NCBI RefSeq assembly: GCF_964194025.1
Contig: NC_134476.1
Location: 34,410,001-34,474,000, forward strand
Length of the DNA: 64,000 nt
Reading direction: 5' to 3'
DNA from: Convolutriloba macropyga
Lineage: Eukaryota
The notes below the pieces were generated by a model that was not told the DNA's origin, made no database searches, and worked only from the letters and a program-made list of their open reading frames with translations. Position numbers and translations under genes: made by a program. Numbering within the stretch: position 1 is the stretch's first letter; each line of letters starts with the position of its first letter. Of the stretch, positions 1 to 64,000 are shown piece after piece.

Positions 1-1242
1 TTTATGTTCAAGCCGGTTTTTATTCGAGTCATATCCAATTAAGAAATATCATATAATTGTTAATTTAACTTTTTCTTCTGTTAATGCTTTGAATTTGTAC
101 GATCAAGATTTGGCCAAACTACAGATGCTCGTGCCATACTTTTATGCGATTAGTTATAATTAAAAAATTGCACACGTGCTAACTGGCGGGTGCATAACGC
201 ATTGGTGGCACAAAAGATCCCAAAAGTAAAAACAAATGCGAGTTTGTGGCTGTTTTGCATTTAATCGTTAAGACTTTATCGGCAAAAATGTGCATTGAAT
301 AAAATTGAGAACAACATTGCTTCCATTTTTATTTTTCTGTAACCGACACTACATCAACCGAATTGACCGACTGGCGACGTCCTAACTTGGCTGAAGTCAA
401 TGCAAAAATCAAAAAGCAAAAATCAATGCAAAAATCGTCAAAGTCAATGCAAAATGTTGTTTCAGCTTTTGAAGAACGACCGGTATCTTTTCTGCTAGGG
501 CCTACCGTTTAGTTTAAGGTAAAATGTACCAAAAAAGAACGCTAGTAAAAGCCTGTAGACTCAATTTCCTCAGTCAATAGTTTAAGGGGTGCTTGTAGGA
601 GTTTCGGGTTCCAGAACTGGAACTTGATGCAGTTAAAATAAGGGCTTTTTGAGCCGCCACATTGGAAAATAAGTGCGAGTTGAAAATTAGATGTGGGATT
701 GAGATGAATGGTGTTTCAGAAGGATGAAGAGCGAGCTCAATTGCCTGATAGCAACATAAAACAAATTATACTACAGTTTTCATTGGAATACCAATCTTCT
801 ACCCCTCATTTAGTAGACACACAAACGCAATTTTTTCTAGAATAATTTACTGGAAACATGGGTGCATAAAATACGAAAGGATTCTGAAGAAAGGGCCGGT
901 AATACCAACTTCATGTTCTATGCGGTACGCACAACAAAAGAAAACAAGCAAGGATCTGACGTCAACGCTTTTAATGGGCTAAACTTTAGGCATCCGGAAA
1001 AGTAGGGCACATGGGCGAATTGGACCTGGCTCTCACCAAACTTTTCCAGAAGAAGAAAGGCACCCGATACAATCTTTTATCTGCACTTCTTCCATTGGAC
1101 TCGCTTCCAAGAATGTGCTTGGTCACAAATTAGGCAAAATTACACATTCACACTCCCATTATATGTTCGCTCAGTTGAAGTTAAGTAAGTTTAAGCGCCT
1201 TTTATACATCTTTGAACACTGTTGACGAAGTTAATTAAGTTG

Positions 1243-1396
1243 TGTAATGAACTCATAAAGAACTTGACTTTTGAGCAGTCAGAACGATAATTTGAATATA
1301 GAACGTGCAAAATGAGGTAGACCAAGACAACACACCAAGACAATATGAATTGATGATTAACAACTTTAAGCAGAGTTATAGATGTAGTTGATGACA
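1243..1396 (+). repeat. 5' LTR (154 bp)
   Basis: TGTAATGAAC...GATGACA, identical by eye to 10261-10414. Confidence 0.97.
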
Positions 1397-1410
1397 TGGC
1401 GCACCAACGT
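1397..1410 (+). other. Primer-binding site, tRNA-Lys-like
   Basis: TGGCGCACCAACGT directly after the LTR; matches the tRNA-Lys(CUU)-type PBS TGGCGCCCAACGT with one extra A. Confidence 0.7.
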
Positions 1411-1507
1411 TAGAAGGCACGAACCCTTGATTGCAGCCTGCCAACACTCGAAGCTAAGTCCAAAGCCATAGCACCCCCATCATTATTTTTTCGAATAATT
1501 TTCTAAC

Positions 1508-2320
1508 ACCCCGCCGTTTTTTTTACGGACAGTACCCCCACCCAGGCAGTGGAGGTACCCCAGCCAAGTTTCGGTCTACCCAACCCACCCTCAGAGGTCG
1601 AACCCCGTGGTTTACGGACGGCACCCCCCCCCCCCCCCAACCAGGGAGCGGAGGAATCCCAGCCAAGTTTCGGTCTACCCAACCCACCCTCAGAGGTCAA
1701 ACCCCGTGGTTTACGGACGGCACCCCCCACCCAGGGAGCGGAGGAATCCCAGCCAAGTTTCGGTCTACCCAAACCACCCTCAGAGGTCGAACCCCGTGGT
1801 TTAAGGACGGAACCCCCCAACCAGGGAGCGGAGGAACCCCAGCCAAGTTTCGGTCTACCCAACCCACCCTCAGAGGTCGAACCCCGTGGTTTACGGACGG
1901 CACCCCCCAACCAGGGAGCGGAGGAATCCCAGCCAAGTTTCCGTCTACTGAACCCACCCTCAGCGGTCGAACCCCGTGGTTTACGGACGGCAACCCACCA
2001 ACCAGGGAGTGGAGGAATCCCAGCCAAGTTTCGGTCAAACCAACCCCCCCTCAGAGGTTGAACCCCGTGGTTTACGGACGGCACCCCCCACCCAGGGAGC
2101 GCAGGAACCCTAGCCAGCTTTCGGTCTACCAAGCCCACCCTCAGAGGTCGAACCCAGTGGTTTACGGACAACACCCCCAACTAGGGAGTGGAGGAACCCC
2201 AGCAAAGTTTTGGTCTACCCAACCCATCACCAGAGGTTAAACCCCGTAGTTTTTCGGACGACACCCCCAACCAGGCAGTGGAGGCGCCCCAACCAAAGTT
2301 GAGTCTACCCAAACCACCCT
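1508..2320 (+). repeat. Tandem array, 90-bp unit, about 9 copies (inside BEL element)
   Basis: CAGCCAAGTTTCGGTCTACC-type motif recurs at about 1561, 1660, 1750, 1840, 1930, 2021, 2111, 2200 and 2290; C-rich plus strand. Confidence 0.95.
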
Positions 2321-2356
2321 TCTCCGGTCACTCGGCAATTCCACCCGCAAGCGGCA

Positions 2357-3480
2357 TTCCCCAGCCTAGTTTTTCCTGGCCAACCAGGATTCCCCACCAG
2401 CAACTACCAACCTGTAGCAGCATTCTGCAGCAGTTTTTCCTGGCTAACCAGGTTTCTCAGCAGCAGCAAGCAACGACAAGCGTCTTTCCCCAGCCTAGTT
2501 TTTCCTGGCCAACCAGGATTCCCCACCAGCATCTTCTAACCAGCAGCAGCAATCTGTAGAAGTTTTTCCTAGCTAACCAGGGTTCTCAGCAGCAGCAAGC
2601 AACGACAAGCGCCTTTCCCCAGCTAGTTTTTCCTGGCCAACCAGGATTCCCCACCAGCATCTACCAACCAGCAGCAGCAATCTGCAGAAATTTTCTTGGC
2701 TAACCAGGGTTCCCAGCAGCATCTATCAAGAAGAAGCGTTATTCCCCAGCCTAGTTTTTCCTGGCCAACCAGGATTCCCCACCAGCATCTACCAACCTGC
2801 AACAGCATTCTGCAGCAGTTTTTCCTGGCTAACCAGGTTTCTCAGCAGCAGCAAGCAACGACAAGCCTCTTTCCCCAGTCTAGTTTTTCCTGGCCAACCA
2901 GGATTCCCCACCAGCATCTACCAACCCGCAGCAGCAATCTGCAGAAGTTTTTCCTGGCTAACCAGGGTTATCAGCAGCAGCAAGCAACGACAAGCGTCTT
3001 TCCCCAGCTAGTTTTTCCTGGCCAACCAGGATTCCCCACCAGCAGCTACTAACCAGCAGCAGCAATCTGCAGAAGTTTTCCTGGCTAACCAGGAATCCCG
3101 GCAGCATCAAGCAAGAACAAGCGTTATTCGCCAGCCTAGTTTTTCCTGGCCAACCAGGATTCCCCACCAGCAGCTACCAACCAGCAGCAGCAATCTGCAG
3201 AAGTTTTCCTGGCTAACAGGAGTTCCCAGCAGCAGTAAGCAACTACAAGCGTCTTTCCCCAGCCTTGTTTTCCTGGCCAACCAGGATTCTTCATCAGCAG
3301 CTACAAACCAACAGCAGCTTTGTGCAGCAGTTTTACTGGAGAACCAGGGTTCCCAGCAGCAGAAAGCAACGGCAAGCGTCATTCCCCAGCCTTGTTTTCC
3401 TGGCCAACCAGCAGCCACCAGCCAAGAGCAGCATTCTGAAGCAGCTTTCCTGGCTAACTAGGATTTCCAACAGCAGCAAC
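2357..3480 (+). repeat. Tandem array, about 129-bp unit, about 9 copies, each with two CCTGG-CYAA-CCAGG hairpins
   Basis: Unit starts at about 2361, 2490, 2619, 2746, 2875, 3003, 3131, 3258 and 3385; CAG-rich; units 1-3 resemble units 4-6 (higher-order repeat). Confidence 0.95.
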
Positions 3481-3566
3481 CCAAATCCACTTCACCTGAG
3501 CACCCAGAATCTTTCCTCTACATCATAACTCACTTATTGTCTCGACGTCCACTGACTATATGTGAC

Positions 3567-4184
3567 ATGCGATATCATCTTTTCAAGTCTTCGAAAACGA
3601 AGTTCATATTGATCACAGATTCGCAGGGAAGACATTTCGAATCTGGAAACCTGAATATAGTATCTCTTCCCGGCGCAACCATCAAAGACGTATATAACTT
3701 TGTTCCCCCTATCAATCAGTACTGTAAAATTATACTGTTTATTGGCGGTAACGACTTGTATAACGGCTGCAAACCTTCAGACAAAACACCAATTGACATC
3801 GCAAATCAGTTGATTGAACTCGCAAATTTTTTGATCGAAAGAACCAAAGAAGTATACCTCATAGGAATACCAGAACGAAACGAAAACAAACAGCGATCAG
3901 CAGCCGTTAACGAAATCCTCGAGAAAGTGTCCAACAGAACTCGTAGTCACAAACCCTCAGTCAACTGGAAGTATAGAGGAATCAGTCAGCATATATCAGG
4001 CGCTAAATACTTCAATCCTAAAGATCATCTTCACCTTAACGAATGTGGTCGCTCAAACCTTCACCACCTTATCAAACAAAAGATTCTGTACAAGGATTAT
4101 AACGTAATGTTGAATAACAGTGGTCACAGCAAAATTTACGAGTGTAAACGGAATTCATGTACGTGCATCTGCTCAACCTGGTAG
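3567..4184 (+). CDS. SGNH/GDSL-hydrolase (esterase)-like protein inside the BEL element
   Basis: Motif blocks in canonical order: I ILITDSQ (Ser nucleophile), II SLPGAT, III LFIGGND, V DHLH; Cys-rich tail. First ATG at 3567; frame is open from 3462. Confidence 0.85.
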   Translation: MRYHLFKSSKTKFILITDSQGRHFESGNLNIVSLPGATIKDVYNFVPPINQYCKIILFIGGNDLYNGCKPSDKTPIDIANQLIELANFLIERTKEVYLIGIPERNENKQRSAAVNEILEKVSNRTRSHKPSVNWKYRGISQHISGAKYFNPKDHLHLNECGRSNLHHLIKQKILYKDYNVMLNNSGHSKIYECKRNSCTCICSTW

Positions 4185-4228
4185 TTTCTACTTCAACTTA
4201 AATTTCACAAATCCTCTTTACATTAAAT

Positions 4229-4420
4229 GTTCACCAGGCTCTGTGAGTAGCCTCTTGAACTACTTGGGAGATAACAGATTACTTCCAAAACATCTCTACT
4301 AGCTGTCCCCAGGTTCCGTGAGGTGCCATTGGTCAGCTGGTAGAGACAGCATTGTCTTCTAACTGTCCCCAGGTTCCGTGAGGTGCCACCGGTCAGTTAG
4401 CAAGACAAATCTCCCCAAGT
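4229..4420 (+). other. Structured RNA element (three GUGA-loop hairpins) between the SGNH ORF and gag
   Basis: Stems 4229-4260 (GTTCA/TGAAC, AGGCT/AGCCT), 4293-4346 (TCTCTACTAGCTG/CAGCTGGTAGAGA) and 4352-4408 (TTGTCTTCTAACTG/CAGTTAGCAAGACAA); enclosing helix 4262-4272/4409-4420. Confidence 0.75.
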
Positions 4421-4588
4421 CAAAAGACCTCTTACATATTCAACGTAGTAATTCGGATTTCTTGTGACCAAATACCAACATCAAATCGTCCGCAAGAAAT
4501 TATAATAGACCAACACAGCCTCAATTCTTTTGAGCATACGTAAAAAGATAAAACTTTACCTACAGAGTTCTATGAAGAAAAGTTAACC

Positions 4589-7500
4589 ATGCCTGCCAAA
4601 ACCGTTGAAAGTCAGCGTAGTTTTCAAAAATATTGCGTTTCGAGCATAAACGATCTGATCGAAGACCTTTCAACTGATGAGAATCTGCCATACGACGAGT
4701 TCATAGAAGGAGAAAAGGAAGTTCAGCAGTTGCTATCTGAGCTAGAAAAGACTAATGAGTTTCTCCTACTCAATCTAGACGAATCAGAACATTGTCAGTC
4801 TTTAGATGAGACATTAGCAGTTAAACGCGACTCCCGCAGAAAACTTAACTTTGTTCGGAGAAAATTAAAAGTCAGTTCTGATCTTGTCAACAATTCAACG
4901 GATACAGAAACAAGATTACCAACAAACCTCCAACAACAAACACTACAAAACGAATCAGAACACAGAGAGATTCCGCAGGAAACTTTATCAGCTTCAACTG
5001 GTATAACACTTAGTTCCAATCAGCCGGCAACGTTTCAAAATACAGAAACATCAAACTTTTCCTTCCATGCATCAACCACAAGAAATTTGTTTGATCAAAC
5101 TACGTTTCCACAACATCAAGCCTCATTTGGTCTGGCAAATTGTCAGGATCACACTCATAGGCAACAATTTATCACTACCCCGATCTCATCAGGAACTCTC
5201 CCGACACTAAAACTTGACACCTTTAATGGCAATCCCCTCACTTGGACAGATTGGATACAGTTATTCGAGTCTGTCATTGACTCGAGGCCACTTAGCACTA
5301 CAGAAAAGATGACGCACTTACAATCACTTCTCACTGGACAAGCAAAGAGTTTAGTTAAAGGCTACGGTTGCAATGGTCAATGCTATCACCAAGCTCTAGC
5401 CGACCTGAAGAAAAAGTATGGCAAGTCTAGCGTCATCGTAAATGCGTACTTAGAAAAACTTGCATCGTTTCCGAGCCCGTCAGCCCAGCGACCCAAAATT
5501 TTGACAATTTTAGTATATTTATAAACGACTTGGTGAATACTTTTACACGCCTGGAATACGAACACGACCTCAAATCAACGATGAATACCCAAGTTGCAAT
5601 ACAGAAATTACCTTATAGTCAACTAGTTGACTGGAGCAAACATTGTGCACAACATCAGATTGAATCTCCCTCCTTAGAGCAGTTCGCCGAATGGCTCTCT
5701 TTGACTGCTCAAACCTTCGAGAATTTAGAACCTTTTTCTCGAAACAAGCTGGGCAGAAATGACTCATCAAATCCGCGGAGCAATCGTTCAAAATATGGGA
5801 ACAATCACCCTAGATATGATCAAAACCAAATTCAAGGAACATCAAGATATGTATCCACGCAAGACAAGATTTCCGACATGCAGACAACTTCAAAATTTAA
5901 CAAAGAACGTAGTCAACATCAAAGGCAGTTCAAGAGTTCTAGAAATCAGCAGCAACAATTAGAAGAAGACCAAAACGTTCCTCAAACCAGCAGAGCTTCA
6001 AAGTGTCTGTTCGAGGACGGCAACCACAGAATATACATGTGCGAAAAATTCAAAAACATGTCCGTTAAGCAGCGTAGGGACGCCATCTATCAACTCAAAG
6101 CCTGTTTCAATTGCCTGAAAATGGGTCACTCTTCAAAAGAGTGCCCTTCTACGCAGAGTTGCAGAAGTTGTAGCAAACGTCATCATACACACTTACACGA
6201 TGAGTCTAGCCAGTCAGCGAATTCAACACATTGCAGTACCGCTGGATCATCAGAACGTCCTGCACTCCTTCAGATACTCCCCGTAACACTCTCAAGGGAT
6301 GGTAAGTCAGTAAACACGTACGCCTTTCTGGACAATGGAAGCGTCGTATCAATGATGTTAACGAAAACTGCTTCCGCACTTGGAATCGTTCTTGACGAAA
6401 AAACCCAACACACAGAATTGCACAAAGGAATCCATGGAACAAAAAGTGTGTCACTCACCAACGTTAACCTTTCAATTAAAGGAATGAGTTCTAATCAAAC
6501 TTTTGATATAGAAGACGTTCAGGTTTCGGCCGACATAGAGTTTCCCCAATATAGTTTAGAATGGATTCGAAAAGTGTGTCAGGAATTTGATCACTTGAAA
6601 CATATTTCATACCCCGACGTTGACATCAATCAAATCTCTATTTTGATTGGATGCGACAATTTTGATCTCATTGCACCTAGAGAGATTCACTATGGTCCTC
6701 CAAATACCACAAGAGCTATTCAAACAGAACTTGGATGGACTGCGTCAGGGAAAACTGATCTGCCCTCAGCAGTAACATGCCAGTCTCAAATTGTCAAAAG
6801 TGAGTCTACAGAGTGCTGCGAAATTGACGACACTCTGTATAACGAAGTACTCAACTGGTACAAAGTTGAAAACTTGCCGTCCAATAAGGACGTCACAAAA
6901 TCAGAGACCGATAAACGCGCATCAGACATTTTGGAATCTACTGTAGAGTTCAAGGAAGGACGATACCACGTTGTGCTTTTATGGAAAAACAAACCCGACC
7001 TGCCAAATAACTTCACTTTAGCCTTCAAACAACTCAACGTCCTAGTTAAGCGACTAGAAAGAGACCCGGAATTGTTAGAGAAATACACGAAAACAATCGA
7101 CGAAGATCTGAAGAAGAATTACATTGAAGAAGTTCCCATAGATAAAACGACTCCAAACATTTGGCACATTCCGCATCACCCTGTCATTAACCCTAACAAA
7201 GCAAAAATAAGAAAAGTTTTGAACGCAGCATCAAAATATCATGGTGTATCATTAAATAACCAACTCATGCCAGGGCCTGACTTGATGCAAAACTTGACCG
7301 GTGTTATCTGCAGGTTCAGGCAGAAAAAAGTTGCGATATCTGCTGACCTTGAAGGCATGTTTATGCAAGTAGGTGTTCGACCACAGGACTAAAAGTTTTT
7401 AAGATTTCTGTGGAAGAAAGGCGAAAAGATAATTTGCTTCCAATTTAGAAGGCACATTTTTAGAGCAAGGTGTTCACCGACATAATGTAACTTCGCCTTG

Positions 7501-10143
7501 CGACGAACAGCGGAGGACAACTGTCAGCAGTACCCTTCAGCAGCCAAGGCAGTCTTACGTTCCTTTTACATGGATGACCTATATCACGCAACAGACACAG
7601 TCGAAGAAGCAATTTCCATTTCAAGAGATCTGAAAAATTTGCTTTTGCTAGGTGGTTTCAATTTAACCAAGTGGTCCTCCAACTCACTTGAAACAATGAA
7701 GTCAATCCCTAAAGAAGACCAGAATCCTAACGATACAAAGGAGTCTACCATTCTACCGCCTATTCCAAAATTCGGAGAAAAAGACGAACAGCCATCATCA
7801 ACTGATACCGAGAGAGTATTAGGAATACAGTGGTCTGTGTCTAGAGACTCTTTCGTTATAAACAGCAAAACATTTAAAAAAGTAGATCTAGAGAACCCCA
7901 CCCAGAGAAAGATTTTGAAGAGTGTTTCATCCATCTATGACCCAATTGGGTTTATTGCGCCCTTCACAGTGCGGTTAAGAACAATCATGCAGGACGTCTG
8001 GCGTTTAGGAAAACAATGGGACAACCTGTTACCTACCAGTTTTGATGCAACACTGAAGTCTCTAATGACAGAAATCAGAAACATTTCCAGCATCGAAATA
8101 CCACGATTTCTGTTCGAGGAGAAAAAGACACCTAAAGAATCAACTCTTCATATCTTTTGCGACGCTTCTCTAACAGCAATGTGTGCCGTAGCATATTTAA
8201 AAACAGAGTATACAGATTCAACTTGTTCAATCAATTTTATAATGGGAAAAGCAAAAGTTCCCCCGATTCGACAGCAAAGCATACCTAAACTAGAACTGGC
8301 AGCAGCTGTTATCGGAGTCCGGCTAGCCTTCTTCATAAAGCAACAGCTCGATGTAACAATTAGCAAAACGACATTTTGGTCGGTTAGCGCAACCACCCTA
8401 CAATGGATTTACAACTCCAAAGAAAGACACAAAATGTATGTAGCAAACAGGGTTGCAGAAATTCTTGAAACAACTTCACCATCAGACTGGCGTCATGTTC
8501 CAGGTGTCTTGAATCCAGCTGACGACGGAAAAAGAGGGTTGAAATTAAACGAGTTCAAACCGGATTGTCGTTGGTTTAACGGCCCACTTTTCTTGAAACA
8601 TGACCCAACAAATTGGCCTGCGACAAAAGTGCCAAATTACCCTTTAGCAGCTTCAATGGCTCTCTCAAGGGCAAACCAGCCACTCATTGACCCAAAACGG
8701 TTCTCAAGCTTTGAAAAACTTAAACGCGTTCTCGCATTTGTAATTTTGTTTATCAGCAACCTCAAAACTACAACGAAGAGTTTCCACTTGACCATAAAAA
8801 CAGTCAATATGAGCAAAACTTATCTACTCAGGCAATCTCAAGAACTCTCATTTGAGGAAGAGCTAGATTGTCTTCGCAAAGACCAAACCGTTCCAGCACA
8901 CTCAAAAATAAAAAATTTCTTGCCCTTCATTTCCGACGACGGAGTTATAAGAGCCAATGGAAGTCTTGCCAATGCAAATCAACTGGAAGAAAACTTACAA
9001 ACCCCAGTAATCCTAAGTGGCAAAGAACATATAACTTTTCTTATGCTTAGAGACATTCACAACCACAATGGACATACAGGACTCGACCATTGCCGTTTCA
9101 TTGTTCAACAGTCCTTTATTGTAATCAGCCTTCGCTCCACCTTATGAACAATAATCAACCGATGTTTCGATTGCCGTCGACAAAAAGCAGTAGCGTTGCA
9201 ACCTCAAATGTCACCCCTGCCAGACTTTAGAATTCCAAATACTGAAAACTTTAATTTTCAAAATACGGGTGTAGATTTCTTTGGTCCTTTCGCTATAAAG
9301 GCCAGCGACAACTTGTATCCAAAACGATACGCTTGCATCTTCACTTGCCTTACCACGAGAGCCGTTCATCTAGAACCAGCTTACCATTTAAGCACTGATT
9401 CCTTTATTCAAGCGATACTGAGGTTTACTGCCCGTCGAGGAAACCCTCACCTCATTGTCTCTGATAATGGTAGAAATTTCGTTGGCGCTTCTCGTGAACT
9501 CATTACAAAAGTAAACCAATTCGACCACCAGGAAATCAGTGACCGATTACTCAAAGAGACCATCGAATGGAAGTTCATCCCACCATACGCATCCCACTTC
9601 GGAGGAGCATGGGAAAGACTCGTGCAGTCCTCAAAACGAATTCTCTACTCAGTGATTGGCTCTCAAATGTTGACCGAAGAAACATTTCACTCGTTCCTAA
9701 CTCAAGTCGAAGAAATCCTGAACAGCAGGCCTTTGACTTACGTCCCAGACAACGGTTTGTCTTATCAACCAATCACGCCTAATCATTTCCTTATCGGTCG
9801 ACCTCACAAACGTTTGCCGTCAATACTATCAATCACTAAAGATTACAACAAGGACTGGAAAAGATGTATTACCCTTTCACATCAATTTTGGACACGACTC
9901 CTGCGCGAGTTCATACCCACAATGGCTAGGAGACCCAAATGGATAAAAGATCAGAAGCCTCTCGAAGTTGGTAGCCTTGTTTGGATATTGGAAGACATGA
10001 CTCCACGAAGTATTTGGCCCGTCGGTATTGTCGAAAAATTGTCTCACAGCAATGATGGAAAAGTTAGATCATGCGAAATCAGAACTGGGTTCGGGAAACA
10101 AACAAAACCAGTAAACAAATTGGCACTAGTAATTGACGACTAG
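4589..10143 (+). pseudogene. gag-pol: BEL/Pao gag-pol polyprotein, disrupted
   Basis: Gag LPTLKLDTFNGNPLTW; knuckles CFNCLKMGHSSKEC and CRSCSKRHHTHLH; protease FLDNGS; RT YMDD; RNaseH HIFCDAS/IPKLEL; integrase GVDFFGP, SDNG, WERL. Frameshift at about 5495; stops at 7390, 7483 and 9145. Confidence 0.95.
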
Positions 10144-10246
10144 GAAACGGATCATAACGTCGAAACAGGACACAAATTTAATGAACAGTAACCACATTCA
10201 CAAATTTTAACAAATCATTAACCCTTTAGGTTTTGACTACAACGCC

Positions 10247-10260
10247 AAAACGAGGGGGAC
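10247..10260 (+). other. Polypurine tract
   Basis: AAAACGAGGGGGAC directly before the 3' LTR. Confidence 0.85.
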
Positions 10261-10414
10261 TGTAATGAACTCATAAAGAACTTGACTTTTGAGCAGTCAG
10301 AACGATAATTTGAATATAGAACGTGCAAAATGAGGTAGACCAAGACAACACACCAAGACAATATGAATTGATGATTAACAACTTTAAGCAGAGTTATAGA
10401 TGTAGTTGATGACA
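10261..10414 (+). repeat. 3' LTR (154 bp)
   Basis: Identical to 1243-1396; followed by TSD AGTTG. Confidence 0.97.
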
Positions 10415-11191
10415 AGTTGTGCATATATTAAAAGGTGGCACATCTATGATTTTAAATTAGACGTATTTCAAAAAAAATTTGTTACAGATAATTCTTATCA
10501 TCAAAAACTTCTGCATTACTTTTTGTTGCTGTCATCTATAATAAGGGCTCAATATTTTGAGAAAAAATAAATAACGAGGCGCCAGCAGAAAAAAAATCCT
10601 ATGGCTAAATGGCCGCAACAAACGACAAACTAAAGTATACCAATGCGACTAATAAGAGCCCTAGCTATCGATATGTTGCTATTGAACCGTAAAACTTTCC
10701 ACATCTTCGTAAACGTCGCGATGATATTACGAACGTCCCAGTGACAACTTAACACCCTTCTTGATAAGTAATGTGCAGCACCCAAGCTCAAAACCAATTT
10801 CTGTAATAACTGAATTTAAATTAATTTTCTTAGACGTCTCTTTAACTTTTCCTTGTTAATCGGAAAGGTCAGTTCAAATCAAGAACAAATCATTCTGTCA
10901 CTAGGGACACATTTTGAACGTGCAAAAAGATTAACCCAATCAAAAAACTATTGCCCATCCTACAGTTCACCGTTGTTCATTTAACATTATAAATAGCTTT
11001 TAAAAATCATTTTAAAATAAGATTGCTGTTCAATAGAACAGTCGCATAACACTTTTAACTCATAAACAAAGCGTCGAAAAATAATAGATTGTAGTTACTT
11101 TAAAAACTAATGTTAAAAAACGCGCTGCAAGATGTCAGATCGCTTTACAAGGGTAATTTTGATTGAAAAAATCTCATTTCACAATAAGACA

Positions 11192-13202
11192 AACATGGAC
11201 GCTCGGTAATGTGCGTTCGCATATAATGTTCCGACCCCGCTCATCCCGAATTTTGACTTAATTGTATTCCAAATGAATGAAAACAGTTCACCCAAACTCA
11301 AACCATCAAATAAAATAAATAATGCCGCTCTAGAAGACCGATGAGCTATGCCATTGACTACGAGACAAGACAACCAACAAAATCAAATAAAAAACAAAGA
11401 TTGATGACGACCAAAACTCAATGTCTACAATCTAAATTAAACAAATTAACTTGAACTTCATTAAAAAAGATATTAGACCTGTCCTTAAGTAGACTAGGTA
11501 TCAAGTAGACAATAAAGAAAAAAGGGGCAAAATTAAAATAACGCATCTACATTTTCGGAAAACATTTAATTAAGAAGTCATGAAAATCATTAGTTATTAA
11601 CTGAAATCATTTAATAAGTTCATTTTTTCCCCAAAAAAATCCATTGACTCTTTGTTATCCATAATAGATCATCCGACTAATAAAATGAGGACAAACACTT
11701 CCAACTATCAACAATTGAATAAAAAATTGCTAAAAATTAGTGTTGAAGCCAATATAAAATAATACGCTATAAACTCAAAACATAAAAAGGTATAATTGGG
11801 CCTATGCTCAACGCCAATAGGACCTGTATTTACTGTGTTAATGTGACCAACACCCAAAAATGACCTTAAATTTGAGCCCAATCCACCAAAATCACAAAAT
11901 TTTTCTGGAAGCTCGTAGTATCAAAGAAAGAAAACCAAAAATTCCGTCAAAAAACAGCAAAGTATAATATAATTTGGGTGCCCATACTGTCATTAATGAG
12001 ACTAATCTACAAGGTGACAGCAAAAAAATTGACAAGGCGGCAAATTTCAAAATGCTCCCATATTTTTTTAAAACAATTATATTCAAAGTCAGGAAAACCA
12101 TTAGCCATTAACTGAAATCCTGAAATAAACTCATTTAAACCTCCAAAGGAAGCCATTGAGACCTGTTTTTATCCAGATTATGTCAAACGACTACAACAAG
12201 AACCACAATTATCGACAGAAATACACAAACCAATTAAAATTCGAGAGTAAACGGTGTCTATTCCCGTTAAAACCATAATCTATTCACTAATTTTACATAT
12301 GTTAAAATCTGCCTTTACTTTCAAGGCCATTATGGTGACATCTGACCTGTCATTTTTGTAATATTTTGACAAGACAAAAAAGAACAATAAAAAAGTGACA
12401 ACTGTTCAAAAATCACTAAAAAATATGAAAACTTGTAGTATCAATGCATAAAAACTACTTCTTAAAACGTAAAAACAAAACTCAAGACTAACGTTTAATT
12501 CATTAGAAAGAAGCTCATTGCACAAGTTGAAAGAAATACGATGGAAAATGGCAAAAGCTCAAAACGCATAACAACAATACATCCAAGTTGTAACAAAAGT
12601 ACTTTTTCAACTAACAAAAAACTAGATAGATCAGGTTGCAGCTACTTGTGAGGCCAATACTTGTGAGCAGTCATTATAATGTTCATTGGACCTAATTTGC
12701 ACATAAATAGACACTAATTGGCCAAAGAATTGAAACCATCCCGGTCTATAATTTTATAATTAACATAAAAGAATAAAAAAAAGAGCGCCCAATAAAATCT
12801 GAATAAATTTTTGTAAAAAAAAATTCACAAGTAGATCAAGACCTTGTTATTACTGCTCCCACAATAAAAACAGTCAAAAACAATCAAGTGTTCCAAATGT
12901 TATTCAAATAGAAAATTTGACAAAAAAAGTCAATATTTTTAAAATAAATGAAATTTGATTTTGGAATTTTAGACAAAAATTCAGATCAAACAGTTCAGCA
13001 ACACTCCTCTACCTTTAAGTTAAAACCAATAACACTATCGTTAGCAATAGTCAGATGTTCACAAAAGTTTAAAGCTCGATAGCGCCTTGGAAAAAAACAA
13101 AACCCGAAAATTTACAATGAATATATCGACCGACCCAAATTGATTGAACATAAACAAAACAGTTGATCATAGAATTCTTCCCCACTAAAGTGGGCTGAAC
13201 AA
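11192..13202 (+). mobile_element. Helentron/DINE-1-like non-autonomous element, copy 1
   Basis: Left end AACAAGGAGGCTCGG-like start, ATGTGCG-TT-CGCATAT hairpin, subTIR TGTTCCGACCCC (11227); right-end hairpin CCCACTAAAGTGGG; internal homology to 49988-52939. Confidence 0.65.
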
Positions 13203-14874
13203 AAAATACTTAACAAAATTTTCAAAAAAAGTTGGCCTGAATGTGAACGCCTTCAATTTTGTATGAAAGGTTGATATTTTTCTGTAAAAAAAACGAGCAC
13301 ACAAATTTTGAGAACGTTTCTTTCCGATTCTCATAAACACGACTAATGAAAATACAGATAATGTGTTAAATGTGTAGCCAATAGTAATTCTTTTACATGC
13401 TACAACAAATAAGAGGCTTCAGTTTAAGAGGATACACTTTTTTTGCTTCAGCACGTGCCATCATTGAGCCTACAGATCTGACGAGTTTTTTAAATGACGA
13501 CATGGAATTGCTCAGTTCTATCAGCCTACTAATACAAGAGGAACAAACAATTCATTTATGACAAAAATTGGCTCCTCTTATGAAAAGAATGTGGTTTGCT
13601 CAATCAAAACAATTTGATTCCAGCATTATTTTAAAAGAATTTTTGTCGACTTATGAAAAGAAATTTGCTGCATCGATATTTGTGAGGAAAAAACTCGGCT
13701 CAACATGTATAATTCATTTGGCTTTTTTTATCTGGGGCTCGGGACTATGTAATTTTAGTCATCATTTACCAGTGCATTTTTGCTTTAATGATAACTCATA
13801 TAAAAATAGTCAAACGTTTCAAGGACATTTTCAAGATTTGTTCATTTGCTGTCATCGAACGGCATCTATTTATGAAACGAGTGTGGCGAATTCGAAGTAC
13901 ATATTTAACAGATAACTCAAAAAGGAAAAAAATCAGTTATCCGTAAGTCCTTTTATTTTTGAAACATATTCCCAAACAAGGAGCAAATATTTACAAATAA
14001 ATCGTTGACAAAGCAAGCATCATTTGTCTATTGTTTTCATTCAATTCAGCGAGCGAAAAACAACCAGGAAAATATTTAACTAATTTCCTTAGTTGGGGTA
14101 ATTGAAGAAAGGATAGCATCTTTTTAACAAGCTAATCACGCGTGAGGAAAAGATATTGTTTTCACGTAGTTGCGGAAATTGTTCTCGTTTCTGGGGAAGA
14201 TTTCTGATATTATTTTGAAATCAAATGGACAGAGAAGCGTGAAACAAGTGAATACACCGGACAAAAGTATCCCCTTTCCCGATCAAAAACAGCACGAATC
14301 ATGGAGCGTGGAAAATTGCTAGAAAAATCTACGGAAATTAACACCTCTTCAATCCCTAGTTTATCTAAATAGCCACTAACCCAACATCCAATCCCCGCCC
14401 TACACCCCCCCCCCCTCCAAACCGCACCGTTTGTATTGGTTTATCATACAGCTGACTTGTGTCGTTGCAGCAGTGTTGAAAATTACTCAAATTCCATAAT
14501 AATGAACACATTTGTAATTGTAACATTTGTAAGGACTCACCACTACCACCAACTCCAATTAGCACAAAACTTTAGGGCCAATGGGACTCAAACGGACTAT
14601 CTGCAAAACCACTGTCTAGCCTTTACGTCACAGCCCGGATCGTTCATTTGTGCTCAAGCTTAGTGGGTGCATGTTGTTTTAAACCCCAGGTACATGTGCC
14701 ATATTCTAACGTAATTATGTACTATGCAATGGAAATCGTTCTTTTGCGTGGGGGGGGGGGGGGGGGTGGGGGGGCAGGAGGGGGGAGGGGGCACTAAAGG
14801 AAAATATCCTACAGCCCTAGTAATATGGCTGTCGGGTTTTAATACCAGCTGGTGGTTGTAACACATTGAAGTGT

Positions 14875-14877
<3 letters not shown>

Positions 14878-14931
<54 letters not shown>
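14878..14931. repeat. (CT)n microsatellite
   Basis: Pure dinucleotide run. Confidence 0.99.
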
Positions 14932-14934
<3 letters not shown>

Positions 14935-16828
14935 AACTTTAATCCTTAATAACATCATCATATTAATGTGTTCAACACGTAAGCTGTTGATGTTAACTAT
15001 TTTCCATATTGACAACTGAAGTTTAACTCGATTGTGATCAAGGGCTATTAACAATTCAAAACATTCAACTGGCTATCAAAATCTCCGCAATTCAATTTGT
15101 AAACTTGACTGCCAAGATAACATTGTTAAGAATACAAAAAAGATAAAATACATATTCTACAATTGGCCAATAATAACAAGACTTCAAAATGTAAATTTTC
15201 AACGTCACAAATTACCCTTTCAATTGTTCTACAAGGAATAGTAAAAAGAAAATTGTGAGAATTGAATAGAAGATGCGTAATTGTTTTATAAATGTTATCT
15301 AAAAGTGTATAACAAAAGTAATTTCCACTTAGGCATATTTGGCTCTTATCATTTCTGATTCTGGACATCGTAAATTATAATCACGACACGTGAATACAAG
15401 ATAAGGAAAAAGGGGGAAACAGAATTAGAAGTGAACAAAAGGAACCCGGATCTTGTGCCCTGTTGTTATTTTGAAGAGCATTCAATGTCAAGTTAAAAAT
15501 GTCGTGGGAAACAATACCGAAAAGACAAAAAAATTGCTATATAAAACAGTATCTAAATAAACGAGATTATAAGTTTTAAAATGATCGTAAGGAAATGATT
15601 AGTCTTTTGGGATGGTTATACAAATAAAAAAAAAGAAGTGTGAGTAGAAAGCGTAATCCTCAATTTTGTAAGAAAGTAATTCCATAATGAAAACAGCGCA
15701 ATGAGAATGTAAATCAAATTAAAAAATAATTAACACCAATTCGACATTCTCTTACTTTCGTCATCTCTCAAACACTTTTAACAGAAAAATATCAACTTCT
15801 CTCGTAATGCGAAGACCTTAGGCAGTCAGAAGTCGCATTATTGGTGTATCCGAACGCAACATATGCATTGGAGAAAATTACTTGTACTGTTTTTTTAAAC
15901 ATTTTTTTAAAATTTTTTAAATAAATTTTGCTTTTGTCAATTGGTAACATCTCAAGGTCAAGGTTTAATTTGTTAATTTTTAGGCTCGAAACTGTAATGT
16001 ATTATTGAAAAGTCTCCATTTAACCTTACGAAAATTATACAATATTTCTATCTTAAATATTAATCCAATTTCAAAAAGTGCAAATTTGACTGGAGAAAAA
16101 AAGCCAGCCTCGCATATATATTCCCCAATTTTTGAAAAAATGTTGGAACAATTAAATTTTTTGGAATACATAGACTGCATTGGGAGAACTTTCTGGCCGT
16201 TGTCCGAACTCTTCCACAAATTTTCCTCATTGATAAATAATCTAACGCATTTTGTATTGATATAAATTTCCGCGTTCATTACTTCTCAGCTTGAGAAAGA
16301 AAAAATCAGACATGTTCGGTTCATTAATGGAAAGATGGTTGATTTTACTAAATATTTTACTGCAATATCTCGGCAGTTATGACAAATGGCACATAAAACA
16401 TCGATATATTAAGAAGCAATGTCAGTCTACTAATCATTAGTGAGCATAAACGTAACTCTTAAAATGTGAAAAAAAACTGGCAGATTGTCAGAAATTAGCT
16501 GCAATAAATTTACAGACGTGAAGTTTATTGAAAACAAAGAAAAAAACAAAGCTGAAAAACTCGAGGGAAAAATCAGACTTCGTTGTGATATTTTCAATTG
16601 ATTTAGACTTATGTGCCGTAAAACTGTCCGGAAATCATTTAATTAGAGTGAGATATCATTAATAGATTCATAAGATTAATTAATAGATTAATTATATGAC
16701 TCCTTATAAATCAACAAATTCAATTAAAGAAACGAAAAATCATTTGAGAAGCCAATTTTCAAAATTTTCAAACCCTTCGCTTTATGGAACGCAAGGTGAA
16801 AAATTACAAATAATGTCAAATCTAAATG

Positions 16829-16860
16829 ACAAGGAGGCTCAGTAATGTGCGTTTGCAAAA
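16829..16860 (+). repeat. Left terminus of the Helentron-like family
   Basis: ACAAGGAGGCTCAGTAATGTGCGTTTGCA. Confidence 0.6.
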
Positions 16861-17092
16861 TTTTTTTTACTAGCTAATAAGTCGCCAAAAAGAAAAAACG
16901 GATCGAAGATCCAAAATCCAACGAATTTTTTATACCAAATCACTTTAAAAGCCATACAAACCATTAATCAATATAATAGATAGATTCAGATAAAAATACT
17001 TATGATTACATTGGGAACTATCATAGGTGAAATTATGGACACTAAGTCATTAGCTTACGAAATAACAAATATATTATACTTCAAAATGGTAG

Positions 17093-17344
17093 NNNNNNNN
17101 NNNNNNNNNNNNNNNNNNNNNNNNNNNNNNNNNNNNNNNNNNNNNNNNNNNNNNNNNNNNNNNNNNNNNNNNNNNNNNNNNNNNNNNNNNNNNNNNNNNN
17201 NNNNNNNNNNNNNNNNNNNNNNNNNNNNNNNNNNNNNNNNNNNNNNNNNNNNNNNNNNNNNNNNNNNNNNNNNNNNNNNNNNNNNNNNNNNNNNNNNNNN
17301 NNNNNNNNNNNNNNNNNNNNNNNNNNNNNNNNNNNNNNNNNNNN
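17093..17344. other. Assembly gap (N)
   Basis: Run of N. Confidence 1.
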
Positions 17345-18269
17345 TAATGGCCTCAAAACTTTTCTCTCTAAGAATCTTGCGCCTCCATTCAATGCCAATG
17401 GGAACTGAGCGCTTATGTGACAAGAGTCCAAAAAAGCCACAAATGTAGGCAAATATGAGGGAATCACAATTATATGAAAACTCTTAGTCAACTATCAGTG
17501 AAACATAAAACCGCCAAACAGATTAACTTTTGCTTCAAATGAGAAAGAATGGGCCTCGTCATCAGTGAGACTAAGCTACAAATTAAATGAAGAAGTGACG
17601 AAGTTCAAAAATTTACTATAAATTTCTAATTAATCAAACTCAAAAGAGCTATTAGTTATTAACCGAAAGCATAATTTCACTAATACTTCTTTGGATAGCC
17701 AATTGAACCTTTAAACAATCGGACTAAGCCATTAGACTATAAATAGAACAGCAAATGAAACAAAACTAAGATATCTTCAAAACATTAGCGGATCCATAAA
17801 AACCAAAAGTTTTCTTCTGAAAAAATAATAGTTCAATGAGCCTGATAGTGAAAATGTGATCTCCCATTCGTTGAACCTCTGTATGAAAACTGACTTGTCT
17901 AAATACAAACAGATTTAATTTTGCTCCACGAAGATCCACGATAAGACCAATTCTGGCCTTGCAATTCGAAATGTTAACGTTGAAGAAAGTCTAAATATGT
18001 CAAAAAATAATAATCATTTTAGATCTATCAAATTAGCGAACGGCCTCGAAAATTTTGATTACAGAACACGTTCTAAGGAAGCAAAAGTAAAATTAGTCCT
18101 CATCTGAAAATTCGAAGACTGTCAGCAGTTTTAGGTGTGTACTTCCGGCCATTTCTACAAAGTGGGCTAAAGAAGCACATTCAATAAAAAAGCTGAACTT
18201 CGTAATTTTTAAGCGTAAAAGTCAGATCACACAATTCAGCAGCCCTTCCCTACAAGTTCTAATCGCAAT

Positions 18270-18775
18270 TTTTCAAAATTTTTGAATTTTTCCCGCTAAA
18301 ATTGCTTCTGAAAACTTAGAAAAATTTTTGGAGGCCGGAAAATTTTGGAGGCCTATTTTATGCCTCCAGTAGGTTTAACGGGGTTTAATTAGGCTGCTGT
18401 TAATTTTTGACGACTGTAGCAAAAACATTTTATAAGTCTTTTTTTTAAGTCCATTTCGTTAATAACGATGATATAGTGAAATACATCTTTGAATAACTTT
18501 TCTAGAAAATCCTAAAAAACGACGCCTTGGATAAATGCTATCAGACACCTACTTTGAGAATGGGATGTTGGTGAAAAAATATGAGCTCTCAATTCCTTCT
18601 AGTTTCTGAGTTACCTCAATCTTTCAAAATTTTTGAATTTTTCCCGCTACAATTGCTTCTGAAACTTCAACCAAAAATTTTGGAGGCCTAATTTATTTTG
18701 CAGGCCTCCAGTAGGTTTAACGAGCTTTGAGCTTTAATTAGGCTGCTGTTAATTTTTGACGAATGTAGCAAAAAT
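18270..18775. repeat. Diverged direct repeat of about 155 bp (18270-18425, 18622-18775)
   Basis: Shared TTTCAAAATTTTTGAATTTTTCCCGCTA...GCCTCCAGTAGGTTTAACG...TTAATTAGGCTGCTGTTAATTTTTGACGA. Confidence 0.85.
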
Positions 18776-20141
18776 ATATTTTTTTTCCATTTCATTTTTC
18801 TATGTTTTTGTTATCATAGGAACTTCTTTGTTGAAAGTCCTACTGCCTAGTTTACAGTCTCTAAGGGCAGGGCGCGTGGGTTTAAATACCCCGTTGCCTG
18901 TCCACTTTGATCATGTTTGTACGAGTCAATATTTACGTTTATTTTTTGTACTTGCTGTTACTTATTTGGTACTTGATCAAAGAAATAAATTCTTTCTTTC
19001 CTCCTTTCTCGATAAATCATCAAACCGAATTTTTTTTAATGTGGTATTCTAACAAGATACTTCAGGATTTCGTTTGAGGGACACTGAACAACAAGCCCAG
19101 TTGTGCGTATAGCCCCCTCCCCAATACGGTGGCATCGGAACAATTCAATCTTCCACCTTGAAAAACATTTTTATTTAATGACTCATAATCCATTTTCTTG
19201 AGTGTTATTTTGTGATTTTTGACTATTTATACAATACAAAGTTCTTTCAAAATTAACTTAGAATCAAGTGAAACAAAACAGGAATCGGAATAAATCTCTT
19301 GAGGAACATAAAAATGAGAAAAGCATAGTACACAGCGCAATCAAAAAACGGATTATTTGGTGCAGGCTGTCGAATCTTATCTCTACGAATCACCAAGGGA
19401 GTTTTACCTCACTCTCTGCTTACTAAATAATGAGGTGCAGACTAAAAAAAACTCTTAGCCCACCAAATTTGAAATTAAGAAATTAAGTCTCTTTAAATAA
19501 AATTGAAATTAAGAAACTTTAATTAAGAAATCTCTTAACCTAAATAGTAATTCTTTCCAACAATACGTAAAAGCCCTAAATGACACACACGTGTATGAAG
19601 TTGCGTCGATGAGCAGCAAATGACACAAATGTTTCTGAATCGATTAAAATTAGCCCAAATTATATCAGTTCGTTTGGCTAATTTGAGAATTTTAGCTTGG
19701 GAGGCAAAGTTAAGACCTCGTTATCCTATATGTACGTTACCTTAATTTTGTGATCTCTACCTAACCAATTATCCATGATATTGCAGAACTTTCTTGTTTG
19801 CAGCTTAAAATTTCAGCTGCTAGCTCAAACTGGTAGAGCTTTACTATTTTATACTATCAACACATGTTCACAACACTCCGTGGCACAAATTTCAATTCAA
19901 ATCAATTTATACATAAATTTTATTATCAAAATATGTCTCTGTTTTAATTAATTCCATTCAATCAGAAAAAAATATTGCAAAAGAGTTAAAAACAGCTTTG
20001 TGTTTTTGGTCGCATACGGAAATCAAACTATCCAAAATATTGTCTACAAACTAATGACGTTAAAAATGTAAAATAAAATATTGCGTTGTCAAAGTTCACG
20101 AAAAACTAAATCTATCAATTGCAATGTGTCAAATTTCAGAA

Positions 20142-21434
20142 CTAGCTTTTGTCGTTTTCATGTTCATCGTCAGATTTCGGACTTTTGGAGTCCACGTCAG
20201 GAGAAAGCAAACTGTCAATTCTGAAACACCTTTTCTGTCGTTTCTTCATCGGTGGAGTCAATTTAACTGCGGTTATTTCATTCTCGCTCTCACTGAAGGG
20301 TTCAGACATTTTCACTGCAAATTTCGAGGGCGAAATATCACTTGAAATATTACTTGAATTTAACGTGTCTGTGTCATTGTCGTCATTATGTTCACGCTTT
20401 TGACCTTTTGCTCCCAAATGAGAATCAAATTTTCCAACGTTGGAGGAATTAATTTGCGATGGAAAAGTGGGAATAGTCGAATTTTGGCCAGGAAGCTTGA
20501 AAGTTGTACTTGCATCTCGATCTGTGGAATGTTGAAATTGGAACTTAATTGGGCTAAACTGAGATCCGGAAGGCTGGGCAGCGACTGGAGAGGGACTTCG
20601 GTTGCCGTCTGACTCGTCATCGGCGACCGCCAATCCCATCGCTTTCCTTACTTTCCTTTGCGCGTGTCGTCTTCTGAAGTCGCCCTTTGCAAAGTCGTCC
20701 CTACAGGCCGGGTGAATTGCCCAAAAATGGCCCTTTCCGTTTGCACTTCGCCCTGCTTTCACAAAACAATCATTCAGCGACAAATTGTGACGGATGCTGT
20801 TTCGCCATCCAGGACCGCGGGTTCTGAAGTAAGGGTAATTGTCCAAAATGTACTGATAGATATCGCTCAAAACCAACTTTTTTTCGGTCGAGTTTAAAAT
20901 GGCCATGGCAATTAGTCCAATATAACTATGGTTTGGTTTGGGTTCTTCTTGTAGCAAAGAGTAAGGGTTCAAAAATCCATTCAAAGCTCCGGAGGGGCTC
21001 CCAGAAAAGTCTCCAATTTGTCCACTGGTCGATCCAGGGTGAGTCATGAAATAAGGAAAAAGTCTGGAATGTTCTGTAGTAGTTGAAACTGCAGCTTGGC
21101 TAGCTTGAGTCATTGAACGAAGTAAAACGGCCGAAGCCAAAGAATGGCCAATTCTGGTTGAAGTCAACGAATTTGCTAAGAGTTGGTGAGTTTGTGGGGG
21201 AAATTGGGGAGTTATTGTTCCATTGTGGGGTGATGTTTGGGAACTTTTCAAAAATCCCTGTACGGACATGTGATCCAGAGAACCTCCTGAAGTTTTCACA
21301 CCTGGTGGCGTGATTTGGGATCCATTTATTCCAAGGGATTTGTTTTGGTTTCCCGGAATAAAATTGGGTTTAAGTTGGCTATTACTGGCTTGTGCTCCAG
21401 CGGTAAACAATGGATAGCTATTGAATGTATACAT
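20142..21434 (-). CDS. foxQ2: Forkhead transcription factor, FoxQ2 family (fd102C-like, C-terminal eh1 motif)
   Basis: Domain KPNHSYIGLIAMAIL...LVLSDIYQYILDNYPYFRTRGPGWRNSIRHNLSLNDCF...GRSANGKGHFWAIHP...GDFRRRHAQRKVR is diagnostic of FoxQ2; C-terminal FRIDSLL eh1. First ATG at 21434; an upstream exon is not excluded. Confidence 0.92.
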   Translation of the reverse strand: MYTFNSYPLFTAGAQASNSQLKPNFIPGNQNKSLGINGSQITPPGVKTSGGSLDHMSVQGFLKSSQTSPHNGTITPQFPPQTHQLLANSLTSTRIGHSLASAVLLRSMTQASQAAVSTTTEHSRLFPYFMTHPGSTSGQIGDFSGSPSGALNGFLNPYSLLQEEPKPNHSYIGLIAMAILNSTEKKLVLSDIYQYILDNYPYFRTRGPGWRNSIRHNLSLNDCFVKAGRSANGKGHFWAIHPACRDDFAKGDFRRRHAQRKVRKAMGLAVADDESDGNRSPSPVAAQPSGSQFSPIKFQFQHSTDRDASTTFKLPGQNSTIPTFPSQINSSNVGKFDSHLGAKGQKREHNDDNDTDTLNSSNISSDISPSKFAVKMSEPFSESENEITAVKLTPPMKKRQKRCFRIDSLLSPDVDSKSPKSDDEHENDKS

Positions 21435-21674
21435 GACAACGATATTTATCAATTTAACAATAGTAAAATATATCGTATTGATTTTAAACTTTCAAGTTAT
21501 TTAAATAGATGAAATATTTAATAACTTTTTGTCTTTAAGTTATACTATTCGATTATAGCTAAGTCTTTTTGGTTGGTCACTTTTAAAATGAAGTACAATT
21601 TTCAGCCACACAGAACTTGGCCTGTAAATTTTTTTGTCTAATTTTTTAAGAGCTGTTTTTAAGAGTTGTTTAAA

Positions 21675-22050
21675 GTCTGTAAACAGCCAAAAGACGCAAA
21701 TCAGAATACTATAATCTGATTGGCTGAAGGCGGTCATCAAATTAAAAAGTGGTTTAGATCACGCCTCAAAAGCAAATAGGATTACATAATAATCACAAAA
21801 TGACCTGCTAAAAGAGCAACAAACAACGATTAGCAACAACAATTATCACTGTAGGCGACTATGAGAGCTATCAAAATTCAGCAATCAATTATGCAATCGA
21901 TTAGGATTACGTAACGAATCAAAACAGGCACAAACAATTCACACCTTGAGTGGCTAGCCAGATTAGACATGACTAAAAACTATCCATATAATCAAAAATT
22001 ATGAGCCAATTTATGTCAAATATACAACAAAATTTGTATAATTGTAAACA
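21675..22050. promoter_or_regulatory. Candidate foxQ2 proximal cis-regulatory region
   Basis: Eight TAATC/GATTA motifs in 21712-21993, a CCAAT box at about 21718, and GTAAACA forkhead sites at about 21679 and 22044. Confidence 0.45.
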
Positions 22051-22595
22051 CTGCTTATATGGATAGGCAAAATAGAAAACTACTGACGTCTACAAAAATG
22101 AGTGGTAAATCAGGATGGCAATAGATAACTTTTGCTTCTGCTCCTGTTTTGCTGTGAGAGATATTATCGAAAACTTTCTTAATTTTGGGAATAGGACAAA
22201 AGTGGCAGACCCATTACCATTCGAGGCCAAGAATGTACCCAGTAAAGGTGCGGGGGTGGGTGGGCTGGACTGCCTCATGTTATTTTTGAAATGTTTCCAT
22301 CATAGAATTGCAATCAACATGGCGGAAAATAATCAGCGAAAGAAGTAGCTTCATCATTCAATTGTAAATGCAGTTTGTACATAATGATATATGTTTTAAG
22401 TGTATGAAATGCAAACTATTTGCTATAACATTTAAAATGGGGGGGGGGTGAAAATGGGCGTGGGGGCAACAGCAAAGATTTCCGTTTCCATTCTTCTGAG
22501 CACCCCCCCCCCCCTCTCGAAGATCGATCATTCAATCCATTGAGAATGCTTCTGATGGATTGAGTTAAAATGCATATGCAACTTGGCTTAGCATT

Positions 22596-22640
22596 AACAA
22601 GGAGGCTCGGTAATGCGCGTTTGCACATGTGCCGACCCCT
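22596..22640 (+). repeat. Left terminus of the Helentron-like family
   Basis: AACAAGGAGGCTCGGTAATGCGCGTTTGCACATGTGCCGACCCC. Confidence 0.65.
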
Positions 22641-23359
22641 ATAAACTAAATTTGTTTTTATAGGTATTCGTCAGTTGTTACCATAGATACAATAAAATCT
22701 ATGGTATTCAAATACAGGCTTGGAATAGAATCGCTGAAATTATATATATTGACCCATACTATGTTCAACAAAATGTCAAAAATATAGTACAAAATGTAGA
22801 ACGTTTTCATTGTATTACCAAAAAATTGAAATTTAACACGATGTCTTTACTGATTTATTTGATTTGCCTTCAGTCATCTGTACAAACACAACGTTGAAAA
22901 AACCTTTTTGAAAAAAAGGAACAGCTACAGAATTTCATTCCAAAATTCGTTTTAAAATTCAATAATTTTAATCATTACATGATGAAGGATTTCGATAAAC
23001 GGATTCTGAAGATGCTGACACATTAATGTAGACGCTCGATTAACATCTGCTTGCTCCGAAAAGCCATAGTTGCGCGTGATTATATGATAGCAGGCTGGAA
23101 ATAAAAAAAGCATTGAATGTAGTTAGCTCAGACAAACTCCTCGGGGAATTGGTTATCTATGGTTTTTATGAACCACGGACTTGAAATTATCTCAATACAT
23201 AGATTTTCCCAAAAACAGCGAAATAAAAAAACTTATTTTGGTACGTTCTTTCTGCAGAAAAAATAACTATTATCAGCAGTTAAAAGGCAACAAGCTCAGC
23301 AGTTTTAGACACAATACACGAGCTTTTCGAAAACCAAATCAGCAAAAAACAAACCACCT

Positions 23360-24504
23360 AAGGTGAAAAATTTCTCAGATTGTTGATGTTAACAAATTTC
23401 AACGTTGAGATTAAACCATGAGGGCCGTAAATTCTTGATGGAGCATTTGAGACAACCAGCACTTCAAAAAAAAATTGGCAAAAAAGTTCTAAACGGCAAA
23501 CCTTCACAAAATGTCAGCAAAAAATTGAAGTTCAATAGTTTAAGATTATAGTTCAAAAGTTCAAATTATTTAGATCAATTAAAATCATTTTTTCTCCTGG
23601 TGAACCCCAACAACAGCAAATAAAAAGATTTTAAATCAGAAAATCATGTTCTGCAATTGCATTTTGCATAAACCGTCAGGAAACAACAGAAAAAAACAGC
23701 TTTCAATTAAAACTTCAAAAAAATAACTGATTTTTAAGAACGTGTCATAAGTGTCTCATTGTGGAACCAAACAAAAACCAAATCTTCAAGAATTTCTTTG
23801 AATAGCATTTTTAAGTTACGCAGTAGCAATTATTTGTACAGTATTTGAAAAATAACTGACAATTTTCAGCAGAATTTGTCATTATATATGTTTTTATTGA
23901 ATTATTGAAATATGATTAGGAGTTTCTCATAGCAAAACCTGGAGCAAGCAAAATTATTGAGTGGTCAATTGGACATGGTATCTTAAACGTTAGCGCTAAA
24001 ACCAAAACCTATTCTCCGAACAGAAACAAAAAAAGACCTTTGGTAGTTTCTGCAAAAAGCACTTTATACATTAACTTTACTGGAATTAATTATTACTTTT
24101 TTCTTTCTACTGCCCTTCTTCAGTTCTGGGGTCAATCTCTCAGAACTGCCCTTCGCACCATAAGTATGTCTCCAAAACAGATTCTGTGAATCGCATACTT
24201 GAAGACTATTGAGCTGAAATGCTCTAAGAGAACTCAATGCCTACTGGGCGCTAAATGTTTACCCGTTTTTGAGGAAGAAAAGTCAAATGTGTCAGACAAA
24301 AAATTGGTCAAGCCATCAATCAGTAGTGGAGAAGGGTGTATTACCTCCTATCATGAGCTCATCCAACACCTTTCAAAAAGGTGAAAAATTTCTCAGATTG
24401 TTGATGTTAACACATTTTAACGTTGAGCTTAAACCATGAGGGCAGTAAATTCTTCAAGGAACATTTGAGACAACCAGCACTTCAAAACAATTGGCAAAAA
24501 AGTT
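23360..24504. repeat. Direct repeat of about 128 bp (23360-23488 and 24378-24504)
   Basis: AAGGTGAAAAATTTCTCAGATTGTTGATGTTAAC...GAGACAACCAGCACTTCAAAA in both copies. Confidence 0.9.
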
Positions 24505-26451
24505 TAGCAAAAAAATGTCATCTTGAACATTGTCAGCAATTCCTAATTACTAGACATTATAAACGAAGCTACTGTTAAAGTCCAATGTTCGAAAACAGAA
24601 GTCAACAATCAAAAACGGAGGTGAATGCTCGAACAGAGAGAAGTCAAAATTCAAGTCATGAACAAACTTGCTTTCTGCTAAAAAAAAACCTGTAGAATCT
24701 CAATACTCCTCTTCGAGTCGTAAAAAGACACGCACGTTTACAATAATTGCTATGAACTTGTCCGAGAGCAATCAATAAAATATTACACAGATCCAATTGT
24801 AAGCTTTTTAAAACATTTTGCCAACTTTTAAGCATCTCAGCAGTTTTTGAAATATTCTTCAGTTTTTTATAGCATTTGTGTAGCTGAGTAGCTGTCCTGG
24901 CAGTTTTAGTAGCCTTTCAAGCATATCGATTTTTATTTTGAGTTTTTCTGCCTACGAAAATTGAGGAAAATTGAAAATTTTTGACAATTTTTGTCTGTTT
25001 TTCATCTATTTTGTCATTTAGGTTACAATTTTTGTCTATTTCTTCTGATTGCATGCTTCTCACTGTAGTTTTTCTTGGTCAAATCTTAACTAATAGCTGT
25101 TCAATAGGTGTTGCTACTATAAAGTGTCCTTTGAAGGCTAGACATGCCGCTTTACACTGAAGTAAATAATACGATTTTCTTATTTGCTTTCAAATTTTTC
25201 GTTCTTTGCTTTTTTAAAAAATGTTGAACATTTCTGCTTCAAATATGGGGTAAGTTACTGACATACCAGAAGATTTAACTAAAATTTTTCGAGAATAATC
25301 GTTGGAAAGCTGTGTTTTGGCATTTTGTAGAGAAGAGAAAATGATTTTGTCCCTCGTCATTTCCTTTCTCTTTCATCGGTTTTCTCTTTCTGAAACCATT
25401 TTCTGACTTAGATTTTCTGATAAATGATATTGTTTTCTTGCAAACTACTGGTATTAAAAGTTTCCACTAGTTTTTTGCCAATAGTTTTTCGGAGTTTTAC
25501 ATAAATTAAATTTTATCACATGCTATTTCATTGCTTGTCAGTTAGTTTTCTCAAGCTGTTTTTCCTGCTATTGTTCAAAAAAGTTTATAATTATTTAATA
25601 TGTTCATTAGGTCAGTGAGTACGTTTAAATTTCTACTCCGAATCGACTCGTTTCCACAATTTTTCAGGCTATGTTTAATATATTTTAAAAAAATAGAACA
25701 TCGCAAGGAACTTAAATATTCTACCTCTTCCATTTTTGTGAATTGCGTGCGAAAACTTAAAACTCCCCTGTCTTGGAGAAGTACCAACAATAAGCTTTTC
25801 TCAACAAAGACTGAAAATTAAAACAAAAATCAATTCAGTGAAAGTAATAATACATTTGATCATGGAAATGAAAGATCAAATTTTATTTGCTATTCCATAA
25901 TAAACAATTACTGCAAATACATGCTCTTGTAAAGACAGCTCCGTCTATTTCCCCAAATACAATGTTAGCATACAGCTTGAATGGATTTGGAACAATTGGA
26001 TCGTAATTGGTTATTCGGAACTGGACAATCCGGATAGAAATTAAAGAAACAAATTTAATGGATCAGGAGCACTAAATTTAAAACAGAAATTTAATGGTCC
26101 TGGAACACTAAACTAAACTCAAAGCAAGTGTGTTTCATGAAAATAAGTTCACAATGATTCTTAGACAACGCCAAAAATACGTAAAACATCAAATTACCCA
26201 AAGGCCAAAATCAAACTTACAAACCTGTGCAATGTGAAAACCGTTAGCCAGATTCCACATCTCAACAAATTCAACTCACAATAGTAACTTTTCAAATAAT
26301 ACAATAAATAGTGAACATAAAATATGATTAATTGAGTCTTTTTAGGACTACAATGTTTTTAAGTAAAACAAACCAGGAAGTTAAGTCAGAACTGAAGTCT
26401 GCTAAGTAATTCTTCAGAATTCAAGACCATTAATCTACAATCTAGTCTCAC

Positions 26452-27299
26452 TCAATTTATGCCAAATATCTTGACAAGAACGCAAAGTTTCCCTTCCTTC
26501 AACCATTCGCCTTGGTTTGCTTCAATTTCGTTCAACTTTTTTACTTTTTCACAGCCCCAACCGGATTTACCCACCTCGAATTTGCTACATTGGTCCACAC
26601 GAACTGATTTCAAAGGACAGTTCCAATTATGAAGCGTTAGTCGGTATCTAACTTCATTGATTGGGTATTCCTTGTGATCAGCAAACAGGGCTCCAAGCAC
26701 AGGAAAAGCGATAGCCAAGTTGCTTCGTGAATGCAATGATTCACATAGAACTTGTAAAATTGATATATCGCCTTTTCTGTAGTTGAATCACAGTATTGAT
26801 ATCGGTCATCATGATAACTTATCAGGAGGCCAAAACTATGCGGCTCTGCGAGTTTCAACATATTGCACTTTTCTTTTTTAAGTACCTTCAACAATTTCAA
26901 AACAACAGAAAAGTCAACTTGCGCCCCATCTCCGGCGACTGTTTGTCTCAGAACGTCCAATTCATCTGCTGAAATCTTGAGTTCCATGAGATCCAAATCA
27001 TTCTGGTACTTAGCTCCAATCAATTTGTAATCTTTGACTTCAGAAGATAGCAGTTCAAGGAAATTTCTGCAATACTGCCTATTCTCAAGCACAGGCAACC
27101 TTTGAAGAGCTTCCGAAACCAGAGATGATAGAGCGTATTTGATCATTTTAAAATTACATTTCTGGTGCTCTGAATCAACGCACGTTTCACACAGAACTTC
27201 TTTGCATTCACTGCACCAAAATTGATAACAATTTTCAGGGTGTTTTTCGCAAGACGAGTAGTCGAACTCTTTTCCTAGACAACGTTTTTTTGCGGCCAT
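26452..27299 (-). pseudogene. B-box-coiled-coil-MATH TRIM-like gene A (RING-less), frameshifted
   Basis: B-box CEKH..WCSECKEVLCETC..HQKC; MATH-like C-terminus TLHNW..GWG..WLKEGKLCVLVKI. 1-bp deletion at about 26687 (GAG CCC TG TTT vs GAG CCC TTG TTC in gene B); could be an assembly error. Confidence 0.85.
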
Positions 27300-30200
27300 A
27301 TCTCCTGCAGTGTTTTTTTATCTGAAACACGTAACAAAACCTTATTAAGAAAAGACAATAAAAACAAAGTGGGAATGACTGATTTTAACGAAAAAAACTA
27401 GAAAACTGAAAAACAACAATCACCATTTGCTTAAAGCGCACCATTTGTTAAAGCCCAAAACGTAAAAATATCAAAGAACTTTCAGATATAAACCAATAAA
27501 AAAAATCAATTGCTTTCTGCTTTCTCGCGAATAATTCGAATGATTAATTATAAGCAACTGTTCGCCAAAAGTATACAAATTTTCTATTTTAAAAGAGGTT
27601 AGGAACGACAATATTTCAATTGCCCTTATTCCCACGTTTTCTGAAAAAGAGAGAACTTTATGCTAGACCTACTTTTTTGTTCCAACACTTTTATGGGCGC
27701 CTCGGCGAGGGCAACCAAGAATAACATACGTCGAACCAAATTAGAGCTCTCTGAGCCTAGAACTTCGCATTTCGTAAGATTTTAAAAATTGGCGGCCTTT
27801 CATGCCATTTTGGTAAAAAAAAAATTAGGTCAAATTTGACAACAATTATTTTTTTTGTTGATTTCAGACAAGTTATGGCCTTTTTAATGGCTACTCAGAC
27901 AAATCATTATATCAGCTTCTTAAGGTTGTCTAAAGTTAAACTATATTAATGATTTCCTAAGGAGCTCACTTTGGCAACAATTTATATAAATTAAGCGATA
28001 ATTTGTAATTTTTCCCCAAATTAGCAGTTATTTCGATCACCTCAAATAACTAGAGACTTTCTGTAAAGAGTTTTCGAGGAAAATTAGTAAGGTTATTTTT
28101 CTAACACTGTCACTATATGGAACTGAAAAATATAAAAATTAGTTTTTATGAAGAAGTTCAGACAGATTTTTAGCAAACTTTTAGTCAATTTGATATTTTT
28201 TAGTTAGCTTAACCATTTTTAGGCTAGCTTTGCAAACATAAAGAGATCTTGACAAAAAAGCAAGAACAAAAACATTTGAGATCTATAATAATTGGTAAAT
28301 TTTTCATGAATTTCAGACATCACAAAAAATAAATCAGATAACTCGAAATCAAACTTTCAGAAATGAGAAAAAAGTAGTGCAAAAATGCTTCAGTCTGTCG
28401 GCAAAAACGACTTGACAGTGACAGCGAAAAAAAATAACTAAATTATAACTTATTGCAACCTTGACATTTGAAAGAAACAAAAAAAAGATATATTGTGATT
28501 TTTCTCGATTTGACTACATTTTCTTCAACAAGTTTGTTCACTTTTTTTTGCGTTCAGCCAGGGACAAAAACCTCAAGGTTAGTTTCTGCAAAGACTGTCA
28601 TCTACTCAGTCAGCTGTTTTTACACTCGAAAATTCACAATTCAAAGATTTTGAATTTCAATTGAAAGTCATTTTTATAACATCTCGCCACGTTTGATTAA
28701 ATTTCATTTCAATTATCCACCATTGATATTTAAAATAAAGATAAAAACCAAACTTTTGGCTGCAATTGTGCAATTCTTTAATTGATATTACATTTTTTTA
28801 ATTGATGGCACAATTTGTGTTCGTAAAATATTGAACAATTTTTCCAGCTAATCTCAATTTAATACAATTTCTTTAGAACTTTAAAAAAATTAAATATAAA
28901 AATTTTCTATTTTTAATGCAACAACGCCTCATATAGCTCATTTAGTAATAGATTTCATTTAGAAGCCGGTGCTTATATTTACATAGACAAACATTGTTTT
29001 CAAAAAGAATACACTTTCTGAATGTTGTAGGTTCTTTTCATCTCATTGAAACTTTCCAACGTCGAAAAGTTCAAGCTCCTATGTTTGAAAAATTTAATCA
29101 ACGACGACGCCAAAAGTTTTAGTTACTTCTGAGGTTTTTCAAATTTTCGACACCTTCTGTTGAGATATTAAACATTAAAAGTTTTATAAATAAGTCGTTT
29201 TTGACATCGGCTGTTGCAGTTTTTTTGTGGATTATCTTAAAGCCAAATAAATATTAGATCTTCCATGCAGTTGAATAAATTATAGCTTCTCAATTATAAA
29301 TTATTAAATTATAAATTATCTTCATTGGTGAAATTTGACGTTTCTAAATAAAGACAATTGTTTTCTGCTGAAAGAGTGTTAAATTTTTAGTAGTATTAAT
29401 AAGTTATGTGCTTTTTTGAAAAGCTTAATTGAATAACTATTCCTTTCCCTCATTTCAAGCCCCAAAAGTTAACTTTTCAGTACTTCTTTTTCCGTTGCTC
29501 TCCGTTCTATTTTCTTGACAGCCAGGTTTGTCGTTTTTGAGGTGGTTGAACTGTAGTTTAGAAATTTTTCCTCCAGGTTGTCCATTTCGTTAAACAGATC
29601 TTTTCATTATTTTAAGTTAGATTATTTTTACATCTGCAACCTAATTTCTTTTCTCTATTTCAATTGAAAAGCTTTTAAAGAGACTAAGCTAATAGAAAAA
29701 TTGCCAAGCAACTGGAAAACTTTGTTAACAAGCTTTAAGTATCAGCCACGATCGAAATAACAAACAAATGATAAGAAAACAATTGTTTCGGTGTGCTGCA
29801 ATGCTGTATAGATGAACTAAACTCTGCCGGAGCGCGTCGGCAGAATAAAGCATGAAAATCAAGATAAAGCATGCAGCGCAGCTTTAAAACTGGCCTTCGA
29901 CAACGAAGTGCTGGCTATGGAAATAACATTTCGATTTGTACCGGGAGCCAAATTAACGAATTTGATACCGTCCGTTCTCAGAATTGTATGAGAATTTTGT
30001 ATTGATTCTTAACTTGTGTCCTTATAGTTACTTTGTTCTACGAAAGTTACACGGATTCTTTTGTGCTTTCTTGGTAAATTGTTTTGTTGAAGATCTCAAG
30101 ATTCAGCCGTGTCTTAATGAAGATTTATTAGATCTTTCATGTTTAGTTGACGAGTTAATAGTTTAGTCAACTCTTTGATTCCTGTTACAGATGTCACTTT

Positions 30201-31784
30201 AGGTCTACCATCGTCAAAAACATCGAAACAATTTGCTTTATTTTTTGCAACTAATTACGTCGTCTTTTTGACTTCAACATGCTCGCTTCATACATTTGTT
30301 TTAAGTAAAAAAGTATTTAAACAGAAGTTGCTAAACACACGATTGACAAAAGTTTGAACATTTCCGTCAGACACTATATATTAGCCACAAAACAAAATAC
30401 TTAGGATGATTAACTAATCAACAATCAATTTAACACAGTTAGCAGTAATGCAGCATATAAAACAAAATCTCATAACTACACCTAGGCGATTCTGAGAACA
30501 CTTCATTGTATACAACCTATATAAAAAACTTGCTACTGTTGTTTCGTTTCTCATATTTCTGGGTTGGATAATGGTACTCCAGTTAAGCATGAAAACCTTA
30601 TAGTTGAAAAATATTTAAGGCCTATAATCAAAGAGTCGAAGTCAAGAACGAAAGATCTGCAAACAAAACAATCTTTTTGAAATCATTGAGATCTCAAGAC
30701 ACCAAACGTTAGAACGCTATCAGGTTCAAACGTTAATGTATTAAAAAAACTTAAAGCAATAATTAGATTTTTCGCGCAGCAATCACCAAACATCAATCTT
30801 GCTGTTTGTCTCCCAATCTTTCAACTGTGTTGAGGAGCAGTGAATCTCACGAAAATGGCAGTTCAAATCTAAGTACAACCTTTAGGAATAAATGTGTCGA
30901 TGACTATTCAATTTACTGCCTCAGCTTTTCCAAGAACAGGACGCATTGACCGGAAAATTGTCCAACATCCAACACAAAAAAATCCCCCAAGTTTTTGCTG
31001 ATTTTGCTCAGGAAAATACTCTGTCTATTTTAACAATTTCACAGATATCTTGTATTGCATCAATTACAAGATCAAAAGAGGCCAGTACCATTGGTTCAGG
31101 GACAAAACTAATGAGTGTAGGAATGATTCGTCAATGCTAGTTCGGAGTTGTTTTCAAACACTTTTCAGGTCGAGTTCGCATATCTCCCTGTTGAAACTTT
31201 CGACAAGTGAAATTAGCAGCCTTTTTTTATCTCAGTCACTGCATATTGTTCTGAAAGGATTGATTGCCGCCTTTTCAAAAGCCAGGAGAATTTTCTTCCG
31301 TTCGAATTCCATCAGTATGTTGATTCAAGCCAACAAGAGGCTTTCGATACGAGTTCTCTTTTGTTGCTAAGTGCAACATAAATACAAGATGGATAAAATC
31401 CTCCAACCTTAATATGAATTGTGTATAATTGGTAAAACTGGATGGGAGACCTTTTGAAAGATTCGAAACAGTGCTAAAGCGCATTGTTGATTTTCAGCGA
31501 CTCTAGATTTTGTGTTCCCAAAATCAGAATTCGCTCGTTGTGAGTTGTTCGTGTCAAAGGCAGAATTCTTTAAAGATGGAGGGCACTTCGAAATGTCTGT
31601 CTGTACTTGGCGGCTCCTGTAAGCTTCCGGATGCTGTTTGTTGACTTATTTGTTCACTTTAATGTTAACTTAAATTGCGTCTAACTAGTTAATTTGTACT
31701 TAATTGTAGACTGGTACCTTAATTGTGGGATTGTACGTTAATAAAATTATAACTATAAATAGGGTAGTTTGGAGTTGGGTATCA

Positions 31785-31893
31785 TGGCATTGCGCATTTT
31801 GGCATGGCGTATATTGGCATTGTGTATTTTGGCACGTTTGGGATTTTTAAATCGGGCATTATGGCATTGTGTATTATGGTATTGGGTATATTG
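31785..31893. repeat. Minisatellite, about 15-bp unit (TGGCATTGYGYATWW)
   Basis: About 7 degenerate copies. Confidence 0.85.
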
Positions 31894-33750
31894 TCCTGAC
31901 ACCCGTTTAAAAATATTTTACTACAATTTCAATGAGACAAGTCAATCTATCTTAGATCCAATCATCAAAGTGTCAAAAGCATTCTAAAACGAATTATCGG
32001 AAAATATTACCTATTCCCCTTTACATCATCTTCAGATCTATTTACTGCAAAACGTTTTCAAATCTAACTGGTCGTGAAAAAGTTTCCGCAGTTTACGATG
32101 CAAAAAATGCGCCCCAAAAGAAAACACATTAAAACGGTTAAGCGGTCAAGAGCATGGAATTTTAGAACAGTAGGGATTTTTCAGTAGGTTTATAAAACAA
32201 ATTGCAATGACAGGCGAATTCAACCACTAACTCTAACCCTAACATTGTGCATCCCACAGGTTCAATAACGCCCCTTCAATTTTCAAAAACAGACCGCAAA
32301 AATTTTTGAAGATGACAATTTGGTTATAAATCGCCCAAAAAATGAAAACAAACTCACAGAAAATTAGTTTGAGGTCAAGACAGCAACTTAAAATCTTAAA
32401 AATCATTTGAAGTCGCTAGCAGCCTAACAAAACGATTATAGAACCCACCTATAGAAATTTAAATGCAAACCTTCATTTATAAAAAAAGATGTTAAGTAAA
32501 ATAATCCAACATCTTTAAATTACAATGCTTTTAATATCTTTCGTCACAATTGGACTAAAACTGGCCAAAAAAATTGGATTGATTTCATCGAATCTCAACT
32601 CAATCCATATTTGACGTAGGTGTAGTTGGTTGCACACCATGCAAGACGTAGAACACATTATAAATTAACTATCAGATACATCAACGACTGATTTGATAGA
32701 AACCTCAAGCAGGCGGAAAAGGTTGTGCGACAAAACACAGACGTGCGTTAAAGGTTGAGCGAAAAAAGTTAACGGACATGTCTCTAAGAGTTCCTTAATT
32801 CTCACGCTTAATCTTAGCAGTCATGCCAAAATTATCTATCCTATAAAATTCATAAATTAAAGAAACTGAAAAGCAGTGCAATGTGAACATAAAATTTAAA
32901 AAAATTTCTAACCTCAGACACAAATGTAAATCAATGTAAGCTCAAATCCGCCGAGATCTGGAAAACTTTATTATCAATGATATCCATATTTTGTAGATCA
33001 AAAATAGAAAAGAGCAAAGAAACACAATAATAAACTACTTTACCATAATGTTGAAAAAACTAAATTGGAACTGCTAAACTGTTTAGGTTCTTCGGCTTTC
33101 TTGCTCCTCGACAAAAAGCAATTACTCGAACATTCTTGGTTCAAACTTTGCGCAAAATGAGTGTGATAAAGTTTTAGAGGCGCCTTTAGTTCAAGTGGTT
33201 TTTACTAATGCCAATGTATAGAGCGCTTATAGTCAAATAGAGTCCGATGGTAAGGTTAAAGGCAAAAAGGGACCAAAAGCGGCATCTAGTAGTAAACTGC
33301 CGCCACTCGAGCTCAATTTCTTTTAAGTACACACTGAATGTCACTGGACATAAAATGGAAGTGGAAATAAAAATGAATTCACTAAAACTTTGAAATAAAA
33401 GAAGAAATAAAAATGAACTCAATAAAACTGATCACATATCTGGTTAAACTTATCAACTAGCATTATTAACATTATTGACCTCTACTCCTGTCGAACCGAC
33501 AGCTCAGTCATTCTCTAATCGACGTGGCAGCACATTGTATCACCTCGCGATTTGCAATGTTCATATATAATTGAAACAATAACAATGAAAACGTTTATTA
33601 AGGATTGAGGTCCATAAAACTAGAGCGCCAAGAAAGCAAATGAATCAAAAACAAAATATCAATTAATGCAAATGTCATCAGCATTAACACTGCCAATTAC
33701 TTGGGAAAAACACTTACAAATCTATGCATTGTAAATAACATTCATTCAGC

Positions 33751-33904
33751 TATACTCAGTCGCATAAAGTTGCAACTCAAGCGAACGTTCGAAAACTTTT
33801 CAAAATGCAAAAGAACAACAAAGTACTCATCTCTGCATGTATAAAATTTGAAACTTGATCTTTCAAACGTTCGATAGCGTTGCAACTTTCTGAGACTGAC
33901 TATA
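33751..33904. mobile_element. MITE (TATA-bounded, about 26-bp TIR)
   Basis: TATACTCAGTCGCATAAAGTTGCAAC ... GTTGCAACTTTCTGAGACTGACTATA. Confidence 0.75.
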
Positions 33905-34047
33905 ATTTCCAAGCATATCACAATTTACCAATAACAATATTTTTTTACAACTACCATATTATCAATAAAAAGTATCAGTCATGATAATATAACCGGTTAA
34001 TTAATATTGAATCAATTAATTTCGGCATTTACTTCAACTTAGTTCAT

Positions 34048-34902
34048 TCAATGTAGACCGAAGATCCTGACCGAAACACAAATTTTCCCATTCACTAACC
34101 ACTCTTTCGGATTTCCCTCAAAAATACTAATCGTTGCGAAGTCTAGAAAGCCCCAGCCAGAAGTATTCTCAAATCTGCTTTGACCTAACTTTCGAATCGA
34201 TTTAGTTGAACACTCCCAATTGTGAAGCGTGATCTGAAATTCAACGTCTCCCACTGGGTAGTCTTTGCAATCAGCGAACAAGGGCTCCATGTGAACGAAG
34301 ACCGATAGATACGTGTTTCCTTTATTCTCGTAGCTTAGGAAAAAGTTGTGAAACTGGTATATCACCTTCTCCGTATACTTTGGATTACCACAGGATGTCT
34401 CGATTTCTTGAAAATTTATCATAAAGCTGAAATTTTGAGGCTCCACCATTAGGAGCAGTGCCCTCTCGTCTTGCTTGAGTATCTTGAGCAACTTCATAAC
34501 AATAGAACAATCAACTTCATCGCAGTCTCCGTCTCTAACCTGCTCCAAAATGTTGATCTCTTCTGCTGTTATTTGAAGTTCCATGAGATGCTTGTCATTC
34601 TCATATTTATTAGCCAGGGACCTGAGCTCTTCAATTTCCCGAACCAGCATTTGAGTATAATTTTTACTGCCTTGCTTACTACCAAGCCCAGGTAGCCTTA
34701 GAAGAGCGTCAGCAACCAGCGATGGTAGAAGGTATTTGATAATTTTGAAACTACAATTCTTGTGAGCCGAATCCATACACGTGTCACAGACTACCTCATT
34801 GCAAACAGTGCACCACATTTGACAAAAAAGTCCAGGGTGTTTTTCACACGGATGGCAGCTGACATCGACATCGTTTTCAGGACAGTCTGCTATTGCAGCC
34901 AT
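34048..34902 (-). CDS. B-box-coiled-coil-MATH TRIM-like gene B (RING-less), intact
   Basis: 284 aa; B-box CEKH..WCTVCNEVVCDTC..HKNC; MATH-like YLSVFVH..ITLHNW..GWGFLDF..WLVNGKICVSVRI; paralogous to genes A, C and D. Confidence 0.9.
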   Translation of the reverse strand: MAAIADCPENDVDVSCHPCEKHPGLFCQMWCTVCNEVVCDTCMDSAHKNCSFKIIKYLLPSLVADALLRLPGLGSKQGSKNYTQMLVREIEELRSLANKYENDKHLMELQITAEEINILEQVRDGDCDEVDCSIVMKLLKILKQDERALLLMVEPQNFSFMINFQEIETSCGNPKYTEKVIYQFHNFFLSYENKGNTYLSVFVHMEPLFADCKDYPVGDVEFQITLHNWECSTKSIRKLGQSRFENTSGWGFLDFATISIFEGNPKEWLVNGKICVSVRIFGLH

Positions 34903-35011
34903 ATCAAATTTTCAACAATCTGAAACAAGTAACAAACACATGACGAACAAACAAACACTCATGATCAAATTTTAAAACAGCACTGACAACCTCTTGCGTG
35001 CCAGATTCTCA

Positions 35012-35229
35012 TATAGCGTGTCCCAAAAAGTTGAAATAAGCGAACGTTTCAAAAGCCACAGGTTAGAGTTCAAAGGTCAAAGTTCAATTTTAAAACATGT
35101 AGAAAAAATTGATGAATGAAAACTAAATGAAGAAAACGTTGGCATTCAAATGAGCACATTGATGCTCAATTGCACGTTTTTGGCGTTTTTCGAACGTTCG
35201 CTTATTTCAACTTTATGCGACACGCTATA
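35012..35229. mobile_element. MITE (TATA-bounded, about 40-bp TIR), related to 33751
   Basis: TATAGCGTGTCCCAAAAAGTTGAAATAAGCGAACG ... CGTTCGCTTATTTCAACTTTATGCGACACGCTATA. Confidence 0.8.
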
Positions 35230-35256
35230 CCATAAAACACGAAATTTGAAGTTTTT

Positions 35257-35403
35257 TAGTCTGTCTCATAGTTGCAACGCTATCGAACGTTTCAAAGGTC
35301 AAAACTCACATTTAAAACATTCAAAGATCACCACTTTAAAGTTCACTTGATCGTCGGGAGTTTTTCGAATGTTCGCTTGAGTTTGCAACTTTAAGCAACT
35401 ATA
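35257..35403. mobile_element. MITE, inverted copy of 33751-33904
   Basis: Left end TAGTCTGTCTCATAGTTGCAACGCTATCGAACGTTT is the reverse complement of the right end of the 33751 copy. Confidence 0.75.
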
Positions 35404-37589
35404 GAGTCACTTCGAAATTCTTGCTTATACCTCGAAATGCCGCGCGGTTCTCGAAGGATGCCACGCCAAATTCTCTGACTTCATTGAGTCACGTAACCTA
35501 TATTAAAATACACCGTTAATGTCTGCAATTCATCAGAGTCACGTAACCTATATGGTCACGTAAATTCGAGGTTAATATGTGTCATACATGATACAAACAT
35601 TCAAATCGACCCGCAATCCAATTAACTGTCGTAATGTTCAACAAGATTCTAAACAAACGCCGTTTCAAAGTCCTTTCTAGCATCGAGTGTAATTGATATT
35701 AAGAGGAAAGAGCAAAAAAATAGTTAATGAGTCAGCTCGCTACATTCAATTCTATCAAAATGAGCTAGATCGGGCATCTGGATAACGAACAAGGGTAACA
35801 GTGACGATTGAAAATTATAACAAAGAGAGGAAAGATTCTCAACCGCCAACAATGCAACATTATTTGATGCTTACTATTCTCAATTTTCAAAAATTACAAA
35901 ACAACCTCAGCTGAATTTTTAAATCACCCCAGCGAGTGAAAGAATTTCGAAGAGTGTGCAAACTGTCTAGCAAAAACGTTCGTATAAAAACGGTTAAAAT
36001 GATTGTTTCAAATTACGTTCAAGAGATATTGTACAAAATACTTTGGTCCCATGTTGTAAAAAAAAAGCTCATGGACCAAATAAAAGCTTAAATTAGAAAA
36101 CTGAAGTTTGGATAACTTCCTTTCAGGACAAATATTGCTCCAACTTTTTTCCGAAAAACTGCAGCGTTTTGTGGCTGCTACTGTTAAAAGTAATTATACT
36201 GGGTGATGATTACTTGATAGCCGTATTACTGAAATTAGACTTTTAAGATTAAAAGCAGAGTAATCTTTTTTTTTAATTTAAGGAGTATAAATGTCTTTTC
36301 TCTCGAAATAGAAAACTCCAAAGCACCAATTTTCAAAAACTTGGCGCTCATTTTTATAAAAATGCCAGCAAATACAGCGGTTAATTAAACAAATATCAAA
36401 CTTTTTGTTTGTATATAATAAATGGGGCAAAATTGGACAATCAAATTTACAAAAGAAAAAGATAAAACATTTGTTACAAATTGATGTTCATAGTCATATT
36501 AAAACACCAAAAAAAATCAAATTTTTGAGATAAGGACAAAATCTGAATTTTTCCGCTCTCACATTTTTGTTCCGGCTATTATTGTCAAGCAAAAAAGTCA
36601 AGGGGAATGGAGTCACAAAATCTAATGCTTTTAAAGAATTCGTTAAGACTTTACTGGCTTCAGTAAATTATTTTTGATTTTTGCCATATTTTACGTTCTT
36701 TTTGTAGACGTAATATATATTCAGGATAATTTCAGGTCTCACGGGCTTCTTTTGGAAGAATAGAGAACAAATTTAATTGATTCATTTTGCAATTAATGGC
36801 TTTCATGTCTTCGGAAACAATTTTTTTTCGAAAAAAAAAAAAACAAAGATTACTTAATTTGCTTTTTTTTTCTTTTTGGTCTACTTGTTACCTGGTTTCA
36901 TTAAAGAGAGGTCACATAAAACATTTTCGGTGTTCAAAGAAGGTGCTATCGAACATATTTTGAGGGCCAAAGTATGGCGTTACGGCTTCGAAAGCGTTTT
37001 CTGACCAAATTTAACTGATTTATTGTTTGTTGTCTATTTGTTGTTCTTTTTGTAACAGCATAAAATTGAATACCGACAGTTCTTAATTCACATCTTTAGA
37101 AACACTGGTGATTGTTAACTTATGGAAAATTTGTTGATTTTTAATGGTTTTCATTTGAAATTTATTGCTTTTTGAAAATACGCTAATTTTTCAAATTTAC
37201 TGTTTTTGTTCTTTATTGTCTAATTGTTACTACTCCTTATTATGGACTGGTCCCATATCTTTTCTGGTGAAGTAGAAGTTATTTTGTTTAGTTTCAGTTT
37301 TATCTGACGCTATATTGACTTTGTTATTAGGTTTTAATTTTTAAAACGGACATAAATTTTTTGATGTAATCAATGTTTGTTGTTGTTTGATTTTGCTGTT
37401 CGTCTTGAGTTGCTGCCTTAATGTCTTAATATTGGGATATCTCATCAATCTAACGCATCATTTTTTTACTCCATTGAATTATTTGCGTTGGAGGCTAGCT
37501 TTTCGTTAACACACCATTTTTTTTAAATATACTTGAATTTTTGGGGTTTTCTATCTGTTCCTCATTTGGTAGACATTTATGCCAAAATT

Positions 37590-37646
37590 GTCGATGAGCG
37601 GGGTCGGAACCTTATGTGCGATCGCACATTACCGAGCCTCCTTGTA
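37590..37646 (-). repeat. Left terminus of the Helentron-like family, minus strand (extends leftward, extent uncertain)
   Basis: Reverse complement reads ACAAGGAGGCTCGGTAATGTGCGATCGCACATAAGGTTCCGACCCCGCTCATC. Confidence 0.7.
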
Positions 37647-38526
37647 TTATTCCATTTACAACTACTGAAATTATGCTCTATGAGCCAGTCCTCGGAACTA
37701 GTTTCAAAAATCTGTTAAGAGCTCTCAAAAACCTTTCTATTTTGTCTAATTTACACCTAATTTAGTTTTCTGACTGTATTCAAAAAACGAAAGTGAGAGA
37801 TGTCTCCTCGGCAATCCATTCAGACCTTCATGGGCTTTGTTAATGAAACCAAATTCAAAGCCCTGCGCAAAGAATATCAATCGGCCACAATTGGCTGAAC
37901 TAAAAAGCAGCGCTGCTATAAAGCATTGTTATAATTGGCTAATGTCGACAATCCAATATTCCAAGCCATGCGCAAGTATGCCAAAAACTCGAAAAAAGCA
38001 TTTGACGGCCGACAAAAACTTACTTCACTGTGTATTTCTCTTGCAAGCTTAATATCTTACAGCATCAGGAATGATGAAATATAGCAGTAGGGGCGGTATA
38101 AGGATCGCAGCCCCCCTTCCAACCAGAATTGGAACAACAAAGGATGTTATTAGTTCAAAAAACTCAAAAGTAAGCCATGAGGCTTTCTCATAAGATGCTA
38201 TTCGTCGGTTTCTTTCAAAAACAAATTCAAGAAGTGTCTTCTTAAACATAATTTAGAAGAGTAAACAAGCTTTACTTCGGAGTGAGAACAATAGAGATCA
38301 CTCAAAAATGAAGAACGAAAGCGTGAAAAAGTCACTTGAGGAGTCAAAGAATGTTCTAGAAGACAAGAGCAAAATGGTCAAGCAAAACATTTGCATAAAA
38401 AAGACCAACACGTTTACAATACTTGCCATGAACTTCGTTCGATAGCAACTAGCAGGTCCGCAAAACCATAACAAGAAAATCATTTACACGAATAAGAGGT
38501 TTAAAAAATTAAGGTTTCTGTTTCTC

Positions 38527-38595
38527 ACCGAGTCGGGCGCGAACCCATATCCCTCGCTTAACAGCCATAGGTCTCACCAATTACGCTAACTATGC
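38527..38595 (-). repeat. tRNA-derived SINE head or tRNA(Asn)-like pseudogene
   Basis: A-box TAGCGTAATTGG, anticodon-like GGCTGTTAA, B-box GGTTCGCGCCC; cloverleaf degenerate. Confidence 0.5.
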
Positions 38596-39127
38596 GTATT
38601 GCACTTGTCCTTTGCTCTTTCCACATCAAATTTCTGGACAAGGGCGTTTGTGACCCGCTTGTTTTGCTATACCACATGCTTAATGAGCGCCAAAATTGTG
38701 CAAAATAGGAGCTTAAATAGGATGGCAAAGCGAGTCTCAAAACGCATTGATTATGCGCTAGGTTTCATGATTAAGGACCCCTAAATTATGTTACGATAGG
38801 AGCAATAATAACGATTGTGCTCAATTGCGACTGATGTTTAATATTATAAAGGAAGATTAGACAATACGATTAAAACTGCTCAAAACTTAGTTTCATAGTG
38901 ATTTTATGGACAAAGGTAATAGAACCGCAAATCAACAGCTATAAAATGGAACTCAACCTGTGATTATCCTGTGGAGGGCAGAGAAAAACGTTTGATTTTT
39001 CAAATTCAGTCTGTTTGAAGCTCTTGGTGGATTCTGTTTTTGCCTCCCGTTTCGTGGGGTGACTCTTTGCTCAACTGGTTTTCTTGATCATTAAATTTGA
39101 GAAGAGAAAATTAGAGAAGTAAACAAA

Positions 39128-39267
39128 GGGAGAGAGAGAGAGAGAAAGAGAAACGGAAAGACGGAAAAAGGAAATAGGGAGAGAATGAAAGAGAGAGAGA
39201 GAGAAATAGAACGGAGGAAAGAGAGGACGAAACACACACACAAACACACAGAGCGAGAGAGAGAGAA

Positions 39268-39308
<41 letters not shown>

Positions 39309-39330
39309 AAGAGAAAGAAAGAAAAGAAAA
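39128..39330. repeat. Compound (GA)n/(CA)n/(GAAA)n simple repeat
   Basis: Purine-rich low-complexity tract. Confidence 0.95.
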
Positions 39331-39699
39331 ATGATTGCTCTAAAATTCGTTTAGGGTCAAAAATACTAACTGAGAAATCCAAGCGGTTTACGAAAAACGA
39401 TCGTTCAAAACTTGAAATAAAAAAAAAACAAAGAAAAGACCAAGCGAATGGAAAGAAGAATTGCTACAAAGAAAACACAATTACCATTTTTTATCCCCCA
39501 AACACACACACGGTAACATAAACCAACTCGCGTCGCATGGTGTTGATTAACAATTTTCATGTCTACAAACGGATAGGATTAGCAATTTTCACACCAAAAC
39601 ACACACAGGAAATTAAAAAGAATTAGCGTCGCAAGAAGTGCTCTCGAAAAACAGGCGGCATGGAGTTGATTAGGAATCTTCATGCCTACAAAAGGGAGG

Positions 39700-39772
39700 G
39701 TACCCGACACGGTTTCAAACCCTCGACCCTCAGAATAGCAGTCCTCCATCTTAACAACTGTGCTATAACGAC
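39700..39772 (-). repeat. tRNA-derived SINE head (tRNA-Ser-like)
   Basis: A-box TAGCACAGTTGTTAAG, GACTGCTATTC, B-box GGTTTGAAACC. Confidence 0.5.
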
Positions 39773-40043
39773 TAAAAACCACCGTTTGTCAAAATTGCTT
39801 TTATCGTATCAATAAACATATTTCAGATTGAGAGCATTTGAGATCACAGAAAAATCAAAAATTTAAGCGTGAAAAACTTAGTTGAAAGCTAAGAGCGTTC
39901 TAGAATAGCGCAGAATCTGTCAAGCTGAAGTTTGCAGAAAAACACACGTTTACAATAACAACTTCAAAATTAATTCATGAGCAATTAAAAAACACGTAGT
40001 ACCCAGGACAGTAAAACCTCGCTCTGGGCGAGAATAATTTCAA

Positions 40044-40106
40044 GCCCTCATAGCTTCGTGGTAACTGCACCTGACTAACAGTCTTTTGTCCCAGGTTCGG
40101 TTCTCA
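40044..40106 (+). repeat. tRNA-derived SINE head
   Basis: A-box TAGCTTCGTGG and B-box GGTTCGGTTCTC at tRNA spacing. Confidence 0.4.
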
Positions 40107-43100
40107 TTCATTTACTTTGAGCCTTTTAGGTCACTGACCTCTCTCGATATGTTCGCTTAACCATGCTGCTCAAAGCGGCTCTTAAACATGCGCTTCAAGA
40201 AGCCCCTTAAACATGCAAAATTTTTGTCCCACTTTAGAGCTCACGCGTTTAATATATAGGATTAAAAACTCTAAGCATGTTAAAGCAATAATAATCTTCG
40301 TTAACCAACGAAAAACAGATTACAATAGCTTATTTAGGATTGCTGTAATAGATGTTTAGATCAGCACTAATTATTTTAACTTTTGATACAACAACTAATT
40401 CTCACAGCATCAGACGAAACTGTCGGTCTAACTTCAATCAGAAAACAAATGAAAAATAACAGGAAAACTAAAACGAAAGAACTAAAAAAACATCAAATCA
40501 AAACAAATATCACGTGGAGGGTTAGCTAAGTTCCATAGAAAGATTAATCCGCTAAATAGGAGAGGGTTTACAATTCTGAATTTCAAAAACGTACGTTTGG
40601 CTGAGAAGTGATCATTTTGTCGATACTTTTTTAACGTTATATGAGCACACATTTGATGGTAAAAATCTAACGAAACATTATTAAAAACGTCTACAGTGGG
40701 TTAATGTGATCATGATTTAGGTGCGCATTCAATGAACTGTAGATAAGTTGTTCGCGTATAAGTCGAAAATCAAACGATGGCGGCCAAAAAATTGATTGCT
40801 ATGAAGTCAAATCATCCACAATTTCGTTCACCACCCCCCGCCCCCGCCCCGCCATCAACATCTTTTGAAAAAAAAGCCAGTACAAAAACACTGTTTCGCT
40901 AAAAATTAAAGAAGAGATCGAAAAAAACAGTAATTTGAACCTTTCATTTATTCTGAAACTCCTCACGGCACTTATGTGGTTACCAAAATAGCAAAGTGCA
41001 TTAGATCTATACAAAATTTGAAAACCAGCAGAGACTAGAGAGTCTTTCAAATAAAGCCGTTGATGAAGCAGTCTTTCCTATTTCAAAGTGTTCAGCTACT
41101 CAAAAACTTGTTTTTCTCAAACTTTCCTTTTGGTAACAATCAGTTGTCCTGATACGGTCTTCTAAGACAAAAATTCTCCTTAAGACCTCTTAGCCTGTTT
41201 TAAAAAGTCAGTAGTTTCGGTATCTTCAATAATTTGACTTGCGAACGCAAATTGCGAACCCTGAGATCAAATTGTGAGCAAAACAACATGAAGGAATTGA
41301 AAACGGACTAATCCAAGCTCTGAAAAGTATTCAAAACAGAAGATGCGCTATTTATGGTGTATTTTGCATAAATTCTTTGTACAAAAAGACAGCTGCTCAT
41401 CAGAAACACAGGACAAATCTCTATGCTCCTTTTTTAAGAATCCGATGCCGACAAAAATTTATGTCTAATATCTTTCTTTCTCCTGTACCTAAGCCTATTT
41501 CTTAGCAAGAGCAAAAGGATCAGTCAAACCTTTAAAAAAATAGTACTGTTTTTTGCGCTTTTCTTTTAATCTACCACTCTTAGTGGATCCAAAGACACAG
41601 CAAGTGGAACAAACGCCGCTATTAATCCTATGAGAACCAAAAATGAAGAGGTACGACAAATCGTCTTAGTGCCTGGAAATTTTAAATCCACAACTGTATA
41701 ACAAACCTGAAAAAGACAGACTGAAAAAAAAGGAAACATTGAACAGCCGGCTTCCCGCACAGGAAAAAAAAACTGGAAAGCATTCAATGATTGTCATTAA
41801 ATTAGTTTTTGAGGAAAAAGATAACTATATCACCAATGAAACGCTGAAAATTTTCTGAAGATGGCAACTATAAATGAAACCATTGAAGCCTGCAATATTG
41901 TACCAAATTCATCAGCACCTGAACAAATAATCCCAAGAACAAGAAAAACATTGAATGAAAATAAACATTGCCCGAAGTGGAAGCTAACTTCGCAAAGAGC
42001 AAAAGGAGCACTCAAACCTTCTAATTACTACTGTTTTTTTTGCGACATCTTTTTTTTATTTATCACAATTAATGAATCCAAAAACTCAAAACGAAGGCTC
42101 GTTAATGTGCGTTCGAACATGATGTTCCGACCCGAGCTCATCTACATTTCTGACTTAATTGTCAACCAAATGGAGAGATAACAAAAATAGATGTTTGAGT
42201 TTAAAAACTCGTTACAAAACCTAACTAGTAAATGAATTACATAATTCCATGCCTCATTTCAACACTCACGAGATCTGCCCTCAAAAACGCTACGAGAAAA
42301 ACACAAACAACAAAATAAGCAAAAACAAAAATTTCAAGGCAAAGCTCAATATCTAAAAAAAGCACCTATTAACAACGTCAAAATGCAATCAGATAAAACC
42401 TTAACTACACAAAATTACTTTTTCTTAACTATACGGAAGATGGAAATTTCTCATAATGAGACTAGGCAACAAGTCGACAAAGAGAAGAAACAATGAGGCG
42501 AAATTCAAAAATGAATCAACATTTTTTAAACAAAATAATTTCAAAAGTATTAAAAACCATCAGCTTATAACGAAATAATTCCCGATAAATTAAGTAAAAA
42601 TTCATTATGAAAACAATGGCACCTGTCTTTGGTTAGACTAAGCCATTGGAAAGGACTAAAGATACAGAAGAATTCAAAAAATTACAAACAATTTGCGAAA
42701 ACAAATTAGAGAAGCCATTAAAATCATTAGCTATTTTCTGAATAATATATACTTTTATTTCAGTTTTTATTGATACCAATTCAGCTAAAATAATACAGAC
42801 AAAACAATAAAGTTTATTTAGGCCGCATTTGAAAATCATTGGGATCTGTTATTACCCGAATGTGCTAAAAGAAAAAAAAAGAAACATATATACCACTCAC
42901 GAAACTTTTATGAAAATGCATATTGACCAACAAACAGAACATAAGGTACGGCATATCAGTAGATGCTAATTTTTGAAAAACAAGGAAATTGATGTGACCT
43001 CTCAATGGTTAGAATAAGTTACAAGTTGACAAAAAGAACAACAAAAATTGAAAATTTGAAAAATTTTTGAAAACAGTAGAATATCAAACTTTATGACTAT

Positions 43101-43630
43101 TCGCTATAAACTGACTGCCTCGGGTAACTTCTTTCATTCAAAACTTAATGAGAAGTTTATGAGACTGGTCATCATTTTATGGCTACATAAAGAATAAAAA
43201 AACAAACAAAAACAGCAAAAAAATTAGCGAGAAAAGTGTCGAGCGAAAAGGAATTAAAAAGGGATTTTTCAGTAAAAATTTTTCTGTTTCAATTATTTCT
43301 TGAACAGCAATAGGATTCTCCTTTTCTAACAATATGACTTGAAAAAATCAACAAATAGGAAAAAATACATTAAAACCAAAAATTTTGAGAAAAAACCGTA
43401 GTATCAACGCCATTAAAATCAATAGATTTTAACAGATTGCCAATAAATACGCTAAGTTAGGCATCGATTCGACGACAACGATGTTTGTTACTCATAATTT
43501 ATCATTAAGACATTACAACAAGTCACTGACTATGAAAACAACAACACATACAGGCGAAATCCAATTATTCAGTAGAAAAGTGCGAGAAAGACAGTGTCGG
43601 GGCCATTTAAACCATAAGCTTTTCTCTGAC

Positions 43631-45881
43631 TGTAGCATTACGTTTGCACGGAATTGAAAAAAGCAGGCATGAATCTTGAATTAAGTTCAACTGATCTCTG
43701 ATTTGCTTAAGGCAGAACTGGAAAGAAGTGCTTTTGCACTTAATGAACAAGATGCAGTACCAGTTGGCACTATGGGATTTAACATGAGACTTAGGTGTCA
43801 ATCAAACTATGTAACAAATGCATCATCACCAGTTGGTGAGGTAACAACGTAAGATAGTAACGAAAAGTTTTTCTCCAAATGGAAAATACAATATATGTAT
43901 TATAGTTTAACAGTGTTTATATTAACACTTTTTTTACTTTGTTGCATTCAGGTGGACTCGTCCACCACCACACTTCCCACTCTTTTGTGCTGTGACGTTA
44001 GTCAAAGATTTTGTCAAGTGCCTCGATGTCGTCGGTGTTAAGCGATGATATGGAGCTTAGGGCAGATTTGTTTTCCTGGTCAACTTCTTCCAAATGGATT
44101 ACCTCGGTAATCTCTTCGGCGTTCTGCCGCTCCTCTGGTGTATTGTCGGTGAGTGCGTGGGGTGTTTGTTGACGTTGGGTGTTGTCGTCTTTTGATGGTT
44201 CTTATGTGCCTGTTTGGATGGGCGATGTCTTTTGTACCATTGTTTCTTTTTGTTCTTTGTTTGTTTTCGGATCTTAGTTCACTTTGTTGGGCGTTGAGTG
44301 GTCTGCCGGGATGATTGAAATTAGTTGTTCCACCTCTTGATTTGGTTGCTTTGTAGGAGAGTTGCTGATTCTGCTGATTATTTTGTCTATCCTGCAATTG
44401 GTGCGCGCAAGATTGTTTGGCTTCTTTCTTGATGGTGTGGTCATGAACGCCTCCGGGTCATTTGATGTGAATATGGTAATGGGGCGGCCTTGTGATGAAT
44501 CTGAGGCCAGGTTGATGACTTGTTGTTGTGGAATTGAGTGGTGTCCAATTGGACTCTTGATGAGTGGGATAGTTGTCTTTGTCGCTGCTTTGCTTTTGCA
44601 AGATTGCTTTGTGCCAAGGCTGCTTCTTTTGATTTCTCTTTGAAATCACTTGTTTTCGGTTGTGTTCGCTTCGTCGGTTGTGCTTTTCTCTTTTGTTGAT
44701 GTTGTTTTGTGAGTTGGGAGTATTGGTGCTCTGTTTTGTCGTTTGATGTACTGTATTTTTTCAAACCATGGGTTGTCTGTGCTTGTTGTTGTGTTAGTCT
44801 TGTTAATTTTCTGTTGATTTGCCTGACCTCTCTCTGGCCAGTGCGTTATTTAATGCCTCGCTGGGTGATCCATCTTCTGAGAGAAGGTCTATTTGGATCT
44901 GCTGATTAATCATGCCTTGTATAAATATGCTTATGACTAAGCTTTCCTCCAGATGGTCCCAATTGCATACTGCTGCGTATTTCTTAATGCGTGAGTGGAA
45001 TACTTTCAACGATTCGCCTTCATTCTGTCTGCAACGGAAAAATTGGAATCGATCAGATGTTTCAATTCTTGTTTGTACGAATGCTTCTTTGAGTTGTTCG
45101 ACGAGTGCGTCTGTTGTGCATTTTTGTATGTCTGTATGTGGGAATCTTTGCTGGAAGATTTTGTTGCTTGTGATCCTAAAGATAAATATATGAGGCTTTT
45201 TGCTTTGTTGTCTGCTTCGTCCCATGGTGTGTTCTCTACTTGGCAGCCTTTGTCCTCGGTTTCATTGCATGAGTTTTGCCAGTCTGTTCGTCTTTTTACG
45301 TTGCGCTGTTCTTGGCCTTTTATAGGCTGTTGTTTCATCAGATAGTGGAGGTTCGTAGTGTTGCTCTGTTGGATAATCTAAATCTTCGCTCTCTGGTCTC
45401 GGTTGTAGGAGTTTATCCACTTGGATGTTATCCTTTACCATGGTTGCAAGTTTTACTGTTGCTAGCCACTTGTCCCAGTCGAGTTCTGGTTGATGTCCTT
45501 TATCCCAAAAACTTTACTCCGAGTGGAGAGCGAGCCATTGTTAACTGCGCCATGTTGCACTACGTTTACACGAAATTGAAAAGAGCAAGAAATTAAGTTC
45601 AACTGATCTCTGACTTGCTTAAGGCAGAACTGCAAAGAAGTTCTTTCGCACTTAATGAACAAGATACAGTACCAGTTGGCACTATGCTATTTAACATGAG
45701 ACATAGGTGTCAATCAAACTATGTAACAAATGCATCATCACCAGTTGGTGAGGTAACAACGTAAGATAGTAACGAAAAGAGTTTTTCTCCAAATGGAAAA
45801 TACAAAATATGTATTATAGTTTAAGTGTTTATATTAATATTTTTCATACTTTGTTGCATTCAAGTGGACTCATCCACCACG
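43631..45881 (-). mobile_element. Internally deleted Gypsy-type LTR retrotransposon
   Basis: LTRs 43631-43972 and 45553-45881 (diverged); TSD CTGAC at 43626-43630 and 45882-45886; PBS TGGCGCAGT (minus, from 45552, tRNA-Ser type); PPT AAAAGAGTGGGAAG (43973-43986); no pol motifs. Confidence 0.9.
44800..45538 (-). pseudogene. gag: Gypsy gag remnant, frameshifted
   Basis: Fragments WDKWLATVKLA, WDEADNKAKSLIYLSLG and DRFQFFRCRQNEGES..FHSRIK..A..CNW..IFIQGM lie across three frames. Confidence 0.8.
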
Positions 45882-48719
45882 CTGACAATATCTATAATCC
45901 CATGAAAATTTTTTCAAAGCCAATGGGAGCTGTCAACATTAAGATAATGTGATAAGATTTCAAAAGGAACTAAAATTACGAGAAAATATACAAAAATTTA
46001 AAAAATTACGAAAACTCGAGCATCGAAATCATAAAACCGATAGTTAGAAGATAAAACCGCTAACTAGAAATAATATGATGGAAGTAGACAGAAAGACATT
46101 ACTGCAACTGACTTACAGTTCTCGAAAAAATGATTACCATTGGTTAATGTTCAAAAAAAAATTTCGAAAAAATATTTTTAAAGTCTTGTTAGCCATTAAA
46201 TTCAAAAGCTTTCAACGAATGTTAGCACATACGCTCAGTTATGCCTCCAAGGGAGAAGAAGAATGTTTGTCAAGCATAGGTAATCAATAACACATCACAG
46301 TAAGTCTTACGACTATGAAAACAACAATAAATATAGGCAAAAACCAAAAATTCAGTAGAAAAGTCCGAGAGGAAAAAGTCGAGGACATTTAAACCAAGTT
46401 TTTCTCTGAAAACTTTATCTACGCTCTATTGAATGTTTTCTCCAAGCCAATGGGAGATATCCATATTAAGAGAATGTGATAAGTGTTCAAAAGGTACCAA
46501 TAATACAAAAATAACCAAAAACTTTGAATTTTTTTGAAATGTTGTGGCATTGAAGTCAAATGACAGATAGTTAGAAGATAAAACTGCCAATCAGATAAAT
46601 TTTGGTAGCAGTATGAAGAAAAGGAGTCCTGTAAATACTGATACTGACTTACAGTTCACGAAAATAAGTTTATGATTGGTTAATGCTGAAAAAAATTCCG
46701 AAAATATATTTTCAAAGTCTTAACAGCCACTACCTGTCCATTTCAAGCACTAGATAGGTTCACTGAACGCTCATTACGAAAAGTATTGCACTTATTTTTG
46801 TCAACGAGTCTATGCAATAGGACTCCAAAGAATTTGTAAAACCTAAAAAGAAAATCAAAATCTCAATTAAAGTTAAGAAAACTCAGAGTCGAAGACCAAA
46901 AAAACATAAGCGACACCTTGGAAACAATTTTTTCGTACATTGGGCTTCATTTGAACTTACAAAAACGGAACCCCGATATGAGAACTGACTAGCCTCTACG
47001 TGACTTCTAAAAAACACAAAAAATATGAAACGTTTTCTCACAAAAGAGCTCTCAATTAGAATTCGAATTTTTTTATGGTACTCTTTTCTATGTGACCAGA
47101 ACTAGTCTTTTTATCGCCTTTCGTCTATTATGAACACAAAATTGATTCAATTTGTGGCGTGAAATGTGAATGAGTATTTTAATAGAAAAAATCATTTTGA
47201 ACGAAACTCCCCTAAAAGTAAACAAAATCATGCCAAATATCACGTGTTCACACAAAACTTTAAGTCTCGATGACTCCTCCTAAAAAACGAAATTCAGAAA
47301 AGAAATTTATTTCGAATTCTACGTTGGACACGTTTTTTAATGATACCACTAACATTTCTCTACGACGAATATATCGATCGTCCAAAATTGTCTGAACAAA
47401 AAAAACCCATTTTAGTATATAGTTCCTCCACCCACAAGTGGGGTCGGATAAACAAGCGGAAACAACTCAGCTAATAATCCAGTGAAAAAAAAGAGAGATA
47501 AGAACAATTGTCTGAGAGCTTGCAAATCTTAAATACTCGACTGTAAAAGGACCTAAGAAAGAGATATGCTGAAAAAAAGAGGAAAACTTGAACGGCTAAA
47601 CTGGGAACGACTCAATCATCGTCATTAAATTACTTTTTGAGGGAAAATTATATCACGAATAGGAAGCCGTGCATCTCTTTGAATTTCTTTAATAAGAAAA
47701 TCGTGCATCTTCAAAAACTCTAAATCGAATCTTAACAGCGAAGAAAATATTTAGATCAATATTCGTTTTTTTTTGGTTTGATATCTACTTGAGATTTCCG
47801 CCGGAAAAGTCAGGGCACAGAAATTTGACCCTAATGCTCCTCATTTCATGCACCACAACACAAGGACAACAATCTAAGGGTTCGATGCAGCCGAAGTATG
47901 AATTTCACGCAAGAAAAAGCGCTCAGCAAAATAGAACCCCTTTCTGAAAATTTTCTGAGAAGAGACTTCTTTTTCTGAAATTGCTGATCCTTACGCGGTC
48001 CTCCTCAAATTTGAACTGTTCATTGAGAACAGCATAGAGAAGGAAAAATTCAACAAAATTAGAAAAAAATTGAGAACATTAAAACTGTCAAAAAAATCTT
48101 TTTCAGAAAAATTGCATAGTTTGGGAAACAACTTTAAGTGGAACTCCGTAGAAACAACCATAGCTTTGCTTGAGCTTCTGTTAAAAATACCTCTGACGAA
48201 TAATTATCGTTATTTTCAATAAGAAAAAATGAGACTAGGAAAGTCAAGATTGATAACCAGGTCAAAAGAGAATCCACTAGGAAACATTTAAGAAAAACGA
48301 CATTTAAGAATTTTAATACTTTGAATGTCCTAGATATGTATAAACCATAAAGAAATTTATTACAAAATATGATGAAAAACAAATAGAATCCATTCTATCC
48401 GAGCAAATTAGAGCAAGGAGACGCAAAAACCAAAACATTATTGAACATCTAAAATGAGGTAACGCGTAAAACTCGAACTTTAAAACAAAACGAAAAATTT
48501 GAAGATCCATAAAAAATCAACAAATCATTTTTGCCAAAATTGCTGAAAGATTAGCTGAAAAGTATAAAATAGAGAAAAAACTTTGACTCAATGTTCTTTC
48601 ACCCTGAACAACTAAGAAAACTAGCCCAGTTATCGAAAAGCTGTACAATAAATATCTGCTATGAATGTCATACAATTTCAAAAATGAGGGCTTTCAAAAG
48701 AGATGTCGATCCATCTCAT

Positions 48720-49145
48720 CCTGCAAACTAGAGATGGATTTCGGTTCTCAACCACTTCGTATAATATTTGAAAAACTATTTTTTTCTAGAATGAGAAATC
48801 TGATTAAAAAAAAGAAAATTTCTCTAAAAACTAATTTGTTTTTCGATAAAAATCAGGTACTTTGCACACCATAGGAACGCTAGCAGATGAAATAAAAACA
48901 CATTGGTTCAATACTTAAGTTAATTTTAGAGACGTTTATTAAACTTTGAAAAACATTCGAAACGATGAACAAGAGTTGTCTGCTGCTCAAATGCGAACAA
49001 TATGGGTCACGAGAAATTGTTCTTAAAATGTTCCGTTCAAACCTAGAAATTAAATATCAATACAATCAATTAGGAAAAAGAACTTCGCGGGCAAAACGAG
49101 TATTGGGACCTTTACTTTTTATTCTCTACTTAAATAACATACCCT
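48720..49145 (+). pseudogene. Decayed LINE reverse-transcriptase fragment
   Basis: IIFEKL; LLLKCEQYG.RE.VLKMFRS.L; VLGPLLFILYLNN (cf. GSVLGPLLFxxYIND). Confidence 0.7.
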
Positions 49146-49987
49146 TCACAAATGGAAAAAATTTGAAAACAAAACGGAAAAAAATGAAAAATAAATGAAA
49201 AACATAAACCGACCAACGTCGGAGGAATTGCTCTCGAACGACAGGCGGCGCAATATAATTCAGGGGCTGTAGCTTTGATAAATTTTAATTTATGGGTGTG
49301 AAAACATTAGCCGATGGTAGGATTCCAAGGAGGTATTAACCACTCGGTCATCAGTCACTTGTCATCGCGTCTCTAACAATCGGTTTTATCTGAACAACAA
49401 TCTTTATTTTGGAGTGAGCCCAATTCAAATCACTCAAAAATTAAGAAGAAGTGCGTGACAAAGTCACTTGAGAAGATAAAGATTGCCCTAGAAAAGCGCA
49501 AAACGGTCAAGCGAAAAATGTGCATAAAAAGGACACACATGTTTACAATTGCTTCTCATTCGAGAGCGATTAAAAACAACCACCTTTATACCTTCAACAA
49601 TTTAGTTTCATCGCACAACACATTGGGAGCGGTAGAAAAATATCACAATCGCCAATTAGACAAGGTCACAGGTTGTTCTTCCGAGAACACTCTAACCCTT
49701 AAGTGTTGACGAAAATTATTAAAGCTGTATGTAAGTTTAGGGAAATTTATTGTCTCCACTTTCACTACCAACAACCTATATCTATTATAAGAGGGCTAAA
49801 GGGGAAGCAACAGAGAACATATAAACATGACAATCAGTGAATAGCATCAAAGCGCAATCATGAAGTGCGAATAACATGGGCGAGATTGACTGAAATATTA
49901 CTGCAATCTCAACAGTGAGTGAGACACGCAACATTAAATCCAATAGCGATGCTTCGAAGTAGTTAGAGATTCAACGCGTAATATTGA

Positions 49988-52939
49988 AACAAGGAGGCTT
50001 GGTAATGTGAATACGCACATAATGTTCCGACCCCGCTCATCCACATTCTTAACTTAATTGGCTACCAAATGATGAAGAGATCAAAAACATAGATATCGTT
50101 CAATAAACAACCAATGGAATATAATAATGCCACGCTAGAGGGCCGATGACAGTTTTTGATAATAGAACTACTAAAAAAGACCATTAAAAAATCAGAAAAC
50201 AAACATTATTTACGACCACAACTCGATGTCTACAATAGAAAAAATCAGAACAAAATCAAACTCGCGTCAGATAAAATCTAAACAAAACAGTTTAACCTAT
50301 ACTTCATTAGCAAAAACATGGCACCAGTTCTCAATGCGACTGGTTAACAGGTCGAAAAAAAGTTAAAAAATAGCAAAGAGGTGCAAAGTTAAAAACGTTT
50401 ATAATTTTGAAAACAATTAACTTCACAATTATTAATGTAATAAGATATCACCTGAAATTTTCATTTATATCTCCATAGGAAGCAATTGAGACATACCAGA
50501 ATTCAATCTTCAATTGCGCAAATTTTAAAAACCAATGGGACTTACGATTATTGTTATAAACCAAAAAAAAATAAAAATCCTCTAAAATGTACAAATATAT
50601 AAAAATCTCAAACATTTTATGAAGTCTCGTAGTAAAAGTAGTAAAAAAGCCCAGGAACAAAAATTTGAAGCTCAAACTGTTACATGGTAAATTTATAGCC
50701 CACTGCAAACGGGTTGTGACCTGTGTTTACAAAGACTGAACTACAATTTCACCAAAAAATAATTTTTAAAAATGACAAAGCTCAAAAAGCCGAATTTGTT
50801 TTGGAAACAAATATTTCCAATAGTCAAAACAGATTTAAGATTTCAACAAAACGCGATGGATTAGGTTTAACACCTCAAGAAGCCAATTGGGCCTATTAAT
50901 AATGAGACCACTCCACGACCCCACAAAATAACAAATACATAAACACACAAAGAAGCCAAAACTTCAAATAGTTTCACGACATCACACTATTCAAAGCACT
51001 ACACCTATAAGATGTTACCTGCAAGAACTGTAAATCATCCTTTTCTCCTCATCCTAACATCAACGAGCCTTTCCTATAAAAGGACAACGTAGACACGACA
51101 ACAAAAAGAAACCCGAAAACTGAACAAAATATAAATCTGAACAGTATAAAAATAATTGGTCGCAGCAATCAGTCACATACTAAAACAAAGCGCAACAGAA
51201 GTGGATGAATTACCAACGTAAATAAGACTTATAATCAGTGAGATTGAGTTAGATGGTGACCAAATTGAAAGCAAAAAGAGACAGTTGAAAAAATCTGTTT
51301 TAAATAATTTAATTTGAAAATCATTAAAACAAATAACAATAAACTGAAATCTTTATCTAGGTGGAGTTATATGTCCTGGGGAATCAATTGAGACCTATCG
51401 TTATCAGGAACATGGCGGACAACAACAAAAGGAAAGAAACATAAAAACAACAAAAAAATACACAAAATTTTGCGAGATAACTTGGTCTCAGCCCAAAAAG
51501 CGTTAACTAGTCAACAAAAACAATTAATATATACAGATACGCATTTTTCCAACGCTGTTCAAACTTTTTACTATGCTTTCTTTCAATTAGATTTGCCAAC
51601 AATGTGATATTTCGAGAACGAAACGAAATGGACTCATAAAAAGTGCAATTATGCTCAAAAATAAAAATGAAAAAAATTATTTGAAAACGCGTAGTATCAA
51701 AACAAGGAAAACATAAGTTGAATTTAAAACCGTTTTCAACAATAATGTATTATTCACACGGAATTGGTATTTGCCTGTTTTTACTGAGGCTGCGCCCGAA
51801 GTTGAGAGAGGACAAAATAGTGGCAAATTTCAAAAATTAACCGATCTTTTCTTAAACAAATATATTCAGAGTCATAAGAGACATTACAACTGAAAGAATT
51901 GTCTAGGTTCATCTATACCTCCTAAAAAATTAACTGCATCTTTGATTGGGGACACTAAGTCGGGCTACAAAAAGTATAACAAATGAAAGCAAAACTCAAT
52001 AGGTCTATAAAACTTTTACGAAAACAATTGGTCAAAGCCAAAATCATGAGCTTAACTCTTAAATCATATTATAATTTCGTTGGAAATCTTTTTTGAAAAA
52101 AGTATCTGTCATTAATTGAGCCCTGAATTGAGATTCTTGTCAGAAATTTACATAAAAACATTTACAGAGCGGAAGTGCTTTGAAAAAAAGGTCGCGCCCC
52201 ATTTAAATCTAAAAAAATTTTTATCGTCAGGATCCACGGTGAGATCAAGATATTGCTGCGCGTCTAAAAAACATTCAATTGTTCAAATGATTGCGAAATA
52301 GATCAATTCTTAAACAAAATTTTCAGTTTGTCAAAAAATAAATAATGCTTTTTTTTGTAATTATCGAGTTTAAATTTGCAAAAAACTTGCAAAATTATTA
52401 TGCAGAAGACTCATAAAGCAAGCGGGATTACATCTAGCTCCTTTCTGAGCTTAACAAGATTTCGACCGCAGTTTTAAGGTGTCTACTTCCAGCAAATTCA
52501 AAGCAAGTGGGCTAAAAAAAAGCAAATGTGGTCCTATTTTTCTCGAAAAAAGTCTGATTTTTGAAAAATTTAGCATAAATTCTAGCCAAAAAACTGGGAT
52601 CGAACAACTCAGCAACCCTCTTTTATCTTTAGAGATGAAATAAAAAGCAGTACAGTTCACAATTTTTACATTTTTTTAAGCAAAATTGACAAAAATTTGG
52701 TCAAAAATACTGAAAATGTGAATAAAAACAGCAATTATTCACAAAACTTTAAACCTCGATAATTCCCTATAAAAAGCGAAAATCTTTTTAATTCCTTATT
52801 CTATGCTGGACTGGCTTTCTAATGATACCACTCACAACTCTCTACGATGATTATATCGATCGGCCAAAATTGACTGAACAAAAAAAACCCATTTGAGTAT
52901 ATAGTTCCTCCCTCCCCACTAAAGTGGGGGTCGGAACAA
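49988..52939 (+). mobile_element. Helentron/DINE-1-like element, copy 3 (best-preserved ends)
   Basis: AACAAGGAGG start; subTIR TGTTCCGACCCC (50023-50034) is the exact reverse complement of GGGGTCGGAACA (52927-52938); terminal hairpin CCCCACT-AA-AGTGGGG. Confidence 0.7.
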
Positions 52940-53119
52940 TAGCGACCCACATATGAGCAGCAGCTCCAAAAATAACAAATTGTTGCTACAGTTTTTAACA
53001 TTTACGCAAACATTTTTGCTCGGATTGCCATTCGAAGCAAAAAGTAGACGAAAAACGTGATAGATTGATGACAAGAAAAGGACAAATTAGATGCAGTTTT
53101 TAAGAGGCAGACAAGAGAA

Positions 53120-54212
53120 TCAAAATTCGTCAATTTCACAAATTCGAATAAGCACGCATATTTTGCCATCAGTCAACCATTCAGATGAATTTTTGTAAAT
53201 TTCGGTCATTTTCAGAAACTTATTGCAGCCTTCTTTGCGCACATTTGCATCGAATTTTCCGGAACAATTTTTTCGAATCGATTTACTGTCGCAGGCCCAA
53301 TTATATAGCGTGATCCGGAATCGCACTTGGACACTCAAAATTTTGTAGAACTGATTTTGTAGAACTGCTGAATTTGTAGAACTGATAATTAACAAAGCCT
53401 GTTTGCAATGGACTTCCACCTTTTTTAGATACCAATTGACTAAAGTCAATTAAAAAGCTAAAATTATGAAGATCCAGAGTCAAAAAAATTTTAGCTTTAT
53501 CTCGTTCGATCAAAGTCAGAAATGTTGACACAATTGCATAATCAGCATCTGTGCGCTCACCTTTTCCGATTGTTTTGAGAGCCTCAACTTCGTCCTTGAA
53601 AGAATCATTGGCGGCTTGAAGAAACTTAAATCTGTCGATTTCTTTCTCGTGTTGCTCTGACATTTCTTTCAAGTCCTCGAGGTCAGCATGCAAATGAGTT
53701 AAAATTTCGCTCATAGCATCTTTCTTTTCCTCGAGCAATGGAAGTCGTTCCAGCGCTTCGTTTACCAACGAAGGCAACGCATATTTCATCATTCGCAAGT
53801 TGCAGTCACGATGATCGCCATCAATGCATTTGTGACAAACAGCTTCCCTACAATCATTACACCAAAATTCACAATCAGTCTTTGAGTGTTCATTGCATGG
53901 CGGATACTTTTCAGGTGCGTTTTTCTGGTCAGAAAGATCATTGGAAATGGACAAATTAAGCTTTCCGATCTTTTCAATGGCATCACGAATTCCATACAGA
54001 GGACTCAAATCATCCATCTCTATTTTATGCAGCATATTGCAAATTGCGCATTTAACGTAGCCTTCACCGTTGCATAGATTAGTGAGACAAGTTTTTGGTG
54101 GTCCACAAAAAAGATGACCACAGGGTAACACTCGTGGATCGCTGAATATTTCGGAACACACAGAACAATCAAAACCTGTAAGAGAATTTTCAGGTTCTCC
54201 CCCCATAGCCAT
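53120..54212 (-). pseudogene. RING-B-box-coiled-coil-MATH TRIM-like gene C, MATH domain disrupted
   Basis: RING CSVC..PCGHLFCGPPKTC..CAIC; B-box CNEH..CNDC..CHKC..H; replacement lesion at 53342-53385 and frameshift at about 53327; MATH tail ITLYNW..WLTDGKICVLIRI in another frame. Confidence 0.88.
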
Positions 54213-54424
54213 GTCGAAAATCTGAAAAAAAAATTTGAAGTTCATTTGAGACCAATGATTTCACGAATAAATAAAACTCAATCATTAATAGTCTAAACTC
54301 ATTAATACTGTCGTAAATTGGCATTATGATACTCATAATTTATTTAGCCAGGATCTGATCTGCTATTAAATTGGCAGCCGTCGGGAAAATTCTTTTAATA
54401 CCCAAAGTGGCTTGAGTTTTTAAA

Positions 54425-54990
54425 ATTTTTTCGCACCTCTTAAACAAAAGTTCGATGCAATCATGATGGTAAAAAAGTTTTGTTTTGTTCAAGCTCACAA
54501 TTGTGGCATAAGGCTCTTCCCACTTTGACAAGATTCTATCATCTAATTTTTTCAGGAAAATTGTGCTTCCTCGGGCCATCTTAACACCAACGCTGTACAC
54601 AAGTGGAGTAAACGATATGGCTTCTCCTGACTGCAATGCTTTAAAATATCTCTCTTTTCACATCAGTGCAGCTCTAATACCTCTACCAATTTACTGTTGC
54701 AGTAAGATTTTGCCGTTGTCATTGACACGGAAAGCAAATCAAGCAGTTTCTTGAGAACCCCCATACTTCCTCACTTATTGATCGGTCCTTTGAACTGGAT
54801 TAATCTCTGATTGTTCTCTGATGACTGGTTTTTTGGGTGTAAGGCCACGCCATGCGAGCGCATTCCCCTAACACAATTCTTATTTCATTATGCCTTTCGG
54901 TAATGAGGCCGCTTTTATACATATAAGCGCATACTGAACATTAAAATCTTCGCCGCAACCTTCAAATTTTACTGTAAGACATTGTACTTG
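54425..54990 (-). mobile_element. CRE-clade non-LTR retrotransposon 3' fragment (zinc finger plus restriction-like endonuclease)
   Basis: Frameshifted pieces GCGEDFNVQYALIC, GLITERHNEIR, SFTPLVYSV..MA....FLKKL....KWEEPY and FTIMIASNFCLRG match the CRE C-terminal pattern. Confidence 0.75.
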
Positions 54991-55859
54991 GAGCCCATCG
55001 GCAGGAAAAATCTATCTAACAATTTAATATAATCCCAAATAGGTTACAAGCAAAAAGAGCTTTACAAGATACGTATATTAAAAGAAAAGGACGGTCAAAT
55101 ATCAAGCATTAGAACCACCCAAGTTTCATCTGCCACGCACATTCATTGTTCGTCCAGACCCCTGATAACCACGACCTGTTCAATCAACTCTGTCTGAAGG
55201 CTCTCATTTTGTTTGACCTTACAGAGTGTTGAACAATGGAAACTATCTAAAACAGAAAAGTATTACAAAATAATGTCGGGCGAATTTGCTCTCAAACGAC
55301 CGGCAAGCGGTTGGCCCCGGTATTGCCCAGCTGGGGCTTAGAGATGCTAGCATTGAGGGGAGGGTTGCGTGGAGTGGGGTAAGGGTTGGCAGAGGGGGGG
55401 GGGGGGTCAAGCGACGGGGGAAGGAGGGTCAAGTGACGGGGGTAAGGTTGGGAGGGTTGTACGAGTTGGTCTATGCAAACCGTCAACTGAAGAAAGGTGG
55501 ACTGAGGTCGATTAGGGGGAGGCGTTGAGTGGTTGAGGGTGACGGTGGGTCAGATTTTCAAGATTAAGAACCGCACTTCATACATTGAATAAAACTATCT
55601 CCTCAAAAACAGTTTTGATCAAACGCATTCGTAGAGACTGGTAAGGCCACAATAGAGCTTTCTGCCCTCTGGGCGTTAACTGTATCTTTTTTTTGAGGAC
55701 GAAAAGTTGAAAAGCTCGGACAAAAAACCGGTCAAACGCAAAAGCGCATAAAAAGGACTAAGACAACTGGAAACAAATTTTGCTAACTTTTGTAAACAAT
55801 AAGAAAGCTACCATTAAAATACAGCCTCGATTTCCACATAAGCTAATTTTAGGAAAAAA

Positions 55860-56136
55860 ATACCCCGAAATTAGCCCAGTACTCGGAGTGCTCCTCAATA
55901 AATGTCTGCAGGAGGTTATTTTTCCTGGATGTCTTGGAAAAGCAAAAACGCCTTTCTACAAAGACGGTGATCTATCTGACCGTGCAAACTACAGACCGAT
56001 CTCGTTTCTTTCATCACTTGGTAAGCTATTTGAAAAACTCCAGAATTCTAGAGTTTTTCAAATAGCTCACCAAGTGATGTAAAAACTTCTTATGTAAAAA
56101 GAATACTTTCCCCAAAAGCCGATTTGGTTTTCGAGA
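55860..56136 (+). pseudogene. LINE RT N-terminal fragment (CR1/L2/Jockey-type)
   Basis: ISPVL..LLNKCL...FPGCL.KAK.PFYK.GD..D.ANYRPISFLSSLGKLFEK, then FGFR. Confidence 0.85.
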
Positions 56137-56426
56137 AACAATTTGGACGCCATAGCAAAGCAAAAAGACGAAACAAAATTACACGAGTTTAATGCTAAAA
56201 ATTTTATCAAGTGCAAATTCAGTGTTATTAGAAAAAAATTCGATAGGGTGGACTTGACGGTGCTCTAATTGGAGTATTCTACGAAGATTACAGCTGACAT
56301 ATAACATGAATCCACAACCGTCAGGAGAATTACTCTCAAACGACTGTTTGGGCGATGTAATTTAGAGGGGCACAGGCTACAGAAACCTGATTTCTGAGTC
56401 AGAGCATCTTCGATCACTCAAAAAAG

Positions 56427-56626
56427 NNNNNNNNNNNNNNNNNNNNNNNNNNNNNNNNNNNNNNNNNNNNNNNNNNNNNNNNNNNNNNNNNNNNNNNNNN
56501 NNNNNNNNNNNNNNNNNNNNNNNNNNNNNNNNNNNNNNNNNNNNNNNNNNNNNNNNNNNNNNNNNNNNNNNNNNNNNNNNNNNNNNNNNNNNNNNNNNNN
56601 NNNNNNNNNNNNNNNNNNNNNNNNNN
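56427..56626. other. Assembly gap (N)
   Basis: Run of N. Confidence 1.
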
Positions 56627-56679
56627 AGACTCCAATTACACTCGAGAAGTCATTTAATTATTTTGCAGGTCTGCAACAA

Positions 56680-56760
56680 TTGCAGGTAAGTTTATTATAA
56701 AGTGCAGGTAAATTTATTATAAATTGCAGGTAAATTTACATAGATACTGCAAGTAAATTG
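56680..56760. repeat. Minisatellite, about 22-bp unit (TGCAGGTAAATTTATTATAAA)
   Basis: 3-4 copies. Confidence 0.8.
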
Positions 56761-56791
56761 TTTTTTAATGCAACTGACCTAGTGTTTGACC

Positions 56792-57086
56792 CGGACGTAG
56801 TCTTCCCTCCTTTCGGAGTAGTCCTCCCTCCTGGAGTAGGCACAGCTCTACGTAGCGGGTACTCCAGGCACCTGATTCTACCTCAGCAGAATCAAAGACA
56901 ACACTACGGATGCCTGTCCGGACTGCGGTTCCGCGCCTCATAATACAGAACATCTTTTCAAATGCCCAAGGAAACCTAACAGGCTAGATGTTCGGTCACT
57001 TTGGGATAAACCAGTTCCAGTAGCCACGTTTGTCGGTCTACAAACCAGGATTTATTCCTCACTCCCTCACGGCTACAAGAACAACA
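56792..57086 (+). mobile_element. 5'-truncated non-LTR retrotransposon (RTEX-like 3' end)
   Basis: TSD ACCTAGTGTTTGACC at 56777-56791 and 57087-57101; coding tail LRSGYS..YLSRI..CPDCGSAPHNTEHLFKCP..LWDKP; (ACA)n tail. Confidence 0.85.
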
Positions 57087-57993
57087 ACCTAGTGTTTGAC
57101 CGCAAAATTATCGTAATATTCGAGGCCAGACTTGAAGGTGATACGGTACAAAATCAACAGGCAAGGAACTTGACAAAATCACGATAGATTGCTCCAACGA
57201 AAACAGTCCTATTCAGATCAAAGTTCTTACTCCTGCGGGCTTAGGCAGCAATCAACGTCGTTTTCTGGTTATTTCCAGTGAACTATCAAAGAGATTAGCC
57301 AGATCGCTACGCCACAGCTGTAAGAATGAAATGAGTAAAACTGCCTCGTTTTTTTTCTCTGAGATATAGCGAAAATAAAAGACCAAAAACAGAGAAAGCA
57401 ACCCTATACTGAGAAAAAACAATGCCGTCGTTCATGAGCTTGATGCGATTTTCGACACGCAAGTCAAAAGAAATAAACCAAATTTTCAAGAAGTCTCCTT
57501 CAATCCTGCTCTGACAACGGCAGATAGAACTTAATAACTATACCTCTGCGATCAAAACGTGCAAGGGAAAGCAATAATTAGGGAAATTATACAAGACACG
57601 GTGTGGCAGTGTGTATGAAGAAACGTGGCGTTCAGTTAAGAAAAAATCCTATAAACTGTCTCAATTTTATTACTGTATGCCAAATTTACTCTCTTTTGCA
57701 CAAGTGTGGCCACTGATCACTATCTTTCTATTGACTCTAAACCGATTGATTGTTTGACAGAAACTTGGCCAGTCGAATCAACTCATGATATTTTTTTTTC
57801 TGGAACACAGTTCACAGTTGTTCTTCGATTCCATCGGGTTTCTGAAACAACGGCCGGATTCTTTAGCACCATTCGCTCTCTCGGTTTGCTTTATGAAGTA
57901 GGTCTATCTGTTTGTTCTTTTGACAAGCATGGAAAAAATCAACTAAATGGACTGATTTGGTATTATCGTGTAACGAATAAATTCTCTGAAAAA

Positions 57994-58340
57994 ATTTTTT
58001 CTAAAACTTTTGCACAAAAAGTCAGCTATAAATCGATTGAACAACGCGACAGGCTTTCTAATCAAACCGCACATAGAATTCTGCGCAAAATAAATAGATC
58101 GGGCAAAAATGACTGAAAAAAAAATCCCAATTGAGCATATAGTTCCTCCTCAGAACAAGTGGATCCACTCGTTCTGATCAGGAACTATATGCTCAACTGC
58201 ATATATACTGAATTTTATTTTTCAGTCGTTTTTGTCCTATCTATTTATTTTGCGCAAAATCTATGAGTGGTTTTATTAGAAAGCCTGTCGCGTTGTAGAA
58301 CCGAATTAACAGACTCTTTGTGCAAAAGTTTTAGAAAAAT
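57994..58340. repeat. About 350-bp loopless palindrome made of two Helentron-like right ends
   Basis: Centre AGTGGA|TCCACT at 58163/58164; arms resemble 52851-52925 and 47371-47440. Confidence 0.9.
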
Positions 58341-58352
58341 CTTTTCTGTTAA

Positions 58353-58453
58353 TATTGAATATAGAACTGAAGATAGCCGAATAACTCAGAAGTCTTGAAA
58401 AATCTTTCAAGACCTCTGATTTATTCAGCTATCTTCAATTCTATATTCCAATA
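58353..58453. repeat. About 100-bp fold-back (MITE-like hairpin)
   Basis: GAATATAGAACTGAAGATAGCCGAATAA...TCTTGAAA pairs with TTTCAAGA...TTATTCAGCTATCTTCAATTCTATATTC. Confidence 0.85.
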
Positions 58454-58542
58454 ATGACAAGTTTCGAATGTCGTCTTACAAAACTTTACCTGTCAAGTGT
58501 CATATCAATAATCAGTATTAACGTTTGATTCAAATTGCATAC

Positions 58543-58623
58543 TATTGGTACTACCTTAATTTTTGGTACTACCTTAATATTGGCACTACCTTAATATTAG
58601 TTTATTATTGGAACTACCTTAAT
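58543..58623. repeat. Minisatellite TATTGGTACTACCTTAA, about 4 copies
   Basis: Direct inspection. Confidence 0.85.
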
Positions 58624-58803
58624 TCAGCTTCTTTGTGAAATGCGTTGGAAGTAATCTTTCATTAGAAATCGCATACCTGAGTTAGCAAACATGCAAATAC
58701 TGTCAAATCAATTTTGGATTGAGTATGTAGTGAAGGATTAGCCAATTACTGCCCCGCAAGCTTGTTTTTTTTCTGTTATTCAATTTAAACATTTTCGGTT
58801 TGC

Positions 58804-61800
58804 TGTGAAACCTCTCGGACGTCTGATTGCTGTTTCTTATGACCACAATTTTCATACTCTCTCGGTAAATTTATATGCTAGCTCTCAGTTTTTCCTCAGA
58901 ACAAAATATTTCACAGGTTGCAGTGTAAAAAATTTTGTCAATTGCATTCTCAAACAGTATGTCAGTTATTCATATGTCCAATAATGCTCGTAGTGCAGAC
59001 AAATTCCGACTCCGCTAACTCAATCAAATAAGAGTCAAAATTATAACAAAGTAGCTACTATACTGAAACAAGACCGAGATTCACAAAAAACTCAGCGTCA
59101 ATAAACAGAACGTGAATTGTCAAAAACATGCAGTAAAAAAAATTCCCCCAAAGTAATTCACAGAAAAGACTTTGTAGTTGAGGCACAAGAGGCAAAAACG
59201 GGTACAAAAAAACAACGCATTTCAAACATATTATATGAGCAGAATCAATAATTAACGATACCTTGAGAACTCTGTTCTGTTTTCACCCAACCGCTGAATA
59301 CTTGACTAAATAATTAAAGGACTGCTAAAATTGCTTTATAGAATGAGATAATCTAACAATTTTATACTTTAGTTAAGCTGTATCTATTTATTGTAAGGAA
59401 TCGCTATATCTGAGCACAAACAATAGATAATCACGGGACGACAACTGATTAACTAGCCATATATTTCATTTGTTGTATTTTAATTCAAACCAATCAGATT
59501 AGTTGACCAAAATTAAGCATTCGGCTCTGATTCTCTCTTTTTCTCATTCGGCTCCGCGCCCGTTTGGCTCTGATGCCTAGCACATTCATGTTGAATGAAT
59601 CGTTCCATAAGTATTAGTTCCTGGGCAAATGGTCACAAAGGCATTTAAAAAATATATATAACAACGCCAGTCATAAATGATTCTGGATGTCGAAACAAAA
59701 CATTTTTTGAAACGGCTTCAATAAATGTTCATCGAGTAGTTTCTTCAACTAAACGTAAGTGTAAACTGCGCTATGCAAATGGAACAAAAAATGAACGGCC
59801 AGACAAAAGGCTCATTCGCAAGATCAGTCAAAAATTTTAAGTTCAAAATTTCAAGACATGACTGAGCCACAATGAGGTTTATATTTAGAAAACCAATCAA
59901 AATAGCAAAATAGAAAATCAATCAAAATAACAAAATAGCAAAAACAAACTCCCGTTTAAATAATTTCCTACAAAATCTGCATATTTGAGTTTATTCTTTT
60001 TCTCGAGAGGCTATCACAAATCTTCACCAGAACGCAAACTTTACCATTACGCAACCAATCATCACGATGTGAAACCTCTCGGATGTCTGATTGCTGTTTC
60101 TTATGACCACACTTTTCCTACTCTCTCGGTAATTTTATAAGCTAGCTCTGTTTTTCGTCAGAAAAAAATATTTCCAGCAAGTTGCAGTAAAAAACAGTTT
60201 GTCAATTGTATTCTCAAACAGTATGTCAGTTATTCATATGTCCAATAATGCTCGTAGAGCAGCCAAATTTGAATCAGACTGCTAACTAAATCAAATAAGA
60301 GTCAAAAATATCATCAAGTAGCTACTATACTGAAACAAGGCTGAGATTGCCACCCAGCTCTGCGTCTATAAGCAGAACACGAATCGTCAATAACATGCAG
60401 TAAAAAATTCCCCCGAAGTAATTCACAGAAAAGACTGAAGTTGAGGCACAAGAGGCAAAAACGGGTACAAAAAAACAATGCATTTCAAACATATTATATG
60501 AGCAGAATCAATCATTAACGATGCCTTGAGAACTCTGTTCTGTTTTCACCCGACTCGTCGGTGGGGGAACCGTATGCTCTGCTGGGTGTTTACTTGTACT
60601 CATTTTTGACCGATCGATAGATTTCACACAGTGCTATCATTAAAAACCCGTCGCTCGTAAGTTAGTTTAACAGGAGGTTTTACCAAAATTAATTTCAAGG
60701 AGCTATTGAGGTTGGATTTTTTTACCAATAGCCGGTTTCTCAAATTTAGTCATTCTTTCATTTTTATGAGACCCTATGGAGTAGATTTCCTTTCTTTTAG
60801 CGGCAATCCTCAAGATAAAACCATAACAGCAAAAACAAAAACCGAGAAAGGCAATATGGAGAAAAAACAGTAAAAATAACAAGAAAAACCGGTCTCTCTT
60901 TATACAAACCGGCCATTCATCTCTGCAAAGTGTCTCATCTCTGCAGAGATAATAACAGTATACCGCTAGTGCAAAAAGTGCTTAAACAATTCTTCTGTAA
61001 CAATAAAACGATAAAGTGTTGTCAAAATCCCAAAGAAACTAATACAAGCCAAAACTTGACCTACATGGATCACCTTTCTGAAGCAATAAAAATGAAATAG
61101 AAACTAATCAAATCAAATGGAGATAGAAACAACTTTAAAAATGAGAGCAGCCAAAAAACTCGTATGCCGTAAAAAAATGAAAAAGAAGACAAAATTGCCA
61201 ACAATTGTGTTTAAAAAAGCAAATAAACAGCATATCTCGAAATGGCATCATTAAATATGTAATGATGCTCATCAAAGATTCGGAAAGTGGCCAAAAATGC
61301 TTCCCAAGGTGGATTTAAAACTTGAAGAAAACATTTTCACTTGAAAATTCAAAGCCAAAAATAAAGACTTCATTGAAAAAGCTGCGCTTTTGGCAACTGT
61401 TTGTTTCACCCTCTTAGAATTAAGGACGCACATATCCATACTACTTTTCTCACTGTACTCTGATTCTGACTATTGTCCGGCAGCTTGACCACAAAGAATA
61501 TTCACAATTGCAGAATTTCCTCTTTAACTGACAATCGACCGAAAAAAATGAGATCAAAATAGTTCGTCCCTATCGTAGGCCCAGGGGCTCAACTCTCACT
61601 CCGCGGCTATTAAAAACAATAAAATTTCCTCCAATAGTCAGGTCCAGTTGTCATCCCACAGCAAAAACTAAATTGAAAGAGGAAAACAATTTCCGAAAAA
61701 ATCAAAATGGAGCTGACAGAAGCGTCATCAGGACCAACAAGTAAAGCATCATCAGATGATGATATATTGACCGATGAATATTTGACTAATTAACAATTTG

Positions 61801-62540
61801 ATAATCCAACAATTTTAGTCTAGTTAAGCTGTATCTATTTATTGTAAGGACTCGCTATATCTATATTTAGATGGATTGTGGCCAAGGAGGGGCTGAGTGG
61901 AGCGCAACCTGAGCACAGACCATAGATAATCAGAGGACAACAACGGATTAACTAGCCATTTATTTCATTTGTTGTATTTTAATTTAAACCAATCCAATTA
62001 GTTGACCAATCAAAATTAAGCATTCGGCTGTGATTCTCTCTTTTTCTCATTCGTCTCCGCGCCCATTCGGCTCTGAAGCCTAGCACATTCATGTTGAATG
62101 AATCGTTCCACACGCATTAGATCCTGGGCAAATGGTCACAAAGGCTTTTAAAATAAAATATATAACAACGCCGGTCATAAATGATTCTAGATGTCGAAAC
62201 AAAACAGTTTGCCAAACAGTTTCATTAAATTTTCATCAAGTAGTTTTTCAACTAAACGTAAATGTGAACTGCGCTAAGCAAATGGAACAAAAAATGAACG
62301 GCCAGACAAAAGGCTCATTCGCAAGATCAGTCAAAAATTTTAAGTTCAAAATTTCAAGACATGACTTAACCACAATGAGGTTTAGATTTAGAAAGTCAAT
62401 CAAAATAGCAAAAACAAACTCTCTCGTTTAAATAATTTGTTACAAAATCTGCATATTTGCGTTAATTCTTTTTCTCGAGAGGCTATCACAAATCTTCACC
62501 AGAACGCAAAGTTTACCATTACGCAACCAATCATCACGAT
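58804..62540. repeat. Tandem duplication A-B / A'-X-B'
   Basis: A 58804-59288 matches A' 60068-60551; B 59291-60068 matches B' 61771-62540; X (about 60555-61770) is present only in the second copy. Confidence 0.9.
59968..60068 (-). pseudogene. 3' fragment of TRIM-MATH gene D
   Basis: Copy of the last ~33 codons (RDDWLRNGK.CVLVKICDSLSRKRI..NMQIL*) carried by the duplication. Confidence 0.85.
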
Positions 62541-63612
62541 TTTGACAAATTTTCTTTACTTGTATAAACTGTGGCCAGCCATAACCTTTGCCACTATCAC
62601 TGAATTTATGGGCCAATTCCCTTCGAACGGACTTACTGTCACATTTCCAGTTGTGAAGAATGAACCGGTAGCGAAGTTCGTGCTCTGGATATTGAAAATC
62701 CCGAGATAATGGTTTCATGTGAAGATAGAGCGATAGCGAATTTTTCTCGTGTAAACAACAACTGACAGCGAACTTGAAAAACTGGTATATCAGCGTATAT
62801 GGAGAGAAGCAAACTTTCACAGAATTACAGGAAGATAAGATGTCGGAAACATCGATCATAAAGCAAAGATTGTGCGACTCTAAGACAGAGATGATTTCTA
62901 ATTTATCTTTCTTCAATATCTTCAACAACTTGGACACTATCGAGTAATCCCTGTCAACTAATTCGCCATTTCCAATCTTTGCTAGTATTTGCAGGTCGTT
63001 ATTTGAGAATGCCGAATTAGCAACCTGCAGCAAAAACTCCATAAGTTTCTTTTGAGCCTCATACTTCCTCAACATTTTCTTGCAGTCTGCAACTTCAGTA
63101 GACGCAATTTTTAAATTTGTAGCAATCAAATCTTCTTTGCCGTGCAACAAAGGCAGACGTCCCAACGCATCGCTCACCAAAGAAGAAAGCACGTATTTCA
63201 TCAACTTCAAATTACAACCTTTATGGTTCAATTCAATGCAGTCCTTGCAAACTGCCTCGTTGCAATCATTACACCAGTGATAGCACTCTTTGTTCAAGTG
63301 TTGATCACACGGTGGATACTTTTCATTACTGTCGCTGAGGCTGAGACGCTCAAACTTCAATTTTCTCATATTTTCAAACGCTTCCCTCATTCCATACATC
63401 GGAGTCAAATCGTCAATCGACACCATATGCTCTGCACTACAAATTGCGCATTTGATTTTCCCAAAATCGTTGCACATTCTAGTTAAACATCGCTTCGAGG
63501 GTCCACAAAACATATGTCCACAAGGCAATAATCGAGGATCCCAGAACACTTGATAGCAAATTGAGCATTCGAACTCTTTCAAATCATTCGCAGGAAGCCC
63601 ACCAGTTGCCAT
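62440..63612 (-). CDS. RING-B-box-coiled-coil-MATH TRIM-like E3 ligase gene D, intact
   Basis: RING CSIC..PCGHMFCGPSKRC..CAIC; B-box CDQH..CNDC..CKDC..HKGC; helical linker; MATH-like SLYLH..FILHNW..GYGWPQFI..WLRNGKLCVLVKI; first ATG at 63612. Confidence 0.92.
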   Translation of the reverse strand: MATGGLPANDLKEFECSICYQVFWDPRLLPCGHMFCGPSKRCLTRMCNDFGKIKCAICSAEHMVSIDDLTPMYGMREAFENMRKLKFERLSLSDSNEKYPPCDQHLNKECYHWCNDCNEAVCKDCIELNHKGCNLKLMKYVLSSLVSDALGRLPLLHGKEDLIATNLKIASTEVADCKKMLRKYEAQKKLMEFLLQVANSAFSNNDLQILAKIGNGELVDRDYSIVSKLLKILKKDKLEIISVLESHNLCFMIDVSDILSSCNSVKVCFSPYTLIYQFFKFAVSCCLHEKNSLSLYLHMKPLSRDFQYPEHELRYRFILHNWKCDSKSVRRELAHKFSDSGKGYGWPQFIQVKKICQNRDDWLRNGKLCVLVKICDSLSRKRINANMQIL

Positions 63613-64000
63613 AGCAAACAAATGAAAATTTCAAAATAAACAATCTAGAATATGAAAAAGGGGAATGATGTTTTCATCATCTATACAAAATTCTTAAAGC
63701 AGCCATACAACTGCTTGATAGAACTGAAACGCAAATAAGAAGTACAAGAAGCGCGGATGTTTCCCTGTCAAAAAAAGATAGCAAAAGTGCGTGACGTATT
63801 TGTAGATTTCAACGATAGCAATCCTTAGTTCGTACCCCAATGAAAAACAATGATGCTACCTGAAAAATCACGATTAATAATAATAAATTGTTCTCAGATA
63901 CTGTAAATACAATTTTTGTATCTAAATGTATCTGAAAGGACGCCAAAAAGGCATTAAGCCTGTCAAGTGGTGCCTAAGAGCAAATTATTTCTTTATGGGT

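Follow-up and report, generated by a model that had tools for sequence, protein, structure and literature searches.

A BEL/Pao retrotransposon family of Convolutriloba macropyga probably carries, ahead of its gag gene, a cassette that came from a LINE-like element. The cassette consists of a stand-alone open reading frame for an SGNH-type esterase, which we call ORF0, followed by one to three stem-loops. It appears common to unrelated classes of retroelements, because the same combination of gene and hairpin heads LINE-like and gypsy-like elements too. The copy described here is found in the window, by which we mean the whole stretch of 64,000 nucleotides that was analysed (contig NC_134476.1, positions 34,410,001 to 34,474,000). 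The relevant features of the window are as follows.

1238 to 1242, no strand: target-site duplication, 5' copy (AGTTG), a pentamer repeated at 10415-10419
1243 to 1396, forward strand: 5' LTR of 154 bp, TG...CA, 0 mismatches with 10261-10414
1397 to 1414, forward strand: putative primer-binding site (from sequence), starting with TGG and abutting the LTR
1397 to 3566, forward strand: leader of 2.17 kb, nearly free of ATG (ATG count against expectation)
1522 to 2320, forward strand: tandem array 1, 90-bp unit, about 8.8 copies, 86% matches, C-rich, 61% GC (TRF)
2348 to 3411, forward strand: tandem array 2, 128-bp unit, about 8.3 copies, 88% matches (TRF)
3567 to 4184, forward strand: intact ORF of 205 codons, predicted stand-alone SGNH/GDSL-type esterase (motifs, Pfam, AlphaFold model, Foldseek)
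4294 to 4345, forward strand: stem-loop 1 of the cassette, -29.9 kcal/mol (folding)
4354 to 4406, forward strand: stem-loop 2 of the cassette, -23.9 kcal/mol (folding)
4589 to 10143, forward strand: gag-pol region of the BEL/Pao element (Pfam matches; stop and frame counts)
5222 to 5503, forward strand: DUF1759 domain of BEL/Pao gag (Pfam E=6.3e-16)
6100 to 6150, forward strand: CCHC zinc knuckle, zf-CCHC (Pfam E=5.2e-4)
7900 to 8382, forward strand: Peptidase_A17 domain of Pao retrotransposons (Pfam E=1.7e-45)
9274 to 9534, forward strand: integrase core, rve (Pfam E=1.1e-6)
9853 to 10128, forward strand: DUF5641, the BEL/Pao integrase C-terminal domain (Pfam E=1e-19)
10247 to 10259, forward strand: polypurine tract just before the 3' LTR (sequence)
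10261 to 10414, forward strand: 3' LTR of 154 bp, identical to the 5' LTR
10415 to 10419, no strand: target-site duplication, 3' copy (AGTTG; sequence)

The element itself (1243-10414) belongs to a multi-copy family of BEL/Pao LTR retrotransposons and was inserted recently. Its short LTRs form a perfect pair with TG...CA ends, flanked on both sides by the 5-bp target-site duplication, and the inner ends carry the primer-binding site and the polypurine tract. The class to which the earlier note had assigned it is borne out by these termini and by the domains, with DUF1759 in gag, the zinc knuckle, a Pao-type Peptidase_A17 in pol, and the integrase core followed by DUF5641. A Pfam match to RVT_1 was recorded for another copy, L001. 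Gag is an open ORF of 311 codons. Pol, in a different frame, is interrupted by three premature stop codons, with no frameshift inside it. At the env position, from the stop codon of pol to the 3' LTR, the list of ORFs shows nothing longer than 80 amino acids. The window holds no tRNA gene with which the primer-binding site could be compared.

The interval from the primer-binding site to gag holds two tandem arrays, the 205-codon ORF and two near-identical hairpins; arrays, ORF and structured RNA had all been reported there from the bare letters, and they are found at the positions listed above. The leader that precedes the ORF has a single ATG, which opens an ORF of one codon, where 22 +/- 4.3 would be expected. 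This depletion is common to the window copy and to two further copies of the element, L001 and L008, with one or two ATGs against about 20 expected. Each 128-bp unit of array 2 comprises two CCTGG-N4-CCAGG mini-palindromes. Array 1 is also present in L001 and L008, with other numbers of repeats. The arrays had been thought to belong to a module of repeats and RNA structure, and this part of the proposal fails: array 1 folds more weakly than its shuffled versions (z=+4.4) and array 2 neither clearly better nor worse than its own (z=-0.9), which rules them out as structured RNA. Neither the arrays nor the region upstream of the ORF can be counted as parts of the cassette, as loci L002-L007 are devoid of such arrays and of any similarity upstream.

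The protein encoded by the ORF has, as modelled, an SGNH fold with a complete Ser-Asp-His and Gly-Asn active-site set, and it is predicted to be an esterase. Its motifs succeed one another in the order ITDSQ, LPGA, FIGGND and DHLH, with S19, G36, N62, D153 and H156 as the putative catalytic residues. The nucleophile of block I, S19 in ITDSQ, is a serine in 45 of 48 aligned full-length members of the family and is invariant in alignment A2, where the oxyanion-hole residues of blocks II and III (G36 in LPGA, N62 in FIGGND) and the D153 and H156 of block V are each at least 90% conserved. One relative, P0010, has a tyrosine in place of the catalytic histidine of DxxH. The Pfam model Lipase_GDSL matches the window ORF with E=7.6e-5 and 23.4 bits, slightly below its cut-off of 23.6, and Lipase_GDSL_2 is matched by 18 of 28 family members (best E=1.5e-8). 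An AlphaFold2 model built from 28 sequences reached a pLDDT of 94.2 and a pTM of 0.91, and in it the esterase fold begins at about residue 3 of the 205. Foldseek retrieved 85 PDB matches at E<=1e-3, nearly all annotated as SGNH/GDSL-type among the top 50 listed; the best were PAF acetylhydrolase Ib (1bwr, 1vyh) and sialate O-acetylesterases (6xpg, 6njc), with TM scores of 0.56-0.65 overall, 0.60-0.65 for the latter, and probability 1.0. Model and matches agree with the three-layer alpha/beta/alpha, flavodoxin-like arrangement (TM up to 0.65). The identification of the ORF as an SGNH hydrolase with all its catalytic residues, proposed earlier from motifs, thus holds on the four motif blocks, the model and the fold matches. 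In a library of viral folds the matches were generic SGNH ones only, belonging to phages and giant viruses; none resembled a haemagglutinin-esterase. The protein ends in an H-x5-C-x5-C-x-C motif.

When the window ORF was used alone in a phmmer search of the PDB, it found no match. A profile of 28 family sequences did, and its best match was the esterase of ZfL2-1 ORF1p (4c1b_A, E=1e-3, 21.9 bits), the next one having an E value of 0.05. A buried His-Ser pair, H191/S228, is reported to be conserved in transposon esterases (ORF1p of CR1, L2, RTEX and PLE) and nowhere else (Schneider et al., 2013; PMC3905857). When the family is aligned to 4c1b by HMM, F58, invariant in alignment A1, and L98 take these positions, the column of S228 being less certain than that of H191; the characterised LINE esterases are therefore no more than distant kin. 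The absence of this pair, together with fold matches that are best among cellular enzymes such as PAF acetylhydrolase Ib, would suit a BEL element that had captured an SGNH gene of its host independently, with no relationship to the esterases of retroelements. We consider this very improbable: in all eleven genomic contexts of family members that were examined the ORF sits in a retroelement, never in a stand-alone gene of the host, the hairpin is inherited together with the ORF, and the sequence match that ranks first in the PDB is a retroelement esterase.

The family comprises stand-alone esterase ORFs of about 200 amino acids; at E<=1e-3 it counts 444 cluster representatives, almost all of them 190-210 amino acids long. 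Among about 49 full-length representatives with identities of 27-53%, each of the S, G, N, D and H residues is retained in 41-46. Wherever its context was examined, the esterase ORF comes first among the cistrons of a retroelement, mostly of the non-LTR type. There the layout is the esterase ORF, then a separate, Cys-rich ORF1, then APE+RT (L002, L003, L005/L007, L006, L011, L013). This ORF1 is unrecognised by Pfam as a PHD finger, and 'PHD-like' can describe only the spacing of its Cys and His residues. More distant versions of the esterase are found in the same genomes as the first ORF of two gypsy-like LTR families, followed by gag-PR-RT-RH-IN between short LTRs (L004/L009, L010). A scan of metagenomes with alignment A1 gave two coral-metagenome loci, with one relative in a Cyphastrea coral metagenome. 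A RING/B-box/MATH gene cluster was noted as well. It is as first ORFs of non-LTR elements that the nearest relatives of the BEL esterase (50-53% identity) occur, which upholds the view that the ORF was captured. In a neighbour-joining tree the BEL protein is nested in a clade of non-LTR proteins (P0010 and P0013), with the gypsy-linked ones elsewhere. Since its nearest relatives reside in non-LTR elements and a stem-loop follows most esterase ORFs, the BEL cassette is most likely derived from a LINE-like element, a direction that is read from the topology of seven labelled sequences and from the majority of contexts.

Judged from sequence comparison, the hairpins are part of this putatively captured cassette; other classes of retroelements have them too, downstream of their esterase ORFs. 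The spacer between the ORF and gag (4185-4588) folds with z=-6.5 against shuffles, a signal that comes from the two hairpins and substantiates the structured RNA described earlier. A 23-nt core of stem-loop 2 is nearly identical to the hairpin that follows the esterase ORF of the non-LTR locus L002, with an alignment score of 38 where shuffles reach at most 30; upstream of the ORF, by contrast, the window and L002 display no similarity. Stem-loops of the same design, one to three in number, come after the esterase stop codon in most of the retroelements examined. A covariance model, R1, made from the window and L002, recovers L001 (two hairpins) and L008 (one). It also ranks the hairpins of L005 and L007 first in 89 kb; the more distant hairpins are reached only at E of about 0.3. 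A hand-made structural descriptor, loose and designed after the hairpins had been seen, gave about 130 matches against about 90 in shuffled sequence. Its enrichment downstream of esterase ORFs, about 120-fold at >=9 outer pairs, is a hand estimate made post hoc and is supportive only. Aligned with MAFFT, the hairpins of the various loci gave nothing that made structural sense; Rfam, run on positions 1-11000, gave two sub-threshold chance matches, mir-370 and SNORA74 (21 bits against a gathering score of 71); ARAGORN found no tRNA-like element in the hairpin region; and a scan for promoters and terminators of the bacterial type is not relevant to a eukaryotic element.

Because the closest relatives of the ORF belong to non-LTR elements, the window might be suspected of displaying an accident, namely a non-LTR fragment inserted in, or mis-joined by assembly to, the 5' UTR of a single BEL copy. 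This is refuted, as close to fully as such things can be, because L001 and L008 share the arrangement. They are full BEL copies with their parts in the order seen in the window, on other contigs with different flanks; each has a 5-bp target duplication of its own (AGTCA and GCTTT, respectively) and LTRs that differ by 1 and 10 mismatches. The cluster of proteins at least 90% identical to one another counts 23 distinct sequences, each on one contig in the 15 listed. As had been noted before, and as reading the sequence by eye confirms, neither a poly(A) tract nor an internal target duplication flanks the ORF, and no remnants of ORF1 or ORF2 accompany it. A normal LINE insertion, furthermore, is truncated at its 5' end, whereas the captured piece is a 5' end. 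The ORF is thus constant in the family, as seen in three full copies that each have a target duplication of their own.

Whether it is of use to the lineage is another matter. The earlier note had looked to purifying selection as a mark of function, and within the BEL family this mark is missing: between the window, L001 and L008 the dN/dS of the esterase is 0.92-1.83, close to 1, on 8-20 changes per pair (Sd 1-4, Nd 7-17), as against 0.15-0.76 for pieces of gag-pol of the same copies. The 79 distinct amino acid variants of 14 copies do not avoid columns conserved in the family (p=0.24-0.50) but spread evenly over conserved and variable ones, two of them striking D153 or H156. Some 15 further, fragmentary relatives lie at 70-95% identity, and many relatives in that range are truncated. 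All this would fit a relic that a BEL ancestor had caught and that has been copied along as a passenger, contributing nothing, its ORF still open only because the copies are young. Yet the counts are tiny, and most differences between copies of a transposable element are neutral and arise after insertion, whatever the function of the sequence. The 205-codon ORF is open in all three BEL copies, even in L008, where 10 of 154 LTR positions differ and gag-pol is rearranged; between the window and L008 nucleotides diverge by 2.9% in the ORF, less than the 4.5-6.0% of gag-pol. The BEL esterase has diverged by about 47% from its nearest known relative and yet keeps every catalytic residue, while the AUG-free leader puts the ORF first for translation in all copies. 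A mere passenger is accordingly a reading that we hold to be unlikely.

On the reading that we hold to be probable, in which the cassette was acquired from a LINE-like element, the capture may have taken place when reverse transcription switched templates from one co-packaged RNA to another. The esterase would be the first cistron translated, after ribosomes had scanned the AUG-free, weakly structured leader of 2.2 kb. Gag-pol, some 400 nt further downstream, might then be reached by reinitiation or internal entry, either of them with help from the hairpins, or from a spliced RNA. The esterase of ZfL2-1 ORF1p hydrolyses esters and binds acidic phospholipids (PMC3905857) and, by analogy, the BEL protein could act on membrane lipids, or bind them, in the assembly or trafficking of particles or RNPs; through the Cys/His motif at its C-terminus it may also be attached to nucleic acid. 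One might go further and imagine that ORF and stem-loop make up a self-contained first-cistron cassette that moved repeatedly among LINE-like, BEL/Pao and Ty3/gypsy-like elements in the genomes of marine invertebrates, the stem-loop being the functional partner of the ORF. This is a possibility that we advance tentatively and with some doubt. The stem-loop could then be a signal that sends ribosomes on to the next cistron or, alternatively, the RNA site for the C-terminal Cys/His knuckle, tethering a lipid-binding enzyme in cis to the RNA that encodes it.

Esterase ORFs are among the least understood accessory functions of retroelements. Their known carriers so far were the ORF1 domains of some LINEs, the post-pol ORF of the bdelloid Vesta elements, and Ngaro elements. 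The BEL/Pao superfamily newly joins them, with the first cistron ahead of gag as a new position. LTR-borne and LINE-borne versions are now linked by direct homology of the protein and of the adjacent RNA hairpin, which turns the exchange of modules among classes of retroelements into something concrete that can be dated. The yield is a compact, well-folding protein family and a candidate cis-acting RNA element. These findings touch on a part that has been proposed for lipids and membranes in the assembly of retroelement particles.

Several known systems invite comparison. Tandem repeats occur in the 5' UTRs of LTR elements of insects, roo and gypsy among them, and here too the arrays follow the primer-binding site and precede the first ORF; those of the window, however, are not known to be related to them in sequence, are free of AUG and, in the case of array 1, are unusually unstructured. 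PAF acetylhydrolase Ib and the bacterial sialate O-acetylesterases, the best structural matches, are small, single-domain deacetylases of the cytosolic type. They are just 14-19% identical to the ORF protein and are cellular or bacterial enzymes, so that homology is implied at the level of the superfamily only.

The ORF1p esterase of CR1/L2/RTEX-type non-LTR retrotransposons was reportedly described by Kapitonov and Jurka in 2003. It is the type IV ORF1p of CR1, L2 and RTEX elements, with ZfL2-1 ORF1p (PDB 4c1b) as its solved example, and it has been proposed earlier that clades of LINEs exchanged this ORF horizontally (Schneider et al., 2013, PMC3905857; Metcalfe and Casane, 2014, PMC4120745). 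The BEL protein shares with these the SGNH fold, the full catalytic set and a position upstream of the RT-containing ORF; 4c1b is the best, though marginal, sequence match of the family profile among solved structures, and its closest relatives likewise head elements with APE and RT. The differences are several. While the relatives in L002, L003, L005, L006, L007 and L013 lie 5' of an APE+RT ORF2, the window copy precedes gag. The window-type esterase is a separate cistron placed before a Cys-rich ORF1 or gag, with no fusion to an N-terminal coiled coil or zinc finger. It adds the C-terminal H/C3 motif, a conserved stem-loop accompanies the ORF, and the carrier is a BEL/Pao LTR element.

Ngaro elements of the DIRS order in fish and amphibians also possess an accessory SGNH hydrolase ORF (Goodwin and Poulter, 2004, as relayed in PMC9210276). 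As far as that description goes, the ORF follows a tyrosine recombinase, in elements with split direct repeats and no integrase. Finally, in bdelloid rotifers a GDSL esterase is encoded by ORF3 of the Vesta LTR retrotransposons and of Athena/Terminon Penelope-like elements, and the Vesta version does not cluster with LINE esterases (Rodriguez, Kenefick and Arkhipova, 2017; PMC5408684). Vesta resembles our case in being an LTR retrotransposon with an extra GDSL/SGNH ORF, in its intact catalytic residues, in sharing the type of ORF with other classes of retroelements, and in variation within the family that does not clearly depart from neutrality (PMC5408684). It differs in that Vesta is Ty3/gypsy-like and bears its ORF after pol, at the env position, whereas the window ORF stands between leader and gag; the ORF studied here is a first cistron, in BEL/Pao and gypsy-like elements alike, and is 50-53% identical to ORFs borne by LINEs. 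The novelty that had been suggested for this architecture is therefore partial: a GDSL ORF in an LTR element was already published for Vesta, in the ORF3 position (PMC5408684), while its place as the first cistron of a BEL/Pao element gives it both a new carrier and a new position.

The BEL element of the window is a complete LTR retrotransposon (1243-10414). Its LTRs, of 154 bp each, run from TG to CA and are identical, and the pentamer AGTTG borders the element at both ends. A primer-binding-like site, initiated by TGG, directly follows the 5′ LTR, while a purine tract lies ahead of the 3′ LTR. The domains recognized by Pfam in the coding part are hallmarks of BEL/Pao elements. The gag gene is an open ORF of 311 codons; pol, in a different frame, has three premature stop codons and no internal frameshift. 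Everything that the earlier note had listed between the primer-binding site and gag (arrays, 205-codon ORF, folding spacer) is present.

Internal parts of the BEL element (window positions); all but the last lie between the primer-binding site and gag
1522-2320, tandem array with a 90-bp unit (array 1)
2348-3411, tandem array with a 128-bp unit (array 2)
3567-4184, esterase ORF, 205 codons, open
4294-4345 and 4354-4406, two near-identical hairpins in the spacer between ORF and gag, with strong folding (z=-6.5)
from 4589, coding part (Pfam: DUF1759 in gag, CCHC knuckle, Pao Peptidase_A17 region, integrase core, DUF5641)

The arrays are rejected as structured RNA. Compared with shuffled sequence, array 1 folds much less well (z=+4.4 against dinucleotide shuffles at 1633-1993, a part that is C-rich and G-poor) and array 2 is neutral. 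Array 1 seems to avoid structure, which would fit ribosome scanning.

About 4.4 kb downstream of the element (14748-14931) are a perfect (TC)27 microsatellite and a 19-bp repeat rich in G. Runs of N, either assembly gaps or masking, occupy 17093-17344 and 56427-56626; ORFs called at 17002-17491 span the first of these and are not meaningful. The Forkhead ORF is a host gene for a transcription factor and lies about 10 kb away from the element. Tandem expansions of RING/B-box/MATH genes are typical of marine invertebrates. The short gag-like ORF is probably the leftover of another LTR element.

Other ORFs in the window
20142-21452 (-), 435-aa ORF without interruptions, Forkhead domain at E=4e-34
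26637-27299, 34048-34902, 53301-54245 and 62440-63621 (all -), four tandem RING/B-box/MATH paralogues, TRIM/TRAF-like
44803-45225 (-), 139-aa ORF with a weak Retrotrans_gag match (E=6.5e-5)

Two further full copies of the BEL family were found.

Full BEL copies outside the window
L001, 7907-16750, ENA assembly ERZ25071359
L008, 6080-16016, ENA assembly ERZ25071359

They share with the window the order LTR, array 1, array 2, esterase ORF, hairpin(s), gag-pol, LTR. Target duplications of 5 bp are specific to the copy (AGTCA in L001, GCTTT in L008), flanks are unrelated, and the two LTRs differ by 1 mismatch in L001 and 10 in L008. The three copies thus inserted independently and at different times. 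Leader length varies with the arrays (2170 nt in the window, 1940 in L001, 1767 in L008), and L008 has one hairpin against two in the window. The claim that the esterase ORF would be constant across the family is borne out, since both copies have the layout of the window and the 205 codons are open in all three. The corresponding protein cluster, at 90% identity or more, comprises 23 distinct sequences; among the 15 listed, nine cover the full length and each comes from a single contig. Some 15 further relatives (70-95% identity) are truncated. The L001 and L008 copies and the 23 distinct variants rule out both a chimeric assembly and a nested insertion peculiar to one copy. In L008, the older copy, part of pol is duplicated internally (11415-13317), with two gene calls containing the Pao peptidase; window segments 6257-7060 and 7717-8813 are each matched twice.

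The 205-codon ORF is an SGNH hydrolase. The motifs ITDSQ, LPGA, FIGGND and DHLH come in canonical order. Taken as a single sequence, the protein falls just short of Pfam Lipase_GDSL (23.4 bits for a threshold of 23.6) and a search of the PDB gave no match. A word-indexed search found 23 relatives; an exhaustive profile search found 444 cluster representatives (E<=1e-3), nearly all of 190-210 aa. About 85-95% of 52 full-length representatives (27-53% identity) retain the active-site residues, namely the nucleophilic Ser, the Gly and Asn of the oxyanion hole and the Asp/His pair; 18 of 28 selected members match Lipase_GDSL_2. AlphaFold2, with a 28-sequence alignment, gives a model with pLDDT 94.2 and pTM 0.91 for the whole chain. 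Foldseek retrieves 85 PDB matches for it (E<=1e-3); nearly all of those listed are SGNH/GDSL-type enzymes, with platelet-activating factor (PAF) acetylhydrolase Ib subunits and sialate O-acetylesterases on top (TM 0.56-0.65). The best sequence match of the family profile to a solved structure is 4c1b, the esterase domain of the ORF1 protein of the zebrafish LINE ZfL2-1 (E=1e-3). A short C-terminal H-x5-C-x4-6-C-x-C motif recurs in 12 of 53 family members under the strict pattern, and in no shuffled sequence.

Where does this ORF come from? Genomic context was inspected for eleven independent family members, and in every case the esterase is the 5′-most ORF. The closest relatives outside the BEL family are P0010 (53% identity) and P0013 (50%). 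Each is followed by a spacer of 300-400 nt, a second ORF, then an ORF coding for an apurinic endonuclease and a reverse transcriptase, which assigns both to non-LTR elements. The same three-ORF layout appears in L005, L006, L007 and L013, the latter a contig from the metagenome of a Cyphastrea coral. Locus L011, which is degenerate, retains an esterase ORF, a Cys-rich ORF1 and an RT fragment only. In these relatives a conserved stretch rich in Cys, MRxNCxTC...CCxxC...H...C, opens ORF1, and a region resembling a coiled coil comes after it; ORF1 spans 10780-11694 in L002 (the P0010 locus), 10957-11814 in L005, 9946-10488 in L007 and the spacer 8619-9174 in L011, to be compared with L006 (9821-10633), where the start differs. 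The Cys-rich stretch looks PHD-like by its spacing; Pfam made no PHD call on the middle ORF of the non-LTR loci. In P0010 (L002 10001-10615) a Tyr replaces the catalytic His of block V, the remaining active site being intact; this protein may be an inactive variant that only binds lipids.

Members more distant from the BEL esterase belong to another class. P0018 (37% identity, cluster of 30) and P0029 are the first ORFs of small LTR elements of the Ty3/gypsy kind, encoding a retropepsin-type protease, RT, RNase H and integrase, with the esterase ATG 16-18 nt past a terminal repeat of 116-136 bp. Such gypsy-like elements, very compact at 4.1-4.7 kb, lie at L004 9849-14000, L009 12906-17615 and L010 7867-12061. 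They have no obvious TGG primer-binding site, and (AT)n runs adjoin the terminal repeats of L010. A neighbour-joining tree places the BEL esterase within the clade of P0010 and P0013, which non-LTR elements carry, and the gypsy-borne esterases elsewhere, hence at least two acquisitions by LTR elements. Several loci hold further repeats or mobile elements: a tandem duplication of about 1.37 kb over the start of the esterase ORF (L011 6000-8817), a satellite-like array of period about 0.8-1.07 kb downstream of the degenerate element (L011 12585-16594), a Polinton/Maverick-like DNA_pol_B_2 ORF (L005 17502-19178, -) and a Ty1/copia element with RVT_2 and Retrotran_gag_2 (L009 5150-8559, -).

The esterase does not move alone. 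Spacers 3′ of its stop codon in other loci fold into one to three tandem stem-loops of common design. The lower stem varies in sequence; it is followed by an internal loop of 3 nt, a GG...CC clamp and a 1x1 mismatch (mostly U/U), then by a short apical stem, usually containing CC/GG, with a loop of 4-7 nt. A 23-nt core of the L002 hairpin matches those of the window almost base for base (local alignment 38 vs a shuffle maximum of 30); regions upstream of the same two ORFs have no similarity. A covariance model based on the hairpins of window and L002 finds two in L001 and one in L008 (E<=1e-19); those of L005 and L007 rank at the top in 89 kb, but only with E ~0.3. A structural descriptor is enriched about 120-fold in post-esterase spacers at 9 outer pairs or more, by hand count, with the proviso that it is loose, was written post hoc and often matches shuffled sequence. 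Rfam holds no family matching the hairpin. As far as sequence comparison tells, the hairpins travel with the esterase ORF. The arrays, being absent from the other loci, are rejected as part of this shared cassette. Capture of the cassette and its co-propagation with the BEL family are established.

Is the enzyme useful to its carrier? The evidence counts both ways. Purifying selection, which the earlier note proposed as a check, is not supported: dN/dS among the three DNA copies is 0.92-1.83 (1-4 synonymous, 7-17 non-synonymous changes), that of gag-pol pieces being 0.15-0.76, a difference not significant at these counts. Moreover, the 79 distinct amino-acid variants seen among 14 cluster members show no avoidance of columns conserved in the family (odds 0.67-0.81, p 0.24-0.50), and two of them fall on D153 or H156. 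This speaks against retained function. In favour of constraint, the esterase ORF is the least diverged segment between window and L008 (2.9%, others 4.5-6.0%) and it is open even in that old and rearranged copy. The esterase may have a function within BEL, and the earlier interpretation of a captured accessory protein is partly supported, capture included, and extended by the cassette.

A route to expression can be proposed. The 2.17-kb leader has a single ATG, where 22 +/- 4 are expected, and those of L001 and L008 have two, for about 19, with an effective sample smaller than these counts suggest, as two repeated units make up most of the leader. The ATG of the window leader starts a one-codon ORF seven bases before that of the esterase. 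A scanning ribosome would meet the esterase ATG first, and the genomic RNA would thus have the esterase as its first cistron. Gag-pol, 404 nt downstream, would be reached via reinitiation, internal entry or a spliced RNA, and the conserved hairpins would be the obvious candidate signal. In some LINEs, RNA structure downstream serves coupled translation, and the hairpins can be likened to it. As for substrates, PAF and sialate deacetylases as structural neighbours of the model suggest a small acyl group.

Published work describes esterase ORF1 proteins in CR1, L2, RTEX and Penelope-like elements and suggests that LINE clades have exchanged them (PMC3905857, PMC4120745). GDSL ORFs lie 3′ of pol in the bdelloid Vesta LTR elements and in Athena elements, and were judged unrelated to LINE esterases (PMC5408684); the SGNH ORF of Ngaro elements sits past the recombinase (PMC9210276). 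Full-text searches of the literature yielded neither an esterase described for a BEL/Pao element nor one described upstream of gag. The esterase of ZfL2-1 ORF1p hydrolyses esters and binds acidic phospholipids and liposomes, and Gag-like membrane targeting has been proposed for it (PMC3905857). It is the best functional guide for the BEL protein, which by analogy would work in the manner of a LINE ORF1p esterase and is a possible member of that group. Unlike published transposon esterases, the present family lacks a coiled coil and has the esterase as a separate cistron; the published buried pair H191/S228 corresponds to Phe58/Leu98. For transposon biology, the value of the system lies in a cassette of protein and RNA hairpin that crosses element classes, and in its first-cistron position.

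Follow-up and report, generated by a model that had tools for sequence, protein, structure and literature searches.

Two tandem hairpins, HP1 and HP2, lie between an SGNH esterase ORF and gag in a BEL/Pao retrotransposon of Convolutriloba macropyga, and hairpins of the same build recur beside the SGNH ORF in other retroelement families of this genome. From sequence comparison, we regard the fold, its selection, and its spread as very nearly certain. An earlier note on this DNA had proposed a functional RNA structure acting as an internal ribosome entry site (IRES), or in Gag binding or dimerisation. A functional, selected sense-strand RNA structure is supported by conservation, cross-family pairing, and an excess of G-U cells; the two proposed roles were not borne out. 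We tentatively read HP1 and HP2 as docking sites for the SGNH protein, with gag reached by leaky scanning and not by internal entry, and judge the prospects of this reading to be just short of balanced.

An esterase-bearing BEL/Pao element and its hairpins

The window, that is, the whole stretch of DNA analyzed here, comprises 64,000 nt of C. macropyga NC_134476.1 (34,410,001-34,474,000, forward strand), and positions are counted from its start. Positions 1243-10414 hold an LTR retrotransposon of the BEL/Pao type, in which gag is preceded by an SGNH esterase ORF; we found LTRs, a target duplication, a DUF1759 Gag, a Pao peptidase domain, and an integrase with DUF5641. Its features, all on the forward strand, are as follows.

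1243..1396, +: 5' LTR (TG...CA), 154/154 identity to the 3' LTR; 5-bp target duplication at both flanks
1397..1414, +: primer-binding-site-like stretch starting with TGG, immediately 3' of the LTR
1418..3566, +: leader of 2.1 kb with a 90-nt array (1522-2320) and a 128-nt array (2348-3411)
3560..3565, +: start-stop uORF (AUG UGA), 7 nt before the SGNH start; AUG in 40 of 50 copies examined
3567..4184, +: SGNH/GDSL esterase ORF, 205 aa, from Pfam, alignment, and a structure model
4229..4260, +: HP0, a decayed third hairpin copy; it folds, 162/224 positions are identical in old copies, and the covariance model gives no match
4262..4272, +: 5' arm of the closing stem, from the fold; conserved in part
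4293..4346, +: HP1, with a 13-bp basal stem and core 4303-4336; 341/377 identical in old copies
4352..4408, +: HP2, with a 14-bp basal stem and core 4363-4396; 354/388 identical in old copies
4409..4420, +: 3' arm of the closing stem, from the fold; conserved in part
4589..10143, +: BEL/Pao gag-pol (DUF1759, zinc knuckle, Peptidase_A17, rve, DUF5641)
10261..10414, +: 3' LTR, with a purine tract just upstream

In the window copy, gag-pol is split into four open frames, which together with the identical LTRs suggests a defective copy that was inserted recently or mobilised in trans. The gag AUG at 4589 has A at -3. The leader (1418..3566) contains one ATG, compared with 6.9 in shuffles, and 18 CAT. 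Both leader arrays are GC-rich and free of AUG, and the 128-nt unit contains a pair of small hairpins as well as a pyrimidine tract with CAG at its end. No match to the spliced-leader sequence was found within the window, and a candidate splice acceptor before gag (4554-4565) was rejected, as it is not kept in copies of middle and old age.

The SGNH ORF retains catalytic Ser19, GGND, and DxxH and has a Cys-rich tail in the alignment. Its Pfam match to Lipase_GDSL (E 1e-4) falls slightly below the cut-off, and its structure model (pLDDT 89) finds a best structural match with Z 16.9, rmsd 2.1, and 159 aligned residues. With an SGNH fold and the Ser, Asn, and His blocks present, the ORF belongs by structure and sequence with the SGNH/GDSL hydrolases. 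No relative was found by sequence in the PDB, and neither Oskar nor the ZfL2-1 esterase was among the matches listed in the fold searches. The ORF and its relatives widely retain R-(Y/F)-H at the N-terminus and clustered His/Cys residues at the C-terminus; residues 180-205, outside the fold matches, could be a metal site.

The 192-nt region 4229-4420 has a predicted minimum free energy of -83.2 kcal/mol (z -7.55), and none of 200 shuffles was equally stable. Pair probabilities were 0.94-1.00 in HP1 and HP2 and 0.82-0.92 in the third hairpin and closing stem. The pairings named in the earlier note were recovered: 4293-4305/4334-4346 forms 13 pairs, one of them G-U; 4352-4365/4394-4408 forms 14 pairs with C4401 bulged; and the compensatory swap lies between G4302-C4337 and A4362-U4397. 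The two copies are 60 nt apart, as the note had stated, with 90% identity over 42 nt, and the 19-nt apex occurs twice in the window against an expectation of 0. The quoted apex is present in both copies, and the conserved part is larger than quoted: a 34-nt core (4303-4336 and 4363-4396) consisting of CC/GG, a 3x3 internal loop, GGU/GCC, a U.U mismatch, CC/GG, and a 4-nt loop (GUGA). In HP1, the 3x3 loop is CCA 4309-4311 / AUU 4328-4330 and the mismatch U4315.U4324; in HP2, these are CCA / ACC and U4375.U4384.

The family search by DNA yielded at least 44 matches (best 40 of 88 candidates scored), and 37 region-covering copies were aligned. Identity to the window in the seven oldest copies was 90.5% for HP1 and 91.2% for HP2, compared with 90.9% for the gag start, 70-72% for the flanks, and 72% for the third hairpin and linker. 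Because 90-91% identity stands against 70-72% in the flanks of old copies, HP1 and HP2 are, on this alignment, under selection; the third hairpin, linker, and closing stem are not clearly so. Over 27 distinct copies, helix pairing reached 93-97% in HP1 and HP2 and 86% in the third hairpin. The GTGA loop ascribed to the third hairpin was not recovered: the predicted loop is GUG, with no GUGA tetraloop, and the flank-like identity in the seven old copies agrees with its decay. The closing stem 4262-4272/4409-4420 is present, yet only 82% paired over the 27 copies, with the middle pair in 4 of 27. Covariation, also claimed, is absent within the BEL family, where 1 of 64 pairs shows two-sided change, a value matched by 485 of 500 shuffles; it holds between the paralogous hairpins and between families.

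The motif in other retroelements

The SGNH protein search of the genome (best 150 of 1,075 candidates scored) led to 76 fetched loci, which were grouped into 21 families: the window BEL family, one Ty3/gypsy-type family (protease-RT-RNase H-integrase order), one unclassified family, and LINEs for the rest. In the LINEs, the SGNH ORF comes first, followed by a separate ORF1 and then an endonuclease-RT ORF2. Pfam gave no name for the ORF1 of these LINEs, which we take from its Cys pattern to be of "CR1/L2-like" or "PHD-like" type.

The spacers of the SGNH families contain hairpins of the same build with different letters. The common motif is a C-G closed stem, a 3x3 loop whose 3' side begins with A, and a short stem with a U.U mismatch. 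Across 10 families, the 16 hairpins compared show two-sided change at 11 of 14 pairs and no change at all at the C-G pair beneath the loop. The cross-family covariation score (0.477 vs 0.186 ± 0.025) is inflated because the rows were picked for pairing, and the position of the motif is a less biased test. A strict by-eye descriptor gave 21 matches, in 17 of 65 spacers, compared with 0-7 in 20 shuffles and 11 on the opposite strand; in its place we used a covariance model trained on the 16 hairpins. The model gave 83 matches in 89 loci, counts that refer to the fetched loci and not to the whole genome. In the 69 SGNH loci (362 kb), 66 matches reached at least 18.3 bits, and these lay in the spacer (51), just before the SGNH start (11), in repeated units (2), or antisense (2). 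HP1 and HP2 score 34.5 and 36.7 bits, both being training sequences of the model.

The motif was found beside the ORF in 19 of the 21 SGNH families. Thirteen of these scored at least 18 bits (the 9 used in training and 4 of the 12 held out), and six more fit a looser descriptor that has no null of its own; for the remaining two, neither the model nor the looser descriptor gave a call. The motif also occurs in contigs of a second organism: among four metagenome loci found by protein alone, two have spacer scores of 19.5 and 19.6 bits, one has 11.4 bits before the SGNH ORF, and one is without a clear match.

Elements carry up to seven or more motif copies, which are confined to scanned non-coding sequence within the 5' half. 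Upper stems are 0.99 identical between copies of one element and 0.79 between families, while lower stems are 0.44 identical within an element and 0.29 between families (7 families). The C-G closing pair and the 3' A are near-invariant, in 45-46 of 46 model-selected rows. We read the motif as sense-strand RNA because G-U cells exceed A-C cells (58 vs 24) and antisense folds are weaker. The description of GUGA as a GNRA tetraloop fits the window's BEL family and does not extend further: other families have UUUA, UUAA, UUCA, AUGA, or longer loops, so that a GNRA loop is not conserved among the homologues compared. In Rfam, known self-cleaving ribozymes included, no family reached its gathering score. 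An H/ACA or scaRNA-like identity was rejected, with SNORA74 at 21.1 bits against the 71 required and ACA at differing distances after the BEL and L042 hairpins and lacking after others.

An exact search with a 21-nt apex pattern matched the genome 72 times, and the control gave 0. All 24 fetched non-BEL loci with the apex belong to one endonuclease-RT LINE family without SGNH, and in most of them the 5' end is sharply defined, about 278 nt upstream of the apex. In eight diverged copies of this family, the apex is 96% identical, compared with 79-91% elsewhere (leader, ORF1 start). At one locus (L042:2959-3045), the ORF1 AUG is predicted to be paired in an extension of the basal stem of the hairpin. 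A second SGNH-less LINE family (L245, L249, L251) has hairpins of the type of locus L077 before an unrelated ORF1; leaders of the L245 type likewise stop about 20 nt short of the AUG. The hairpin variant of each SGNH-less carrier has an exact counterpart in an SGNH-bearing family of the same genome.

Outside these carriers, the motif was absent at the 18.3-bit level from about five other BEL families (20 loci, all without SGNH), including the nearest one (46% gag identity), and from 20 downstream loci, in which six LINE 3' ends are visible. A sister LINE group (20 loci, 30-49% ORF1 identity) had no leader SGNH and nothing above 17.7 bits, and the SL RNA genes lacked the motif. Among 30 of 159 leader-capped loci examined, two had SGNH and both had motif matches; three more were the second SGNH-less family, and 25 had no sense match.

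SGNH-LINE copies at 27 of 160 loci (e.g., L070, L080, L085, L086, and L101) begin with a match to the acoel spliced leader, the sequence of which is printed in PMC9911081, mostly 60-165 nt before the SGNH start. At 16 loci around the 5' hairpin of one family, the leader joins at -66 (7), -32 (3), or -93 (1) or is absent (5), and the -32 junction is preceded by TTTCAG in longer copies. These junctions suggest that the LINE RNA was trans-spliced before insertion. The exact leader-plus-GT has 1,271 genome-wide matches, and tandem SL RNA gene arrays lie at G000:C9 ~23.1-23.7 Mb (L204-L206). In the spacers of L065, L076, and L095, a degenerate spliced leader precedes ORF1 by about 10 nt, whereas L084 and L093 combine the same SGNH and hairpins with a different ORF1. 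This leader is likely a remnant of an event that fused the cassette to another leader-capped LINE.

The BEL SGNH is closest to LINE SGNHs (51% identity to L065), and in unrooted trees this grouping has support of 96/91 (27 unbroken rows) and 88/90 (15 rows). A clade of BEL and gypsy-type SGNHs was rejected (p-AU 0.005, for a group named after the first tree was inspected). We infer from this tree, which has no root, that LTR elements acquired SGNH from LINEs twice, separately.

Access to the downstream reading frame

The 16 unbroken SGNH ORFs contain 11 out-of-frame AUGs, compared with 68.5 ± 5.6 under synonymous shuffling (0 of 300 as low), and five internal Met codons (0.15% vs 1.7% in ORF1/gag), with no internal AUG at all in 10 of the 16. 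The controls, ORF1/gag (11) and ORF2/pol (8), showed no AUG depletion. SGNH AUG starts have a pyrimidine at -3 in 12 of 14, and two ORFs are without an AUG start. Likewise, 20 spacers contain eight AUGs against 40.5 ± 5.0 expected, distributed as six from the stop to the last hairpin (25.3 ± 4.4 expected) and two after it (11.7 expected). The downstream starts have a purine at -3 in 18 of 20, with a small bias since they were picked by eye. No common splice acceptor was found near the downstream AUG in the 20 spacers.

A weak upstream start, a lack of intervening AUGs, and a strong downstream start, as expected of leaky scanning, were thus found across families, and only partly in the BEL family. 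In the latter, the SGNH start has G at -3, AUGs are fixed at 4043 (25 of 50 copies), 4107 (20 of 50), and 4157 (43 of 50), and one at 4227 is frequent; the frames they open are short, which would call for some reinitiation. The -83 kcal/mol structure in the scanning path also argues against leaky scanning in BEL. We propose that 40S subunits would skip the weak SGNH start, aided in BEL by the start-stop uORF, and would then scan the AUG-poor ORF and spacer to the strong AUG of gag or ORF1. On these AUG statistics, leaky scanning past SGNH is probable in the LINEs, and in the window's BEL family its chances lean only modestly in favor.

A comparable arrangement is that of rice tungro bacilliform virus, in which leaky scanning extends over 895 AUG-free nt (PMC3542737), with weak or non-AUG upstream starts, hundreds of AUG-free nt, and a strong downstream AUG. 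Unlike the elements studied here, it is a plant pararetrovirus with shunting, and the accessible parts of that source describe no repeated docking hairpin in the spacer.

An IRES tolerates AUGs upstream of its entry site. Internal initiation at gag, as the earlier note had suggested, or a reinitiation enhancer for gag/ORF1 behind the SGNH ORF, would suit the place of the motif 5-180 nt before the downstream AUG in all 20 spacers measured, a structure strong enough to hinder plain scanning, and the upstream AUGs that the BEL family retains. Such tolerance was not found across families, less clearly so in the BEL family: AUGs are missing upstream of, inside, and after the hairpins, and depletion from the stop to the last hairpin and over the whole SGNH ORF is needless for a 3' entry site. 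In addition, the motif is found ahead of the SGNH AUG and in spliced-leader-capped 5' UTRs of 215-270 nt that no long ORF precedes, where no IRES is needed. Since the SGNH ORFs and spacers are stripped of AUGs, the starts are weak, and the motif occurs in these short capped 5' UTRs, an IRES appears unlikely, and we consider this explanation, reinitiation included, improbable.

A possible reader of the hairpins

The 3x3 loop and mismatch stem are quite likely read by a protein. The putative reader would be the SGNH product, made in cis or provided by a different element, as SGNH is the only gene common to the LINE, BEL, and gypsy-type carriers. Upper stems that are constant within an element and different between families suit a family-tuned protein reader. 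Binding would load the RNA into a particle, perhaps a membrane-targeted one, and would damp scanning to the next AUG, thus acting as a switch from translation to transposition. The SGNH-less LINEs keep the hairpins, so a ligand must reach them in trans or from the host; because each uses a variant of an SGNH-bearing family, they would borrow the protein from SGNH-bearing elements. We also regard it as possible, with the chances leaning against it, that an active esterase and its own hairpin form a portable cassette with family-specific sites and leaky scanning, which would have been swapped among LINE, BEL/Pao, and Ty3/gypsy-type elements and pirated by site-only LINEs that borrow the protein across classes. 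Against docking of SGNH, the identity of copies within an element could come, at least in part, from duplication alone; the catalytic residues absent from Oskar are intact in the window protein; and no binding of oligo(A) RNA was seen with the ZfL2-1 esterase (PMC3905857).

The hairpin may instead bind a host protein (an export, localisation, or translation factor) in the manner of a constitutive transport element and be only a neighbor of SGNH, which we find rather unlikely. The motif accompanies 19 of 21 SGNH families and also two SGNH-less LINE families in which the hairpin is under selection; these carriers fit a host ligand equally well, and the shared geometry with a near-invariant C-G closing pair and 3' A fits one common reader. 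A host binder is opposed by the absence of the motif from most SGNH-less LINEs and BEL families examined, by upper stems fixed within a family and different between families, and by the exact variant of an SGNH-bearing family in both SGNH-less carriers. A stop-proximal stability element shielding the long RNA from nonsense-mediated decay, comparable to the RNA stability element (RSE) of Rous sarcoma virus, is very unlikely: the first hairpin lies no more than about 50 nt from the SGNH stop in many LINE families and about 6 kb follow this stop in the window element, yet HP1 starts 109 nt after the stop there, and copies occur before SGNH and in SGNH-less leaders with no preceding long-ORF stop. 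Tandem stable hairpins upstream of gag would suit a Gag-bound packaging or dimerisation signal, and a duplex of two HP1 cores is predicted at -35.0 compared with -32.4 kcal/mol for two hairpins, which is true of any hairpin. Gag binding is nevertheless hard to sustain because LINEs share the hairpin: the identical apex occurs in an endonuclease-RT LINE without Gag and is thus not limited to Gag-encoding elements. The BEL families without the motif, the nearest included, and a loop that is not palindromic or self-complementary also speak against it, and we give this role hardly any weight. Equally little credit is due to a DNA-level palindromic site (an internal promoter) or a small ribozyme or processing site. 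The core is palindrome-like in DNA and lies upstream of ORFs; against these roles stand the sense-strand excess of G-U over A-C cells, the weaker antisense folds, the few invariant bases, the lack of an Rfam family at gathering score, and 5' ends of copies that map to the spliced leader or 278 nt upstream, not to the hairpin.

Parts of this picture are already known, namely esterase ORFs common to retroelement classes (PMC5408684, PMC4120745), element-encoded RNA regulators (PMC10309623), and stop-proximal stability elements. In bdelloid rotifers, GDSL/SGNH ORFs are common to LTR, Penelope-like, and non-LTR elements (PMC5408684). As here, their esterase ORF has intact catalytic residues and was exchanged between unrelated retroelement classes; theirs is an ORF3 after pol, whereas that of the window is a separate first ORF, and the accessible parts of the source name no RNA structure travelling with the esterase. 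The esterases of ZfL2-1 and of CR1/L2 type IV ORF1, with a proposed role in RNP assembly and membrane targeting (PMC3905857, PMC4120745), also stand upstream of the endonuclease-RT ORF. They lie within ORF1 together with a coiled coil, whereas the esterase studied here stands as an ORF of its own ahead of ORF1 or gag, ends in a Cys-rich tail, and is depleted of AUG. Oskar OSK has an SGNH-like fold that binds RNA (PMC5785220) and differs from the window SGNH in lacking catalytic residues and, as far as that source goes, a defined RNA motif. The RSE, reported to act through PTBP1 (PMC5580461, PMC4764554), resembles HP1 and HP2 in being a cis element that follows an internal stop in a long retroelement RNA, whereas the motif of the window also occurs where no long ORF precedes it.

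Element-encoded pairs of a regulator and its RNA include Rev/RRE and the MS2 operator. CERV of Cer1, made from a spliced mRNA, is likewise an element-encoded regulator of RNA fate (PMC10309623). As in these three systems, the accessory protein proposed here would act on the RNA of its own element; unlike it, their regulators have no esterase fold. Searches of the open-access literature yielded no description of the motif, nor of a LINE that has three ORFs, is depleted of AUG, and is leader-capped. With its natural family variants, the short motif would allow a role of retroelement esterases in RNA binding to be tested directly. If the docking reading is true, three element classes would share a regulatory protein-RNA pair, which some exploit in trans across classes. 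Independently of this, the data point to three-ORF LINEs that are translated through long leaky scanning and receive their cap from host spliced-leader trans-splicing.

Further structures were seen near the motif. A second shared hairpin with a purine-rich internal loop is present in the 5' UTRs of L065, L067, L079, and L089 and in the SGNH-less loci L241-L243 and L253, which look like non-autonomous derivatives. In the 5' UTRs of L071, L072, L077, L080, and L245, the loop of a hairpin immediately 5' of the first AUG is complementary to a conserved strand further upstream; in three families this pairing encloses the 3x3 hairpin, and a pseudoknot or switch is possible.
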